Shown: piece by piece, positions 1 through 64,000 of the stretch
How positions within the stretch are numbered: the stretch's first letter is position 1
How the letters are laid out: the number at the start of each line of letters is the position of its first letter
From: Raja brachyura
Taxonomy: Eukaryota
Direction: 5' to 3'
Length of the DNA stretch: 64,000 nt
Assembly (NCBI GenBank): GCA_963514005.1
Contig: OY740798.1
Coordinates: 39,060,001 to 39,124,000, forward strand
Made by a program: the position numbers and the translations under genes
The notes under the pieces: model-generated
Databases searched by the model: none
What the model was told of the DNA's origin: nothing
Seen by the model: the letters and a program-made list of their open reading frames with translations, nothing else

Positions 1-329
1 GGCACAACTGCAAACCTACCAAGACATGGCCGTCCACCTAAACTGACAGGCCGGGCAAGGAGAGCATTGATGAGAGAAGCAGCCAAGAGGCCCGTGGTAA
101 TTCTGTATTGACTCAGGGGGGCAGAATACTTTTGCACGCCACACTTTTCAGTTTTTTATTTGTGATAAAATTTGGAAACCATGTATCATTTTCCTTCCAC
201 TTCACAATTATGCACCACTTTGTGTTGGTCTATCACATAAAACCCCAATAAAATACATTTACGTTTGTGGTTGTAACGTGACACAATGTGGAAAAGTTCA
301 AGGGGTATGAAAACTTTCGCAAGCCACTG
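1..329 (+). mobile_element. Right end of an internally deleted Tc1-type DNA transposon (IR/DR-type TIR)
   Basis: 1-100 encodes a Tc1 transposase N-terminal fragment (GTTANLPRHGRPPKLTGRARRAL). Inner and outer direct repeats lie at ~117-141 and ~302-329. It ends ...GCCACTG followed by TA (330-331). Confidence 0.85.
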
Positions 330-574
330 TATGTGTTAAGAGAGTTTGGAGCACTTTTGTAGAGTCAGGATCTGTTTTGCTCCTCTCAGAAAAATGTCTT
401 TGCTTTTGAGACTTCAGTGAATTGTCAAGGCAGTAAGAAAGCCTCAGTGTTTTTAAATGCAGTAAATTGCTCCATAAACTAACTGTGAAGCTGCACATTT
501 CCCCAGCTTTTAAGTTACTGGGAATAGCACTAACTTTTAAAAAATGAACTGACCTATTACTTCTGTTCCTGTAG

Positions 575-662
575 GAGATGATAACTTTGGTAGGAAGGTG
601 ATTGTGTTCAGTGCTTGTCGGATGCCTCCCAGTCACCAGTTGGACCACACAAAACTGCTTCA
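575..662 (+). CDS. ARHGAP1: ARHGAP1 exon (BCH/CRAL-TRIO domain; [30 protein letters not shown]); upstream exons are outside the window
   Basis: gtag|GA...CA|gtgagt, 88 nt. The peptide is close to the recalled vertebrate ARHGAP1 sequence and its phase continues into 10087. Confidence 0.93.
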
Positions 663-1120
663 GTGAGTTTTCCAAAATACTTCATTTGTTACTTAGCTGT
701 TAAAAGTCCAATTCCAAAAGGAAAATAAAATGAATGGTTCAGAATGCAATGTGATTAGTGCAGTTTGGCCGCCAAGATTTCTAACTTGAACCTGACCGTG
801 AACAAAATAATAAAGTAGAGAATTTTGTAGTTATACAGCAGAGGTTACTTGTTGCAGTATACCAGTATTTTCTACCGTATCATTTTCCTCATCTCATTGT
901 GCAACTGACACGCACACTAAAATTTGGAAACTTTTTGAATGAATAATTGTCATAGTAACTGACGTCATAATTAAATGCATCACGTGTTCCTATGAATCAG
1001 AACAGTCAGCGGACACATGTTTCGAGGATGTAAAGGAATGGTGAACAAATAAACCAAAGTGTTTATGCTCATGTCCTTGAAGCATGTTTATACATTCAGA
1101 TCAAGGCGAGGATTTGCCAT

Positions 1121-1134
1121 TGGCGACGAGGATG
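1121..1134 (+). promoter_or_regulatory. Primer-binding site complementary to the tRNA-Ser(GCU) 3' end
   Basis: TGGCGACGAGGATG, 1 nt after the 5' LTR, is the reverse complement of ...CAUCCUCGUCGCCA. Confidence 0.8.
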
Positions 1135-2121
1135 AACTAGTAATTGTTCAGTTCAACTTTTGAAGCAGATATAATATTTTACGAAGCAGCTGGAATGAGA
1201 AGTATGAATTCATTTCAACTGAATGGGGAGGCGAGTGTTATGAGTGCAAAATTTGAGGCATAGCTAGAGGAATTTGAGTCCTACGCAGATAGCTTAGGTC
1301 TGCTTGTTGAAGGAGTAATGCCGGTGCAGCTCGCAGGATGGAGAGCATTGTTATTGTACAGTGCTGGAGCTTCAGTTCAGGAGACTTTCTAAACACTTCC
1401 AGAGACAGGAGGAAAAGCAGATTATGCGATGGCAGTTGCTGCTTTGAATAAGCATTATGTGGTGCAAACAAATGCCACATATCAACAACATATATTCTGG
1501 CAATCAACGCAGAGAGAGGGGGAAAGCATTGCTCAGTTTGTTACAAGATTGCACCAGGTTTCTGAGGGCAGCAACTATGGAGCTGAGTTGGAGAATCAAA
1601 TCAGGGATCAGGTTGTACAAAGTTGCAAATCAAATGACCTCACATGGGAAACACTGAAAATTGCCTGTTCATTTGAAGCCATGGAAACCCAGTTTCATTT
1701 GAAATTCAAAAGGTAATTCAAGTAAACATCTCAGATGATACCATTATTCATGGCACCACACATGAGGAACATGATGAAAGACTAAAGGCAAACACTAGTT
1801 CGGTTGAAGGCTGCTGGATTGGCAGTGAATGCGGAGAAATGTTTGCTTGGTGTTTCAGAATTGGTGTTTATGGGCCACAAGGTGACCAGCAATTGCACCA
1901 ATCCAGCTGAGGGCAAGATTGAAGCTGGAAAGAACAATATATATCCGACTCATTATCCAGATTGCTGAAAGTAGACAAACCGCAAGGGTCTACGCTGGAA
2001 ATAGAAGAAGAGTCAGACAATGTTCCAGAACTACAAGATGTTAGAGGGTGGATCCAAAGAGGTGACTGTGATGAATGTCCACACAGGATAAATGCAGCTG
2101 TCAGAGATGAACTATGCATAT

Positions 2122-4190
2122 TTAGAAACATAGACAATAGGTGCAGCAGTAGGCCATTCAGCCCTTCGAGGCAGCACCACCATTCAATATGGTCATGGCT
2201 GATCATCCACAATCAGTACCCCGTTCCTGCTTTCTCCCCATATCCCTTGATTCCATTAGTCCTAAGAGCTATATCTAACTGTCTCTTGTATAAATCAAGT
2301 GAATTGGCCTCCACTGCCTTCTGGGCAGAGAATTCCACAGATTCACAACTCTCTGGCTGAGAAATGTTTTCCCCATCTCAGTTCTAAATGCCTACCCCTT
2401 ATTCTTCAACTGTGAACCATGGTTCTGGACTCTCCCAATATGGGGAACATTTTTCCTGCATCTAGCCTGTCCTATCCATTAAGAATTTTATATGTTTCTA
2501 TAAGATCCCCTCTCCTCCTAAATTAAAGTGAATATAACCCCAGTCGATCCAATCTTTCAACATATGTCAGTCCCGCCATCCTGGGAATTAACTTGGTGAA
2601 CCTACGCTGCACTTCCTCAATAGCATGAATGTCCTTCCTCAAATTAGGAGACCAAAACTGCACACAATACTCCAGACGCGGTCTCAGCAGGATCCTGTAA
2701 CAACTGCAGTAGGACCTCCTTGCTCCTATACTCAAATCCTCTTGCTATGAATTAGCTTTCTTCGCTACCTGCTGTACCTCCATGCTGACTTTCAGTGACC
2801 GATGTGCAAGGACACCAAGGTCTCGTTGCACTTCCCCTTTTCCTAATCTGACACCATTCAGATGATAATCTGCCATCTTGTTCTTGCCACCAAAGTGGAT
2901 AACCTCACATTTATCCACATTATACTGCATCGGCCATGCATCTGCCCACTCATCCATCCTATCCAAGTTATCCTGCAGCCTCATGGCATCCTCCTCGCAG
3001 CTCACACTGCCACCCAGCTTTGTGTCATCCGCAAACTTGGAGATGTTACATTTAATTCCTTTGTGTAAATCGTTAATATAAATTTTAAATAATTTGGCCA
3101 GCCATTCTGAAAATGGCCCGTCAATTCCTACTTTTTGCTTCCTGTCTGCCAACCAGTTCTCTATCCATGTCAATACCTACTCAATAGCATGTACTCTAAT
3201 TTTGCACACTAATCTCTTGTGTGAGACCTTGTCAAAGGCTTTTTGAAAATCCAGATACATCACATCCACTGGCTCTCCCTTATCCATTCTACTTGTTACA
3301 TCCTCAAAAACATTCCAGAAGATTAGTCAAGCATGGTTTCCCCTTCATATATGCAGGCTGACTTTGACCGATCCTTCCATAGCTATCCAAATGCGCTGCT
3401 ATTACATCTTTAATAATCGACTCGAGTACCTTCCCCACTAGCAATGTCAGGCTAACTGTTTTATAGTTCACTGTTTTCTCTCTCCTTAAAAAGTGAGGTT
3501 ACATTAGCTACCCACCAGCCCACAGGAATTGATCCAGAGTCGAAAGAACATTGGAAAATAATTACCAATGCATCCACAATTTCTAGGGCCACCTCCTTAA
3601 GTACCCTAGGATGCAGACCATCAGGCCCTGGGGAATGATCTGCCAACAGTTTACCCAACACCATTTCATGACTAATGTGAATTTCCTTCAGTTTCACTAA
3701 CACGCTGGATCCCCGGTCCCCTGGTATTTCTGGTAGGTTGTTTGTGTGTTCCTTAGTGAAGACAAAACCAAAGTACTTGTTTAAATGGTCTGCCATTTTC
3801 TTGTTTCTCATTATAAGTTCACCTGTTTCTGACTAAGGGACCTACATTTGTCTTCACAAATCTTTTCCTCTTCACATATCTAAAGAAGCTTTTACAGTCA
3901 GTTTTTATATTCCCCGCAAGCTTTCTTTCATGCTCTATTTTCCCCCTTTATCCTCCTCTGTTGAATTCTAAATTTCTCCCAGTCCTCCAGTTTGCTGCTT
4001 CCTCTGGCCAATTTATACACCTCTTCCTTGGATTTAACACCATTCCTAATTTCCCTCGTTAGCCACGGTTGAGCTGCCTTCCCTGTTTTATTTTTACGCC
4101 AAACAGAGATGAACAATTGTTGTAATACATCAATGCGATCTTTAAATCTTTGCCATTGCATATCTACCGTCAACCCTTTAAGTTTCATTT
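2122..4190 (-). mobile_element. CR1 (HER1-type) LINE, 5'-truncated, nested in Gypsy pol
   Basis: RT fragments (SPGPDGLHPRVLKE, ISKFADDTKLGG, RPRLEYCVQFWSP). The 3' UTR and (GTTTCTAT)-like tail lie at ~2122. Gypsy pol resumes at 4191. Confidence 0.92.
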
Positions 4191-4267
4191 GGAAGGTGTG
4201 TGCTGGGATGGAAACAGGATCGTAGTGCCAACAAAGCTGAGATCAAGGATGAAGGGCATTTAGGAGT

Positions 4268-4880
4268 TAGAGTCATAGAGTGATACAGTGTGGAAACGGG
4301 CCTTTCGGCCCAACTTGCCCACACTGGCCAACATGTCCCAGCAATACTAGTCCCACTTGCCTGCGTTTGGTCCATATCCCTCCAAACCTGTCCTATCCAT
4401 GTACCTCTAACTGTTTCTGGATAGTCCCAGCCTCAACTACCTCCTCTGGTAGCTTGTTCCATATACCCATCACCCTTTAAAAGTTACCCCTCAGATTCCT
4501 ATTAAATCTTTCTCCTTCACCTTGAACCGATGTCCTCTGGTTCTCGATTCCTCTATTCTGGGCAAGAGATTCTATGCATCTACCTGATTTATTCCTCTCA
4601 TAAGATCACCCCTCTCCTCCTGCACGCCAAGAAATAGGAAGACCCAGCCTGGTCAACCTCAGACCCTGGCAACATCCTCGTAAATCTTCTCTGAACCCTT
4701 TCAAGCTTGACAATATCTTTCCTGTAACACGGAGCCCAGAACTGAACACGATACTCAAAATGTGGTCTCACCAACATCTTATACAACTGCAACATGACCT
4801 CCCAACTTCTATATTCAATACTCTGACTGATGAAAGCCAATGTGCCAAATGTCTATTTGACTACCCTTTCTACCTGCGAC
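4268..4880 (-). mobile_element. CR1 LINE 3' fragment of a second subfamily, nested in the Gypsy element
   Basis: ORF 4598-4840 (VRPHFEYRVQFWAPCYRKDIVKLERVQRRFTRMLPG). The 3' tail is distinct: ...gtttccacactgtatcactctatgactct. Confidence 0.9.
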
Positions 4881-6010
4881 CATCTTTACGGCAGTTTTGA
4901 TGGAAATATTCGGAAGACACGTTCTACCAGTGACAATATATTCAGACAATGGGCCTCAGTTCATTTCTCAGAAGTTTGCTGACTCTATGAAGAACACAGG
5001 CATGTACCATCACAAAGTTATACCAAAGTGGCCGCAAGCTAATAGGAAAGTGGAACGTCAGAACCAATCGCCAGAGAAGAGGATGAGCATTGCCCAAGCA
5101 GAAGGCAAAGATTTGAAGGAGATGCCTTTATCATATGTAGCAGCATATGGAGCTACACTAGACAGCAGAACAGGGAAGAGTCCGTCAGAATTGTTGTTTG
5201 GAAGGAAATTCTCCACCAAGATACCATGGGTAAGTGACATGGTAAATGATCAAGAAGTGACAGATCAAGATGCTGAAAGGAAATGGGCATCAAAGCTCCA
5301 TGCAGACAGGAGAGGAGGTGCCCGGTCATCAGATGTGATGCCAGGAGATGATGTACTCGTGAGAAGAGAAATTCCAAGCAAAATGGATACACCCTTTTTT
5401 CCACAGCCATACACAGTGGCGTCCAGACAGTGGCGTCCAGGTGACAGTACAATCGCCAGAAGGAATCAAATATGATCGAAACACATCGTACGTGAAAAAG
5501 TATTACAGTTGTGATCGTCCAGAGACACTGCAAACTGAAGTTGAGACTGGGGGGGTTCAGACACAAGACTGTCAAATTCAGGAGCCAAGAATGCACGAGT
5601 TTGAGGAGGAGGCTATGTGTAACCAGAATCAAGATGATGAACCGGACATGACCGATCAGAATCCAGTTCCAGTGCAAACAGATGCAGTGGTTAGACCAAA
5701 ACATCAGAGACCAAGCGATATGAGATGTATTGACATATGAAAATTATGTGTTATCAACGTGATGAATGCCATGTCCTAACTGGTAGAATGTTCAGTTTAC
5801 AATGGGTTGGTGCGGATATCCATTTAGTTTGATAAGGGAGGGAAGTCATGGTAACTGACATATTTAAATGCATCACTTGTTACTATGAGTCAGAAAGGTC
5901 AGAGGATGTAAAGGAATGGCAGACCAATAAACCAACCCGTTTATGTTCAGTCCCTGAAGCATGTTTATTACATTCGGATCAAGGTGAGGACCTGACAATA
6001 ATGAGCCAAT

Positions 6011-7660
6011 CCAAAGTCAAACAAAGTCAAAGTCAAACAAACTTTATTGTCATTTAGAAATACATTGATACATGCAGTTCCAAACGAAATTACGTTGCAT
6101 TTGGCTCCCTGTGCAACACAATAAAATTAACCGAAGGATAGGCATGGGTGAGAAGGATAAATAGACACTAGTGGCAGCCCATTACATGGCATTCAGGAGT
6201 CTGATGGCTCGTGGGAAGAAGCTGTTGCAGAACCTTGATGTTCTGCTCCTTATGCTGCGGTATCTTTTTCCCGAGGGCAGCAGAGTGAACAGTCCGTGAT
6301 GGAGATGTGTGGGGTCTTTTATAATACTGCTGGCCTTATACACACAGCGTTTGGTCGCAATATCCCCGATTGAGGGGAGAGAGGACCCGATGATTTTTTC
6401 CGCTGTCCTCACCACTCTCTGCACAGACTTCCAGTCGGAGGCTCTACAGTCCCCAAACCAGACAGAGATACAGCTGGTCAGAATACTCTCTATGGTGCCC
6501 CTGTAGAAAGTAGTGAGGATGGGATGGGGGAGATGAGCTCTTCTCATCCGGCGCAGAAAGTGCAACCGCTGCTGCGCTCTCTTAACAGTTGATGAGATGT
6601 TATTCGACCAGGTCAGACTGTTAGTGATCTGCACCCCCAGGAACTTTGTGCTACTGACCACCTCCACATCGCTGTCGTTGATGTGAAGTGGTGTGGGACT
6701 GTGCCGGGTTTTCCTGAAGTCGACGATAATCTCCTTTGTTTTCTCGACATTCAGGATCAGGTTGTTCGTATTGCACCAGTCCGCCAGTTGTTTCACCTCC
6801 TCCCTGTAAGCCAGCTCATTGTCGTCCCTGATGAGGCCCACCACTGTTGTGTCATCTGCGTACTTCATGATGTGGTTTGTACTAAACCTGGCACAACAGT
6901 CGTGAGTCATCAGGGTGAACAGCAGTGGACTCAGGACACAGCCCTGAGGGGAGCCGGTGCTCAGAGAGATGGTATTGGAGGTGTTATTTCCAACCCTCAC
7001 AGACTGAGGTCTGTCAGTGAGGAAGTCCAGTAGCCAGTTACACATGGGGGTGCCGAGGCCCAATGGAACCAGTTTGCTTATCAGGTGCTGTGGGATAATG
7101 GTGTTGAATGCTGAACTGAAATCCACGAACAGCATTCGCACATAGGTGTTTTTCTCCTCTAAATGTTCCAGGCTCAGATGGAGTACGGAGGATATAGCGT
7201 CCTCTGTGGAGCGGTTTGGCCTGTAAGCAAACTGGTATGGGTCAAGTGTGGAGGGGAGTCTGGAGGTGATGTGGTCCCTGACCAGCCTCTCGAAGCACTT
7301 CATCATTATGGGGGTGAGTGCTACAGGGCGGTAGTCATTGAGACATTGTATGTTGGATTTTTTTGGCACAGGTATGATAGTGGCAGTCTTGAAACATAAT
7401 GGGACGACAGCCTGGTTCAGCGAGGTGTTAAATATGTCCGTAAGGACATGTGCCAGCTGATCAGCACATTCCCTGAGCACCCGCCCTGGTATGTTATCAG
7501 GGCCTGCCGCCTTTCGCGCGTTCACTCCTTTTAGGGTCCTCCGAACATCCACTATGTCAAGACTGAGTGCCTTTTCCTCACAATGAGGAATACCTTTGCT
7601 TGCAGGTGTGTTATTTAATGCCTCGAACCGACCAAAATAGTTGTTGAGTTCATTGAGCGA
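6011..7660 (-). mobile_element. Rex1/Babar-type non-LTR retrotransposon, 5'-truncated, uninterrupted RT frame
   Basis: ORF 6182-7705 contains [47 protein letters not shown] and the C-terminus [10 protein letters not shown]...[12 protein letters not shown]. It has a short tandem-repeat tail (TTTGAC)n at ~6011-6040 after AATAAA. Confidence 0.92.
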
Positions 7661-7796
7661 GGTCATCCACGACCTCTCAAACCCTCCACTAAAGGATGCC
7701 TTCATCCATTAACTGAGGTGACTGGAGACAGGTTCCACTATAAGTGGACCTAAGTGGAGCATGTTTTTGTTAAACCCATCATGTTGCCTATTAAGT

Positions 7797-7933
7797 GTTA
7801 AAGAAGGAACTGCAGATGCTGGAGAATCGAGGGTTACACAAAAAGCTGGAGAAACTCAGCGGGTGCAGCAGCATCTAAGGAGCGAAGGAGATAGGCGACG
7901 TTTCGGGTCGAGACCCTTCTTCAGACCTATTCA
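7797..7933 (-). mobile_element. Penelope-like element terminus (short non-autonomous copy) with a hammerhead core
   Basis: Matches the terminus of the PLE at 61270-61990. It is flanked by a 14-bp TSD GTTGCCTATTAAGT (7783-7796, 7934-7947). Confidence 0.85.
7891..7930 (-). ncRNA. Putative minimal type I hammerhead ribozyme
   Basis: AUAGGU-CUGAAGA-A-GGGU(CUCG)ACCC-GAAA-CG-UC^GCCUAU gives an intact core, a 4-bp stem II, a 6-bp stem I and a minimal palindromic helix III. Confidence 0.6.
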
Positions 7934-8920
7934 GTTGCCTATTAAGTTGAATTGGTGAATGGCTTCATCCTGGGTTATCACCAGCCCTTCTGAAAGTTGG
8001 GGACCGTATTAAGTTGCTTAAACTAATAACGTTGGGCTTCAGAGATTAACGTAAGGAGCTAATAAGAAGGCAAATAGCGTTATTTACAGGATAAATTCAT
8101 TACTTTTGTAAACTTACAAAACAAATCTCATCTTTGACTACCCTATATAAAACCAGCACATCCAGCGAACAAGCAAGTTCAGAGATTTGGAGTCAGTCTC
8201 AGAGTGGGTGACGTTTCAGCATTCCCATCTGTTGCCCATTTTGTGTGCATCTGCATCCTGAGGGTGCGCCACCTAGCCTTGGATTTGTGTTGAATAGCAT
8301 CTCACCATAAGGCGACTGGTGTTTGTTGTTGCATCTCATCTTCGGAGAGCATAGGAATTAATCTTTGTAGAGGAAGACGCAGCTGTGTTACTCATTCATA
8401 GAATTAATCATGTGGCTAAGTGGTGATTTAATATGTTTTTGCCCTGATAAGCAGTCCATTGTTTTTGAGAATTGATGATGATATTTGAGACAATGAGCTA
8501 AACCTAAATGAACAGCAGTATATTGCAGGGATCTCGATTCCTTTCTGCTTAGCTGATTATTTGGGGTGAAGAATTTGTTGTTTTTTTCGAATTCTCTGAG
8601 TTAATTAAAATGATACAGAGGTCACCACGTCTATTCTCTAGCATATTCCAAATTTTGTAGGCAAGTCCAAGTTCTATAGATATTGACTTGCTCTCAGGGT
8701 GAAAACCACGACTGCCACAGACACTGTGATTCACTAACGCCACTTCATAGCCATCAGGTTCGCCTTTAATCTCAGTTACTTTGGTGGTATGTTTCACATT
8801 CTTGCTGAATTTGACTTTAAATCCTTGCAAACCACCATGAATTTTATTTCCCCATTCTATTTTCTATTCAAAGATTTGCTGATGCCATGAGAAAAGAAAG
8901 CCACAATTGTGAATGTTTAT

Positions 8921-9687
8921 AAGTCATAAGTAAGTCATAAGTTCATTTATTGTCACATACACCAATTGGTGTAGTGAAATTCACTGGCCAGGTCAGTCAC
9001 ACTATTTAAAAAAGCAATAGACTCAGAAAACACATTTAAACATAAACATCCATCACAGTGACTCCTACACATTCCTCACTGTGATGGAAGGCGAAATAAA
9101 GTTCAAGTCCTTCCCTTAGTTCTTCCTCGGTCGTGGGCCTCGAGCCCCTGTCGACAGGATGATCTTGACTCCCGTAGACAACGGCATTTCGGGCCCTCCG
9201 CGTCGAGTCGATCAGCTCCTGCATCGGGGGGATGTTAGCTCCCCCGCGCTGGAGGATAGAACCTTGCGTCGGGGCTGATCGAACCTTCTGCAGCGTTGGA
9301 GCTCCCGACTAGCCTCTCCCGAAGACTGCCAGCTCCGGATGGTAAAGTTCGCGGTAGTCGCAATCCCAGGCAAGGGATCAGCTCCGATGTTAAGTCCACG
9401 CCCCGCGGTGGGGTTCACGACAGTCCGAGGAGGCCTCCAGCTCCATCGATGTTAGGCCGCAGAGCCCGGAGAATGTGATCAGAAAATAATCACATCTCTG
9501 GCAAGGTAGGAACTTGGGGGGAAAAAAGTTTCCCCCGACCCCCCCCCCCCCCCTCCTCTCCCCCACATAAAACAAACCGAAGAACATTAAAGCAAACTTT
9601 AAACAAACGCTAAAAATAACAAAAGGTATGAAAAAACAAACAGACTGCCGGCAGGGCTGCTATCTCCCTCTTCCGACGCCCCCTATC
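8921..9687 (-). mobile_element. Non-autonomous retroelement, CpG-rich, with a Rex1/L2-like 3' end
   Basis: It has a short tandem tail (AAGTCAT repeats) followed by TTTATTGTCA, as at the Rex1 3' end (6042-6051). The body is GC/CpG-rich with no RT coding. Confidence 0.6.
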
Positions 9688-10086
9688 ATGATTCAGTGCT
9701 GCCCAGGTTAGAGATGCCAATGCTTTCTACTGTGTCTTCAAACTATTGAAACATCCCCCACTGGTGTTAAAAGTTGGGATCTTGCTACTGTCTATATTGA
9801 GGTGGTACCTTTGAAGTTTGCCACAAAGAGGCAGATTTAGTGTTCTTAGCCATGTTGCTTTATCAAGATGGTGTAGACTAATTTCCTGATATCTTGTATG
9901 AGATTTCCATTCACTAGTTTGCAATATTTTTCAATTAAGAGGCTGATAGTGTCAATACAGTGAATTTTGTTTTGGTCTCCATGTTTGGTTGAATTGTAAA
10001 GTTTAGAGCATATTAATGAGTCCATTAAAGTACATTGTACTGGGATTTGAGCAGTTCTGAGTTTGTTTCTCTTTCCCTGTTACTAG

Positions 10087-10218
10087 ATACCTGAAGATCA
10101 CACTGGATAAGTATGTTGAGAGTGACTACTCAGTTGTATACTTTCATTATGGACTCACCGGTCAGAATAAACCTTCGTTTGGCTGGTTGCTAGAAGCCTA
10201 CAGGGAGTTTGACAGAAA
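10087..10218 (+). CDS. ARHGAP1: ARHGAP1 exon ([44 protein letters not shown])
   Basis: ctag|A...AA|gtaagt, 132 nt, BCH domain motif. Confidence 0.95.
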
Positions 10219-10556
10219 GTAAGTACACTAATATCTTGCATAGGTTTTTAACATCTTGATGAACCTAGCACGAATGTAAATGTAACACACAATACAAACG
10301 TTGAGTGTGGGAATGCAGGTGTACCATGCTTGGTAGATTCCTGCAGTGGATTTATTTAAACTTAACCTGGCAAATAACATTGTGCATATGGTTAGATCAG
10401 TTTGCATCTTTCATACTAGGCTTCCTTCCCAGGCACGACATGGGGACAGAAGTTTGAGCAGTTGGTGTGGAAGTACAAGTGAGATTTAATGGGGTTTGGA
10501 GGTGATGTCAATGAAAAAATGTGCTGTGAGCAATGTTTACTCATGCTGCTTTCATA

Positions 10557-10965
10557 TAGAAACATAGAAAATAGGTGCAGGAGTAGGCCATTCGGCCCTT
10601 TGAGCTAGTACTGCCATTCAATATGATCATGGTTGATCATCCTGAATCAGTACCCTGTTCTGCTTTTTCCCCATATCCCCTGATTCTGTTAGCCCTAAGA
10701 GCTATATCTAACTCTCTCTTGAAAACATCCAGTGAATTGACCATCACTGCTTTCTGTGGCAGAGAATTCCACAAATTCACAACTCTCTGGGTGAAAACGT
10801 TTTTCCTCATCTGAGTCCTAAATGGCCTACCCCTTGTTCTAAAACTGTGACACCTAGTTCTGGAGTCTCCCAAAATTGGGAACATTTTTCCTGCATCTAG
10901 CCTGTCCAATCCCTGAAGAATTTTATGTTTCTATACGATCCCCTCTCATCCTTCTAAATTCTAAA
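10557..10965 (-). mobile_element. CR1 LINE 3' fragment
   Basis: ORF 10637-10909 (RTRCHS...FTQRVVNLWNSLP) plus the CR1 3' UTR and tail. Confidence 0.9.
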
Positions 10966-11639
10966 TATAATGTTTATTGTAGAATGCGCTGCTTTAAGAA
11001 AATGGGTTTGGCGCAATTGACTGCTTCAGTTTTATGTGAATGCTGATCATCAAGTGTGAGGAAAAAGTTAAGCAGTCGGCTCACACTGTACATTTTTGTC
11101 CTCAATATTGAACAGGTCATTGTGCTTATCAAAGAAACAGCCAATATCTTGAATTGCCATGAGATGTTTGCATTTGCTTGATCAGGCAAAACAGACTCAT
11201 TTAATGTTGCATGCTAAAGGCTAATGTGACAGTGCAGCATTCCCTCACTGCTGTTCTGACAACAGATTCTATGTTTAATCTCTGAGCTGAAGCTTGACCT
11301 TCTACTCTTTGACATATTAGTCAGATTAGTTTCATTTTTATCTCTTCAGAGTTATCTATTAAAACCAGATTCAAAAATGTCAAACAGACTTGGAAACTCA
11401 GCCTGTATTACATTTGCTAGTTTCCATAAAATGGCAAATGATCTTGGTCACTGGATATAGGTCGTGTTTTTTTTAAAAATTGTTTGTTGTGTGAAGTCAG
11501 AGGATTAAGGGGCATGTGGTCAACTTGGCATAGATGTCATTTCTATTCCTTTCAATCCCCAATTTCCACACTTGCCTGCACACGTGACAGTTTACAATGG
11601 CAAATTATCCTAGTAATTTGCATGGATTTGGGATGTTTA

Positions 11640-11940
11640 CTTTAATTTAGCGATCTAGCATGGAAAAAGGTCATTCAGCCCACTGAGTCTATGCCGACTA
11701 TCGATCGCTTGTTCAAACTAGTTCTATCATCTCACTTTTGCATCCACTCCCTGCTCACTCGAGGCAATTTACAGAGGCCAATTAACCTACAACTTTTCCT
11801 GTGTGCGAGGAAACTGGGGAAAGCCACATGGTCACAGGGAGAATTTGCAAATTCCCCATGGATAGCATCCAAGATCAGGGTTGAACCTGGGTCACTGGAG
11901 GTCTGAGACAGCAGCACCACGAGCTGCGTCACTCGTGGTG
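11640..11940 (-). mobile_element. HE1/V-SINE-like tRNA-derived SINE
   Basis: tRNA-like head (CCAGGTTCAACCC B-box-like), V-domain-like GGAGAATTTGCAAATTCTCCCTGTGACC, and a CR1-like tail. Confidence 0.8.
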
Positions 11941-12272
11941 CTGCTGCTCGTGAAGTTGCAAAAGAAGCACCTTCATTTGCAGCATTCAATCAGGAGCTGA
12001 ATAGGCATCTGAAATGAAAGAATATGCAAGGGTCTGGCAACAGGACAGGGGAATGGGATGAACTGGATTGTCTTTAAATAGAGCTGATACCCTGAATGCT
12101 TTGCTTCCACGTTGTAATCATTCTATGATTTGCAAGGAAACTTGTACTTAGCCATAAAGTAAACCTCTCTACAATGATCTTAGCTGAGATGGACCATGGG
12201 TCAAGGATCCTTGTGACAAGGCTCTCACATGAATAACCTTGTATCCCACATTTTTTAAGTTCCCTGAAGGTA

Positions 12273-12408
12273 CATAGAAACATGGAAAACAGGTGCAGGA
12301 GTAGGCCATTTGGCCATTCAATATGATCATGGCTGAACGTCCAAAAATCAGTACTCTATATCCCTTGATTCCCTTAGCTCTGTCTAAATCTAACTCTCTC
12401 TTGAAAAC
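12273..12408 (-). mobile_element. Short CR1 3' tail fragment
   Basis: catagaaacatggaaaacaggtgcaggagtaggcc... matches the other CR1 tails in the window. Confidence 0.85.
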
Positions 12409-12839
12409 CTGGAGGAGTGTGTTAAACCAGGGTTTCACCAAACTGTTGCCGCTAAGCCCTGCGCACGCTGAACAATCACATTACCCTCTGTAGTTTTCCC
12501 CATTAGTTACCTTTCATTTTCAGCTCCCCGTAATTTCACATCACCATATTTCATACCGTTGAAATTTCAACTTTGTTTCTCAAAACGTTCTTGTCCTTGA
12601 GAAGAAGCTTTGGCTGATTCATGATTAGTGCAATGAAGACAGCGTCCCAATTAGTCTAAACCCAATACTCCACGGGGTATCCTTTCTTAGTCCAGATCAA
12701 CACATCTACAGGGTTAAGAGATAAGATTAAGTTTTAATCAGCCTTGCCAGGAATTGTAAAGTGACAATAATTAAAAGGGACGTTAATGGGCTTATAAAAT
12801 AAAATGATGTTACCAGAAAAAGTCTGTGGATCCAAATGT

Positions 12840-13012
12840 AATAGAAATGAACTGCAGGTGCTGGTTTATACCAAAGATAGATACAACATGCTGGAGTAAC
12901 TTAGCAGATCATGCAGCATCTCTGGAGAAAAAGGATCGGTGACGTTTTGTGTCCCATGTTCTGCAGAAATGCTGCCGGACCTGCTGAGTTACTCCAGCAA
13001 TTTGTGTCTAGC
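12840..13012. mobile_element. Hairpin element made of two inverted Penelope termini, centre deleted
   Basis: Arms gctggagtaacttagcag... and ...ctgctgagttactccagc. Degenerate flanking duplication tctgtggatccaaatgt / tctgggtccaatgt. Confidence 0.75.
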
Positions 13013-13357
13013 TCTGGGTCCAATGTTTGGTGCGCTTTGTAGACCCCAACACATGGCGGATATGTAGCAAAATGTTGTTTAGTTCAGTAAACTCCACAGT
13101 GTCCAAGTGTAAAGTGAGGATGACTGACTACATGCATTAAACTTCATCAGTGTTATATATTAATCAGTATTTAATGTTGCTGCATTTGGGAAGCAGGATT
13201 AGATACTGATTATGATAATGCACCAGGATGCATGCTGATATTTTTTTGTTTAGTGATAAGGTATAAATTGTTAAATTGATGAATCGTTTTCTGTAGAATC
13301 GGAATCCTAAACGGAATAATTAGTGAATTAATTTTAGATGCCTCATTTATCACACAG

Positions 13358-13444
13358 GTACAAGAAGAACATAAAAGCTCTCTACATTGTGCACCCCACC
13401 AAGTTCATTAAGGCAATCCTCGTCCTCTTCAAACCCATAATCAG
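13358..13444 (+). CDS. ARHGAP1: ARHGAP1 exon ([29 protein letters not shown])
   Basis: acag|G...AG|gtaaag, 87 nt, in frame. Confidence 0.95.
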
Positions 13445-14004
13445 GTAAAGGATACGATGGAAAATACAATGACTAATTCATTCTTTGCTCCTTGCCAAAT
13501 GGACCTTGTCGTCATGGTTGAGCATCCAAGCCATCATGAGGTCAGTACATTTAGGAAGGTGAAAACCTGCGTTCCTCATGCAGAAAGGTAAATGTCTTGG
13601 ATTGGACGGCTGCGATCAACCACCTTATTTCTTTCATGGCTGCAGATCCTCCCAGCAAACACAGATAGACATGCTCGTCCTGCCATCCACGCCATTCATG
13701 ATCCCTTTTACTCACCATCTCCCAAATTCATCATTTCCCTATTCAAGCACTGTTTGTGTGTTGTCGGCTCCTTGGGCGGAACCTCCCTCTCTCTTGTGCA
13801 CATTCTCTTAGTCACACACACATTCTCTCATTTTCATCTTTACATCTTTATAGATTGGCATCTCCCACATGCTTGTGTGTGTACTGATACATGAGTGCAC
13901 ATTGGTAGACATTGCACAGTTAAGCAATCTGTCTGTAGGTTCATATGTATGTGTGCTCACATTTCTCAATGGTACATGTAATCCAGACCCATAAGAACAC
14001 AAGA

Positions 14005-14365
14005 AACTAAGAACAAGAAGCAGAAGCAGGCCCCTCAGCTCCTCAATTCTATGTCATTGTGGTTGATCTATGCCGACCTCAACTCTTCTTGTGCGCCGGT
14101 TCCACATAAAACATAATTTCTCCATCTTTCAAATATTTTCAATCTCCACTTTCAATATATTGAATGATCCGACCTCCACCACCCCACAGAGAATTCTGAG
14201 AGGGGCCGTTTCCACGCACCTCAGTTTTAAGTGACAGCCTTACTTAATTTGTCGCTATCTTCCTGACTCTCCCAATAGCAGAAACATCTTAACATCTACC
14301 CTGTCAAGCTCATTAGTATCGTGTTTGTTTGTATAAGGTCACCAATCATCTTTCTAAACTCTAAG
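14005..14365 (-). mobile_element. Old CR1 3' fragment
   Basis: Degenerate similarity to the other CR1 3' ends (catctaccctgtcaagc...ctttctaaactc). Confidence 0.65.
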
Positions 14366-14646
14366 GAATTAAAAAACAAATCGTCTTTTCTCTGTAGACT
14401 GCATTCAAGAAAGGCCAAGCTTGTATTTCCTGAACAGCATTATAGGGAGCTAACTTACATGGGGCATTTAGGCTTTTAGACAGTTTTAACTCTGTTTTTC
14501 CCTTTGTCTTCATTGAATAAGTGTGTCAGAGCTTGGAATGAAATAATGAACTCATGAGTGGAAAGATTTGGCAAACATTGCAGCTGTCTCACATGTGCTT
14601 TTTCTGTTTCCATTTTAATTTTTCTCCAATTCCCCTCCTGTTACAG

Positions 14647-14745
14647 CATGAAGTTTGGCAGGAAGGTCTTGTACATGAATCATTTGGGCGAACTTGAACA
14701 GTTCCTGAAATGTGAACGAATGGTGATCCCACCGTGTGTGAAGAA
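14647..14745 (+). CDS. ARHGAP1: ARHGAP1 exon (MKFGRKVLYMNHLGELEQFLKCERMVIPPCVKK)
   Basis: ttacag|C...AA|gtaagt, 99 nt. Confidence 0.95.
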
Positions 14746-15169
14746 GTAAGTTCATGTAAATCATACAGCCGATGTGAATATTCTGTTATTTATTTCCATG
14801 CCACTTAAGCTGGTCCAGGGTCATTTTGGCAGAGTTATTGGGATCATATTGTCATTCAACAGAGAGCCTAGTTTCTTTGGCATTGAGTACGGGTCAGTTA
14901 GTACATGTGTCGGAGGTTACTGAGTCTCTGAGGAAGTAGAGGCATTGGTTTGTAACCTTGGCTGCTGACTGATGGAAGGATGACCTTCGAGAAAGCAAGA
15001 GTTGGAGATAGATGTGTCCCATTCTTGTTGTAGGCCTTTTGCCTTGTTTCCTTACTCCATGCTGAATTACACCACATGGCTGCGATTTGTGGTTATATAC
15101 CTTGTAGTTATTTTTCCTTTTCCGTTTGGTCTCCCATATTTTGAAACTCGCCCCTTTTTTCTAACCGGA

Positions 15170-15660
15170 ACAGGTGTGGCATAGGTTCACGAGGTTAATT
15201 CCCGGGATAGCTGGACTGTCATATGTTGAAACAATGGAGCGAATGGGCTTGTATACACTGAAATTTAGAAGGATGAGGGGGGATCTTATTGAAACATACA
15301 AGATTATTAAGGGATTGGACATGCTAGAGGCAGGAAACATGTTCCCGATGCTGGGGGAGTGCAGAACCAGGGGCTACAGTTTAAGAATAAGGGGTAAGCC
15401 ATTTAGAACGGAGATGAGGAAAATCTTTTTCGCCCAGAGAGTTGTGAATTTGTGGGATTCTCTGCCTCAGAATGCAATGGAGGCCGATTCTCTGGATGCT
15501 TTCAAGAGAGAGTTAGATAGTGCTCTTAAGATAGCGGAGTCAATGGATATGGGGAGAAGGCAGGAATGGGGTACTGATTGTGGATGATCAGCCATGATCA
15601 CAGTGAATGGTAGTGCTAGCTTGAAGGGCCGAATGGCCTACTCCTGCACCTGTTGTCTGT
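15170..15660 (+). mobile_element. CR1 LINE 3' fragment (sense to ARHGAP1)
   Basis: ORF 15174-15587 (RFTRLIPG...RMRGDLIETYKII...QRVVNLW) plus the 3' UTR. Confidence 0.92.
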
Positions 15661-15833
15661 TGATCAGTCATCCTGTTTGGATAAATGTCAAAAAACATCC
15701 GAGGCCTTGAAGTGATGTGGAAAATACTGAGAGCGCATATTTGTCTTATTATTCGTACTGAGTTCATTACTGCGTAGCTCCATTTGATAACCATATTGTT
15801 CTTACCCACTTCTATTCTGATTCTTTACTTTAG

Positions 15834-15926
15834 ATATGATGACACTATCAGTGCATCTCAGAAGTGTGTTCCACCAGTGCAAATTAAGCAGCTGCCTCAC
15901 CAACAGTTCGGTATTGGTCTTCTAGC
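15834..15926 (+). CDS. ARHGAP1: ARHGAP1 linker exon (YDDTISASQKCVPPVQIKQLPHQQFGIGLLA)
   Basis: tttag|A...GC|gtaagt, 93 nt. The LP.QQFG motif starts the RhoGAP domain. Confidence 0.92.
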
Positions 15927-16363
15927 GTAAGTATTTACTGTAGACTTTTCTTTTGTTATTTGTTACCTGATAGTAATGACGTTTTGTCCAATGCAATGTA
16001 CATTTCCTTATGGCAATTACTGAGTGATTTTTGAGTTTTAGTTCCATCGGCCACTGCGTATCTCATTTTGGCTTCCATTTTTGGTGGTTAGTTCACTGCA
16101 TTAGCAAGACCAATCCTGTTTTTATTTGATGCCGAAGATTCAGGCAGTGTCTGCAACTGCAACTGACTGGAGATGAGATTTTGATTCCTCTTTCCCCGTC
16201 GTCGTGCATTTTGGTATTTACTCACAATTGGGGAGGACTTGTGCAAGGTAGCTGCATCTGTGTGCTGTGGATTTCCTGGACATTTGGTCAGTCTTCTCTG
16301 GGCAAGCTAGAGTGTTTCAGCTTGAGTACCTGCTAATTCAGTCGCATTTTCCTTGTAGATTTA

Positions 16364-17716
16364 CAGTGCATTCACAAAGTATACAGACCCCTTCACCATT
16401 TCCACATTTTGTTATGTTACAGCCTTATTCTAAAATGGATTAGATTTTTTTTTCTATCATCAATCCACACACAATACCTCGTATTATAAAAGCGAAAACA
16501 GGCGTTTAGAATTTTTTGCAAAGTAGTTAAAAATAAATAACTGAAACATCACATTTACATAAGTATTCAGAACGTTTGCTGTGACACTCAAAATTGAGCT
16601 TCGGTGCATCCTGTTTCCATTGATTATCCTTGAGATGTTTCTACAACTTTATTGGAGTCCACAAGTGGTAAATTAAATTGATTGTAATGATTTGGAAAGG
16701 CACACACCTGTCTATATATGGTCCTGCAGTTGACAGTGCAGGACCATATCTCAGGGAGGTGACCAAGAACCCGATGGTCACTCTGACAGAGCTCCAGAGT
16801 TCCTCTCTGGAGATGGGAGAAACTTCCAGAAGGACAACTATACCAGCAACACTCCACCAATCAGGCCTTTATGGTAGGGTGGCCAGACGCAAGCCACTCC
16901 TCAGTAAAAGGCACATGACAGCCCACTTGGAGTTTGCCAAAGGGCACCTCAACAAGATTCTCCGGTCTGATGAAACCAAGATTGAACTCTTTGGCCTGAA
17001 TGCCGAGCGTCACGTCTGGAGGAAACCAAGCACCGCTCATCACCTGGCCAATACCATACCAACGGTGAAGCATGGTGGTGGCAGCATCATGCTGTGGGCA
17101 TGTTTTTCAGTGGCAGGAATTTGGAGACTAGTCTGGATCGAGGGAAAGATGAACGGAGCAAAGTACAGAGAGATCCTTGATGAAAACCTGCTTTAGAGCG
17201 TTCAGGACTTCAGACCACTGAGGCAGAGGTTCACTTTCCAACAGGATAACGACCCTAAGCACACTGCCAAGACAACGCAGGAGTGGCTTCGTGACAAGTC
17301 TGTGAATGTCCTTGAGTGGCCCGGACTTGAACCCATTCGAATATCTCTGAAGGAACCTGAAAATAGCTGTGCATCGATGCTCCCCATCGAACCTGACACG
17401 GAGCTTGAGAGGATCTGCAGAGAAGAATGGGAGAAATTACCCAAAGAAGACTTGAGGCTGTAATCGCTGCCAAAGGTGCCTCAACAAAGTACTGAGTAAA
17501 GGGTCTGAATACTTATGTAAATGTGATATTTCAGTTATTTATTTTTAATTACTTTGCAAAATTTTCTAAACACCTGTTTTCGCTTTTTTATTATGGAGTA
17601 TTGTGTATAGATTGATGATTTAAAAAAAAAAAGAATTTAATCCATTTTAGAATAAGGCTGTAACGTAACAAAATGTGGGAAAAGTGAAGGGGTCTGAATA
17701 CTTTCTGAATGTACTG
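16364..17716 (+). mobile_element. Tc1-family (IR/DR, Sleeping Beauty-like) transposon, internally deleted, transposase disrupted
   Basis: TA|CAGTGC...GTACTG|TA with ~215-bp TIRs and inner direct repeats (~16555-16577, ~17498-17521). Transposase motifs [38 protein letters not shown]. Confidence 0.95.
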
Positions 17717-17761
17717 TATATATCCAATATTTAGTTACTGTTCTTGACTTTTTTTATTCAG

Positions 17762-17838
17762 GCTCCGAAAAAAAGACCCTGGAAACAGGACCATCCCACA
17801 AGTATTGGAGGAGACAGTCGATTACATCAAGCAGCACG
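17762..17838 (+). CDS. ARHGAP1: ARHGAP1 exon (LRKKDPGNRTIPQVLEETVDYIKQHG)
   Basis: ttcag|G...G|gtaagt, 77 nt, phase compatible. Confidence 0.93.
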
Positions 17839-18187
17839 GTAAGTGAACTGTGCGGAAGTCCAGAGGGAATCAACCATGGACTTAACCCCAAAATCCTTTC
17901 TTTTCTTCATCTCTAGTAAATGTTTGATTCCTTAATAGGATGCAGTGCCTCGACCCCGGAGGCCTCAGGGAAGGCACACAAATATTATAGATAACTTTAA
18001 TTTTTCTCCAACAATTTCCCAATAAAGTAAATGGAATTCTAATAAACATCAATGGAATTCCGATAAACAACTCCTGGACACATTTTATCGTATAACACTG
18101 TAAAGAGTATTGTTGCCTGGTGGAAAGTCAGACCAGGAAGTGATTGTATTGTTTGCATGTGATGACATTTTATTTGCCTATCCTCAG

Positions 18188-18265
18188 GTCTAAACAAAGA
18201 AGGGATATTCCGTAGGTCGGCTAATGTGTGCTTTGTGAGGGAAGTGCTGGATAAGTACAATAATG
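18188..18265 (+). CDS. ARHGAP1: ARHGAP1 arginine-finger exon (GLNKEGIFRRSANVCFVREVLDKYNNG)
   Basis: ctcag|GT...G|gtgagt, 78 nt, EGIFRRS catalytic motif. Confidence 0.96.
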
Positions 18266-18324
18266 GTGAGTGAGTCTCCCTGTAAATCATTTGTTAATTA
18301 CGGGGCTTAACTCTGGTTTACATG

Positions 18325-18680
18325 TGTATATCCGCCCACCCCCCCCCCAACAGCTGTGTCTCCACCTTCACCCTTCCCTCCTCCCTGCCTGGGCTCGCCA
18401 ACCTTGTTTGTCTGCCTCTATCTGTCATCCACCTGCCTTCATCTCCCCGCCAACCCTCCCCCTCCTCTGCCTGACTCCACCTTCCTATAACCCTTCACCT
18501 CCATGGTGCACCAATTAGCCACTGGCCCTGTTTCATCACTTCCCCTCTCTTTAAACTGGCTATTTCCCCCACCTCCCCTTCCACTCCTATCCTCATACAG
18601 TTTCAATCCACAGGACTAACATCTTTGCTCCCGCAAATGCTGCTCGACCTGCTGTTCCTCCAGAAAATTGTTTGTTTGTT
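18325..18680 (+). mobile_element. Degraded Penelope-like 3' end
   Basis: A pyrimidine-rich tract is followed by the terminus gctgctcgacctgctg...ttcctccag, which is the reverse complement of the PLE end at ~62240-62660. Confidence 0.6.
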
Positions 18681-18793
18681 CTGCTTTCAAAGTATCTCTT
18701 CGCATGAAAGGGTGTCAATCTTTTTATTCCCACTTGCCTTTCCCTCATCTGTTTGAATGTCACTTGGAATGTCCTTTTTTTCCCCTTAGGAGT

Positions 18794-19435
18794 CATAGAA
18801 ACATAGAAAACAGGTGCAGGAGTAGGCCATTCGGCCCTTTTTTGCCAGCACCGCCATTCAATATGATCATGGCTGATCATCCCGAATCGATACCCTGTTC
18901 CTGTTTACTCCCCATATCCCTTGATTCCGTTAGCCCTAAGAGCTAAATCAAACTCTCTTGAATATATCCAGTGAATTTGCCTCCACTGCCTTCTGTGGCA
19001 GAGAATCCACAGATTCACAACTCTCTGGGTGAAAAAGTGTTTCCTCAGCTCAGTCATAAATGGCCTGCCCCTTATTCTTAAACTGTGACTCCTGGTTCTG
19101 GACTCCCCCAACAAGGGGAACATTTTTCCTGGATCTAGCCTGTACAACCCTTTAAAGAATTTAATATGTTTCTATAAGATCCCATCTCATCCTTCTAAAT
19201 TCCAGTCAATCCAAGCCCAGCCAACCCATTCTTTCCTCATATGTCAGTCCCTCGATCCTGGGAATTAACCTGGTGAACCTACACTGCACTCCCTCAATAG
19301 CAAGAATGTCCTTCCTCAAATTAGGAGACCAAAACTGCACACAATGCTCCAGGTGAGGTCTCACCAGGGCCCTGTACAACTGCAGTAAGACCTTGCTCCT
19401 AAACTCGAATCTTCCTGCCTGCTGTACCTCCATGC
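18794..19435 (-). mobile_element. CR1 LINE 3' fragment
   Basis: ORFs 18905-19147 and 19206-19433 (VRPHLEHCVQFWSP) plus the CR1 tail at ~18794. Confidence 0.92.
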
Positions 19436-19521
19436 ACTTATCTCAGTCACTTAGAACTCAAAATGCATTCTCGCTGGTGGAATCAATGCTAAAAGTGGTG
19501 ATTATTGAGCTAAATGTGTTA

Positions 19522-19993
19522 AGGGCCTGTTCCACTTGCATACGATTGCGTGCGTTTGGCGCGACCAACCGGAAGCAGAGGTTGAGCTAAATTTGTGCGT
19601 GACGTCATTTACGTCATGCTTACAAATCAGCTGGGCAGGAGGCGGACCGACTGAATTTGGGCGTTGTACGGCGTTGGGCGGTGACATCATCACGCAACGC
19701 CACGCGCTAGGCATATGCCATCAAGACGCTGCGTACGACGTCAAGACGCTGCTTACGACCGCAATGCGCCTGCGTGCGTACGCATGCCGATGGGCTGTTG
19801 GTGAGCGAAGATCTCGGCCACTGCAGGAATTTCAGAGCCCCGCGCGATGCCGGGACCAGCCCCGCACAACTCCATACCCCTCCGCGCTTCTAAGTGGGAC
19901 TGGCCCCACTCGGCCAAACGGTGCCTGTACGCCTCAAGCAACCACGAGGTCACGTAATTTGCAAGCCAAGGTCGCGTAAGTGGGACAGGCCCT
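19522..19993. mobile_element. PIF/Harbinger-type MITE
   Basis: TIR AGGGCCTGT(T/C)CCACTT at both ends, TTA TSD (19519-19521, 19994-19996), CpG-rich non-coding interior. Confidence 0.88.
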
Positions 19994-21357
19994 TTACCGA
20001 TAACGCTACTGTGCCAGAATCCTGGTTGAGAGCACAGCTCTCCCCTGATGCTCCTGCAGCAATGAAACAGTTAAAGTGACCTCGTTGCCACAGGGATCGC
20101 TGTGGTGTGAGCCACTGACATAACGTGCAAAGGCTGTCTGTGAGGGCTAGTGTTGGGTGGGCTAGAGCGAGCAGTGTGGCTGTTCAGTGCTGAGATGTGG
20201 AACTGGGTGAGTTTGGGCCTTTGCTGACAGGCAGCACCTGATCTGTGTGTGTGCAGACCATCCGGGTCCCACAATCCCTCTCATCACAACGCGTTGGATG
20301 TGATGGCAGCTGCCATCTCTCTCTGTTTGCTTGCACACCCCAACAGCTGTGATTTCTCCGAGCTTAGAGATTTCTCTCTGGTAACAAACTCAACAGTGGC
20401 TGCTGACTGTTGACCTTGAACCTTTGAGAATTCCCCACCAAATAGAATAGAAGAAAGTACATAGCTGTCTATGTAGCTCTGAGTGAATTATCAATGTATT
20501 CACCGGGATAAAATCAGTGTTAAATGTTTGGAGGGAGCCACATGTTTAAAATGGATTCAGAAGAATATTTAGTATATACCAATAGGCAGTTCTGGACTAT
20601 GGAGTGAATAGTGGAGAGCTGTAATCAGTTATATGTTGTCTAGTTAAAGAAAAGATCAGTGTTGGACCAGGAGTAAAACTTCTAAGTGAGGAGATGTGGA
20701 CTTTACTAAACAAAGTGTCCTTTAGCAAGAAGTGGCTGGAGTGAGGGATTTGAAGTAATTTTGTCATCAGCGGGAGATAGTGATGGAAGTGATGATAAAT
20801 GTTCACGCCATACACATTCCCACAAAGCAAAACAGTGGGATTTCCTCCATGTGTCAAGAGGGATGTTGGGATGGATAGGTCAGAAAGTTGCATATGTTCA
20901 TTAGCAGAAGCTCAGCAATGCAGAAATGGACGAAGAAGAAGAAGAAAGGTGTGAGAAAACAAAAACAAGGAAGACAAACAGAACCTGGAGGGTAAAATCA
21001 AACAAAACCAAAAGATGTTTTCATAAATCCAAAACGCACAAAACTTAAGTAAGGAGAGAATAGGCCTACGAGAGACTAAAGCATTTGACATACTTTCCTT
21101 TATTGACTGGCAAAGAATGTAAAGATGTAATTATGCTGGAATTATTTATGAAAATATTTGTTGGGGTAGCTCGAGTTATCAAATAATAATAAGGAAATTG
21201 TGCTGGAGAGATGCAGAGGTGATTCATCAGGGTGAATGAAGAATATCCTTAAAAAGAAAATATTCCCTTGGACAGAAGGGTCATTTTAATTGGTGTAAAA
21301 CATGAAGCTGTTCAGGTCAGTAACCAGGAGAGAAAGAGGACACGTTTTTGAGCCCTG

Positions 21358-21720
21358 GAGTCATACAGCATGGAAACAGGCCCTTCAGCACAGCTCAGTC
21401 ACAATGACTACAATGTCCCATTGAAGCTAGTCCCTGTCCCCCCCCCCCCCAAAGCATCCTGTGCTCAAAGTTATAAAGACCTACCCCGTCCAACCACTCC
21501 CTATAGCTCAAGCCCTGCAGGCCCGGCAATGACCGTAAATCTTCTTTGCAGCTTAATGGTATCCTTCCAATAGCAGTGTCACCAAAACTAAACCCCAAGT
21601 GTGGTCTCGCCAACATTTTGCACAACTGTAACAATGTCCGACTTCCATAATCAATTTCCTGGCTGTAAGTCAGCATGACAGAACCCTTCTTGTCCACCGG
21701 GGATGTCACTTTCAGGAAAC
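21358..21720 (-). mobile_element. CR1 fragment (second subfamily tail)
   Basis: gagtcatacagcatggaaacaggccc tail and an LQLCKMLARPHL remnant. Confidence 0.75.
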
Positions 21721-23504
21721 AATGTAATATATTTCTAATTGTTTTGAGGTAATTTAGGGGATGAATCGAAAGGAGGTGCTTTTTTTTCATCCAAAGAATG
21801 ACATGGAAAGGGGGTCTGATTTGGAATTTGTTGCCTAAGAATGGTTCTTTGATATTTGGATATGCCCGTTACATGTGTAATCAGTGAGGTTATGAATTTG
21901 GGGCAGATTGTTTTGTCTTGAAAAGTTGAAAACCCCGAGATGCTGGAAATCTGAAAGAAAAGCAAAATGCTGAAAGTACACAGCAAGGTAGGCTACATCT
22001 GGAAGAGCAAAAGAGTTATCATTTGTGATCATAGGCCCGTCATTAGACTATGGAGTGGATTTATGAACTTCTATTTCAGTGAAATAGCCAACGCACCGCT
22101 GGAATCTGTGCAGTGCCTCAGTACGTTAGCAGAAATATATATTATGACCGGTTTCTTTTACGAGAAGACATGGTGTGACTGGACAAATAACTCAGTCCTT
22201 GAACACGGTAGATTATTTATTGGAAATTCTTCCGAAACGAGAGGGGCATTGATCCCGCCATATTGTGATAGAGGCAGTAGTGTGAAGTGAATTCACATTA
22301 TGAACCTGCTAGTGTTAGTTGGTCTCTTGGTTGGAGAAGACAAAAACACTGAAATAGATTTCCTATCGGTTTCAACATTGGAAGCAATATTTTCCGTAGG
22401 TATCTGATTTTGAGTTTAATAACAAACCATACATGAGGAATTGAAAGAGGAGATTTATTTGTATATATGCTGTGCTATGTTGGAGTGTTCAGTGTAAACA
22501 AACCTCATTCAAAAGGATGTGCATTGCTCAGAACCGAGACTAATAGCACTTAATGGATTAGCTCAGATGTTATCTCCGTGTGAAGTGGACACATGCTGTT
22601 AATTATAACATGCTGTTGCTTTGTTTCTTGTCAAACAAACATAGTTTTATTATCAAAAGTAGGAGAATAAATCATACTTTCATCTGTGCTTTGATTTTGC
22701 AAAGTGTGAAGCTACCTATTTTTTTTAATGCTTGATGCCAAAATTGTAGGAGTAACTTTCTCACGTGTATTACTTGCATGCTGAGCTCTTTAGCCGCAGC
22801 AAGCAGGCAGAAGCTGCCGGTGGCTTGTATAATCATCAAGCTCATATGTTTAATCTTCTCATGCTACGAGGAATAGTTTGCACCCTTCAAAGTGGCATCT
22901 GGTATTATCGCATTATAAAATTCCAAATATCCAAACAAGCACCGTCTTGCATTGTTACTTCTTGCAGTAATGCCTCAACAGCCTATTACACAGAAATTTT
23001 AACTCGGAAACAATTCATTTGGATTTGCTTTTTTTCCCCCCCTCCACTTCACCACTTCAGCAGTAGTTCTGATCCCATGTGCCGCATCCCTTTATTTATC
23101 TATTTTATCTTCAATCATCCACTTGTGTTGTGTGATGCACATGTTGCCAGTACTTTTGTGTTTATTAGTGCAATAAACTATTTTGTACTATTAACTCTTC
23201 GCAACCAGTCAGTGTCAACGCCTTTGTACTTGCTATTTGTTTTATGCAGCTATTCATGAACTTGCACTTACCCTCGAGTCATTGCGAATCAAATCCTACG
23301 AAGGATTGCAAGCATGATATTCAGCGTGAGAAGATAATAAAGGAACTAGTAATTCTACCAGCATAAGGTTTATGAATAGCTGTGCTCCATTTCTGTGTCT
23401 TGAAAAGCGACAGAGGAACTAATGCTGCATGTAGTGTAGTCCACACTCCACACCTGGAGAGGCTCTGAGTGAAAGTGCAGTCATTTCAGGCTGATACACA
23501 GGAC

Positions 23505-23790
23505 ACAGAAGCACGAGGAAGCCTCTCGGCTCCTTAAGACTGTCCCGCCATTCAATATCATCATGGCTGATCTCAACTCCTCTTCTGTGTCAGTTCCTCG
23601 ATCTTTCTAACCTTTGTCTGTCTCCATCCTAAATATATCCAATGATCTACCCTCCATCATCCACAGAGGAAGAGAATTCCAGATATTCACTGCCCCCTGA
23701 GAGAAGACATTTTGACGCACCTCCATTCTAAATGGCTGATCCCTTATTTTGTAGTTATGTCACCCAGGTCATGACTCTCACTAATAGAAG
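23505..23790 (-). mobile_element. Old CR1 3' fragment
   Basis: ccgccattcaatatcatcatggctgatc...agagaattccagatattcac matches the CR1 3' region. Confidence 0.7.
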
Positions 23791-24480
23791 TTGGGTGTCG
23801 GTGAATAGACACTTGCTCCAGGCGATAAGAATTGCTGAGTAAAGTATAGCTGTGGTTTAGGATGGAGATCTGTGCTGTGGACTTTGGAGATGAGGTTAGA
23901 GGGTGAGATGTGAACTTCCTCATGACTATAGTTTGCTGACTATTCGGATTGCCTGTTGCTGACTGGTCTAGGTTTTAATTCCTTTTTAAAGGGAAAACGT
24001 TTACCCTGCATGTGAGTTCCATTGTAAGCATTTTGAAGAAGTCCAAATTGTGCCAAAGAGTGAGATGGATGATTCCATGTGAAATGATGAGTGGCAAACC
24101 GACAATGTATATGTGCTCCAGCTTTCTATTGTAGTGTGTACATGATGACGACAGAAGCTGGAAGGAAGTTGTGACCAGACAGTAGTGACCACCATGTAAT
24201 TCCCATACAAAACAACTGGTCAAAGCAAGCATGTTACCCCAGTTCCTGCTAGATTTTGAAAAGGTGTTCTATGATACTTAATTTTCTTTAATATATCATG
24301 TCACTGAATCATGAAGTTCTTATTGAGAGCTACTTAATTACCAAATGCAATGTGAATTGTAATTGATGAGGAGGGAGGGGTCACTTTCCTCGCGTGTGTT
24401 GGCTTGAGTTGATCATTTGCTCGTTTATTGCTGGCTGTGTCTCTGTACAAATACTTGCCTAAACTGTGACCTCCTTGCAG

Positions 24481-24609
24481 GTATTCCTGTGGATTATGCT
24501 GTCTATGGTGATGTGCACTTGGCAGCAGTTATGCTGAAGACTTTTCTTCGTGAATTACCTGAACCTCTGCTGACCTATGAGCTGTATGACCAAGTGGTTT
24601 CATTTGGGG
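24481..24609 (+). CDS. ARHGAP1: ARHGAP1 exon ([43 protein letters not shown])
   Basis: ttgcag|GT...G|gtaagt, 129 nt, [14 protein letters not shown] RhoGAP motif. Confidence 0.96.
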
Positions 24610-25285
24610 GTAAGTTGTATGCTTCAGTCAACATTTGAGACTGGGTTCTTTATTACATCTTACTCCTATTGAATTGGAATCTCTCAATCTTCATTGTCTT
24701 GCAAAATCTGATAAACTTCTATTTAAAGGGTTCCCAATTGGAAAGAATTACTTTGGACTCTGGTTAGATTTAATTTCAGAGATTGCTCCTGATTTAATGT
24801 TTGTTCAACTGATGAAGCAACATCACGACCCATAGATTGTCACCTGGTGATCCATAGTTTTGGCCTTGTTCCCTCCCTCTGAAAACACCTCCATTCCACC
24901 TCCTGGAAGTGAAGAAAAGTGAGAAGTTTTTGAAATATAATGCTCCTAAATCCCTTTCTGTGGTCAGCATCAGCAAACGTCTGTAAAAGCCCCAGCTAAA
25001 TGAATGTTCATACTGCCATTGGGAATACAGTTATGGCCTTGATTTGGCTGTTTGTATCCAGTATCATTACAGCAATTGGGAAAATGCTTTCATTTTCTAG
25101 CTTTCACTGTATGCAGTTTTGAAATGCACAATATTTCATCTTTATAGTGTTGGTGGGCTGCATTCTAGTGAAGCCGTTATCTTTGACAACGTAAAGCGAT
25201 CTTGACTGAAATCCTGTGCAGTCTATGATTAGGTTGTGGTCATCTTTTGTTTCGTGTAACCTTTTTCCTTTCCCTGATTTTTCAG

Positions 25286-25389
25286 GAGTGCCAAAAAATA
25301 AACAAGCAGAAACCATGGCTCAGATGATTCAGACCCTGCCTACAGATAACTATACGGTGCTGCAATACTTGCTGATCTTCTTGCACACG
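25286..25389 (+). CDS. ARHGAP1: ARHGAP1 exon (VPKNKQAETMAQMIQTLPTDNYTVLQYLLIFLHT)
   Basis: ttcag|GA...ACG|gtgagt, 104 nt, LP..NY.VL..L..FL motif. Confidence 0.94.
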
Positions 25390-26124
25390 GTGAGTTGCTG
25401 GCCTTGCCATCTTGCTTCCATTCCTGTTTGAGTGCGTGCGTGTGCGTGTTGAGACACACACGGGTGAAATCAGCCTACACGCTCTTGCCACTCTCTCGTA
25501 CTCGGCCCCCTCCCTAATCCCATTCTCCCTACCGCAGTCTCCTCAATCCCCCTCCCCCTCAGCTGCCTGTCACTTCACGCTAAATAGTCTACACAGGCGT
25601 TACAAATGTTATTCTCTCTCACCAATTGCTCACCCCCTACACACTCTTCATGTTGTCAGGAATAGTTGAGAAGCTAAGCAATGTATGTCATTGTTGAAAA
25701 TATTTAAAAATTGAGCCTTGAGTACTGAACTTTGGAAGCTTAAAGTTAATGCGGAAACCTTTAGCATCAATATAAAAACAGCCATTACATTCCAGATGCT
25801 GCTTTGTGTTTAACATATTTAATTACATTCTAATTATATTAAATGTATTCAATATTTACCTGGGACTTGGTACTGGTTTCAAGATATTCTGTTTAGTCTT
25901 CTAAGAGAAGTGGGATTTTGTTGTGACCTATTCAACCCATTTACACTTACACCTAAATTATTGCCTGCAATCTCCAAACTGTCATCAGAATGTGGCATAT
26001 GTAATCATTTTCTAAGAACACAAGCACGGTGAAAGTTTGATAGCACATTTAGAAACAGTTTTAGCTACCTGTATTTGACACTTTGTCTCTAAAAAGTATA
26101 GTTGGAGAACTGACAACTAGTTAC

Positions 26125-26345
26125 ATTGCAGGAGTTGTAGATGGAGCCCATTACACAGACCAGACTCCCCACCATTGACTCCTCCTAAACTTCACGGTGC
26201 CTCGGAAAAGCAGCCAACATAATCAAATACTTTTCTGCCCAAGTCATTCCTCCTTCTCCCTGCTCCCGTCTGGCTGAAGAGCTGGAAAGCGCGCACCATT
26301 AGATTCAGGAACAGCTTCTCCCCCTCCGATATCAGGCTTCTGAAT
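26125..26345 (+). mobile_element. Rex1-like LINE 3' coding fragment
   Basis: Encodes LPTID...RCLGKAANII...SLLPSG...RFRNSF..IRLLN-like remnants matching the C-terminus of the 6182 ORF. Confidence 0.7.
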
Positions 26346-27607
26346 TGAAGGGAAAGAAAGATTGTTTGTAAGCATACAGATGATATAATTATAGTTCACA
26401 GACAATGGTTCTAGATACACAGATCACTATCGGTAGTGATGCAGGTTAACAAGGCCATAGGAAAGAGTCAACTCAGCACTACGGTTCATTTTTAAATGGG
26501 GAAAGTAGAGAAATTGTGTGAATTTGCATTGGAGACACAGTGCTGTTTGCTAAATTATAAAGTAGATATTTAGGCACTATTCCAAAAGATTGAGATAATG
26601 TACACTAGTGTGGCAATTGGAAAAGATGACCGACGGACCTATAAAATTTTGAAAAATTGTGGTAGGGTATGGACAATGGGAAGATCAAAACGTGATTTCA
26701 TAAATTGATAATTCTAATTGACTACCCACAATGGATTTTATAGTCTTGAGCTATGTGAAAGTTAGTGGAAATATACTTTTACAGTACGTATGAAGTGACA
26801 GTGAATTTGCAATGTGGTGAGGACTATGTACTCTGGGTTAATAATGGTGGGATCATTATTGGTCTAGTGTTCAAACAGCACTTTGACGTGTACTGGAAGA
26901 CTTGTGAGGATTAGGGCTACAAACGCATTGCTGGGAAGCTCCCTTTCTAGCAGTGTGGATGTGGCTAAATGTTCTCTTTCTGTATTGTAATGTTTCCCTG
27001 CGACCCCCTACATCCTTCAAAGCTCCCGATGTTCCCCGGAGGAGGTTAGGGATCAGAATAGGGGCCACGGAAGGATTTGAACTTGAGCATAACAGCTTCA
27101 AATTCATGCATGACTGCTGTGCCTGAGCTATTAAATAAATGAGACCGTATGTGTGAGGACACAGACCGTCAGGTTTTGGATTGTGTAAAATGGAAGACCA
27201 ATCAGATGACTGTCGGAATGTTCAAGTCTAGAAGTGACAAAAGCATGGATGGGGTTTGGAGTTGAGCAGTGTTGAGTGTTGTCACAATAAACCCAGTGGG
27301 TGAAAAGTTCCCCTCCATTATTAATTACTATGAGTTCTAGTTTTCAGGGGAGTAATCCCTTGCTGTCCAGTCATTGGCAGTGGCCTTTGTTTCAAAGAAA
27401 ACACCTCTAGCCTCTCCAAGCTTGTTTCTGAGCCATAATTTGGCAGCATTCTCACAAGTACGGTCTGATTAAATGCCTACCTGGTACCAAAGTGAATGCA
27501 GTTACAATGTCTGAAACTGCAGAGATTTACTCGGTTTAAGGAGTAAAGTCCCTCCCAGATGCCTGGTTTATTAACATAACTGCATTGTGTTTCCTCTCTG
27601 CTTCTAG

Positions 27608-27781
27608 GTTGCTGACAACAGTGAACTGAATAAAATGACGCCCAGCAACCTGGCCCTTGTGTTTGGGCCCACACTCATGTGGGCAAAGGATGCCGCAATT
27701 TCACTCAGTGCCATCAACCCCATTAATTACTTTGCTCAATCACTTCTGTTAAATTATAATGCGATTTTCTGCCAAATGTGA
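27608..27781 (+). CDS. ARHGAP1: ARHGAP1 last coding exon (VADNSELNKMTPSNLALVFGPTLMWAKDAAISLSAINPINYF...FCQM*)
   Basis: ttctag|GTT, 58 codons to TGA at 27779-27781. WAKDAAI.L.AINPIN is ARHGAP1-type rather than ARHGAP8-type. Confidence 0.95.
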   Translation, partial: VADNSELNKMTPSNLALVFGPTLMWAKDAAISLSAINPINYFAQSLLLNYNAIFCQM

Positions 27782-30700
27782 CAATGTCTTAAACCACAGG
27801 AGTCAAATCAGGCGTCTCTCGCTCTCTCTCTAAATGTTTATGACAATGTACCTGTGTGCAGCACCGCACAGGAGAGAAATTAAAGGTGCACCCTTTCAGC
27901 CAGGGTTGGGGATTACATGTCTTTACACTGCTTTGAGTGGAGTGTGTGTGCAGTATAAATCTCCATGAACCCGGGGCTGGATTCCCTGGTTGTTGTCATT
28001 CATTTGTATACCCAAGAATCAGGATTGCAGTTGGAGTGCTTGAAGCGTTTTCTTTCCATTGTACGCGTGCTTGACTTCTACAGTTTTAAATTTTGTACGT
28101 TTCTCTTTCCCATCCGCCTCAGTACTTTCTGAACTTTTAAAAGAATTTTCAAAAAATAATGGAATATTTATAACTAATTTCTATTGTTGGGATATTTTTA
28201 TGCTGATCGCTTTGAAACCAATCAAACCAACCAATACATGTTTGTGTAGAATGTAGACTTGCTTTTTTATATGCTGGGCAATGTTACTGTCCCACTCTTA
28301 AACATTCTTGATTCCTTTGTGTGACCAAAATATTTTCTGTAACTATTTTGTGATGGTGCAGTGTTGAGAGTTTGGAAAAAAAAAGGTATATTTTGCTTTT
28401 TAATTCTCTTTGATTCAGGGAGAGGCCAATCCATTCCTTAAACTAGATTTTAAATATAATTTTGTTTTGAAGTGCACGCTGACTTAGTAAAAATAGATGA
28501 ATAGAAATAGTTCAAATGAAAATGCCAATGTCAAAAGAGTTTGCTTGAACAATGCTGACAATCTTAATATTGTTGTGCATTTTCATTGGTTTTAACAATT
28601 TTTACTTCAGTGCTTTGTTATATCTAAAGAGGAAGTCTGTCCATCACCTTTCCATCACGATGGGATCTAGCTTGACCAGAGCAGGTGAGATGAGCAAAAG
28701 GGAATTTGCATTATCCAAGTGCTTACATTCTCATGGGATATTTCAGTGGCATGTGTTTTTATCTGTGGTATTAAACTCTGCAGTCAAGTCTGGAGATTTG
28801 TTTCTAAAAATGGCCTGAATTGTACCCAATCTGGCACTCCAGAATATACAGGACATTTATATAATTCCCCCCATTTGAAAGATGAGAATCTTGCTATGTG
28901 CATTAATTGTAAGTGACTATGTGTTAATGTATGTAGCACTGATTGCACTCCTCAATGGCATTGTACTACAGATGTGAAATTACTGGGAATACATGTTTTT
29001 GCTATTCTGTCTTTGGTGTTCATTGTTTTGAAAGAGGAAAACAATATTATTGTCGTTAATAGACCTTTGATAGTGATCTTACCTTTAAATATTGTGGATT
29101 TATTGGCTTTCATTTCAGGCCCAATTAGTAAATTGTTGTTCTTAATGCAAAATCATTCAAAGTATGCAACCCAGCATTTTATTCAGGAAAGCATTTCTCA
29201 AATGTAATATGAATTGGCTGCTTTTAAAATATTTTTTTCATGGAAACCATTTAACTAATAATTGGCCGTTTTATGCCATATGGCAAATTAATCAACGCAT
29301 GAAATCACAAATCTTGCAGTCAATGTATTTGTAAAATATTAAGCAGAGAGAAATGCTGTGTCATAAGCTCATAGCTTCACAAGGTAGGACTTGGGAGCTA
29401 AGGTCATCCTCGAGCAGAGGAGAAATTTAGGCGCTCATTTTTTGAAGGAAATCTCAATATCTAATGGTGTAGATTTAATGCCTCAAAACTATCAGTATTA
29501 CATGACTATCATTGTCTTTTTGATGACGAGCTGAATTTTTGTTGTGGTGCATATCTAATTAACATATCAGTAACAGTGGGATCTATTGACCTCTTAAAGT
29601 CCCCCATGTCCTTTGTGATATTTGCTCTTGGGATCAGTGCAGTCAAGTGGAAATTGTTCATGTTGGTTTGGACAATGAATTGTGGTTGACTATTGGTCTG
29701 AGGTGGCATCACAGTCTTCTAGATAATCAAGCATGTTCCCAGCAAAGGTTGATAGCTTGTGCTTTAAAGTGGGAAGCTGGTAGCTCCTCCCATCCACCCC
29801 CTGGTGAAATTAGACATTTAAAAACAATAGTTAAAACACTTAGTTGTATGGAAGTCTGAATATATTTTGTTTCATTTCACTTAAATGTTATTACCCGACT
29901 GACTCGTGTTCCGAATCTGATCCAGGTTTGAATGAGCCACTTTGCATAATGAGCAAACAATTCCTATATGCCTGGATTGGTAATGTTCCACGCTGAGGCA
30001 TCTAATAATAGGGGTGGAAGCTCCACATTATCATCAAATATTGCCATCTTCCGCAGGTATAGGTTAGCAAATGTGAAGTGAAAAGGGAAATGGAGCATTT
30101 ATCAGAAGCGTTGCGTGAGCTGATAAATTGGAAGTGTAGGATTGCACAAACAGCAAATTTACTTAGAAAACTATTTAGATAAAAAGAAACTAACTACACT
30201 GACTTCCAATAAAAACAGGACAGTAGGATGCCAATGTATTATGTGATGCCAATCTCATCTACAACACTAGGGGCAACAAAGTTGGTGAATCAAAGTTACC
30301 TGGCTATATTATACTTTGTGCTTTCAAAAAGAATGTTGTCCTTGATGTCTCACCTTTGAGTGGAAGTGATTTTTGTTTTGCTTTGTATGATTGTTTAGTT
30401 TGTGAAATAAGGTGCTGCTGCAGCAGCAGGTGCTTGCATTATTCTAGGAGCATGGTGTTAGTGATGCTCGAGTTTTCTCACGTTATCGAGTGCACTGCTT
30501 TTGCAACTAGTTGTTTACTCCGTGAGACATCTTTATCAGGGATATCAGTCGCCAATAAATGAAATAGATTCTTCCTTTCTGAGACTTTGCCATGCGTAAG
30601 ACAATCATCTTTGAGATAAATTCCAATTAATCCTAATTGCCACCAAACATTCCCATAATAGAAAAGTACATGCATGGAATGGCCTGAAACATTTTAATGC

Positions 30701-30844
30701 CATTAGTGCAACCATGCAGGGACAGAGAGTGTCCACAGATTTCATTGTGATCTCGCTCATACCTGTATTTGGTTCATTCTACTTTAGAGAATTTGTAGTT
30801 TGATGTTTTGTTCTTATTTTGCAAAACTGGAGTCATTTGTCTCT

Positions 30845-30936
30845 GAAGGAAAGACACAAAATGTTGGAGTAACTCAGCAGGTCATCCAGCATCCCTGGGG
30901 AATAGGTGACGTTTCGGATCACGACCCATCATCAGA
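30845..30936 (-). mobile_element. Penelope terminus with a hammerhead-like core
   Basis: The minus strand reads CUGAUGA-U-GGGU(CGUG)AUCC-GAAACGUC (30935-30908). Stem I is not supported. Confidence 0.7.
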
Positions 30937-32345
30937 AGGAAGTCAATTGATCGACGTGTCAATGCTGGAGTTTCAGAAACATGCTTGGATGGATGAATAG
31001 ATGGTTTATACTTTTGCAGCTGGCAGTACAAGTGAGGACATGAACTGCAAATGGGGGTGAGTGGAATAATGGAGAGAGAATGTTCTTTCTGATGGAGTGG
31101 GTGCAGCCCTGCTGTAGGAATCTCGTAAAGAAGCTCCTTGCCTGATGGACCATATGGATTGACAATCAGTCACTGGAAAAGTCCTAACCTATCATAAACC
31201 AGGTTATTCACAATATATGAATATTGTGTATATGGGCATTCATGGCCCCAAAAGTGGTGGAGAATGGTAACATTAAAGAAAGCATATTTAGGCAATGTTT
31301 ATCCTTCAGACACATGCTTCTATTATAATTGCATGGTCATGTGAATCGGGGACCTGAGGTGAGATCTGCTTTTGGTGAAGAAAATGACTGTGATTAATGC
31401 TTATACAACTGACGTACTCATGAGTCATTCAAATCAAACTCTGACCAAATAAAGGAAAGGTGTAACCAGAATCCGAAGTTCTAAGGACAATGATATGGAG
31501 AGTGGGCACTCATGTGACAGCTTGTTTCCATTTGCAGCACTGTAAATACCAGTGATGCAAGGAAAATCTTTTTGTACCACATTAGAGGCGAGTATGCAGT
31601 GGGTTTGGGTCCATTTTTAATTAACCCACGATCTTCAATGTTAGCTTTCCACTTCTTAACATACTCATTCTGTAATTTTTCCATCCTATTGAGATATATT
31701 TGTGTCTTTGGACATTTAAATCTATTACTTTATACAAGTTTCTGTGTTTATCAGTGATGGAAACATTATTACGATTTTGTAGCAGGAGTATATCACATCT
31801 GAGAGTTATTTTAATGAACAGAATGATTAATCCTGCTTTCATATGTAATATTTTGCTCATACTGCTTTTAACTGTGTTAGTAAAAAAATAACTTGTATTG
31901 TTTCCTGTGCATCTCCTCTCATCAACATTTCTAGTGCCTATTCATCACCTACAGTTTGTGGGTGGATGTTAATGTGAGAATTTTTTTAAGTAAAGTGGAA
32001 AAGTTATAAAGTTTTTTTTGTATATAATCACATCCCATTTTATCCTCATCTCATAAAATATCTAGTTTTTCTTGTCATTGACCATTTTAATGTCTTTTTT
32101 TGGTAATGTTTAAAGTTGTAACAAGTTATTTTTCAGTCATTCCTAAATATTGTCAATCCGTCAGGGCAGGATCTGATCAAATCAAAATTCATAAAATGCA
32201 ACACCCCTTTTCAAAGCATTATTATTAAATTGAAATAATTCAGTCTCTTAAGGAATAGACTTGAGATTTAATGCACACCAATAACTATCGCAAGAAAATT
32301 AGATAAAGGATGCTGTTTTCAGATGCTCAGAAAAACTGCTAGGCA

Positions 32346-33092
32346 CAGTGCCCTCCATAATGTTTGGTACAAAGACCCATCATTTATTTATTGGCCTCTG
32401 TAATCCATAATTTGAAATTTGTAATAGAAAAAATCACATGTGGTTAAAGTGCACATTGTCAGATTTTAATAAAGGCAATTTTTTATACATTTTGGTTTCA
32501 CCATGTAGAAATTATAGCAGTGTTTATACATAGTCCCCCCCATTTCAGGGCACCATGATGTTTGGGACAGCAATGTCATGTAAATGAAAGTAGTTATGTT
32601 TAGTATTGTGTTGCATGTAATGACTGCTTGAAGGTTGCGATTCATGGACATCACCAGTTGCTGGGTCTCTTCTCTTGTTATGCATCCATCTTAAGCTTAT
32701 GCTTGTTTTGGCGGCTAGTCCCCTTCAGTTTTCTCTTCAGCATATAAAAGGCATGCTCAATTGGGTTCAGATCTGGTTATTGACTTGGCCACTCAAGAAT
32801 TGACAATTTTTTAGCTTTGAAAAACTCCTTTGTTGCTTTAGCAGTATCTTTGGGATCATTGTCATGCTGTCAAATGAACCGCCGGCCAATTAGTTTTGAG
32901 GCATTTGTTTGAGCAGATAGGATGTGTCCACACTTCAGAGTTCATTATGCTATAAAAATTGCCTTTATTAAAAAATCTGACAATGTGCGCTTTAACCACA
33001 TGTAATTTTTTTTTAACAAATCTCAAATTGTGGAGTACAAAGGCAAATAAATAAATGATTGGTCTTTGTCCCAAACATTATGGAGGGCACTG
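32346..33092. mobile_element. Non-autonomous Tc1-type element
   Basis: TIR CAGTGCCCTCCATAATGTTTGG at both ends with long inverted arms and an inner direct repeat. The flanking TA is mutated (CA/TG). Confidence 0.88.
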
Positions 33093-33247
33093 TGGAGCTA
33101 CGTGGTTTTCTTATTTTGCTTGTATTGAATGAGCTAGGTTTTTTTTTAAAACCTCATTGACAGAAAATGACAATCGTTCCAACCATATTATTAAGGTATT
33201 GTGTGTGACCATGGGGATTGGTAGTCTGCCTTGCTTTCGGCCACTTC

Positions 33248-33410
33248 AGGGCCTGTCCCATTTGCGCGTCACCCAGCTGGCAAGCGAGGATTTTGAGAAT
33301 CCCAAAATCCTGGGGCGCTGCGCGCCACTGCCTAAGCTGCCATGCACACGTTCCACGTAAATGATGTCGCGTAAATGACGCACAAATAACGCCCAAATGG
33401 GACAGGCCCG
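33248..33410. mobile_element. Short Harbinger-type MITE (same TIR family as 19522)
   Basis: AGGGCCTGTCCCATTTG...CAAATGGGACAGGCCCG, flanked by TTC and TTA. Confidence 0.8.
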
Positions 33411-33469
33411 TTACTATCTAAGCAGTTTTAAACCTGCTCTACAAAATTCGTCAAATTGTTTTCAGAAAA

Positions 33470-33637
33470 CAAATTAAACTAAGTTCCTGCCTAACCCCGT
33501 GAATGGTAAAAGATTTAAGAAAACTACAGGAGCATTCAGATTCCACAGGTCTGGTCCACAGAATCAGAAACCGATCCTGCAGTTTTCTTAAATCTTTTAC
33601 CATTCAAGGGGCTAGGCAGCAATTTAGTTTTAAATTG
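33470..33637. repeat. Long imperfect palindrome (~75-bp arms)
   Basis: ctgcctaaccccgtgaatggtaaaagatttaagaaaactacagga pairs with tcctgcagttttcttaaatcttttaccattcaaggggctaggcag (3 mismatches in 45 bp), and the pairing extends outward and inward. Confidence 0.85.
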
Positions 33638-34676
33638 TGGATGGGGGCGGAGGGGAATGTGGGCACTGAAACTAAATATGTTTTCTGTATAGCCAGTAGT
33701 TGCCCAGTGCTTTAGGAAAGCCGGAAGTCATGGAATATATAAATGCAGCTTTTTAAGCAGAATGTTACAGTTGCCTTTTTCTTGCTCCAACTGGTATATA
33801 TTTTGGACTGCAATGAAGATCGACCTGATCGAATTCCACATACAAGCTTGAAAAAGTAGGTCAAGAGCACCATTCCTCATCTTTTCCATACCAATGTGGT
33901 TGGTGCTTTATTTCCTTTTGGGCACATCCATTTCAGCAACATGATTCCTGTATAAACTGCAAGTTGTTATCTGTATTTGTAAGATACTGTATAAATGAAC
34001 TGACTTTTTTTCTTCTCTGTAAATCCTTCCTGCTCTCTTATATTCTCTAGATTTTTTAATTTAAAGTTCAAGTCCACTTGCATTTAATTGTTTTTAATTT
34101 GGATAATAATATCTGAAATATTTCTTTATACATACCAACTTTGTTGACATGGTTCTCTGGTAATATTGCTCCATGTCAACCACTGCATATGTTGCCTAAT
34201 TAAATTGCCTTATTTGTAGTGTTATTGGTTTAATTTTCAATGTAGCAAAGTATATAGGTCCTGACCCAGTTAGGACAGCAAAACACAAGGAGTACTTTAA
34301 CAAGATTCTTTCCTCCACCCAGGTCCCTCTTCCTGTCACGTGGTACATTGTGCCGTTAGTGCTCTAAGAAAATAAAATTAATTCATCCTGTCCTCACTAT
34401 AGGTAGAAAAACAACCACCTTGTTTGAGCATAATGAAAATCCTATTAGTAAAATTGTTATAAAGTGTAGCATATGGTTTATCCTTTATTGTAATATGTTC
34501 ACAATGAATACAGGCACTAAATCTCATTTTCACAGCTTTATGTTGAAATTATGTAAATTGAATTATATCTGTACAGCTGGGTGGTTGTAGGGTATGTGGG
34601 CAGGGTCACTGGTTGGGTGACCTCAATCACATTATGTAGTTTGTGTTTATAATGTAATGGTCAAACTGAACTTTCA

Positions 34677-34705
34677 AATAAAATGCAAATTATCATGTAA
34701 ATAAA
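34677..34705 (+). terminator. Candidate distal poly(A) signals of ARHGAP1
   Basis: AATAAA at 34677 and 34700 follows a TGTA/U-rich region and precedes T-rich sequence. Other AATAAA sites exist upstream (~30208, ~30555, ~31449). Confidence 0.4.
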
Positions 34706-35855
34706 CCTTGCAGGTTTTTTGCATCTGATCGAAGAACCAGTTGCACATGTTTTTTTAACTCCATTAAATTAAACAACATTGAGAAGGAATCAGCTTAAAG
34801 TAACATTTCAAAGTGACCTGCTATGTGGCAGTATATTTGCCAGTGGAGAATCACTGAGGCTTGGGTAATGGATCTAATGATTGTGTTTTTGTGACTTATT
34901 TATACACAAATCATTCTCCACACACCTTTGGTCTAACCATAGAACTCAAATTAGAAACCAAGGTATTGTATTGCTTTAAGCAGCTGACAGGCTCAAACTT
35001 TGGATTATTATTTAAATCAGAAATGTATGGAAGGTGATGGATATAGAATTTAGGTATTGGATATATAATTTAGGTATATCTACAAAGAGAGAGCGAGCAA
35101 TGTGTTCCTTGTATGATTCAACTGCCGCATACTTGGCATTGAACCTCTTCAAATGCTTCTGTTGGCCATTGCTAAAACTACACTACCCCCTGGTTTCCTG
35201 GAGTCAGCAGTATATATTTTTTGGTTGTGCCATCAGAAAGCATCAATGCTCGAAGAAAGCAATTCTGTGCCAGTGTTGCAACCAACCTGTATTGCATTGG
35301 AAAAACTAAGATACCTCAAATTCTACCATATACGCTGCAAATTAAATGTTCAAATCAAACTGCACATAAGACAGGCAAAAAAGAAAACGGAATGTCAAAG
35401 TTAAGGAATTCAAAATAATAGAATTATGAAAACATAAACCCAGAAGGCCAATCACTCCATTCTATCACTGTCCATCTTATTCTTTGAGAGAACTATTCAA
35501 TTCCACATCATTGCTAAAAATTTTGGAAGAGAAGAATTAACAACTCAAAAGCAGTGGAAAGAGCTAAAGAAAGGTTACATAAATGACAATTAGTGACAGC
35601 ACAGGAGACTATCCATATTGATTTGACTGAACACAAACATAGTTTGCATTTGAAGCACAAAATCCCAGGAATCGGAAGTGAGGCTACTTTTTTTTGTGGA
35701 ACATTCACCATCCTTTCAATATTCCTAGTGCACAGTAGAAAACCTGCGGTGTAATCCCACCATCATCACAGTAGCGGGGAAAGCAATTACTCCAAAACAA
35801 TTACAATTATAAACAAAGGTGCCGAAGCTGTGCTGGATTGTAATTTCCAGTAAAA

Positions 35856-35861
35856 TTTATT
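35856..35861 (-). terminator. Candidate distal poly(A) signal of PHF21A
   Basis: AATAAA on - at the end of a block that is U/UGUA-rich on the minus strand (35860-36600). Confidence 0.4.
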
Positions 35862-38457
35862 TTGGCCACCATTTCCTCAGGAAAAAAAACATGAAAAAAG
35901 AAACAAACCAGAATTTGTCATCCTAAAAAATATTTCTGCTGGTTCAGACTTGCATCATACAAAAAGACATGGTCAAAACAGTCCAAAAAGCATTGTGTAC
36001 AATCTTTACTTAGCAAAGAATAAAATAAATACATTGTTCCAAAAGATTTCAGATGCATCAAGAGTTTTGTCCTTTTTTGTTTTTAACTACAGCTAATATC
36101 TAGATACATCACAAATTAAAAATCACAATGGCTTTGAAACCAAGGGGAGAAGTGAGTAAATAAAACTTTTAAACTGCTAGAATGAAAATTATTTAGCACA
36201 GGATCTTGGACAAACAATATTAAAAAACATTTACAATAAAAAAAGCCTGTTGAGTTTGCAGTTCTCTATCAAACCAACTTGCCGGGGGGGGGGGGAGATA
36301 AACCTATACAATTTCAAAAAACTCAACACCACTATCTTACAATAAAATAAAACACTGATATTGAACCAGTGTAATGATATTTTACACAAACTGCAGCACA
36401 TTCACAAAGTTGTAGTGTTTGCTTTGCCCTCATAGACTATTATGTGGTGACACTTTGTTTAATTATCTGCATTAAATCTGGAAGCATCGGGCAAATAAAC
36501 AATCATTTTTGCTCATATTGTTTTCCTGTTTCATTTTGATTACTTTCCCCTCTATATTAACACAATAATGCAAAAGTACTGTGCATGAGGTAAGAGACTT
36601 TGTTTTTAAACAAACACAATGTAAACAGTTAATACCCTTTGTAGGGGATTGCTATCCATAAAATCATTCTCAATCTGCTGCTTGAAGGATAATCAACTCT
36701 TAAAAATGCTGCCAGCGATTCCTACCATCGTTTGAAACCTCCATAATTAAAAATTAATTCACCCAATGTGATATTTTGTTGAGAAGGTATTATTAGACAC
36801 TGCCAAATAAGTTTAAACAAAAATCTCAATTCATGCAAATTATTTTTCATTCAGGGATCACTAGGGTACCTTATTACCACAAAGACAATTAGTTGGCTGT
36901 TTGGTTTAGCAAACAGGATGGATTGCCACATTAGTTAAGGTCACTATCAACATTTTTAGTTATCCAAACAAATGTTCCATAAAGCATGGTTTCCCTCTCG
37001 CAGCCCACTGCCACCAGAGACCAGGTCAATGATCAAATCCTGGAATATGCCCAAGCCAGGAGTTCAGGTTGGGTTGAATGAGCTCATTCCAGATTGGTGT
37101 ATTAAAATACACATTTGATAGGAAGAATGCGAGAAAAAAAATCATGGTTTGTGTTTCCATTGTCTTATGAAAAAATTTTAATCAGGCTTCTTTTCCTGGA
37201 TAAAGGTTGCTCCAGTATATATGCATATGCTATCAAGTTTCTATGCATGACAAGATCAGCATCCCCTAGATCATGCAGAAAGATGGCAATTGTGGAACAT
37301 TATCCTCAATAAATTCAGCATCGGAAGCAAACAAAATGCAGAAGTTTTTTTGTTTAATGAAGTTGTGGACTGTGGTGATAGTTAGGTTAGTTAGTTTATT
37401 TGAAGTATTTGTTCAATTGTTCTTCTGCAGGCTGGGAATTACTTCTTTGTATCGATTGTATTCTAAATAGGTTCAAACAGGAAAATGATGGTGAAAAGTA
37501 ACTCCAATTGACCATAAAAATGTAACTTTTCAGATTTAATTTAGTAGTCTAGAGAACCACAAAGATGAAAAAGTGCATGGGTGATTTTGAAAACATTTTC
37601 TTTTCAGTTAAATTGCAAAGCCTTTTGTTCATTTCAGAATCTACAGAGAGCCCCTGTGAAGTTGTTTCAGGCTGCACAAATCTGAAGCTGAATGCCAGCA
37701 GAAGCCAAATTAAATGTCCCCCCATGAAGCATAATCTATCAAAAGTGGATGGAAAAATACCTAATAACAAAATAATTTAAATTGAAAAAATGTATCTTTT
37801 GCTTTCTTCTCACTCTTTATAGTAAACAGATGTAATACTGATGCTGGTTTCATCTTAATTCCAGTCTATAGAACTTCACTTGCTGCAAACTCTTATGTTT
37901 ACAAATTTAAGATTCTCAATAAGTAAGGAGCAGGCAATGAGACAATGTACCTAGATCTCTGACAATAACAGTCATTCACATTTAATATACTATTGATTTC
38001 GCTCAGTGCAGTACTGGTTTCTGTCCTGCCAAGCTCAAACACACACGAGAATGATTTGTTTATTCACGTTCACTTTGGTAACTACACCATTAACTTTTCA
38101 GAGCATTAGCCATTAACACGGTTGGCTGTGTGCTATCAGCTTTTAAAACTTTTTCTACAAGTTAAAAAAAAATCACATTGTATCCTTTAAAATAATGCTT
38201 AAATGGAACACAGTATCCAGTGTTATTTTTCTGCCAGAGAACTTCCACTGGTATCACACCTTACCCAAATCTGTATCAAGTGAGTTCAGCAAACAAGGAC
38301 TGGAAGTTTTCACTTTGGTTCTTGATGAATGAACAGGTTAATAATATCACCTCTGCACAATATCTCACTCTGCATCAGGCAAAAAGACAGACAGGAATCA
38401 TACTCTCCTGCCTCCCAATACGCGATGTTCTGCTACATCACAGAATCTGTGGTATGT

Positions 38458-38663
38458 ATAGGAAGGAAATGCAGATGCTAGTTAAAACCTAAGATAGACA
38501 CAAAAAGCTGGAGTAACTCAGCGAGTCAGACAGCATCTCTGGAGAAAAGGAATACGTGACGTTTCTGGTCTGAAGAAGGGTGTCGACCCGAAACGTCACC
38601 CATTCCCTTCCTCCAGAGAAGCTGTCTGACCCGCTGAGATGCTCCAGCTTTTTGTGCCTATCT
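38458..38663. mobile_element. Hairpin mini-element of two inverted Penelope termini with a central hammerhead core
   Basis: Arms at 38492-38565 and 38590-38663. The + strand reads GGU-CUGAAGA-A-GGGU(GUCG)ACCC-GAAACGUC-ACC (38567-38600). TSD ATCTGTG(G/A)TATGT at 38445-38457 and 38660-38672. Confidence 0.85.
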
Positions 38664-40159
38664 GTGATATGTCTGATGACCTGACAACTGCCAGAATTCT
38701 GCCTAGTGGAATGAATCATTAAAAATCAGTATGTTTGAGTGGGATCTCACAGATGTAACCACAGTGCTTCTAATACTAGAAGATCACATCATGACTGCAG
38801 AACTATTCATTTCTACATTCAGGTTGAAGACCTCCTGAATACTTCATTTAAAAGCCACGCTTAATGCCAATTCTTGAAGTGATTTCACAGAAGTATCTAA
38901 ATATCATACTACGGATAAGATAAACAAAATAGTATTAATGTACAGTTAACAAAAGTAACAACTACTGCTATGAAATTAATTGCATAATTATATTTTTATT
39001 ACTGCTCTTAGTTCTCTAAATAATGAAGATTCACATACCAGTTTAACTTTCAGTGACTTGCATTTTCTGTTTTTTATAATTATAATAATTTATAGTAGTG
39101 AAACAAACACGCAAAATGAGAGACATCAATGTAGACATGATATCTCATAAGTTTCCTTTTAAGGCTATACCTGCAGTCAATGGTATGAAGAGCCCTTAGC
39201 TAGAGCAGATTACTGATCCAGGTACATGGCTTACATTGGACAGTCTGTCAAAAGGTCATCTGAAGCCAGAAAAAATGAAAACTGGTTCCAGGTGTTTAGC
39301 ATGGGCACAATTGGACAGAATCAATTTGTTCATTGATGATACAGTTCACATTTCGCAGCTAAATTATCCATAACTTCATGGGAAGAAGTTGCACATATTT
39401 CCCCATTTCCCGTTCCTGCTCCCCACTATTAGTCTGCAACATCACAAGCTGTCAAATAATCTTTGGAAAGTGGACTAAAACACCCACCTGGAATGGCAAA
39501 CCCTTCTGTGTGTTTGGTAGGTGTAATTTTCATTTGGAGCTGATTGGGCCTTTAGCAAAATTAAAATTAAGGACAGGCCAGTTGTGCCTCCTACATGTGC
39601 AGAATGGCAAGAGGAATTAAAGGGGATGAGCAGAGATGTGGTTGGAGAATGAGGAGGAGTTAGTGAAGGGAAAACATTTTATTCTTCATTAATTAGGTTG
39701 GAGGGAGTAGGGATATGAATGCATCTTCCAGCTAGCCAGTGAGATTGTCCGGTAATAGGCAAGTTACCTGTCTTAGGTTCTGAGGCAACAACCCATGCAT
39801 AAAAATAAGGGTCTAGAAAATGCTTGACATGTAAATGTTCCACACCATTCTGCACATGATGAAATATAGAATGACACTGATTCTGAAAAAGTTATATATT
39901 AATTAAAAATAGTATTCAGAAATAACTGGTACCAACAGCTTCACATGTTGCATCCTCAGATCGCATTAGCTGAAACCACTTGAGGCTTTCCTGAATTCAG
40001 GACAGAAAGCAAAGATCTCCTTAGCCTAACTATGTGAAAGAGGAGGTTATTGAGAGTGGAACGTTTATGGCAGATGGTGGTATTTCTTGAGGCTCATTTT
40101 CATATCCTTCATTCAAAATGTTTACCATCGCAAAATTGCTAATTCGGTGTTATCCCACT

Positions 40160-40381
40160 ATCGTATCTACTCCCTACACACTTGGGGCAATTTATAGTGG
40201 CCAAAGGTTATACAAACCCGTACATCTTTGAGATGTGGGGGGAAACCAGAGCACCCAGAGAAACCCATGCGGTCCCAGGGAGAACATGTAAACTTCACAC
40301 ATACAATACCCATGTTGAGGATCGAACCGGAGTCTCTAGCACTGTGAGGGAGCGCCTCTACCAGCTGCGCCACTGTGCCGC
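40160..40381 (-). mobile_element. HE1/V-SINE-like SINE
   Basis: Minus strand head GCGGCACAGTGGCGCAGCTGGTAGAG (A box) ... CCGGTTCGATCC (B box), followed by the V-domain. Confidence 0.88.
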
Positions 40382-43300
40382 TCTTTCTTTAGGACATTAT
40401 CGTTGGTTGCAATGTATTCTTAAAATGAAGACAAGATTGTTCAACATTTTTGGAGACGAGAGTTAATTACAATCACTCTACAATTGGATGATAATTTAAT
40501 CCAATTGAAAATCCTAAGACTGAAGCAGCATAGTTCATGACGCAAGGCTTTGTAAGAAGAAAAAAAAATTGATCTGTATTAAGTATTTGAATTTCTGCAA
40601 ATGAAATCTGAAAGGCCAAACAACTTAGTGATAACATCAATTGAATGTAGCTAATTTGTAACAATGAGCCATGTCACTTCATATTCCTCTAACTTTACTA
40701 AAGTATTATCTTTAAAATAATAATGAACATGATGAATTTAACAGGGTTCTTGTTATTTAAGTTTAAAAATATATTACACAGGCAGTGTGCTAGGCCAACA
40801 CTCACCTTTATTCCCTTATCCTTAATGAAGAGATTGATTTGCATATTCCAGTTTAATAATAGGGGCACAATCACATATTTCTCTGCTAAAATCTGACAGA
40901 AGCAGCAATGATTATGGAGATGTGTAACATAGTGTGTTGGACTGATCCAGTAATAGTTCTATGCAGTACTAGCTTCAGAGGATATAAACACCATCAGAAA
41001 TAAACATATCTCTCAGATCATCTGATCTGAAATAAATCTGATGCAACATCACAGTTTTGTGAGGCTCGCTAATGTGTAGGCAAAGTGAAGAGATATTTTG
41101 CATAATTAAAATCCAGCTTTGTAAGAGAAACGAGAAGAGTTGTTATTTTCTAAAGTTCGTCACAACTTACAGGAAGCAGTGTTAGTTTCTCTCAGGGAAT
41201 GATTTCTAGTCCAAGGCTAGACAGTGAGTGTTAATCTATTGTAAAAAGGAATCCCATTCCTCACGTAGCATTCATAGCTACTAAATAATGATCAGCATCA
41301 GGATCCCAGGGCAACTCAGAAGTATTCACGTAATTGGAACATTCCCAATCAGCCCATGAGTGTTCAGATTTCTGGGTTTAACTCTATCTCTGGTTTTGCT
41401 TGTTTCCAAAAAGACCAAAGCAGCAAGAACAGCAACATCTTGTTTTGTACCCATTCAGATTAAATGTAGTTAGAATAATGTTTTTAAGCTTTCTTGGAAA
41501 TAAAAGTGCAGGAAATCACCAAGACTAGATGGCACAAACCATAGCAAATGGGGGCAATTTATTGATGCTCATCTTGAGGGTTTTTTAATTGCACGAGCTT
41601 ATAATCTACTAGTTACAACTGCCTCTCGATGTTAAAATTACAGCAGACATAAAACTGCAGGGCACTTATAAATATTCGACCTCTGCATTGTAAGTAGTAC
41701 TGGACAAACATGATTGAACATTTGCATTTTGCCTTCTATATAATACTTACTTCCTATCACCTGCTAAATTAACAAAACGTATTTGACTACGTCATTAAAG
41801 CAGAAAATGCTGGAAATACTGAGGTACAACTACCTGAGTTTTTTGATTTTTTGTCAGATTTCCAGCATCTACTCACTTTGCTCTTTCATTGTATAATAAT
41901 AATAATAATCTACATTTAACTGAACTACCCCCCAAATCCCATCCTGCCCAATGCTTTCAGTTTGAGTCCTGTCCCGGTGCTTGGATTCCATTCCATGAGC
42001 TAAGAAGTGGATCAACAGGCGGGCAGGAATGAAGCAACTCAGGAAAGCAGCATATTGAGAATGGACCCAAAGGAATATGAAAGTATCTTAGGTTTGTTTA
42101 TATATACACTATACAAGCCCCGTAATACCACTCATTAGAAGGTTAATAGAGGTTTACATAAACTGAGTCGAACACTTTCTTTACGAACGCTTTTATAATT
42201 CAGCAAACTGCACTAAAGTTATAGAAATGTTCATATTTTTCTCAGTGTTTGAAGTTTCACACACGCAGGCAGAGCATGTGTGTCTAACATCAGTGTTGGT
42301 CAAAACAAAGTAAAGCTCCCAAACTTGAACAACCACAAATACATACATTTTTACAGCCTATTTTTGCTAACTTTGTTGGAGCTTTTCGGAGGAATTGTTG
42401 CAAAAATAGTTCCCAATTCCCCAAATATACTTTTAAACTATTGACATTGTACAACAAGATGGAACTTTAATATACGAGCCTGAACTAGCTTCCAGAAAAC
42501 TCTTTTAAAATGTGCGCAGGTGCCTCAAGATTTCATTTAAAAACAGGGAACTTGTCAGTCAGGGAAATCCTGTTGATTATCATTGTTACACCACGTAAAA
42601 CAATCCAAATAGTTTTTGTGTTCTCAATCTAATGTTATCCACATTATTTTTAATATATTACACTTAATCCTGATTCACCTACGTACCTTCATTCAACAAA
42701 GCAAATTACCAGCAGAGATTATTGGTTACATTTTCCACTGCCTATCTGCATAGGTAATACAGATTTGGATAGGGTTTGGTCCACAGATCAAATATTCCAA
42801 TCCTAACAGAATTATATTCACCTGGGTCTGATCAAAGAGTTGATTTGGGGTATGGTGCACTTCAGACACGACTTGCCAAATTTGCTTTGGTCAGGCTGAC
42901 TTTGCCAAAATGTCTATGTAAAGTCTTTGTTTGGCCTGTGTATGAGTTTTGAAAAAGGATTAGAAGAATGGCATCAATGTTCCCACAAAATAAAAATAAT
43001 GTTGCGTTTTCTAAAGTGACAATTATATTTGCGATGGCCTCAGCTGAGAGCTATTAACAATTGTCTCACATACCACTGATGGATTTTTTTTGTTTGATAA
43101 TTGAGAAGGTCACATTTCAACCTCCAGTGTCAGTGCAATAATATGGCAAATTTTATCCACAAAATACAGTCATTTTAACCTTATAGATACATATTTTTGT
43201 TACAAAGCCAAATACAAGTTCAGTATTTAAGGAGTAAATATCTATTCTCCCTTGCAGCTGCAACTTGCCTATGAAAGAGCTGAGACAGTGAGGGTCGTCA

Positions 43301-44544
43301 GTACACTGATACTAGGAAGAAGAGGCAACTACTAGAACCACAAACCCCACAGTTTATCCTGCTCTCAAGAATGGTAGCCATCTCCTGGGCCATTCCTTCA
43401 CCATTAAACATAATTGCGGGCAATTATATCTTACTTGTGACCTCAGAGAATGAACTTAAATACACTTCAAAAGTATTCTTCACAAAGTATATCCCTGGAG
43501 ATGTTTGCAATTAATTCCAATTTATATTAACTGGCCTGCCACAAGAGAAATTTACTAAATGAAAAATAAATTTAAAGTGAAACGGTTTACAGGAAAAATA
43601 TGTATTCAACTCCATGCACCTCATCACTAATTTGTAGTAGATTTGTATCTCTTTTATCCCACCTCCCCAAAGGTTGTTTGTGGTACCATGGTCCTAGTTT
43701 GTGCTCATTCTTTATATACTTCCCTCGTGAATAAGGGCTTTTGGCAGATTGTTTGACCAGGAGAGCATCACTGGGAAAGAAAAAGTTGGATGATTAGAAT
43801 CCCGAGGCCACAAGGGACAAGAGAGATCACAGCCATGTAACTCTACAACTAGTAGTTGCAGCAACTGTTCCACTTTAGGTGCACTATTGAGATGAAATAT
43901 AATCTATTGCATTCAGCTGGAAAGATATGGAATGCAAGAAAACCAAATATCTGGTATTTTTAAAAGCCTGTTCTTTCATGATTAGGATCAACATTACAAT
44001 AATTTCCAATGGAATGTGCTGGCAAGCAAGTCGAACAGCAAATTATAAATTAGCAGCATAGACTCAACAGTGGTTAGGGAAGTGATCTCATATTCATTTG
44101 TTCAGTGTTTGCATGAGTACTTCAACATTTGTGTTTTTGATTACAATGTTGCGAAGGCATGTTGCAAACGTTTCCCCATCAATATTATTATTTCACTTGG
44201 TAGAAATTTGTTAAATAAATATATATTTGTAAAGTACACATTTTTTCCTTGAATACCTGCGATGTGGCTGGTAAAAGAATCAGAAGGGTGTCAATGGGCA
44301 CGGGGGAAAGTATATCACAAGAAATATACGGGGATTGGTTCTGTTGGAATGCTCTGAGAGTCGGCATAGAATCCAAAGAATGAAGGGCCTCCATCCATGT
44401 CAACAGAAAAAATGAGGCCAAGGACTGTGATTCAAATATTTAGACAATTAATTATAGGACTGTTATAAGAATCAATGAGGCTTTCAATTTTGAATCATTT
44501 TACAGAATGATAGTGTTAAGCAAATGTAATCAAGGAAAGTGCCT

Positions 44545-44893
44545 AACACCAGGGAAGACACCCAGCAACTGGTGATGTCCATGAATTGCAAACGTCAAGC
44601 AGCCATTGCATGCAAAGGATATGCAACAAAATACTAAACATTACTACTTTCATTTACATGGCATTGCTCTGTTCCAAACATTATGGTGCCCTGAAATGGG
44701 GGGACTATTCATAAACACTGCTGTAATTTCTACATGGTGAAACCAAAATGTATAAAAATGGCCTTATTTTAAATCTGCCAATGTGCACTTTAGCCACATG
44801 TGATTTTTTTCCTATTACAAATATCAAATTGTGGAGTACAGAGGCAAATAAATAAATGATGGGTCTTTGACCCAAACATTATGGAGGGCACTG
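44545..44893 (-). mobile_element. Partial copy of the Tc1-type element at 32346, inverted
   Basis: Reverse complement of ~32346-32680. It ends GAGGGCACTG|TA. Confidence 0.85.
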
Positions 44894-45733
44894 TATATTG
44901 AATAGTTTGTCAATGCTCTGCAAATAATGTTTTAGAATGTGTTTTATTACACTTGGAAAATTCTGTACAGGCCTGATTTCCATTTCACAAATTGGAGACA
45001 CCAGCAAAAACACAAAAGAGATTTACAAAGATGCTCACCGAAATTATGGTTTAAAGCAACAGAAAGAATTGCAAAGTATTGGGGACATTTTATGATGGGG
45101 GTGAAGTATGACCCAAAAAACATCTTTCGAGTTTTAAAGGAGTTTGATAGATGGGGAGAAAATGATTCCATCAGTGAAAATATTCCACACTAATGACAAT
45201 ATAAAAATTATTAGAATTTTAAAAAGCTTTCTTTTGAATATTTTAATAATAGTGTGATTAAAATGTGTAATTTGCTACCACATGGAGTTAATAGCAGTGA
45301 TAGATTTAAGGCAAAATTAGCAAAGTGCTTTAAGGAGAATGGTTTCAAAAGAAATGCTGAGAAGGTATGATGATATTAGGTGGGAGCTATCTTAGAGAAA
45401 GAGCACCAGCACCGATCAACTTGGTAAAAAAACATGTTGAGATGTGAAATTTAAGTAATGAATTAAAAGATGGGTAAGACAAATAATCTCACTTCTACAT
45501 ATTTGCCCATGGATGCAATGGGATATAGATTTGGTGGATTATAATGCAGTCAGCAAATTCTGGAGATCAGCAGGTGTACTGGTTTCTAAATGGAGCATAT
45601 GGTTCTGTATGATATCATTGTTAAAAACTTACGATAACTTACAAAAAGCTGATCGACACTGTATGCATTATATGGAGAAAATAACAATCATTAACCACCC
45701 AATAATTTTCAACTCCTGCAAAACTATTGGTAG

Positions 45734-45869
45734 ATAGACACAAATGTGTAGGAAGGGGCTGCAGATGCTGGTTTAAACCATACACACAAAAAGCTGGAGT
45801 TGCTCAGCAGGACAGGCAGCATCTCTGGAGAGAAGATATGGATGACGTTTTGGGTCGAGACCCTTCTTC
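45734..45869 (-). mobile_element. Penelope terminus, short copy (hammerhead core mutated)
   Basis: 13-bp TSD AAACTATTGGTAG at 45721-45733 and 45870-45882. Confidence 0.85.
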
Positions 45870-46253
45870 AAACTATTGGTAGCTTTGGCCAAGTGCTCAG
45901 GACAACATACTTGCTTGTTACAGTGTGTGAGATATAACCTATCATCACAATGTAGACTCTTTGGGACAATGAACAAATACATCCATGCATTCTTTGGATG
46001 GGGGCAATGGTGAAAGATACAGACAACTGGATTTATTGCAGATTAACTTCCCCAAGTGTCAAAACGTAGTTACATTATATGCAGGTTCTACTCAAGAAGC
46101 CAAGTCTAAGCCAGGCCGCCTTAAATGCATTTTTATAAAAGAAAATCACATTATATTTAGATGGTCTCGATTACTGCCGACAAAATTACCTGATAATGTC
46201 ACATTCACAAAACATGGGGCAAACATCAATTTCAAAATAATTCCGAAGTATTA

Positions 46254-46573
46254 AAGCCCTGTCCCATGGTACGAGTTCATTCCAAGAGTTCTCCCGAGTT
46301 TGCCCTGATTCGAACTCGGAGATGTACGGTAATGGCCACTCGTCGGTACTCGGGGCTCTCGTGGACATTTTTCATCATGTTGAAAAATCTTCACGAGTCT
46401 TCCCGTGCTTACCTGCCGTTAGTGAGTCTTCCCGAGTACCTGCCATTAGTGCGAAGAGACGTCCCCGAGCTCCGACGTACCCGCTACGTTCATTCTCCGT
46501 GCTTACCACGAGTTTGATTTTTTTTAAACTCGGGATTGCTCTTGGAATGAACTCGTACCGTGGGACAGGGCAT
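46254..46573. mobile_element. Harbinger-type MITE with ~35-bp TIRs
   Basis: A(A/T)GCCCTGTCCCA(T/C)GGTACGAGTTCATTCCAAGAG at both ends, TTA TSD (46251-46253, 46574-46576), internal tandem duplication ~46396-46452. Confidence 0.9.
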
Positions 46574-49500
46574 TTACACAGCAACCACACAAGTTATTTG
46601 TTACTTATGTGGGGCAACCCACACTAAATAATTTGATCATATTCTCAATTTGCTTAAATTAGAAAATAATGCATGTTTGTTGCAATGGATCACTGCATCG
46701 CAGGAATGTATCATGGTCAGCTGTTGGAAGAACTAGTGTACCAATGAAATCAAAGAAGAATGTGGAAGTAACCTTGAAATCCATTAGCTAAATGAGTAGT
46801 GATGCTCTGGAACAAAATTCATTCACTATTTCAAATAATCACACTAGACTGAAACCTGTACTACATAGGGTTAGTAATAGGATAACATTATTATTTTTTT
46901 GTTGAACTGCTAAACAGTTTTAAACATCACACTCACATAAAAGCTCTATGACCATCAAATGTCAGCATATTTGCTTGAGGAGCATGGTATGGTTTATGCA
47001 CACAACACATGCAGAAATTAGCAAATTACTTTCAGCTACAAATATGCTCATTACACTCATTTAAGATCATTTCCCCCATTCCAGCAAAACATCCTGTGCG
47101 GAAAAGGTTTTAAATCAGATATGAAACGAATGTGAACGGACATTTATGTTGTCTTACAGTATCCATATGCAGATGATGTAGATTTATAAAATCAAAATAT
47201 ATGTTAGAAATTTGAAATAAAACAAGAAAATGTTGGAAATGTTCATCTAAAGGGGAATGAGTTAATATTTTTCCAATTTGAGCAACCATTTTCCTTATCA
47301 CCACTTTTTATATTGAATAACTCTTTTAACTCAATCATATCCTTCACATAAAATGTTGCTCTGGTAAACCTTGGTCTTTCTCTGTGGTGATTTTCATTAA
47401 ATTTACTTTCAAGGTTCAAAGTTTGTTTAATGTTAATTTCCAACCATTGCAGTGTATAACTGATTTGTGCTTGATTTTCTTGACTTCAGGTGACAGACTC
47501 CACTCACATCTATTATACAAGTTGAGACATCCTCTACAACCTCAACATTTATTTCATCCAATTCACCGACTTGTAGGACTATTCTTCTCATTTCATGTTA
47601 CCTACTGCAAAGTAAAAATGGCTTTGACAAAATGTTCCTAGACCCAAACATTAACCCTATTTTCCTATGTCTCTGTATGAACCTCAAATTGCCAAATGTT
47701 TGTGAACTGGTTGAATGTAAATTTGCAGTATTTTACAATACTTGTGGGTGATCCTTGTGCTCTTGTCTGTTGACTACATGTGACTAATTGATCTGGTAAA
47801 CTTAATTCTGGCAAACAGCTATTCAAAATACATGACTATACAAGACTTGAAATCCTCAAGACGTTTTGGATCCATTTCAATTTGATTTACACCAGCACAA
47901 GGACATATTAAATTCTGCAAATACATGCTTATATAATTCATAAATGCCATACTGGTCTTGACTGAAGATTGATGATCAATATTAATGTTACCGGAAAACC
48001 CTTTGATCTAATGTAGGGATTTATATCTAAGTTGCTTGCTTAACCACAAACATTCCCCCAGATTTTTTGCACTGAACTGTTCCAATGTTCTTTCGTTACC
48101 CTGTTTCAAAAGTAGTATAATTTAGCCTCATGAAAATATTTTTGGCATGGCTAATACTATCTCTATTCTTATGTGACCAAAGGTGTAATGAATTGGTATG
48201 CATTATTCAGTGGCGATATTATGAGGGAAGATGGGAGTCGGGAAGGAGGATTGTTTTATCTTTTAATTATCTTACATTAATCTAGTTGTTGCGATTATTT
48301 CAAGTTTAAATCTCATTTCACGAGTTCAGTTAAAAGGAAATCAGTTTGTCTTGAAGATACTAATACAGCAAAAATGTATTTGTGGTGATATCAAGTACTT
48401 AAATTGATATTGTCATGTTCACAAATGCAAATTATTACCCCGAAGAATGAATATTTTTGAAGGCTGCAAGTGAATGTCTATAAGGGTTCTTATTTTGCAA
48501 CCAGCATTACTTTTGATCTGATAATTAACAGTCTCCTTTACCAATGATATCCCTTGTATCTTGTTATACAGTACTATTAAGATCTAGTTGTCCAAGCTGG
48601 CAGAAGATGAGTGTGGAGGACTTCACGAGTGTGCAGCCAAGAAGGCTATTTGTTTCAAATGATAATAACTTATTGCTTCCCAAGTGAAATTACTGAGAAA
48701 TGTTTTATTTGAGTTGCTTTTCCCTCCCTATCTTAGTGGTGTCAAATACCATTGTGTGCCTAAACTAGTACCAGTCAGCAAACTCTGCATCCAGTATGAC
48801 TCAGTTTTACCAAAAAAGTCATGTGGGAGCCTTTGGAAAGTACCCTGAATGATGCTGTGAAATTAGGTTACTGCAATGAATGAACAATGGAACACAAATT
48901 ACCCAGTAAGTGACAATGATCTGCAAAAACATGAACTCAAGTGGTTTTGAAGGACAATGCAAACTGAAAGATATTGTTTTGAATGACAGCAAAGCATAAC
49001 AATGTATAGCTTTGAACTCACAGACAGCTATTTATTGCTGCATGTGGCATACAAAAGGTATACTGATAAGAAGTAGTTGTATATTGCAAATCAAGGACTA
49101 AATATGATCGAGATATAGGAAGGGAAGGCAGATGTACTCTGATACTATTTCATTTCCCACCAAGCAAAAGTCATAACGTCTCTTTGAAGCTGGACCAAGT
49201 TCAGATACAAAATATTGTAAAGATTGTTGGCTTCATAAACGTCTCACTGCAGTTCCGAATTACATTATGCATACAAAGTTATTTTGAAGCATATTTATAA
49301 TTTTTCATTTAGTTAAATTAAGGATCAGTCTCCAACTTTTTCTCATCTGCATTAAGACTGGTAGAACAAGAAATGTCCTATAGAGGCAACAGAGATGTTC
49401 ACTACTCAGGCTGAGTAGAATCTATTCACATGCAGGAGTATTGAGGGGATGTCAAGATGATGAAAAATAAAGAAATCAAGATTTTGGGATACATCCAGAA

Positions 49501-50307
49501 ATGCTTCTGCAACAATTTTCTTTTATTTAAATTAGTATTTCAGCCCTCTCCATTGAATATTTGGATGCAAATCAAATCTGAGAAAAATCTTTTGGTTTTG
49601 AAATAGGTTCTCTTGATTATCTGTTGTTTTTATAAATTGCAATGAGTATCAATTCAATGAAAAAAATATCTTTAATATGACTAATGTTCAGAATTGGGTT
49701 TAAAAACTTTGTAAAAGACCAATACTAAGTAACGACAGAAAATCACTGACTATCTCTTTAAGCAAACTCCTCCCTCCCCTTCTTCCCCAAAAATGTGTTA
49801 TGTACATGCACCATTGTCAGGGTGGGCAGGCAACAATCAGGAAAACTCAAATCTTCACATGGCTAGTTCAGAAGAAACTCTTCATTAATGGTCTCTTCCA
49901 TCTGCCATGTTGTTTGGTTAGTAATTACAAATATAAGTATAAATGGCTGAATTTTCACCTAGTGCCAAAAGGTAAAGGCAAGCACACCCTGATATGTTAA
50001 ATTAAGTACAACCAACATTAAATATTAATGCAAATATAAATTTCCATTCTGGCTGTACTTGCACAACAGACAACAGACTTTTTCCTGTTTTTTACACAAC
50101 TGAAGACTTATGACCATTTTACTTAAACTGATCTCATTACCTGTGACCTTCAATCCACTTTTCTTAAAGATGGAAATAGTAAGAACTGTAAAACTGTTCC
50201 AGTATATTCCCCAGTAAACTGAAGATCATTCCCTGCAGGTTCAATATAGCATTTGGCAGTTCAGATAATAACAGATGTTTTTTTTTCTTTTTACATACAT
50301 AGAGACA

Positions 50308-50480
50308 GTGCGTATGCATGTGTGTGTGTATGTGTGTGTGTGTGTGTGCGTGTGTGTGTATCAATGCGCATGTATGTGTGCATATGTACTTGTTCATGTA
50401 TGTGTGAATGCAAGTGTGTATGCATGCGTGTATGTGATTGTACACATATATAATATATATTTGCATTTATATATATATAT
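50308..50480. repeat. Compound (TG)n/(TA)n microsatellite
   Basis: Directly visible. It reads as CA-rich on the PHF21A strand, ~0.9 kb after the stop codon. Confidence 0.9.
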
Positions 50481-51338
50481 CTGCTCAATTTCTAACATTT
50501 TGTTTACTATAAATCACCTCGTTAGGAAACAAAAGCACTCAACAATTTTCTTGATCTAATTTCGGTAACACTAGGAAGACCTGAATATTTCCCAAAGCTT
50601 AAACCCCCCCCCCCCCCCCCCCAAAATCTCAGGACAAATTCAGTCTGCCCACCTTTTGTTTTCCAGTGCCTAAGACACGGAAACAACTATTTGTACAATT
50701 AACAACCAACTGACATTTTAAAACAAAATTAAAAAGAAACACTCTTCATCATAAGCCATGCATGGTTTTGGTGCCATCACCTACCCTCCCAATAATAAAT
50801 ATCCATTTGTGTTTTTTTGCATTTAAAAACAAAATAGGAATATCATTGTACTCTGTGCTGTGCCCATAACACAATGTACCTGTCTCTCTGTACTTCTGAT
50901 TCAGCCTTTGCTACTTCAGTTACAGTCAGTGATTAGGACCATCATGTTCTCGTGCCTTTCAACCTTTGCTTCCTGTACTATATTTCCCCCTATCATGTTG
51001 CATTGCATGAAATATGTTATTCTGCTCAAGTAGTCCCGGACTCGGAAATCATGAAAACGCATTCCATGACCAGGGCAGCTCATTAAGTCATCACGATTGT
51101 TTTCTATCTGTATCCCTGAAGAGTAGACAACTAAAAACCAAACTGGTGGCAGCAGGCACACACTGGTATTTCACTTGGCTTGACGCTGGTTCTTACCAAG
51201 CTGGCACTCCCAATGTGGATCTATAAGAACACAATCCAGCACAGAATTATCTTTCAATTGGCAAGTCAGGAACAGCCTGTCACAATTTTGTTCCCAGAAA
51301 GGTTTATAAGTTCTACAGTATCTAGCCCTTTCTTTCAG

Positions 51339-51557
51339 CTACTTGGTGTCTAAATTACTGTCACAGTTCACTGGTGAAGGTTCAATGGTGGGAGAGTTCA
51401 TATAGTCTGTGGGGTTGTTGACTGCCTCATCTGTTGGTGTAGCATTTTTTGTGAGCTGTATACCCTGGATCAGGAGTATCAGCTGTTTTACTTTCTCCAA
51501 CGAGGACTGCATATCCTTTTGTCGAGCGAGCAATGTATTCTTAGTCTCCATACATTT
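51339..51557 (-). CDS. PHF21A: PHF21A last coding exon (KCMETKNTLLARQKDMQSSLEKVKQLILLIQGI...LDTK*)
   Basis: ctttag|AAA, stop TAG at 51341-51339. The coiled-coil tail matches recalled PHF21A. Confidence 0.94.
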   Translation of the reverse strand, partial: KCMETKNTLLARQKDMQSSLEKVKQLILLIQGIQLTKNATPTDEAVNNPTDYMNSPTIEPSPVNCDSNLDTK

Positions 51558-52509
51558 CTAAAGAAAAAGAAAAATCCCTTTTAGTGTGTCAGTTATGGAT
51601 TGTACTGAAAGACGCATTTGATTCCATTTACATTCCCCATGTATTTTTGTAATTTCCAATTCCCATACTTTGGAGTCCACCTTTGTTCTTTTACCAACAA
51701 CTCCCATGGTATCAAATGTAAATCAATGCTATGAATCCTAAGTTCACAAGGCATGTTCAGAGCTTGGCGATCATAAGTAAAGCTTATGGACTACTTGATT
51801 AATCCACAGAGATATAGGTAAAAAAAATAATAAAAAGAGCCAGAATATTGTGTATATCCTTAAACTCCACCTTGAAGAAAGGATAAGGTTGGAATACAGC
51901 ACATCCAGTGTAGATTCACCTTGATGCTGGTTAGGCCAGGTAAATACAGACATTTAAGATGTTGTAAGAGAGAATGTTGTTGATATGACGTTAATGCAAA
52001 TTTTTGTAATGAAGTCAGTCAGATAACTAATTTGTTCATTTCTAAAAATCCAGACTGAAATAGTCAGTAATGCAAAGATGATTAAGTTACTCAAAGCCTA
52101 CTCTGTCTATGAATATATTTTTCCATTCAAAGTTAAAATAATTACTTTGATCTTCATTGAGGACTATTGCAAAAACATTCTCTTACATATTTCTTTACAT
52201 TCTGTATATATAGTACCTCTATAATTTTTAAAAATTACAATGAGGGTATCACGGGCTAGGCCAACACATTGCTCATCACAAACTATTCTTGCTCAGGTGC
52301 CAATTAGTTTCTTGAAAAGCTGTGGCTCTTCTGTTGAAGTCATCGGCTGGATAGGGAGTACCAGGATTTAGACCCAGCGATGAAAAAATAAGGTAAACCT
52401 TCATTAAAATGGAGCATGGCGGGGGGGGGGGGGGGGTTTATGATGTCCGTTATTGATGATTGTCCTTTATAACCGAGTAAGGTATTATCATTGTATATAA
52501 GTGAAACAA

Positions 52510-52662
52510 AGAACTGCAGATGATGGTTAAAACACAAAAGAACACAGAATGCTGGAGTAACTCAGCGGGTCAGGCAGCATCTCTGGAGAACATTGATGGG
52601 TGACGTAGGGACCTTTCTTTAGACGGATTCAGTCTGCTCAGCTACTTCAGCACTTTGTGTCG
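52510..52662. mobile_element. Penelope-terminus hairpin element, partly deleted
   Basis: gaactgcagatg...gctggagtaactcagcgggtcaggcagcatctctggag arm plus an inverted remnant ...cttcagcactttgtgtc. Confidence 0.75.
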
Positions 52663-52808
52663 TTTCACTTTACAACTAAGCGCTGATGCCACAGATAGGT
52701 GACGTCTTTTCGTGCCTGATTCGCCCTATCTATTCTTGTCTTCAACTGATTAGCCCTGATTTTTGCACACCTGCAGCCTGATCAGTCCTAGCCTTTTCTC
52801 ACTTCCAG

Positions 52809-52968
52809 NNNNNNNNNNNNNNNNNNNNNNNNNNNNNNNNNNNNNNNNNNNNNNNNNNNNNNNNNNNNNNNNNNNNNNNNNNNNNNNNNNNNNNNNNNNN
52901 NNNNNNNNNNNNNNNNNNNNNNNNNNNNNNNNNNNNNNNNNNNNNNNNNNNNNNNNNNNNNNNNNNNN
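52809..52968. other. Assembly gap (160 N) in the last PHF21A intron
   Basis: Run of n. A degraded PLE terminus follows (~52975-53080). Confidence 1.
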
Positions 52969-53403
52969 TGATGAGATACCATCAGTTCCAGATGAATGAT
53001 CTACACCTTAAACATCAACTGTCCGAATAGCTTCACAGATGCTTCCTTGCCTACTGTGTTCCTCCAGTAGCTCTCCTTTTTTTTTGCTATCCGTTCCAAG
53101 TTGCTGGGGGCATGGAGTAAATAGATTTTTTTCTCATGTACTAAACTGGCACAAGGATTAAAACACTGGAGCTTAAAATGGTTGTGAATGAGATAAATGA
53201 AGATTTCTTCTGTCCTTCTTCATTACTTCCACATCAAGAAAAAAATCTCCATTAAATAATAGATCCCATCATTTTGTTTTCAAAATCTGGTCCCCAAGTA
53301 TAAAGAACATTTATATTTTTGCTACATTTCAGTGAATTTTAGGTTTATGGTTACAAGTTTATGCCGGACAACCTGCTGTTATCTTTGGAGCTTTGTTACT
53401 CAC

Positions 53404-53507
53404 CGTTATGGAATTACTCAGTTGTTTAACTTTATGTTCCAACTGTTCTCGCTCCTGCTTTAGTTCTGCACTCCACTTTAACAACTTTAGTTTTTCTTCT
53501 TCTTTTG
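53404..53507 (-). CDS. PHF21A: PHF21A exon ([35 protein letters not shown])
   Basis: cctcag|CA...ACG|gtgagt, 104 nt. Confidence 0.95.
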
Positions 53508-54422
53508 CTGAGGAAAAGAGAAAATAAAATTTCAGAAACTACAGCACGTCATTCAATTCTCAGATTTCACAATACAAATTGTCGAAGAATACCTCGCTGT
53601 TGAAAAACGGGACAATTGCAGAAGAATGTATTCAATTGAATTGCCACATAATCGTAAAATCTGAAACCATAATGTTGCACTCTTTTCAATCTCATTCGAA
53701 GTTAGTTTGTCCTTTGGCTTTTGAATACTTCTGATAATGCATTAATTTCACCGTGAGAATGAAGGAGAGAAAGAAAATGACAACACCTTCACAAAATATC
53801 TGTTCGGTGACAAACCCAGCTGGGATTTTACAAATATTTTAACTTTAAATGAAAGCTCCCCTTCACAAAAACTTGCCAAAATCAGCATAAAAGTAACTAA
53901 AATCATGCTGGCCATTCTGGGAAGAAGCAATCAACATTCATGCTGCGACAGGCACAAACGTACCATCGAGATGGAAGGATATGTGGGAAGAATCCAATAC
54001 AGGGAATAAATACCTAATCACGGATTCCACAGCAGAGGTCCTGGATTCAACCTCCCAAAAGGACAGGCCTCAACAGAATCTGTCCAAACCAGAGACAATG
54101 CGACCAAATGCTCCACTAGTGCTAGTTGCTGGATTATCCAAAGTATACACAATGGGAGACATGACAACAAACTCTTTAATAAAGTTATGTTGCAAGGCAT
54201 CTTATATTTCCACATGGCATCTCAGGAAGCAGTTAATTAGATTGGCATATTGGCCATCTGAATGCAATGGTTTTCTCATTATATGAAAGCAAAATGGAAC
54301 AAAGAACCCTGGCCAGAAACAAAGCATGGCAATATGTTTTACCACTAATGTCTGCTTATAATTTCTTGCAAAATCAACCATGCTACCTCTCGAGTAGGCA
54401 AAATGATTTACCTAGCAAATGA

Positions 54423-55336
54423 ATAGACAATAGGTGCGGGAGTAGGCCATTTGCCCTTCGAGCTAGCACCGCCATTCAATGTGATCATGGCTGATCATCC
54501 CCAATCAGTACCCCGTTCCTGCCTTCTCCCCATTTCCCCTGACTCCGCTATTTTTAAGAGCCCTTCTCTAGCTCTCTCTTGAAAGAATCCAGAGAACCTG
54601 CCTCCACCACCCTCTGAGGCAGAGAATTCCACAGACTCGCCACTCTCTGTGAGAAAAAGTGTTTCCTCGTCTCCGTTCTAAATGGCTTACTCCTTATTCT
54701 TAAACTGTGGCCCCTGATTCTGGACTCCCGCAACTTCGGGATAATGTTTCCTGCCTTTAGTGTGTCCTTAACAATATTATATGTTGCAATGAGATCTCCT
54801 TTCATCCTTCTAAACTCCAGAGTGTACAAGCCCATCTGCTCCATTCTTTCAGCATATGACAGTCCTGCCATCCCGGGAATTAACCTTGTAAACCTACGCT
54901 GCACTCCCTCAATAGCAAGAATGTCCTTCCTCAAATTAGGGGACCAAAACTGCACACAATACTCCAGGTGTGGTCTCACTAAGGCTCTGTACAACTGCAG
55001 AAGGACCTCTTTGCTCCTATATTCGATTCCTCTTGTTATAAAGGCCAACATGCCATTCGCTTTCTTCACTGCCTGCTCTACCTGCATGCTTACTTTCATA
55101 GACTGATGTACAAGGACCCCCAGATCCCGTTGTACTTCCCCGTTTCCCAACTTGACACCATTTATATAGTAATCTGCCTTCCTGTTTTTGCAACCGAAGT
55201 GGATAACCTCACATTTATCCGCATTAAACTTCATCTGCCATGCATCTGTCCACTCGTCCAACCTGTCCAAGTCACCCTGCATTCTCATAGCATCTTCCTC
55301 AGTTCACACTGCCACCCAGCTTTGTGTCATCTGCAA
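54423..55336 (-). mobile_element. CR1 LINE 3' ~0.9 kb with a long open frame
   Basis: ORF 54554-55288 (244 aa; WQMKFNADKC, VRPHLEYCVQFWSP) plus the 3' UTR and tail. Confidence 0.93.
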
Positions 55337-55548
55337 ATATAACCTTGTGTATACAGTTTACATAAATAGGTATTTCAGATGATACTAAGGTAATGACAGT
55401 TTCACTCAATTTTTAAAAGAACCTTTCTCTCACAATATTCAGTGAATGTTTCATAGGGGAAATAGGATCACTGTAACATAAGATTGACTTGACACATATT
55501 AAAGAAGTGATATGTCATACAAAAAAACTCAAAATGACAAACTCTTAC

Positions 55549-55624
55549 CAGCCTTGTAGGCAATATAAGAATGAACGATTGCTAATGTCCCAGGCCATGG
55601 GATTGCTTCTTCCTTTTTCAGAAT
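55549..55624 (-). CDS. PHF21A: PHF21A exon ([26 protein letters not shown])
   Basis: ttttag|ATT...G|gtaaga, 76 nt. Confidence 0.96.
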
Positions 55625-56486
55625 CTAAAAACAGAACATTTTTAGCAGTGATGGACAGAACATGTTACATGCTGGAAGTCTTTTTCGCAGAGGTATTGAA
55701 GACTGTAAATAATTTGCAATTTACATGAGTGACATGAAAGGTCTTGACTTCAGGCAAAGGCTGCTAAATCCGTAAAGTACTGAGGTAGATTTATCTTTTG
55801 TATTATCTTTCTCTTGGCATTAAAGGGAATACTATTTGCAATATATTGAAAGGGAATTAAATCCACAGCACCATCCAAATCATGTTGAGGTATGAACATA
55901 AAAAATGGATGGCCAATGAAAAGAATAAAATTTCTTATTGTGCAGATATTCTCAGATAAGGTGCAATTTCAGATTTCGACAACTGTCCCTAATCATATTA
56001 TCGCCTATACTATGAAACTAGTTCTTTCACTGCAGACTATTTATACGTGGAACACTCTCCAGAAAGAATTGGCAATTTGATCACAAGTTCTAAATTAGAG
56101 CCAGATTTAGATTACAGTATAACATATCCATTACAGCTGGGTGACAAAAAAAGCAAATGTTCAGCTTTATAGACAAATGAGAAAAATTCTCCTATTTTCA
56201 TTGATATTGTACAAATTATGTAACTTGCTAACTATTTAGGCTCACTGCCAACCAGAGAACTCTACCAGACCACTGTGTGTGGTCTGGTAGAGTTGACTAC
56301 TGATATTTTTTAAGCTAATTGTCCTAAATTATACATCTATGTGTATACCCTGGAGTGATTGAGACATTGAGTAATAAACGAAAATTAAAAAAAGCAAATC
56401 CCACCAAATAGTTACAGAAATAAACCCTAAGACTACCAGTATCATATTAGACAAAATTAAGCCTAAGGCACTGTCCAAGCCCACAC

Positions 56487-56642
56487 CTGCTCCTGACATT
56501 TAGGACAAATCCACATTCCTTTGGGAATGGCTTTTAATGGCGGGTCCAGGCACTCCAGGTGATACACACGAGAACAAGTGTCACACATCAGCAGCTGTCC
56601 ACTACGTCGACACACAGAGCAGAAATCCTCATGGATGTCACC
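56487..56642 (-). CDS. PHF21A: PHF21A PHD-finger exon ([52 protein letters not shown])
   Basis: gatag|GGT...CAG|gtgtgg, 156 nt. C4HC3 PHD finger with the HED and LLMC residues of the H3K4me0-reading BHC80 PHD. Confidence 0.97.
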
Positions 56643-58084
56643 CTATCAAAAAACAAAGTTAAATAATCATACACAATTTAAGGTATAACTCTGGGTTTTA
56701 ATTTTTAACTTTTGCTAAGTTATTATTTAAGTGACTCCCAATGTGGGAGGCACATATCAAAGAAAAAAAGATAGCCTACCACTAGAACATCCATACCACT
56801 GGGAACCCTGCCCGTGAGAACCAAGTTTAGGTGTTCCACTAGAACCTATCTTAACCTAACTTGTGCTATGTCCTAAAATGGAAGGAAAAATTGGGTTGAG
56901 TAGCAAAAATCCTAAACGGCACCGATAAAACCCTGCTTGTGATTTTTTAACCAAGGAGTACAAGTACCACTCTTGGAAATGCCAGAGGGCATTTCCTTAC
57001 TTATTCCTCTTATTTAGAGTTATTGCAGCTAGAAGTACAACTCTGTATAAACTGTTCAAAGAATAAAAGGTAAGTTTGAAGTAAGCTTTTGCAGTTATTG
57101 TACTGATATCTGACATATACAATGCACACTGTATCTTGTTTTTTTTTAAAAGGTGAAAAATTAAATGAATGAATGAAAAATGATTAAATAAATTCAACAA
57201 AGGTAGCTGTGATTAGTTGCACTGTGGACAGGCAATCAATAGAATTCGAGGTTTTCCGCAAATAAGTCAATCAGTTTCTCTTTTTGCTTCATATGCCAAT
57301 TGGAACACGTCTTTAGCACTCTACTGCATTCCTCTGCTAACATTGCTGACAGTATTTTCCAGTCCAAAGAAGGCTGAGGTGGTGCTTTTAGTTTTGAATC
57401 CTAGTCATCTTTGAAATAAAATCTCTCTTCGGCTTCATTGCTTTGAGAGAGAACATACATTTGAAGTAAATAAATACACTCACAGACAAGGTTGTGTTTT
57501 TTGTGATGTTTTCAACGTTGTTTGCCTCATCTTGCAGCTTGCTGACAGGGCCCCTTTGTAAAGTAGCCGTTGTGGCTAAATAGGGCAAACCCTAGTTAAA
57601 GATGGTTTAAAGTAAAGAAAAATAAAATAAATTTGCAATTGTCCATTTATGGCCTTACATGTTAACCCATCTAGTTTCTTCTACATTCTCTGTGTGACGT
57701 TCCAAAAATACAGCGCAGCAGTGGTCATATTCAGAATCTGTAAAAACAGATTCTCATACACAGCTGATATGAATTTTCACACATTGTTGTCAAATTTTCA
57801 TTAAAATTATTCAGTTCTTATTGAGCACACACAAAACTCGGGTTCAGATCCAGTATAGCAACTAAATTTTAATCGACATTTGAAACTGAAAGCTTGACCA
57901 GTTAATCCTAAATGTGTATAATATTTCAATATGGATAACATTGAGAATGGAGATCAGTAATTAATATTCAAATTGTAATATAATAACATTAAAAAGTGCA
58001 ATTCATTCATACCCACAAGCCACATATCTTCAATGATATCATGGTTTAAATCATTGAAAGCTTCCTGTTTTGTTGTACAACTTT

Positions 58085-58280
58085 ATACAATCAGATGACA
58101 CCAAAACTGATGATGGAGTGGACAGTGATGAAGGTTATCTAAGATTACAACAGGATATAGATCAACTAAGAAAGGGGAAAAGAGAATGGCAGATGGAATT
58201 TAACTCAGATATGGAATTAATGCAGGGAAGTGGGATTAGTATAGCCTGATGGTCAGTGGGACTTGTTTCTTAGTGGGACT
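58085..58280 (+). mobile_element. Old, deleted CR1 fragment
   Basis: DDTK...VDSDEGYLRLQQDIDQL...EWQMEFN remnant. Confidence 0.7.
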
Positions 58281-59479
58281 TATGTTGTGCAACTCTAGGT
58301 CTTTAAACAATTTTTTCATTGACAAGAGTCCTACTTCAGACGTTTCTAATTAATATAATTGACTATCTATATTTTGCATCAACAGATTTCTAAGTGATGT
58401 TTTTCACCAATGTAACATCTGCCTGAAGTAAATTACAGCGTGTTGGAATAACATCAGTTCAACTACATTCCCCAAATTGCAATTTCCACACAATGACCAA
58501 ATGATTTTCCCAGTACATACAACTGATGATTAATTCTCTAGGCATTAACCACAGTTCACAAAGCATTGACAAAAGCCAACTTGTTCATGAATGAATTATC
58601 ATGAAATATCAAGTGGCTAATTAATTTGAAAACATTGAAGTTTATGAGCACCTGTAAATCAAAATTCTATGCAGCAGAGTTAGGGGGGGGGGGGGGAAAT
58701 GTCAACTCACCTTGGCAGCGATGTCAATGATGGGATGGGGAAGGAAATATTATTTGACTGTGACCCAGTATATTTAGGTGAGGAGTAGCTATACATAGTA
58801 TAGCTATACTAAACAAGTATATTTACGTGAGGAATAGCTATACATAGTTTGCTCCAATATGCTTTAGCCGTTAAAAGTTACTAATCACTATGAATACATT
58901 AATGCCATCTTTGAACTAAAATTCATACTGTTAAACAACATTGTGGAAATTGGGTGAGGCCATTCAAAACCATATTCAGTCCTCACACCTGAAAGCAAAG
59001 TTTCATTCTCTGTAATGGGCTAGATTTAAAGCAATAGAACTGTTATTTTTGTTATTATAATCTATTTTATAACATAGATTATAAATAGTGAACATGGAGG
59101 AATCATTGGTATTCAGTCATATAATAATAATAATGCATAATAATAAAATATAGTCCATTCTGTTAATAACATGAACACATTCTCCAAAACACCAAAAATC
59201 TAGACAAAACAACCACAGTTGCAATATATGATTCACTTTGCATTGCTTATAATAATCATGTGTTGTAGGGTAGAGCTGTTGGCTTTGTTTAGTAACTGCA
59301 TGCATAGAAGAGAGGTGGAAAATAATGCGGCTGAAGGAAATGGAGGGGTTGGGAAAGCTAAAGTTTTAGTTCAAGTTTTTGTTATTCCAATTTTATACAC
59401 CATCATCCATGATAAAATATTACATAAGTTGTCAAAATTAATATTCTGGCTTAGTAACCCTGTGAAGTTTGTAACTTAC

Positions 59480-59634
59480 ATCTACAGAGCTGGGACTGGA
59501 TGCAGACTGTGTTGGAGCAGCAAAACTGAGCAAATTCTCTGTTTTTTCGAAATCTGGGGAGGCGGGATGACTTGGAGGGGAGGAAGGTGCCATTGCCCCC
59601 AGACCCAACACGTTAGTGTACTTAGGAGGGCGAC
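59480..59634 (-). CDS. PHF21A: PHF21A canonical AT-hook exon (GRPPKYTNVLGLGAMAPSSPPSHPASPDFEKTE...SSVD)
   Basis: gtgtag|GT...GAT|gtaagt, 155 nt, phase 1 to phase 0, GRP AT-hook core. Confidence 0.93.
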
Positions 59635-59678
59635 CTACACGTAAGAAACAAAAACACAAAATATATACAAACACATAC

Positions 59679-59701
59679 CTTCAACCACTGATCCTCATTG
59701 G
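59679..59701 (-). CDS. PHF21A: PHF21A alternative 23-nt microexon (ANEDQWLK)
   Basis: Pyrimidine tract...ggcag|CCAATGAGGATCAGTGGTTGAAG|gtatgt. It has the same phases as the AT-hook exon and resembles the recalled mammalian neuronal microexon peptide ANEEHWPK. Confidence 0.88.
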
Positions 59702-60261
59702 CTGCCATTGAGGAAAGAGAAAGGAGGAGCATAGACAGAGTTAATAAACAATCATAAGTTAAAATGTCAGTGTTAATAAACAATCATGTTAAAAGGTATA
59801 CAAATTAAGTATTTTAAATTTCCAAATACACCACTTAAAATTTGAATTTTAAGCGAGCAATCAAGAGTTGTAGATCAACTATCTGAATGTCCTCAAAATC
59901 AAACCAGGATCTGTTTTAAAGGTCTTTTAGTAAGATTACCCTACCATATGTTGGTACACCATTACATTTGCACTACAGCAGCTGTTACAATCCTAATTTT
60001 ACTACATCTTATTTTTGATAAATTTAAAATAATTTAGTTTAAAAAAAAGTAAAAGCCACCACAAATAGCTTTTTAGAAAAAAACTCCATCAAAAAATTAT
60101 ATTGAGGAAGATTGGCCTTAATAAAACAAGAACACATATATTTGATACCACTCCACAATAGTGAACATGGAAGAATCATCGGTATTCAGTCATTTATAGG
60201 CAAGCTTGAGTTAATTATCCTTTTTCATATGTACCACATTCGTCAATTTTTATTAGAATTT

Positions 60262-60648
60262 GGGGCGACACAGTGGCACAGAGGTAGAGTTGTTGGATGA
60301 TCAGCCATGATCATATTGAATGGCGGTGCAGGCTCGAAGGGCCGAATGGACTACTCCTGCACCTAGTTTCTATCTTTCTATGTTACATAGACCTCGGTTC
60401 AATCCTGACTACGGATGCTGCCTGTACGGAGTTTGTACGTTCTCCCTGTGACCGTGTGGGCTTATTCCAATTGCTCTGGTTTACTCTCACACTCCAAAGG
60501 GATACAGGTTTGTATGCTAATTGGCTTTCGTAAAATTGTAAATTGTCCCTAGTCTGTAGGATAGTGCTAGTGTAAGGGGTGATCACTGGTCGTTTGGACT
60601 AAGTGGGCCGAAGGGTCTGTTTCCACGCTGTATCTCTAAAGTCTTAAG
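60262..60648 (+). mobile_element. HE1/V-SINE-like SINE interrupted by a CR1 3' tail (~60295-60383)
   Basis: Head GGGGCGACACAGTGGCACAGAGGTAGAG, then a CR1 3' UTR, then CGGTTCAATCC, the V-domain and a CR1-like tail. Confidence 0.85.
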
Positions 60649-61267
60649 TCATTGGCTTGTTACCAATATTTGTGAAACTAGATGCTGAATACAAGTGATT
60701 TTCAGAAGAAACTTATAGTTATTAAACTTTAGAGAATTTAAACTTGTCCAAAGTGTTATTCATCATTTTTATCCCAGGAACAAACTTTGAAATGGGATGA
60801 ATGTAATGAATTTGTGCAGAATTACTGCATTAACATGACTTTCATTTTTCAAACAAACTTAATTAGAACAATCACTAATAAATTTCTTCCACATCAACAT
60901 TCATAAATGTTTCCACAGCTCTTATCAACTATGGCTAAAACGTTAATTCTGCTCAAATTTTAGCAGTTCGATAAAAGTATTGTACAACTAAAGGCAATAC
61001 AAAATGTTGTGACTTTTTTGCTGCCATTTTTATGTAATTAATATTATAGATAAAAACAATAGAGCCACATGATAGATAAAATTAAGGTTAAACACTGAAG
61101 ATAGCAATTCAGCTCAATAAGGGTTATCGCTGAAAAAAGATGTTCTAATGTTTCTACTCCTTTATTGTAGGAAATATGCAGATGTGTGAATGTTTTGTAT
61201 TGTTTTGTATAATTTATTATCACTTGTTTGTTTAACGATAATAGAAAAAATCTAAAAAATGCAGATG

Positions 61268-61990
61268 TGTATGAAGGAACTGCAGATTCTGGTTTAATCC
61301 GTAGACACAAAAAGCTGGAGTAACTCAGCGGATCAGATAGCATCTCTGGAGAAAAGGAATAGGTGACGTTTCGGGTCGAGACCCTTCTTCCGACTGAGAG
61401 TTGTGAATTTGTGGAATTCTCTGCCTCAGAAGGCAGTGGAGGCCGATTCACTGAATGCATTCAAGGGAGGGTTAGACAGAGCTCATAGGGCTAGCGGAAT
61501 CAAGGGGCATGGGGCGAAGGCAGGAACGGGGTACTGATTGTGGATGATCAGCCATGATCACACTGAACGGCGGTGCTGGCTCGAAGGGCCGAATGACCTA
61601 TTCCTGCACCTATTGTCCATGTATCTATGAAAGGGAAACGAGAGATATAGATGGTGATGTAGAGATAGAGAACAAATGAATGAAATATTTGCAAAAAAGT
61701 AACAATGATAAATATACCAGGCCATTGTTAGCTGTGTGCTAGGTAAGAACGGGAACAATGAGACTCAATAAACGACTTTGAAGCTGGTACCGCTGGGTGG
61801 GGAAGGGACAGGGAGAGAGAGGGGTGCAGGGGTGACGTGAAGTTAGAGAAATCAATATCAACCACTGGGTTGTAAGTTGCCCAAGCGATATATGAGATGC
61901 TGTTCCTCCAATTTGCCTATGGCCTCACTCTGACAATGGAAGAGACCTAGGACAGAAAGGTCAGTGTGGGAATGAAAAAGGGAACTAAAG
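61268..61990 (-). mobile_element. Penelope-like element 3' part with a nested CR1 tail (61398-61628, +)
   Basis: GIY-YIG C-terminal KLEEQHLIYRLGNLQPSG..IDFSNF at ~61840-61915, a pyrimidine-rich UTR, and a terminus with a mutated hammerhead core (CGGAAGA) at ~61365-61394. Confidence 0.85.
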
Positions 61991-62229
61991 AATTAAAATG
62001 CCAATGTTGGAAATCTGAAAAAACCTAGAAGATACTGCAGAGATTACGTAAGTCAGTCACCAGCTGTGGAAAGAGTGATCATTTCAGGTCAAAGACCTTT
62101 TGCCAGAATTAGGGAAGAGAAATAAAACATGTTGCAAAACAGATGGGGGCTTAATACATTGAATAAAAGGAATATATTTGATTGTGTGAGGTCAGGAGAC
62201 CCCCTGGGGCAAGCTTTTGAGGTCCAATG

Positions 62230-63925
62230 GATACACAAGAAATTGTAGATGCTTGAGAAACTTAGCGGGTCAAGCAGCATCCGTGGATGCGAAGGACAAA
62301 CAAAATTCCAGGCTGTCACCCTTCATCAGTCTAATTGGAGTAAGGGAAAGAAATATGGAAAAGAGAGGTGGGGATGACTTAAAGCCTGGCAAGTGATAGG
62401 TAGATACAGGTGAGGGGGGGAGGGCTGATTGGCATTTGCATGGAATAAGTTACAAAAGGGTATTGATAACAAAAGGAGATGAAGAGTGAAATGTAAAGCC
62501 GGGAGGGGGGAGGGGGGGAGAATGTGTGTGGAAGGTGACATGCGGAGGACAATAAAGGGAAGTATGGAGCATGAGGAAGAGGGGAAAGGAGCAGGATAAA
62601 AGTGGTGGTGGGGAAATATAGGCGCACTGGAGTGGGGGGTGGGGGAAGAGGAAAGAAAAGGGATGTAGGGGGATATTACTTGAAATTAGAGAATTCAATG
62701 TGCATACTGTTGGGTTGTAAGCTACCCAAGCGGAGTATGCGGTGCTGTTCTTCCAGTTTGGGAGTAGCCTCATTCTGGCAATGGAGGAAGTCAAGGAATG
62801 CAAGATTGGTATGGGAATGGAAAGGGAAGTTCAAATGGTTAACAACCGGATGCTACAGCAGTCCTTGGCGAACAGAGTCCAGCGTTTGGCAAACTGCCTA
62901 CTTAGTCTATGCTTGGTTTAGCCAATATAAAGGAGGACCCATCAGGAGCAATGCAATACATGAGGATGGAAGAGGTGCAGGTGAATCTCTTTCTCATCTG
63001 AAAGAACTGCTAAGGTCCCTGGATGGAAGTGAGAGAGATGTGTTACATTTCCTTTGGTTACACGGGAAAGTACCTGGGGAGTGGTCGGTAGGGATTAGCA
63101 AACCAAGGAGTTGCTTAGATAATGGTATCCACCGTAAATGGAAAGGGATGAGGACGGGAAGATGTGACTAGTGCTGGGATCCTGTTGAAGATGGCAGAAA
63201 TGTCAGAAAATGATGGGTGAAAGGAGAGTTGGAGGGAAACTCTCTATTTGTTCCATCTGTGGGAGAAAGAGTTACAGCAGAACTGTTGGATACAGAGGAG
63301 ATGCAGGTGAGGATTCCATCCACAACAGCAAGGAGGAAACTGTTTAATGACGAATGAGGACATATCAGATGTGCTAGATTGAAAAGCCTACTCTTGGGGG
63401 CAGATGTGGCGGAGACAGAGAGATTGAGAGGGATGGTCTCCTTGCAAGAGGCAGGGTGGGAGCAGGTGTAGTAAGGTAACTAAGGGCTAAGTGGCTTTGT
63501 AGTAGGAATCAATCAATAGTCTGTCCCCTGAAATAGAGACAGTCATTGAGAAATGGTGAATGGGGTATCAGAAATAGTCCAAATGAATTTGAGGGCAGGG
63601 TGGAAGTTGGTAGTAAAGTTCATGAAATCACTGATTGTGCACGGGTCCAGAAAGTAGCCCCAATTGTGGAAGTAGCAGAGAAAGATCTGGGGAATTGTGT
63701 CGGGATACATTCGAAATAAGGAGTGTTATACCTAACCAACAAAAAGAGAGGCATACGTGGGGCCAACAACATTGCCCATGGCTACATATTTAACATGATG
63801 AAAGTGATAAGAGTCAAAAAAGAAGTTGTTAAGGGTGATTCCCCCAGGCGGAAGAGACTTAGTTTTAATTGGAGGGTTGAGTTGTTGTTCAAGGAATAAA
63901 CAGAGAGGCCCAAGGCCTTCCTGAT
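62230..63925 (-). mobile_element. Decayed Penelope-like element (RT + GIY-YIG endonuclease)
   Basis: RT motif ITLNNFFFDSYHF...VAMG...GPTYASLFVG (ORF 63732-63953), endonuclease end KLEEQHRILRLGSLQPNSMHIEFSNFK* (~62678-62760), and a terminus with CUGAUGAAG at ~62320-62329. Confidence 0.88.
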
Positions 63926-64000
63926 GAGGAATGGTCCTTTGTCCCCTATTCATCTCTACCCATCTTTCAATTAGCCCTCCCCCTACCTGTACTCACATAT

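Follow-up and report, generated by a model that had tools for sequence, protein, structure and literature searches.

Endonuclease-positive PLEs are described in PMC3846280 and PMC8557442 as carrying an inverted pseudo-LTR, a tail and a TSD and as occurring also as solo pseudo-LTRs; solo and opposite-strand minimal hammerheads derived from truncated PLEs are described in PMC4209133, and minimal hammerheads in the literature are weak cleavers that act as dimers. The repeats analyzed below are members of the endonuclease-positive PLEs, present as 5'-truncated copies. They resemble Adineta Pen2a (PMC3846280) and the general PLE scheme (PMC8557442) in having a head-to-head inverted copy that overlaps the direct one, a one-sided tail, microhomology junctions and solo pseudo-LTRs. 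Unlike in Adineta, mostly the 90–135-nt end is found alone, with TSDs of 13–14 bp rather than 8–10 bp (PMC3846280), and unlike in either description the ends cluster at the 5' edge of the ribozyme (PMC3846280, PMC8557442). In vitro work on Anolis Poseidon PAc (PMC11167929) likewise shows a tail delimited by two neighboring internal start sites, and its cutting and extension of both strands on an uncleaved RNA template match what we propose here. That element belongs to another clade, since relatives of the present one carry a CX2-5CxxC linker, and priming without homology is reported for it, as against 2–4-nt matches at the priming sites here (PMC11167929). Non-LTR retrozymes share the type I hammerhead, the pseudo-LTR origin and the lack of coding capacity, but they are tandem, with at least two hammerheads and a circular RNA, whereas we found dispersed single or inverted arms with TSDs (PMC7229834 and bioRxiv 2026.07.22.740005).

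The window, meaning the whole 64-kb stretch of DNA that was analyzed, is repeat-rich animal DNA of 40% GC. Nine of ten close protein relatives carry names from skates, rays or whale shark, which makes an elasmobranch host likely. A profile built from eight arms recovered all of the at least seven short copies of one terminus that had been claimed, with scores of 82–129 bits compared with 8.4 for the best of 20 shuffled windows, and self-BLAST of the window recovered the same seven loci. The profile gave six further matches above the shuffles, of which two are right arms and the other four are older relatives at 62329, 52989, 22048 and 18623; a match at 62102–61997 (7.6 bits) fell inside the shuffle range and was left uncounted. 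When bacterial and archaeal genomes were scanned for exact 30-nt matches there were none, as expected. Four of the seven loci are single arms, a full-length PLE copy is absent from the window, and all copy counts and family statements rest on this one 64-kb window. Six loci are listed here and the seventh, at 38458, further below; positions within the hammerhead are counted from the C of CUGANGA, and cleavage falls after +28.

7797–7933, minus strand: solo arm with 5' end at −2, plus a 7-nt inverted stub completing a 6–8-bp helix I; hammerhead core at 7897–7924
7783–7796 and 7934–7947: TSD of the 7797 arm, 14/14
12840–13011: hairpin; the minus arm ends at +16 and the plus arm starts near +34
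12824–12839 and 13012–13026: TSD of the 12840 hairpin, degenerate, 13/16 with one gap, by eye
30852–30936, minus strand: tail-less solo arm of the 30845 locus, 5' end at −1; core intact, without helix I; weak TSD
45734–45869, minus strand: solo arm, 5' end at +2 (or −3, overlapping the TSD); TSD at 45721–45733 and 45870–45882
52498–52672: partial hairpin of the 52510 locus; the minus arm ends at −5, and the short plus arm has internal deletions; TSD not found
61269–61994, minus strand: longer, 5'-truncated PLE copy of the 61268 locus; TSD 11/13 at 61256–61268 and 61995–62007

The connection to Penelope that had been drawn from the shared terminus held, because the same terminus ends the endonuclease-coding copy at 61268 and the neighboring PLE aligned to full-length RT/endonuclease proteins (tblastn, E down to 9e-28). 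The features that carry this connection are as follows.

about 61838–61992, minus strand: endonuclease C-terminus of the 61268 copy, matching a skate protein at 71% over 35 aa (E=2e-10)
61399–61630: CR1-type LINE piece interrupting the 61268 copy, joined through a 6-nt microhomology
61365–61392, minus strand: hammerhead core of the 61268 copy, mutated, within the pseudo-LTR
62227–63935, minus strand: older degenerate PLE with the C-terminal half of the RT, linker, GIY-YIG endonuclease, UTR and a decayed hammerhead at 62329

On the minus strand the 61268 copy reads endonuclease C-terminus, pyrimidine-rich UTR, CR1 piece, hammerhead and terminus. The original prediction had called 61268–61990 GIY-YIG-coding; the endonuclease C-terminus is indeed there, but the CR1 piece lies within this interval, and the GIY and YIG motifs are absent from the copy and were found in the separate older PLE at about 62885–63036. 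The terminus is thus linked to a telomerase-like RT with a GIY-YIG endonuclease at the C-terminus, the hammerhead lies in a pseudo-LTR, and head-to-head inverted, 5'-truncated copies carry a 30–40-bp tail at one end and a TSD. Pfam matched none of the three PLE peptides of the window, and a word-index protein search with the endonuclease C-terminus returned nothing, a weak negative. The CX2-5CxxC linker was present in all three close relatives and in all 14 full-length matches examined (14 of the 54 returned), and the window copy retains its first two cysteines, followed by a frame break. According to PMC8557442 this linker marks the Neptune clade, and its presence in the relatives points to a PLE that may be Neptune-like.

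The insertion at 38458 combines most of these features, and its parts are listed here.

38445–38457: left TSD copy, 12/13 match to 38660–38672 (p=0.0013); its ATGT end also fits the element terminus
38458–38570, minus strand: left arm, a tail-bearing pseudo-LTR from the outer start site to hammerhead +16 (helix II loop)
38568–38659, plus strand: right arm, a tail-less inverted arm from hammerhead −2 to the inner start site
38568–38570: junction at which left and right arms are joined via a 3-nt GTC microhomology
38570–38597, plus strand: hammerhead, a minimal type I core with an exact match, predicted to be sequestered in the hairpin
38660–38672: right TSD copy, of which the opening 4 nt fit the element at the inner start site as well

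The intact core claimed for this copy on the plus strand was confirmed as an exact match, and so were the arms around it, given as about 74 bp and measured here as 79 nt with 87% complementarity (hairpin z=−14.5). Helix I does have the three pairs described for it, but the third uses G38567 from the inverted arm, at the inversion junction, where relatives have A, and the native helix I has 2 bp. By folding prediction the hairpin costs the active fold about 16.6 kcal/mol (P about 2e-12), and the ribozyme is predicted to be locked. Compared with the 61268 copy the left arm showed differences at 5 of 74 sites, and compared with the right arm of its hairpin at 10 of 75, no more than a suggestive sign that the two arms of a hairpin are not most closely related to one another.

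Three copies had been credited with 13–14-bp TSDs, and these stood against 3000 random placements: 14/14 at 7797 (p=0.0003), 13/13 at 45734 (p=0.0007) and 12/13 at 38458. The same placements gave weaker TSDs, missed earlier, at 61268 (p=0.03), 30845 (9/10, p=0.03) and 12840 (p=0.10), and no TSD was found at 52510. The right-hand TSD copy ended in ATGT in three of five cases and in A-x-G-T in four of five, as does the element's own terminus (nominal p=3e-6, with two of those TSDs weak and one target itself an old pseudo-LTR). The hairpins, of which three had been proposed, are clear at 38458 and at 12840 (z=−8.6) and merely partial at 52510 (z=−3.0, p=0.0014), where the right arm is short and deleted; the inverted stub at 7797 had been overlooked. 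The four inverted junctions are all different: +16 to −2 via GTC at 38458, +16 to about +34 at 12840, −5 to about −5 at 52510, and a 7-nt stub after −2 at 7797.

A hammerhead pattern search allowing up to three mismatches gave five matches in the 64-kb window, compared with zero in 100 shuffles. Three of the seven loci retain an intact catalytic core (7797 and 30845 on the minus strand, 38458 on the plus strand) and two, 61268 and 45734, a mutated one, with a native helix I of only 2 bp and a helix II of 4 bp. As in the metazoan PLE minimal hammerheads of PMC4209133, core position 9 is separated from helix II by an additional nucleotide, the closing pair is G-C and the minimal helix III is palindromic, and the copies are mostly solo with some opposite-strand pairs; the 2-bp helix I resembles that of the variant from D. 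virilis, in which helix I is where the intron ends, whereas the 4-bp helix II is unlike the others (PMC4209133). Three intact cores per 64 kb would, if this one window is typical, exceed the 4,000–9,000 per genome of coelacanth and Xenopus (PMC4209133). Folded as monomers, the five core regions did no better than shuffled sequences (z −0.4 to +0.7), and an Rfam scan gave no hammerhead at E≤1 and five chance microRNA-family matches, none at gathering score. For the minus-strand core at 7797, with the 6–8-bp helix I supplied by the stub, the hammerhead fold was predicted with P of 0.01–0.39 depending on context, and only there was it the lowest-energy fold.

The 3' ends of the arms fall at two start sites. 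Six arms begin at the outer site and, in five of the six, carry a tail of 33–40 nt, while the three right arms and the solo 30845 arm begin at the inner site; the 45734 copy holds pieces of both, opening with an 11-nt inner-site piece and then restarting at the outer site. On the 5' side the arms end at −2 (7797), +16 and about +34 (12840), −1 (30845), +16 and −2 (38458), +2 or −3 (45734) and −5 and about −5 (52510), and 61268 reads through. Six of these 10 ends fell in the 8-nt span −5..+2 of CUGANGA (p≤6e-4) and nine within 40 nt (p≤0.003), values that refer to a null of memoryless truncation with means of 60–500 nt, to 10 arms in one window in which arms within one hairpin are not independent, and to window widths picked after the data were seen. 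The test omitted the four older relatives and the 7797 stub, and the right-arm ends at 52510 (7–8 nt) and 12840 were read by eye. This result bore out the claim that copies stop at or near CUGANGA. What the ends have in common is position rather than length, about 91–95 nt from the inner site and 126–133 nt from the outer, so that the clustered stop is reached from either start site. None of the 10 lay at the cleavage site (+28/+29), the nearest being at about +34; cleaved RNA as the usual template was rejected on this ground, and the result agrees with uncleaved RNA as the main template in vitro (PMC11167929). The clustering likely marks a stopping point of reverse transcription.

We conclude, with a probability of roughly 0.7, that the loci are hammerhead-bearing PLE pseudo-LTRs, each left by a separate aborted insertion in which one or both strands were primed and synthesis stopped at or inside the ribozyme. 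The repeats were likely inserted individually as truncated copies and did not spread as a tiny element, and what the insertions left is most likely dead. The short arms and the end of the endonuclease-coding copy are one and the same sequence. From the TSDs, and from PMC11167929, the endonuclease would make a 13–14-nt staggered cut, and pairing of the freed target 3' end, which often shares 2–4 nt with the RNA at the start site, would help priming. The cDNA would then begin internally at the outer or inner site, 33–40 nt apart, and so produce the tail, if the enzymology of the Anolis element applies here. One primed strand would yield a solo arm and two primed strands a head-to-head hairpin with a tail on one side only. 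Uncleaved RNA would be copied through the ribozyme, with synthesis mostly ending at −5..+2 of CUGANGA and sometimes in helix II, and the cDNA ends would be joined to each other or to the target by microhomology. Both clear hairpins have left arms ending at +16, an observation that runs against this account and that a shared origin could also explain.

Several other readings were weighed against separate aborted insertions. A secondarily mobile solo unit is possible, although a SINE-like non-autonomous family, with solo pseudo-LTR units (about −3 to the tail) transcribed and re-mobilized by the PLE protein, seems unlikely to us. Such a family would account for the common 5' end near −2 with clean TSDs, the retention of both start sites in the unit, the boundary TCAGT, which we take to be an initiator-like motif, and the density of seven loci in 64 kb, and non-autonomous PLE derivatives are known in Chlamydomonas (PMC8557442). 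However, the 5' ends are spread over 7 nt and not identical, nine arms compared over about 60 nt differ by 0.07–0.33 with no cluster of short copies apart from the ORF-linked one, and the closest pair overall consists of the left arm of the 38458 hairpin and that ORF-linked 61268 copy. We think it distinctly improbable that the hairpins arose when a single cDNA or antisense template folded back and primed itself, rather than from two primed strands. The 38458 right arm contains 17 nt (−2..+15) missing from the left arm, variants just past the cleavage site differ between arms, and right arms stop at the inner start site, all of which fold-back leaves unaccounted for, even though the stub at 7797 begins where helix I pairs and is a copy of post-cleavage sequence, the center of 52510 is near-palindromic, and such palindromes are ascribed to self-priming on antisense RNA in PMC3846280. 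The 7797 stub by itself is better fitted by cDNA fold-back than by two-strand priming.

A distinct non-autonomous retrozyme reading is unlikely. In its specific form, in which cleavage-to-cleavage units give small circular RNAs that are copied back into DNA, it is very improbable: none of the 10 tandem-repeat rows of the window is a hammerhead-bearing array, no locus has two same-orientation hammerheads on a short unit, no end falls at the cleavage site, and the 38458 core is predicted to be locked. What it would explain is the type I minimal cores and the predicted co-folding of two 7797 cores as a dimer at −32.7 kcal/mol versus −11.3 per monomer, and retrozymes are reported to derive from pseudo-LTRs and to occur in one chondrichthyan genome (bioRxiv 2026.07.22.740005). 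With no tandem units, no ends at the cleavage site and four unlike junctions, the retrozyme-like element put forward in the original prediction was not sustained. Nor was its reading of the hairpins as MITE-like. Movement of a MITE by a DNA transposase would fit the hairpin shape with a TSD, but the inverted repeats are not terminal, the 33–40-nt tail is on one side only, the four junctions are each unique, four of the seven loci are single arms and the sequence is that of a retroelement end, and we give this reading next to no weight. Random breakpoints with unique junctions had been named in advance as counting against the prediction; half of this was found, because all four inverted junctions differ, but the breakpoints were not random.

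Within the preferred account of aborted insertions, the cause of the stop deserves separate treatment. Our preferred candidate is an RNA 5' end or a splice-site complex, while structural stalling fits the two +16 stops better than either. A fuller version, which we advance tentatively and at somewhat less than even odds, is that the hammerhead's 5' edge forms a hard boundary of the PLE transcript, where transcription starts or where a 3' splice site lies that would also remodel helix I, and that internal priming would therefore give strong-stop cDNA of discrete length, about 92 or 130 nt, inserted once or from both strands when the next template jump fails. In both UTR-bearing elements the AG at −3/−2 is preceded by a pyrimidine tract (77% in one and 83% in the other, within the top 2% and 0.4%, respectively, of the window background), the bases upstream of −3 at 61268 overlapping the 6-nt microhomology with the CR1 piece. 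The intron of D. virilis Penelope runs up to the 5' end of helix I, the same relative place as this AG (PMC4209133). No shared spliced exon was present upstream of −1 in any of the copies, which counts against a spliced template, and a word-index protein search found no gene models spliced into the pseudo-LTR acceptor, a weak negative.

As a system these loci are ordinary PLE debris, largely covered by known PLE biology, and their value lies in the data. The appropriate annotation is Penelope pseudo-LTR rather than SINE, MITE or retrozyme. The copies preserve a record of two start sites, of both strands being used, of microhomology where priming occurs and of a stop at the ribozyme 5' edge and not at the cleavage site, and they bear on how PLEs make tails, inversions and pseudo-LTRs and on the role of the hammerhead; the stop at the 5' edge is the one point worth pursuing. 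If the density holds genome-wide, public assemblies would allow this record to be tested on very many copies. Were the hard transcript boundary real, each gigabase of an elasmobranch genome would contain frozen PLE intermediates in the tens of thousands, giving a direct in vivo readout of the PLE replication cycle, and some units might be mobile.

The literature searched reported neither this elasmobranch family nor a clustering of 5' ends at this ribozyme; a catalogue entry for the family may well exist, and the clustering could be documented already. A single host gene as the cause of the strand bias of the copies was rejected, because genes lie on both strands. The 7797 stub was also considered as a spliced exon 1, and this was rejected, the nearest donor-like site in the inverted arm giving one G too few; inversion with a 2-nt microhomology explained the stub exactly.

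The minus strand holds all seven of the tail-bearing or sole PLE arms between positions 7797 and 61994 (two-sided binomial p ~0.016, hand calculation), and this bias is present despite host genes on both the plus and minus strands of the window. Host exons were sought among ORFs outside repeats, of which 150 of 171 on the plus strand and 146 of 169 on the minus strand were covered. The exons were as follows.

10061-10219, 24408-24635, 25210-25428 and 27608-27778 (+): BCH/CRAL-TRIO + RhoGAP gene
56466-56642 (-): PHD-finger exon, PHF21A closest

For the single exon of the RhoGAP gene that was checked, p50RhoGAP/ARHGAP1 was the nearest solved structure, and the PLE copies 7797 and 12840 lie antisense to this gene. 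In other vertebrates, ARHGAP8 and PHF21B form a pair arranged tail-to-tail.

The 61268 copy, the longer one with the endonuclease C-terminus, seems to have landed in the tail region of an older, decayed pseudo-LTR (61995-62110, minus strand), a target whose profile score is within the range reached in shuffled windows. This apparent insertion suggests that the PLE targets its own kind of sequence. Further relatives and pieces of the terminus were present in the window.

18623-18679 (+): older relative of the PLE terminus
21938-22048 (-): older relative
52982-53089 (+): older relative
52692-52706 (-): short extra piece of post-cleavage pseudo-LTR sequence

In the relatives at 21938-22048 and 52982-53089, similarity also ends ~3-5 nt upstream of the decayed hammerhead core; an N gap (52809-52968) adjoins one of them. 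The short piece lies directly past the right arm of the 52510 locus, which is complex.

Other mobile elements were also found.

6182-7708 (-): non-LTR reverse transcriptase, unbroken 508-aa frame (PF00078, E=1e-32)
33476-33630: inverted-repeat element, 56-nt arms at 91%
46248-46579: inverted-repeat element, 71-nt arms at 79%
32345-33094 and 44540-44894: three-copy inverted-repeat family
2120-4242, 10549-10961, 15179-15664, 18793-19418, 54419-55337 and 60290-60382: numerous CR1-type LINE 3' fragments
about 1393-1716 and 4861-5475: LTR-retrotransposon-like remnants, by translation only
16353-17727: Tc1-like transposase remnant, by translation only

The reverse transcriptase frame is likely a fairly young LINE. 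All the inverted-repeat elements are unrelated to the PLE and are probably true DNA-transposon derivatives, and the CR1-type, LTR-retrotransposon-like and Tc1-like labels are presumptive.

PLE endonuclease fragments were also seen fused into host gene models of skates and rays (proteins P0009, P0032, P0049 and P0017), with neuromedin-U receptor 1 and RecQ5 among the genes concerned; these fusions reflect either exonisation or annotation artefact. Protein P0032 departs from the endonuclease at the last endonuclease residue, a hint of a splice donor located at the stop codon.

Follow-up and report, generated by a model that had tools for sequence, protein, structure and literature searches.

We found that the skate Raja brachyura carries an alternative exon pair in the gene PHF21A. 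Within the analysed stretch of 64 000 nt (the window), a 23-nt microexon and a 155-nt exon encoding an AT-hook lie 44 nt apart on the reverse strand, and by homology the locus is the skate orthologue of the neuronal microexon/AT-hook pair of mammalian PHF21A. Anatomy of the pair, its reading frames, the annotated isoforms and their conservation were observed directly. For neural bias in skate, regulator, branch position, steric block, NMD and loss of DNA binding we infer the following account; as a whole (exclusive pair, neural microexon, donor/branch-point overlap and NMD as back-up), we give it a probability of roughly 0.72. An mRNA would take either the AT-hook exon, the likely default, or the microexon, likely chosen in neurons and likely under control of SRRM3/4. 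The branch point of the AT-hook exon would most likely be situated 13–17 nt behind the microexon donor; U1 bound to this donor and U2 bound to the branch point would contend for one stretch of RNA, preventing efficient splicing of the spacer. A transcript that contains both exons, retains the spacer or lacks both exons would run into a premature stop and be passed to NMD. With the microexon, DNA binding through the AT-hook would be lost, as in mammals. In cartilaginous fishes an additional 108-nt exon usually follows either choice, with the PHD exon being optional.

In human and mouse the switch itself is established, along with its neuronal use and its consequence for DNA binding (available text of PMC11864812, PMC11605454 and PMC12234916; related papers, likewise cited from parts of their text, are PMC4463651, PMC13388176, PMC13338203 and bioRxiv 2025.11.05.686847). 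Since the switch is known and the exon is already present in RefSeq models of close relatives, finding the skate exon is ordinary; the parts worth testing are the branch-point-overlap mechanism and the history of the paralog PHF21B.

Anatomy of the exon pair and its annotated isoforms

The features of the locus are as follows.

G000:C18:39126812-39126872, beyond the window: upstream exon, 61 nt, ends in phase 1
59736..59794, no strand assigned: tandem duplication, 32 nt in 1.9 copies, repeats the branch-motif stretch
59702..59745, reverse strand: microexon 3′ splice-site region with TTAAC branch motif and long pyrimidine tract
59679..59701, reverse strand: microexon, 23 nt, ANEDQWLK, bounded by AG...GT, phase 1 in and phase 0 out
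59635..59678, reverse strand: spacer, 44 nt, GT...AG
59480..59634, reverse strand: AT-hook exon, 155 nt, GRPPKY...SVD, phase 1 in and phase 0 out
57484..57591, reverse strand: 108-nt exon, GLPYLAT...TTLS, 36 aa, phase 0, in frame (annotated skate protein mapped onto the locus)
56487..56642, reverse strand: PHD-finger exon, 156 nt (2PUY match)
55549..55624, reverse strand: coding exon after the PHD exon
53404..53507, reverse strand: coiled-coil coding exon, KEEEKLKLL...
51339..51557, reverse strand: final coding exon, ends at the stop codon

Exon lengths, spacer length and phases were as given in the original prediction. The upstream exon and the AT-hook exon together complete RRR-GRP; with the microexon the product reads RRR-ANE instead, the ANEDQWLK translation including the G of the upstream exon. 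The skate locus has, directly 5′ of the GRPPKY exon, a 23-nt exon in phase 1-0 encoding ANE..W.K. In in-silico splicing the frame was preserved by either exon alone. Joining the two, predicted earlier to cause a frameshift, does so and leads to a stop at 59484-59482; retention of the spacer gives a stop at 59624-59622, and skipping of both exons likewise produces a stop.

That the gene is PHF21A, as had been proposed, was upheld by three observations. RefSeq PHF21A proteins of Leucoraja erinacea and Amblyraja radiata agree with the AT-hook exon at 100% identity; comparison of the PHD exon with the solved structure of the PHF21A finger (2PUY) gave a match with E 1e-32; and the skate gene clusters with human and pigeon PHF21A (support 95/94) in a tree of 22 rows hand-picked among the matches.

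Both forms appear in stored gene models of species related to the skate. RRR-ANEDQWLK is read in 21 stored RefSeq proteins from 13 shark and ray species (e.g. XP_055505712.1), with the peptide ANEDQWLK identical in all 21; a microexon with a peptide conserved across 13 chondrichthyan species is, on this comparison, not a product of chance. The expectation that annotation pipelines would easily miss the exon was thus wrong for cartilaginous fishes, and a teleost microexon form is annotated as well (Chanos P0235, ANEEALPE). No protein contained the microexon and AT-hook peptides together among 232 stored ones, a set biased by the queries toward AT-hook or 108-nt-exon forms. In these models, both exons are used, never together in a coding isoform.

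Exit of both exons onto the PHD exon had been predicted; the exit in phase 0 was correct, while the direct neighbourhood was not, as the 108-nt exon (57484-57591) intervenes. The AT-hook exon is followed by the 108-nt exon in 63 of the 65 stored chondrichthyan AT-hook proteins, and the microexon in 21/21 chondrichthyan microexon proteins; the latter were retrieved with the 108-nt exon or through clusters containing such a match, so that direct microexon-to-PHD forms would be invisible among them. The main junctions are likely to be 59679>57591 and 59480>57591, instead of the 59679>56642 and 59480>56642 proposed before. Used as a protein query, the 108-nt exon gave 39 matches among 43 candidates; 38 of the matches were named and all these came from cartilaginous fishes. 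The search was word-limited, and missed a Callorhinchus copy present in another search. In amniote and other vertebrate PHF21A-type representatives the AT-hook exon leads to the PHD exon directly, with no 108-nt exon; in the proteins compared, the exon is seen only in cartilaginous fishes, Callorhinchus included. The linker before the PHD finger is 36 aa longer with the 108-nt exon, in both isoforms. Many isoforms annotated in sharks and rays leave out the PHD exon without loss of frame, and both the AT-hook and the PHD finger are absent from seven stored proteins (P0183-P0189).

Putative transcript data came from four of 18 runs, with contigs from relatives and no tissue labels; 12 of the 18 runs were only guessed to be RNA, the four used here are likewise of guessed type, and one of them (X1) was flagged ‘probably DNA’. 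For the microexon junctions the evidence is indirect, consisting of contig ends and lengths. In runs X2, X5 and X6 (three studies) contig pieces stop at the ends of the AT-hook and PHD exons, with further unaligned letters on at least one side of the exon ends. Run X5 has an AT-hook contig of 215 nt and a PHD contig of 216 nt. We take the assembly k to be 31, which is consistent with the 30-letter overhangs. A simulation with this k, in which the alternative exons are both spliced to the 108-nt exon and use of the PHD exon is optional, gave 215 and 216 nt and matched X5; neither the AT-hook exon only (408 and 216 nt) nor direct splicing of the microexon to the PHD exon (293 and 186 nt) produced a match.

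SINE/LINE copies at ~60280-63700 accounted for the dominant share of read depth in the window. Long open frames at 6185-7708 and 54557-55303 (reverse strand; 508 and 249 aa) are reverse-transcriptase-like LINE remnants. The first match in the ESM Atlas (0.89) is a lead only.

Spacer layout, exclusivity and control of the microexon

The skate spacer contains 26 T, six A and no G-triplet. Its adenosines are found at nt 3, 13, 15 and 17 after the donor and at −8 and −2 from the acceptor. The adenosines at nt 13–17 do not fit the YTNAY consensus, and the sole consensus site in the spacer has its A at −8 (59642), 37 nt after the donor.

When metagenome contigs were scanned for the pattern, two matches appeared. 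One of them (L019) was dropped as a chance match within a non-vertebrate ORF. The other (L020; contig Ga0181612_100246, 19 kb) is bird-type PHF21A genomic DNA, presumably host-derived; six stored proteins from birds show the same translation of the AT-hook exon. In L020 the microexon measures 23 nt (ANEDHWPK), the AT-hook exon 164 nt and the spacer between them 73 nt, subject to possible imprecision in its poly-T run. Adenosines of this spacer are at nt 3, 7, 8, 10 and 13 after the donor and at −9, −8, −6 and −2 from the acceptor, and a consensus YTNAY occurs at −8 here too, ~65 nt after the donor. In skate and bird, the −8 site is too near the acceptor for a usual branch point and is possibly a decoy or rarely used. 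Compared by eye, the first 17 bases of the L020 spacer are the same as in mouse, where the sequence can be deduced from a guide RNA given in the available text of PMC11605454. By published coordinates the human spacer is bounded at about 21–121 nt; the two spacers measured were those of skate and L020.

Branch points normally lie ~18–40 nt or more 5′ of the AG. The spacer adenosines at a usable distance are all within 17 nt of the microexon donor, in both the skate and L020. Candidate branch adenosines for the AT-hook exon are those at 59666, 59664 and 59662. As every usable adenosine is so close to the donor, exclusivity is likely to arise by overlap of donor and branch point (a steric block), with the frameshift stop as a back-up. 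A donor-to-branch distance of <50 nt serves as the criterion for potential steric interference in PMC5740500 (as far as its available text goes). Any adenosine in the skate spacer lies within 50 nt of the donor, and any branch point in this spacer would fall under the criterion, because the whole spacer is shorter than 50 nt; in L020 all adenosines except those ≤9 nt from the acceptor do so. In both loci the branch point is a predicted one. Judged by these two loci, the short spacer and adenosine layout are conserved between skate and bird, and the 44-nt length is not. The length of 44 nt, taken originally for the device that enforces exclusivity, is not supported in this role as a conserved feature: the L020 spacer has 73 nt, and introns as short as 43, 49 and 56 nt undergo splicing in human.

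It could also be that exclusivity owes nothing to geometry: neuronal factors would activate the microexon and repress the AT-hook exon via distal intron elements, and joined transcripts would be destroyed by NMD. We regard this as unlikely, though it has evidence to its credit. Ultra-short introns can be spliced, as just noted, and one TGCATG, which we take to be an RBFOX-type motif, is situated downstream of the pair at 59299-59304 (reverse strand). This hexamer, ~175 nt 3′ of the AT-hook exon, is the only copy between 55400 and the upstream exon. Exons of non-triplet length occur in 60% of human MXE clusters, and potential steric interference in only 9% (available text of PMC5740500). A human minigene lacking long intron stretches yielded in neurons predominantly products with both exons (PMC12234916); its authors attribute the co-inclusion to the removed intron sequence, and the text, so far as available, does not state whether the spacer was excised. 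On the other hand, deletion of the microexon alone in mouse restored the AT-hook form in neurons, at a comparable level (PMC11605454, available text), and exclusion therefore depends on the microexon in cis. Regulation with NMD as the sole cause also leaves aside that the short spacer and its adenosine layout were kept from skate to bird, that the other 10 introns measured in the skate gene are about 0.8–14 kb, and that G-triplets are absent from the skate spacer, unlike the G-rich sequence of 12 out of 15 validated ultra-short introns. In X1 a single contig has its end at 59674, where the simulation places it for use of the microexon acceptor with the spacer retained; this argues weakly in the same direction, as X1 is a single run flagged as probable DNA.

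Local RNA structure was rejected as a cause of exclusivity: for 181 nt, z = 0.63, and 145 of 200 shuffles fold as well. Of the original claim of mutual exclusivity, an exclusive pair with a frameshift back-up is what stands (0/232 proteins with both exons); ‘hard-wired’ is plausible, but at odds with co-inclusion in the human minigene. We found no description in print of donor/branch-point overlap for PHF21A; subscription journals and supplements beyond those read may contain one, and the appendix or main MXE table of PMC5740500, a source available in part, may already flag PHF21A for steric interference.

The choice of the microexon is likely to be under SRRM3/4 control in skate, by analogy with known targets. 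The TTAAC motif upstream of the skate microexon has its A at −40 (59741), a TGC occurs at −30, and there is no other AG in 69 nt; a UGC thus lies between branch motif and AG in a long AG-free tract. L020 has the same branch motif, with A at −40, and TGC at −28 and −6, the latter site reading TGGC in skate. TTAAC is present at −40 and −72 within the duplicated region, with another copy at −58. Phf21a splicing is altered in Srrm4-mutant mice (available text of PMC3464207). A history in which skates use the microexon with no neuronal bias, neuronal control having arisen later, seems to us very improbable. The lack of a TGC at −6 in skate, unlike L020, would agree with it, as would the apparently constitutive state of the paralogous PHF21B exon (see below) and transcript runs that carry no tissue labels. 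Still, the branch motif at −40, the upstream TGC and the AG-free tract are common to the skate and amniote exons, and this shared layout is the one described for SRRM3/4 microexons (bioRxiv 10.1101/2024.09.17.613571, in the part available). Genes with SRRM_C are also present in the skate genome, at three loci unsorted as to membership in SRRM2, SRRM3 or SRRM4. In a look for a microexon of KDM1A (LSD1) in skate, a SWIRM search and nine stretches did not reveal the gene.

The PHF21B paralog and the age of the switch

The original prediction dated the switch to at least the jawed-vertebrate ancestor, and its presence in skate, in the teleost Chanos, in the bird-type contig and in human, where the peptide of the PHF21A neuronal exon 14 is ANEEHWPK (available part of the PMC5740500 supplement), bears this out. 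The true age is probably greater, since a homologous exon is carried by the paralog PHF21B.

A second PHF21 gene is found in the skate genome (G000:C20), with a PHD 80% identical; in the 22-row tree it groups with PHF21B at 93/87, below the tool's mark for strong support. Its exon is the following.

C20:40769133-40769155, reverse strand: PHF21B 23-nt exon (locus L012), ANEELCWK, phase 1-0, AAG acceptor

Of 31 bases compared, splice sites included, this exon shares 26 with the PHF21A microexon; the runner-up within the 10 269-nt PHF21B interval reaches 17, and the highest score in 1000 shuffles is 21. Alligator PHF21B (KYO32327.1) has ANEDPCWK at the same place. Neither tblastn at E 100 nor a motif search revealed a remnant of the AT-hook exon or the 108-nt exon in the skate interval of 10 269 nt. 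Skipping of the PHF21B microexon results in a stop; the exon must therefore be constitutive for a full-length protein, and its regulated inclusion could, for the same reason, be an on/off switch of PHF21B through NMD.

Among 54 representative matches that have the upstream motif and PHD, an AT-hook is present in 27, a microexon-like peptide in 10, and neither of them in 17. AT-hook carriers with a name include Lingula, Crassostrea, Octopus, Sinanodonta, Ptychodera and one lamprey protein, and all 10 microexon-like rows are of vertebrate type by name, tree or sequence. The set was clustered, so invertebrate microexon isoforms could be hidden in it, and no row in it was recognised as amphioxus or tunicate. 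A second lamprey model (S4RRY4) reads DDPTWR before PHD; its placement with PHF21B (80/75) involves a long branch and gives no more than a hint.

Given that PHF21B has the homologous exon and invertebrate PHF21 has the AT-hook, the microexon is likely to have arisen before the PHF21A/B duplication. The simplest history would start from an old AT-hook, add the microexon prior to duplication and drop the AT-hook exon from PHF21B. A more specific proposal, on which we would bet neither for nor against, is that a single insertion of the microexon in early vertebrate PHF21, nearly atop the branch point of the older AT-hook exon, created a self-contained toggle, with recognition of the microexon blocking the exon for DNA binding; PHF21A kept it after the duplication, and PHF21B lost the AT-hook exon and became permanently a ‘neuronal-form’ reader. 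If true, a splicing switch was converted into a difference between paralogs. With the AT-hook old, the microexon new and PHF21B locked in the microexon state, the evolutionary direction would be defined; this history predicts PHF21B to be devoid of AT-hook DNA binding, with a possible functional overlap with neuronal PHF21A. In the literature, with listed papers judged by title, nothing was found on the history of the PHF21B microexon or AT-hook, or on the PHF21A exon in shark; subscription journals and further supplements may contain it.

Comparison with known systems

What the skate–bird comparison adds is a concrete and testable cause of exclusivity, the overlap of donor and branch point, which would bear on variant reading and on minigene results for PHF21A, an intellectual-disability gene.

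The closest known system is human and mouse PHF21A (BHC80) with exons nE14 and cE14; the human pair is MXE cluster 544 in the PMC5740500 supplement (part available). Skate has the same gene, exon order, 23-nt length and 1-0 phase, and the same ANE..W.K peptide replacing the GRP of the AT-hook, with a short spacer in both. In mammals the GRP-to-ANE change largely abolishes nucleosome binding (available text of PMC11864812). The AT-hook exon is 164 nt in human and mouse versus 155 nt in skate, and skate adds the 108-nt exon before the PHD finger as well as annotated PHD-skipping forms. Tissue pattern and function are known from the mammals, while the skate pair is known from sequence and gene models. 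The bird-type locus differs in its spacer of 73 nt versus 44 nt.

In PHF21B of skate and alligator the homologous exon, also 23 nt and in phase 1-0, stands ahead of the PHD exon; skate PHF21B differs in that no AT-hook exon was found, the microexon is needed for the frame and the acceptor is AAG.

MXEs with donor–branch proximity make up 57 of 629 human clusters (PMC5740500, in its available text). The skate pair resembles steric-interference MXEs in its spacer of <50 nt, and its non-triplet lengths would add an NMD back-up; it departs from them in that the exons are not mutual duplicates, differ 7-fold in length and have a predicted branch point.

Like neural microexons controlled by SRRM3/4, the skate exon is short (23 nt), with a distant branch motif, a long pyrimidine tract, an upstream TGC and a strong donor. 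It differs from them in having its TGC only at −30, and in being half of an exclusive pair rather than a frame-preserving cassette.
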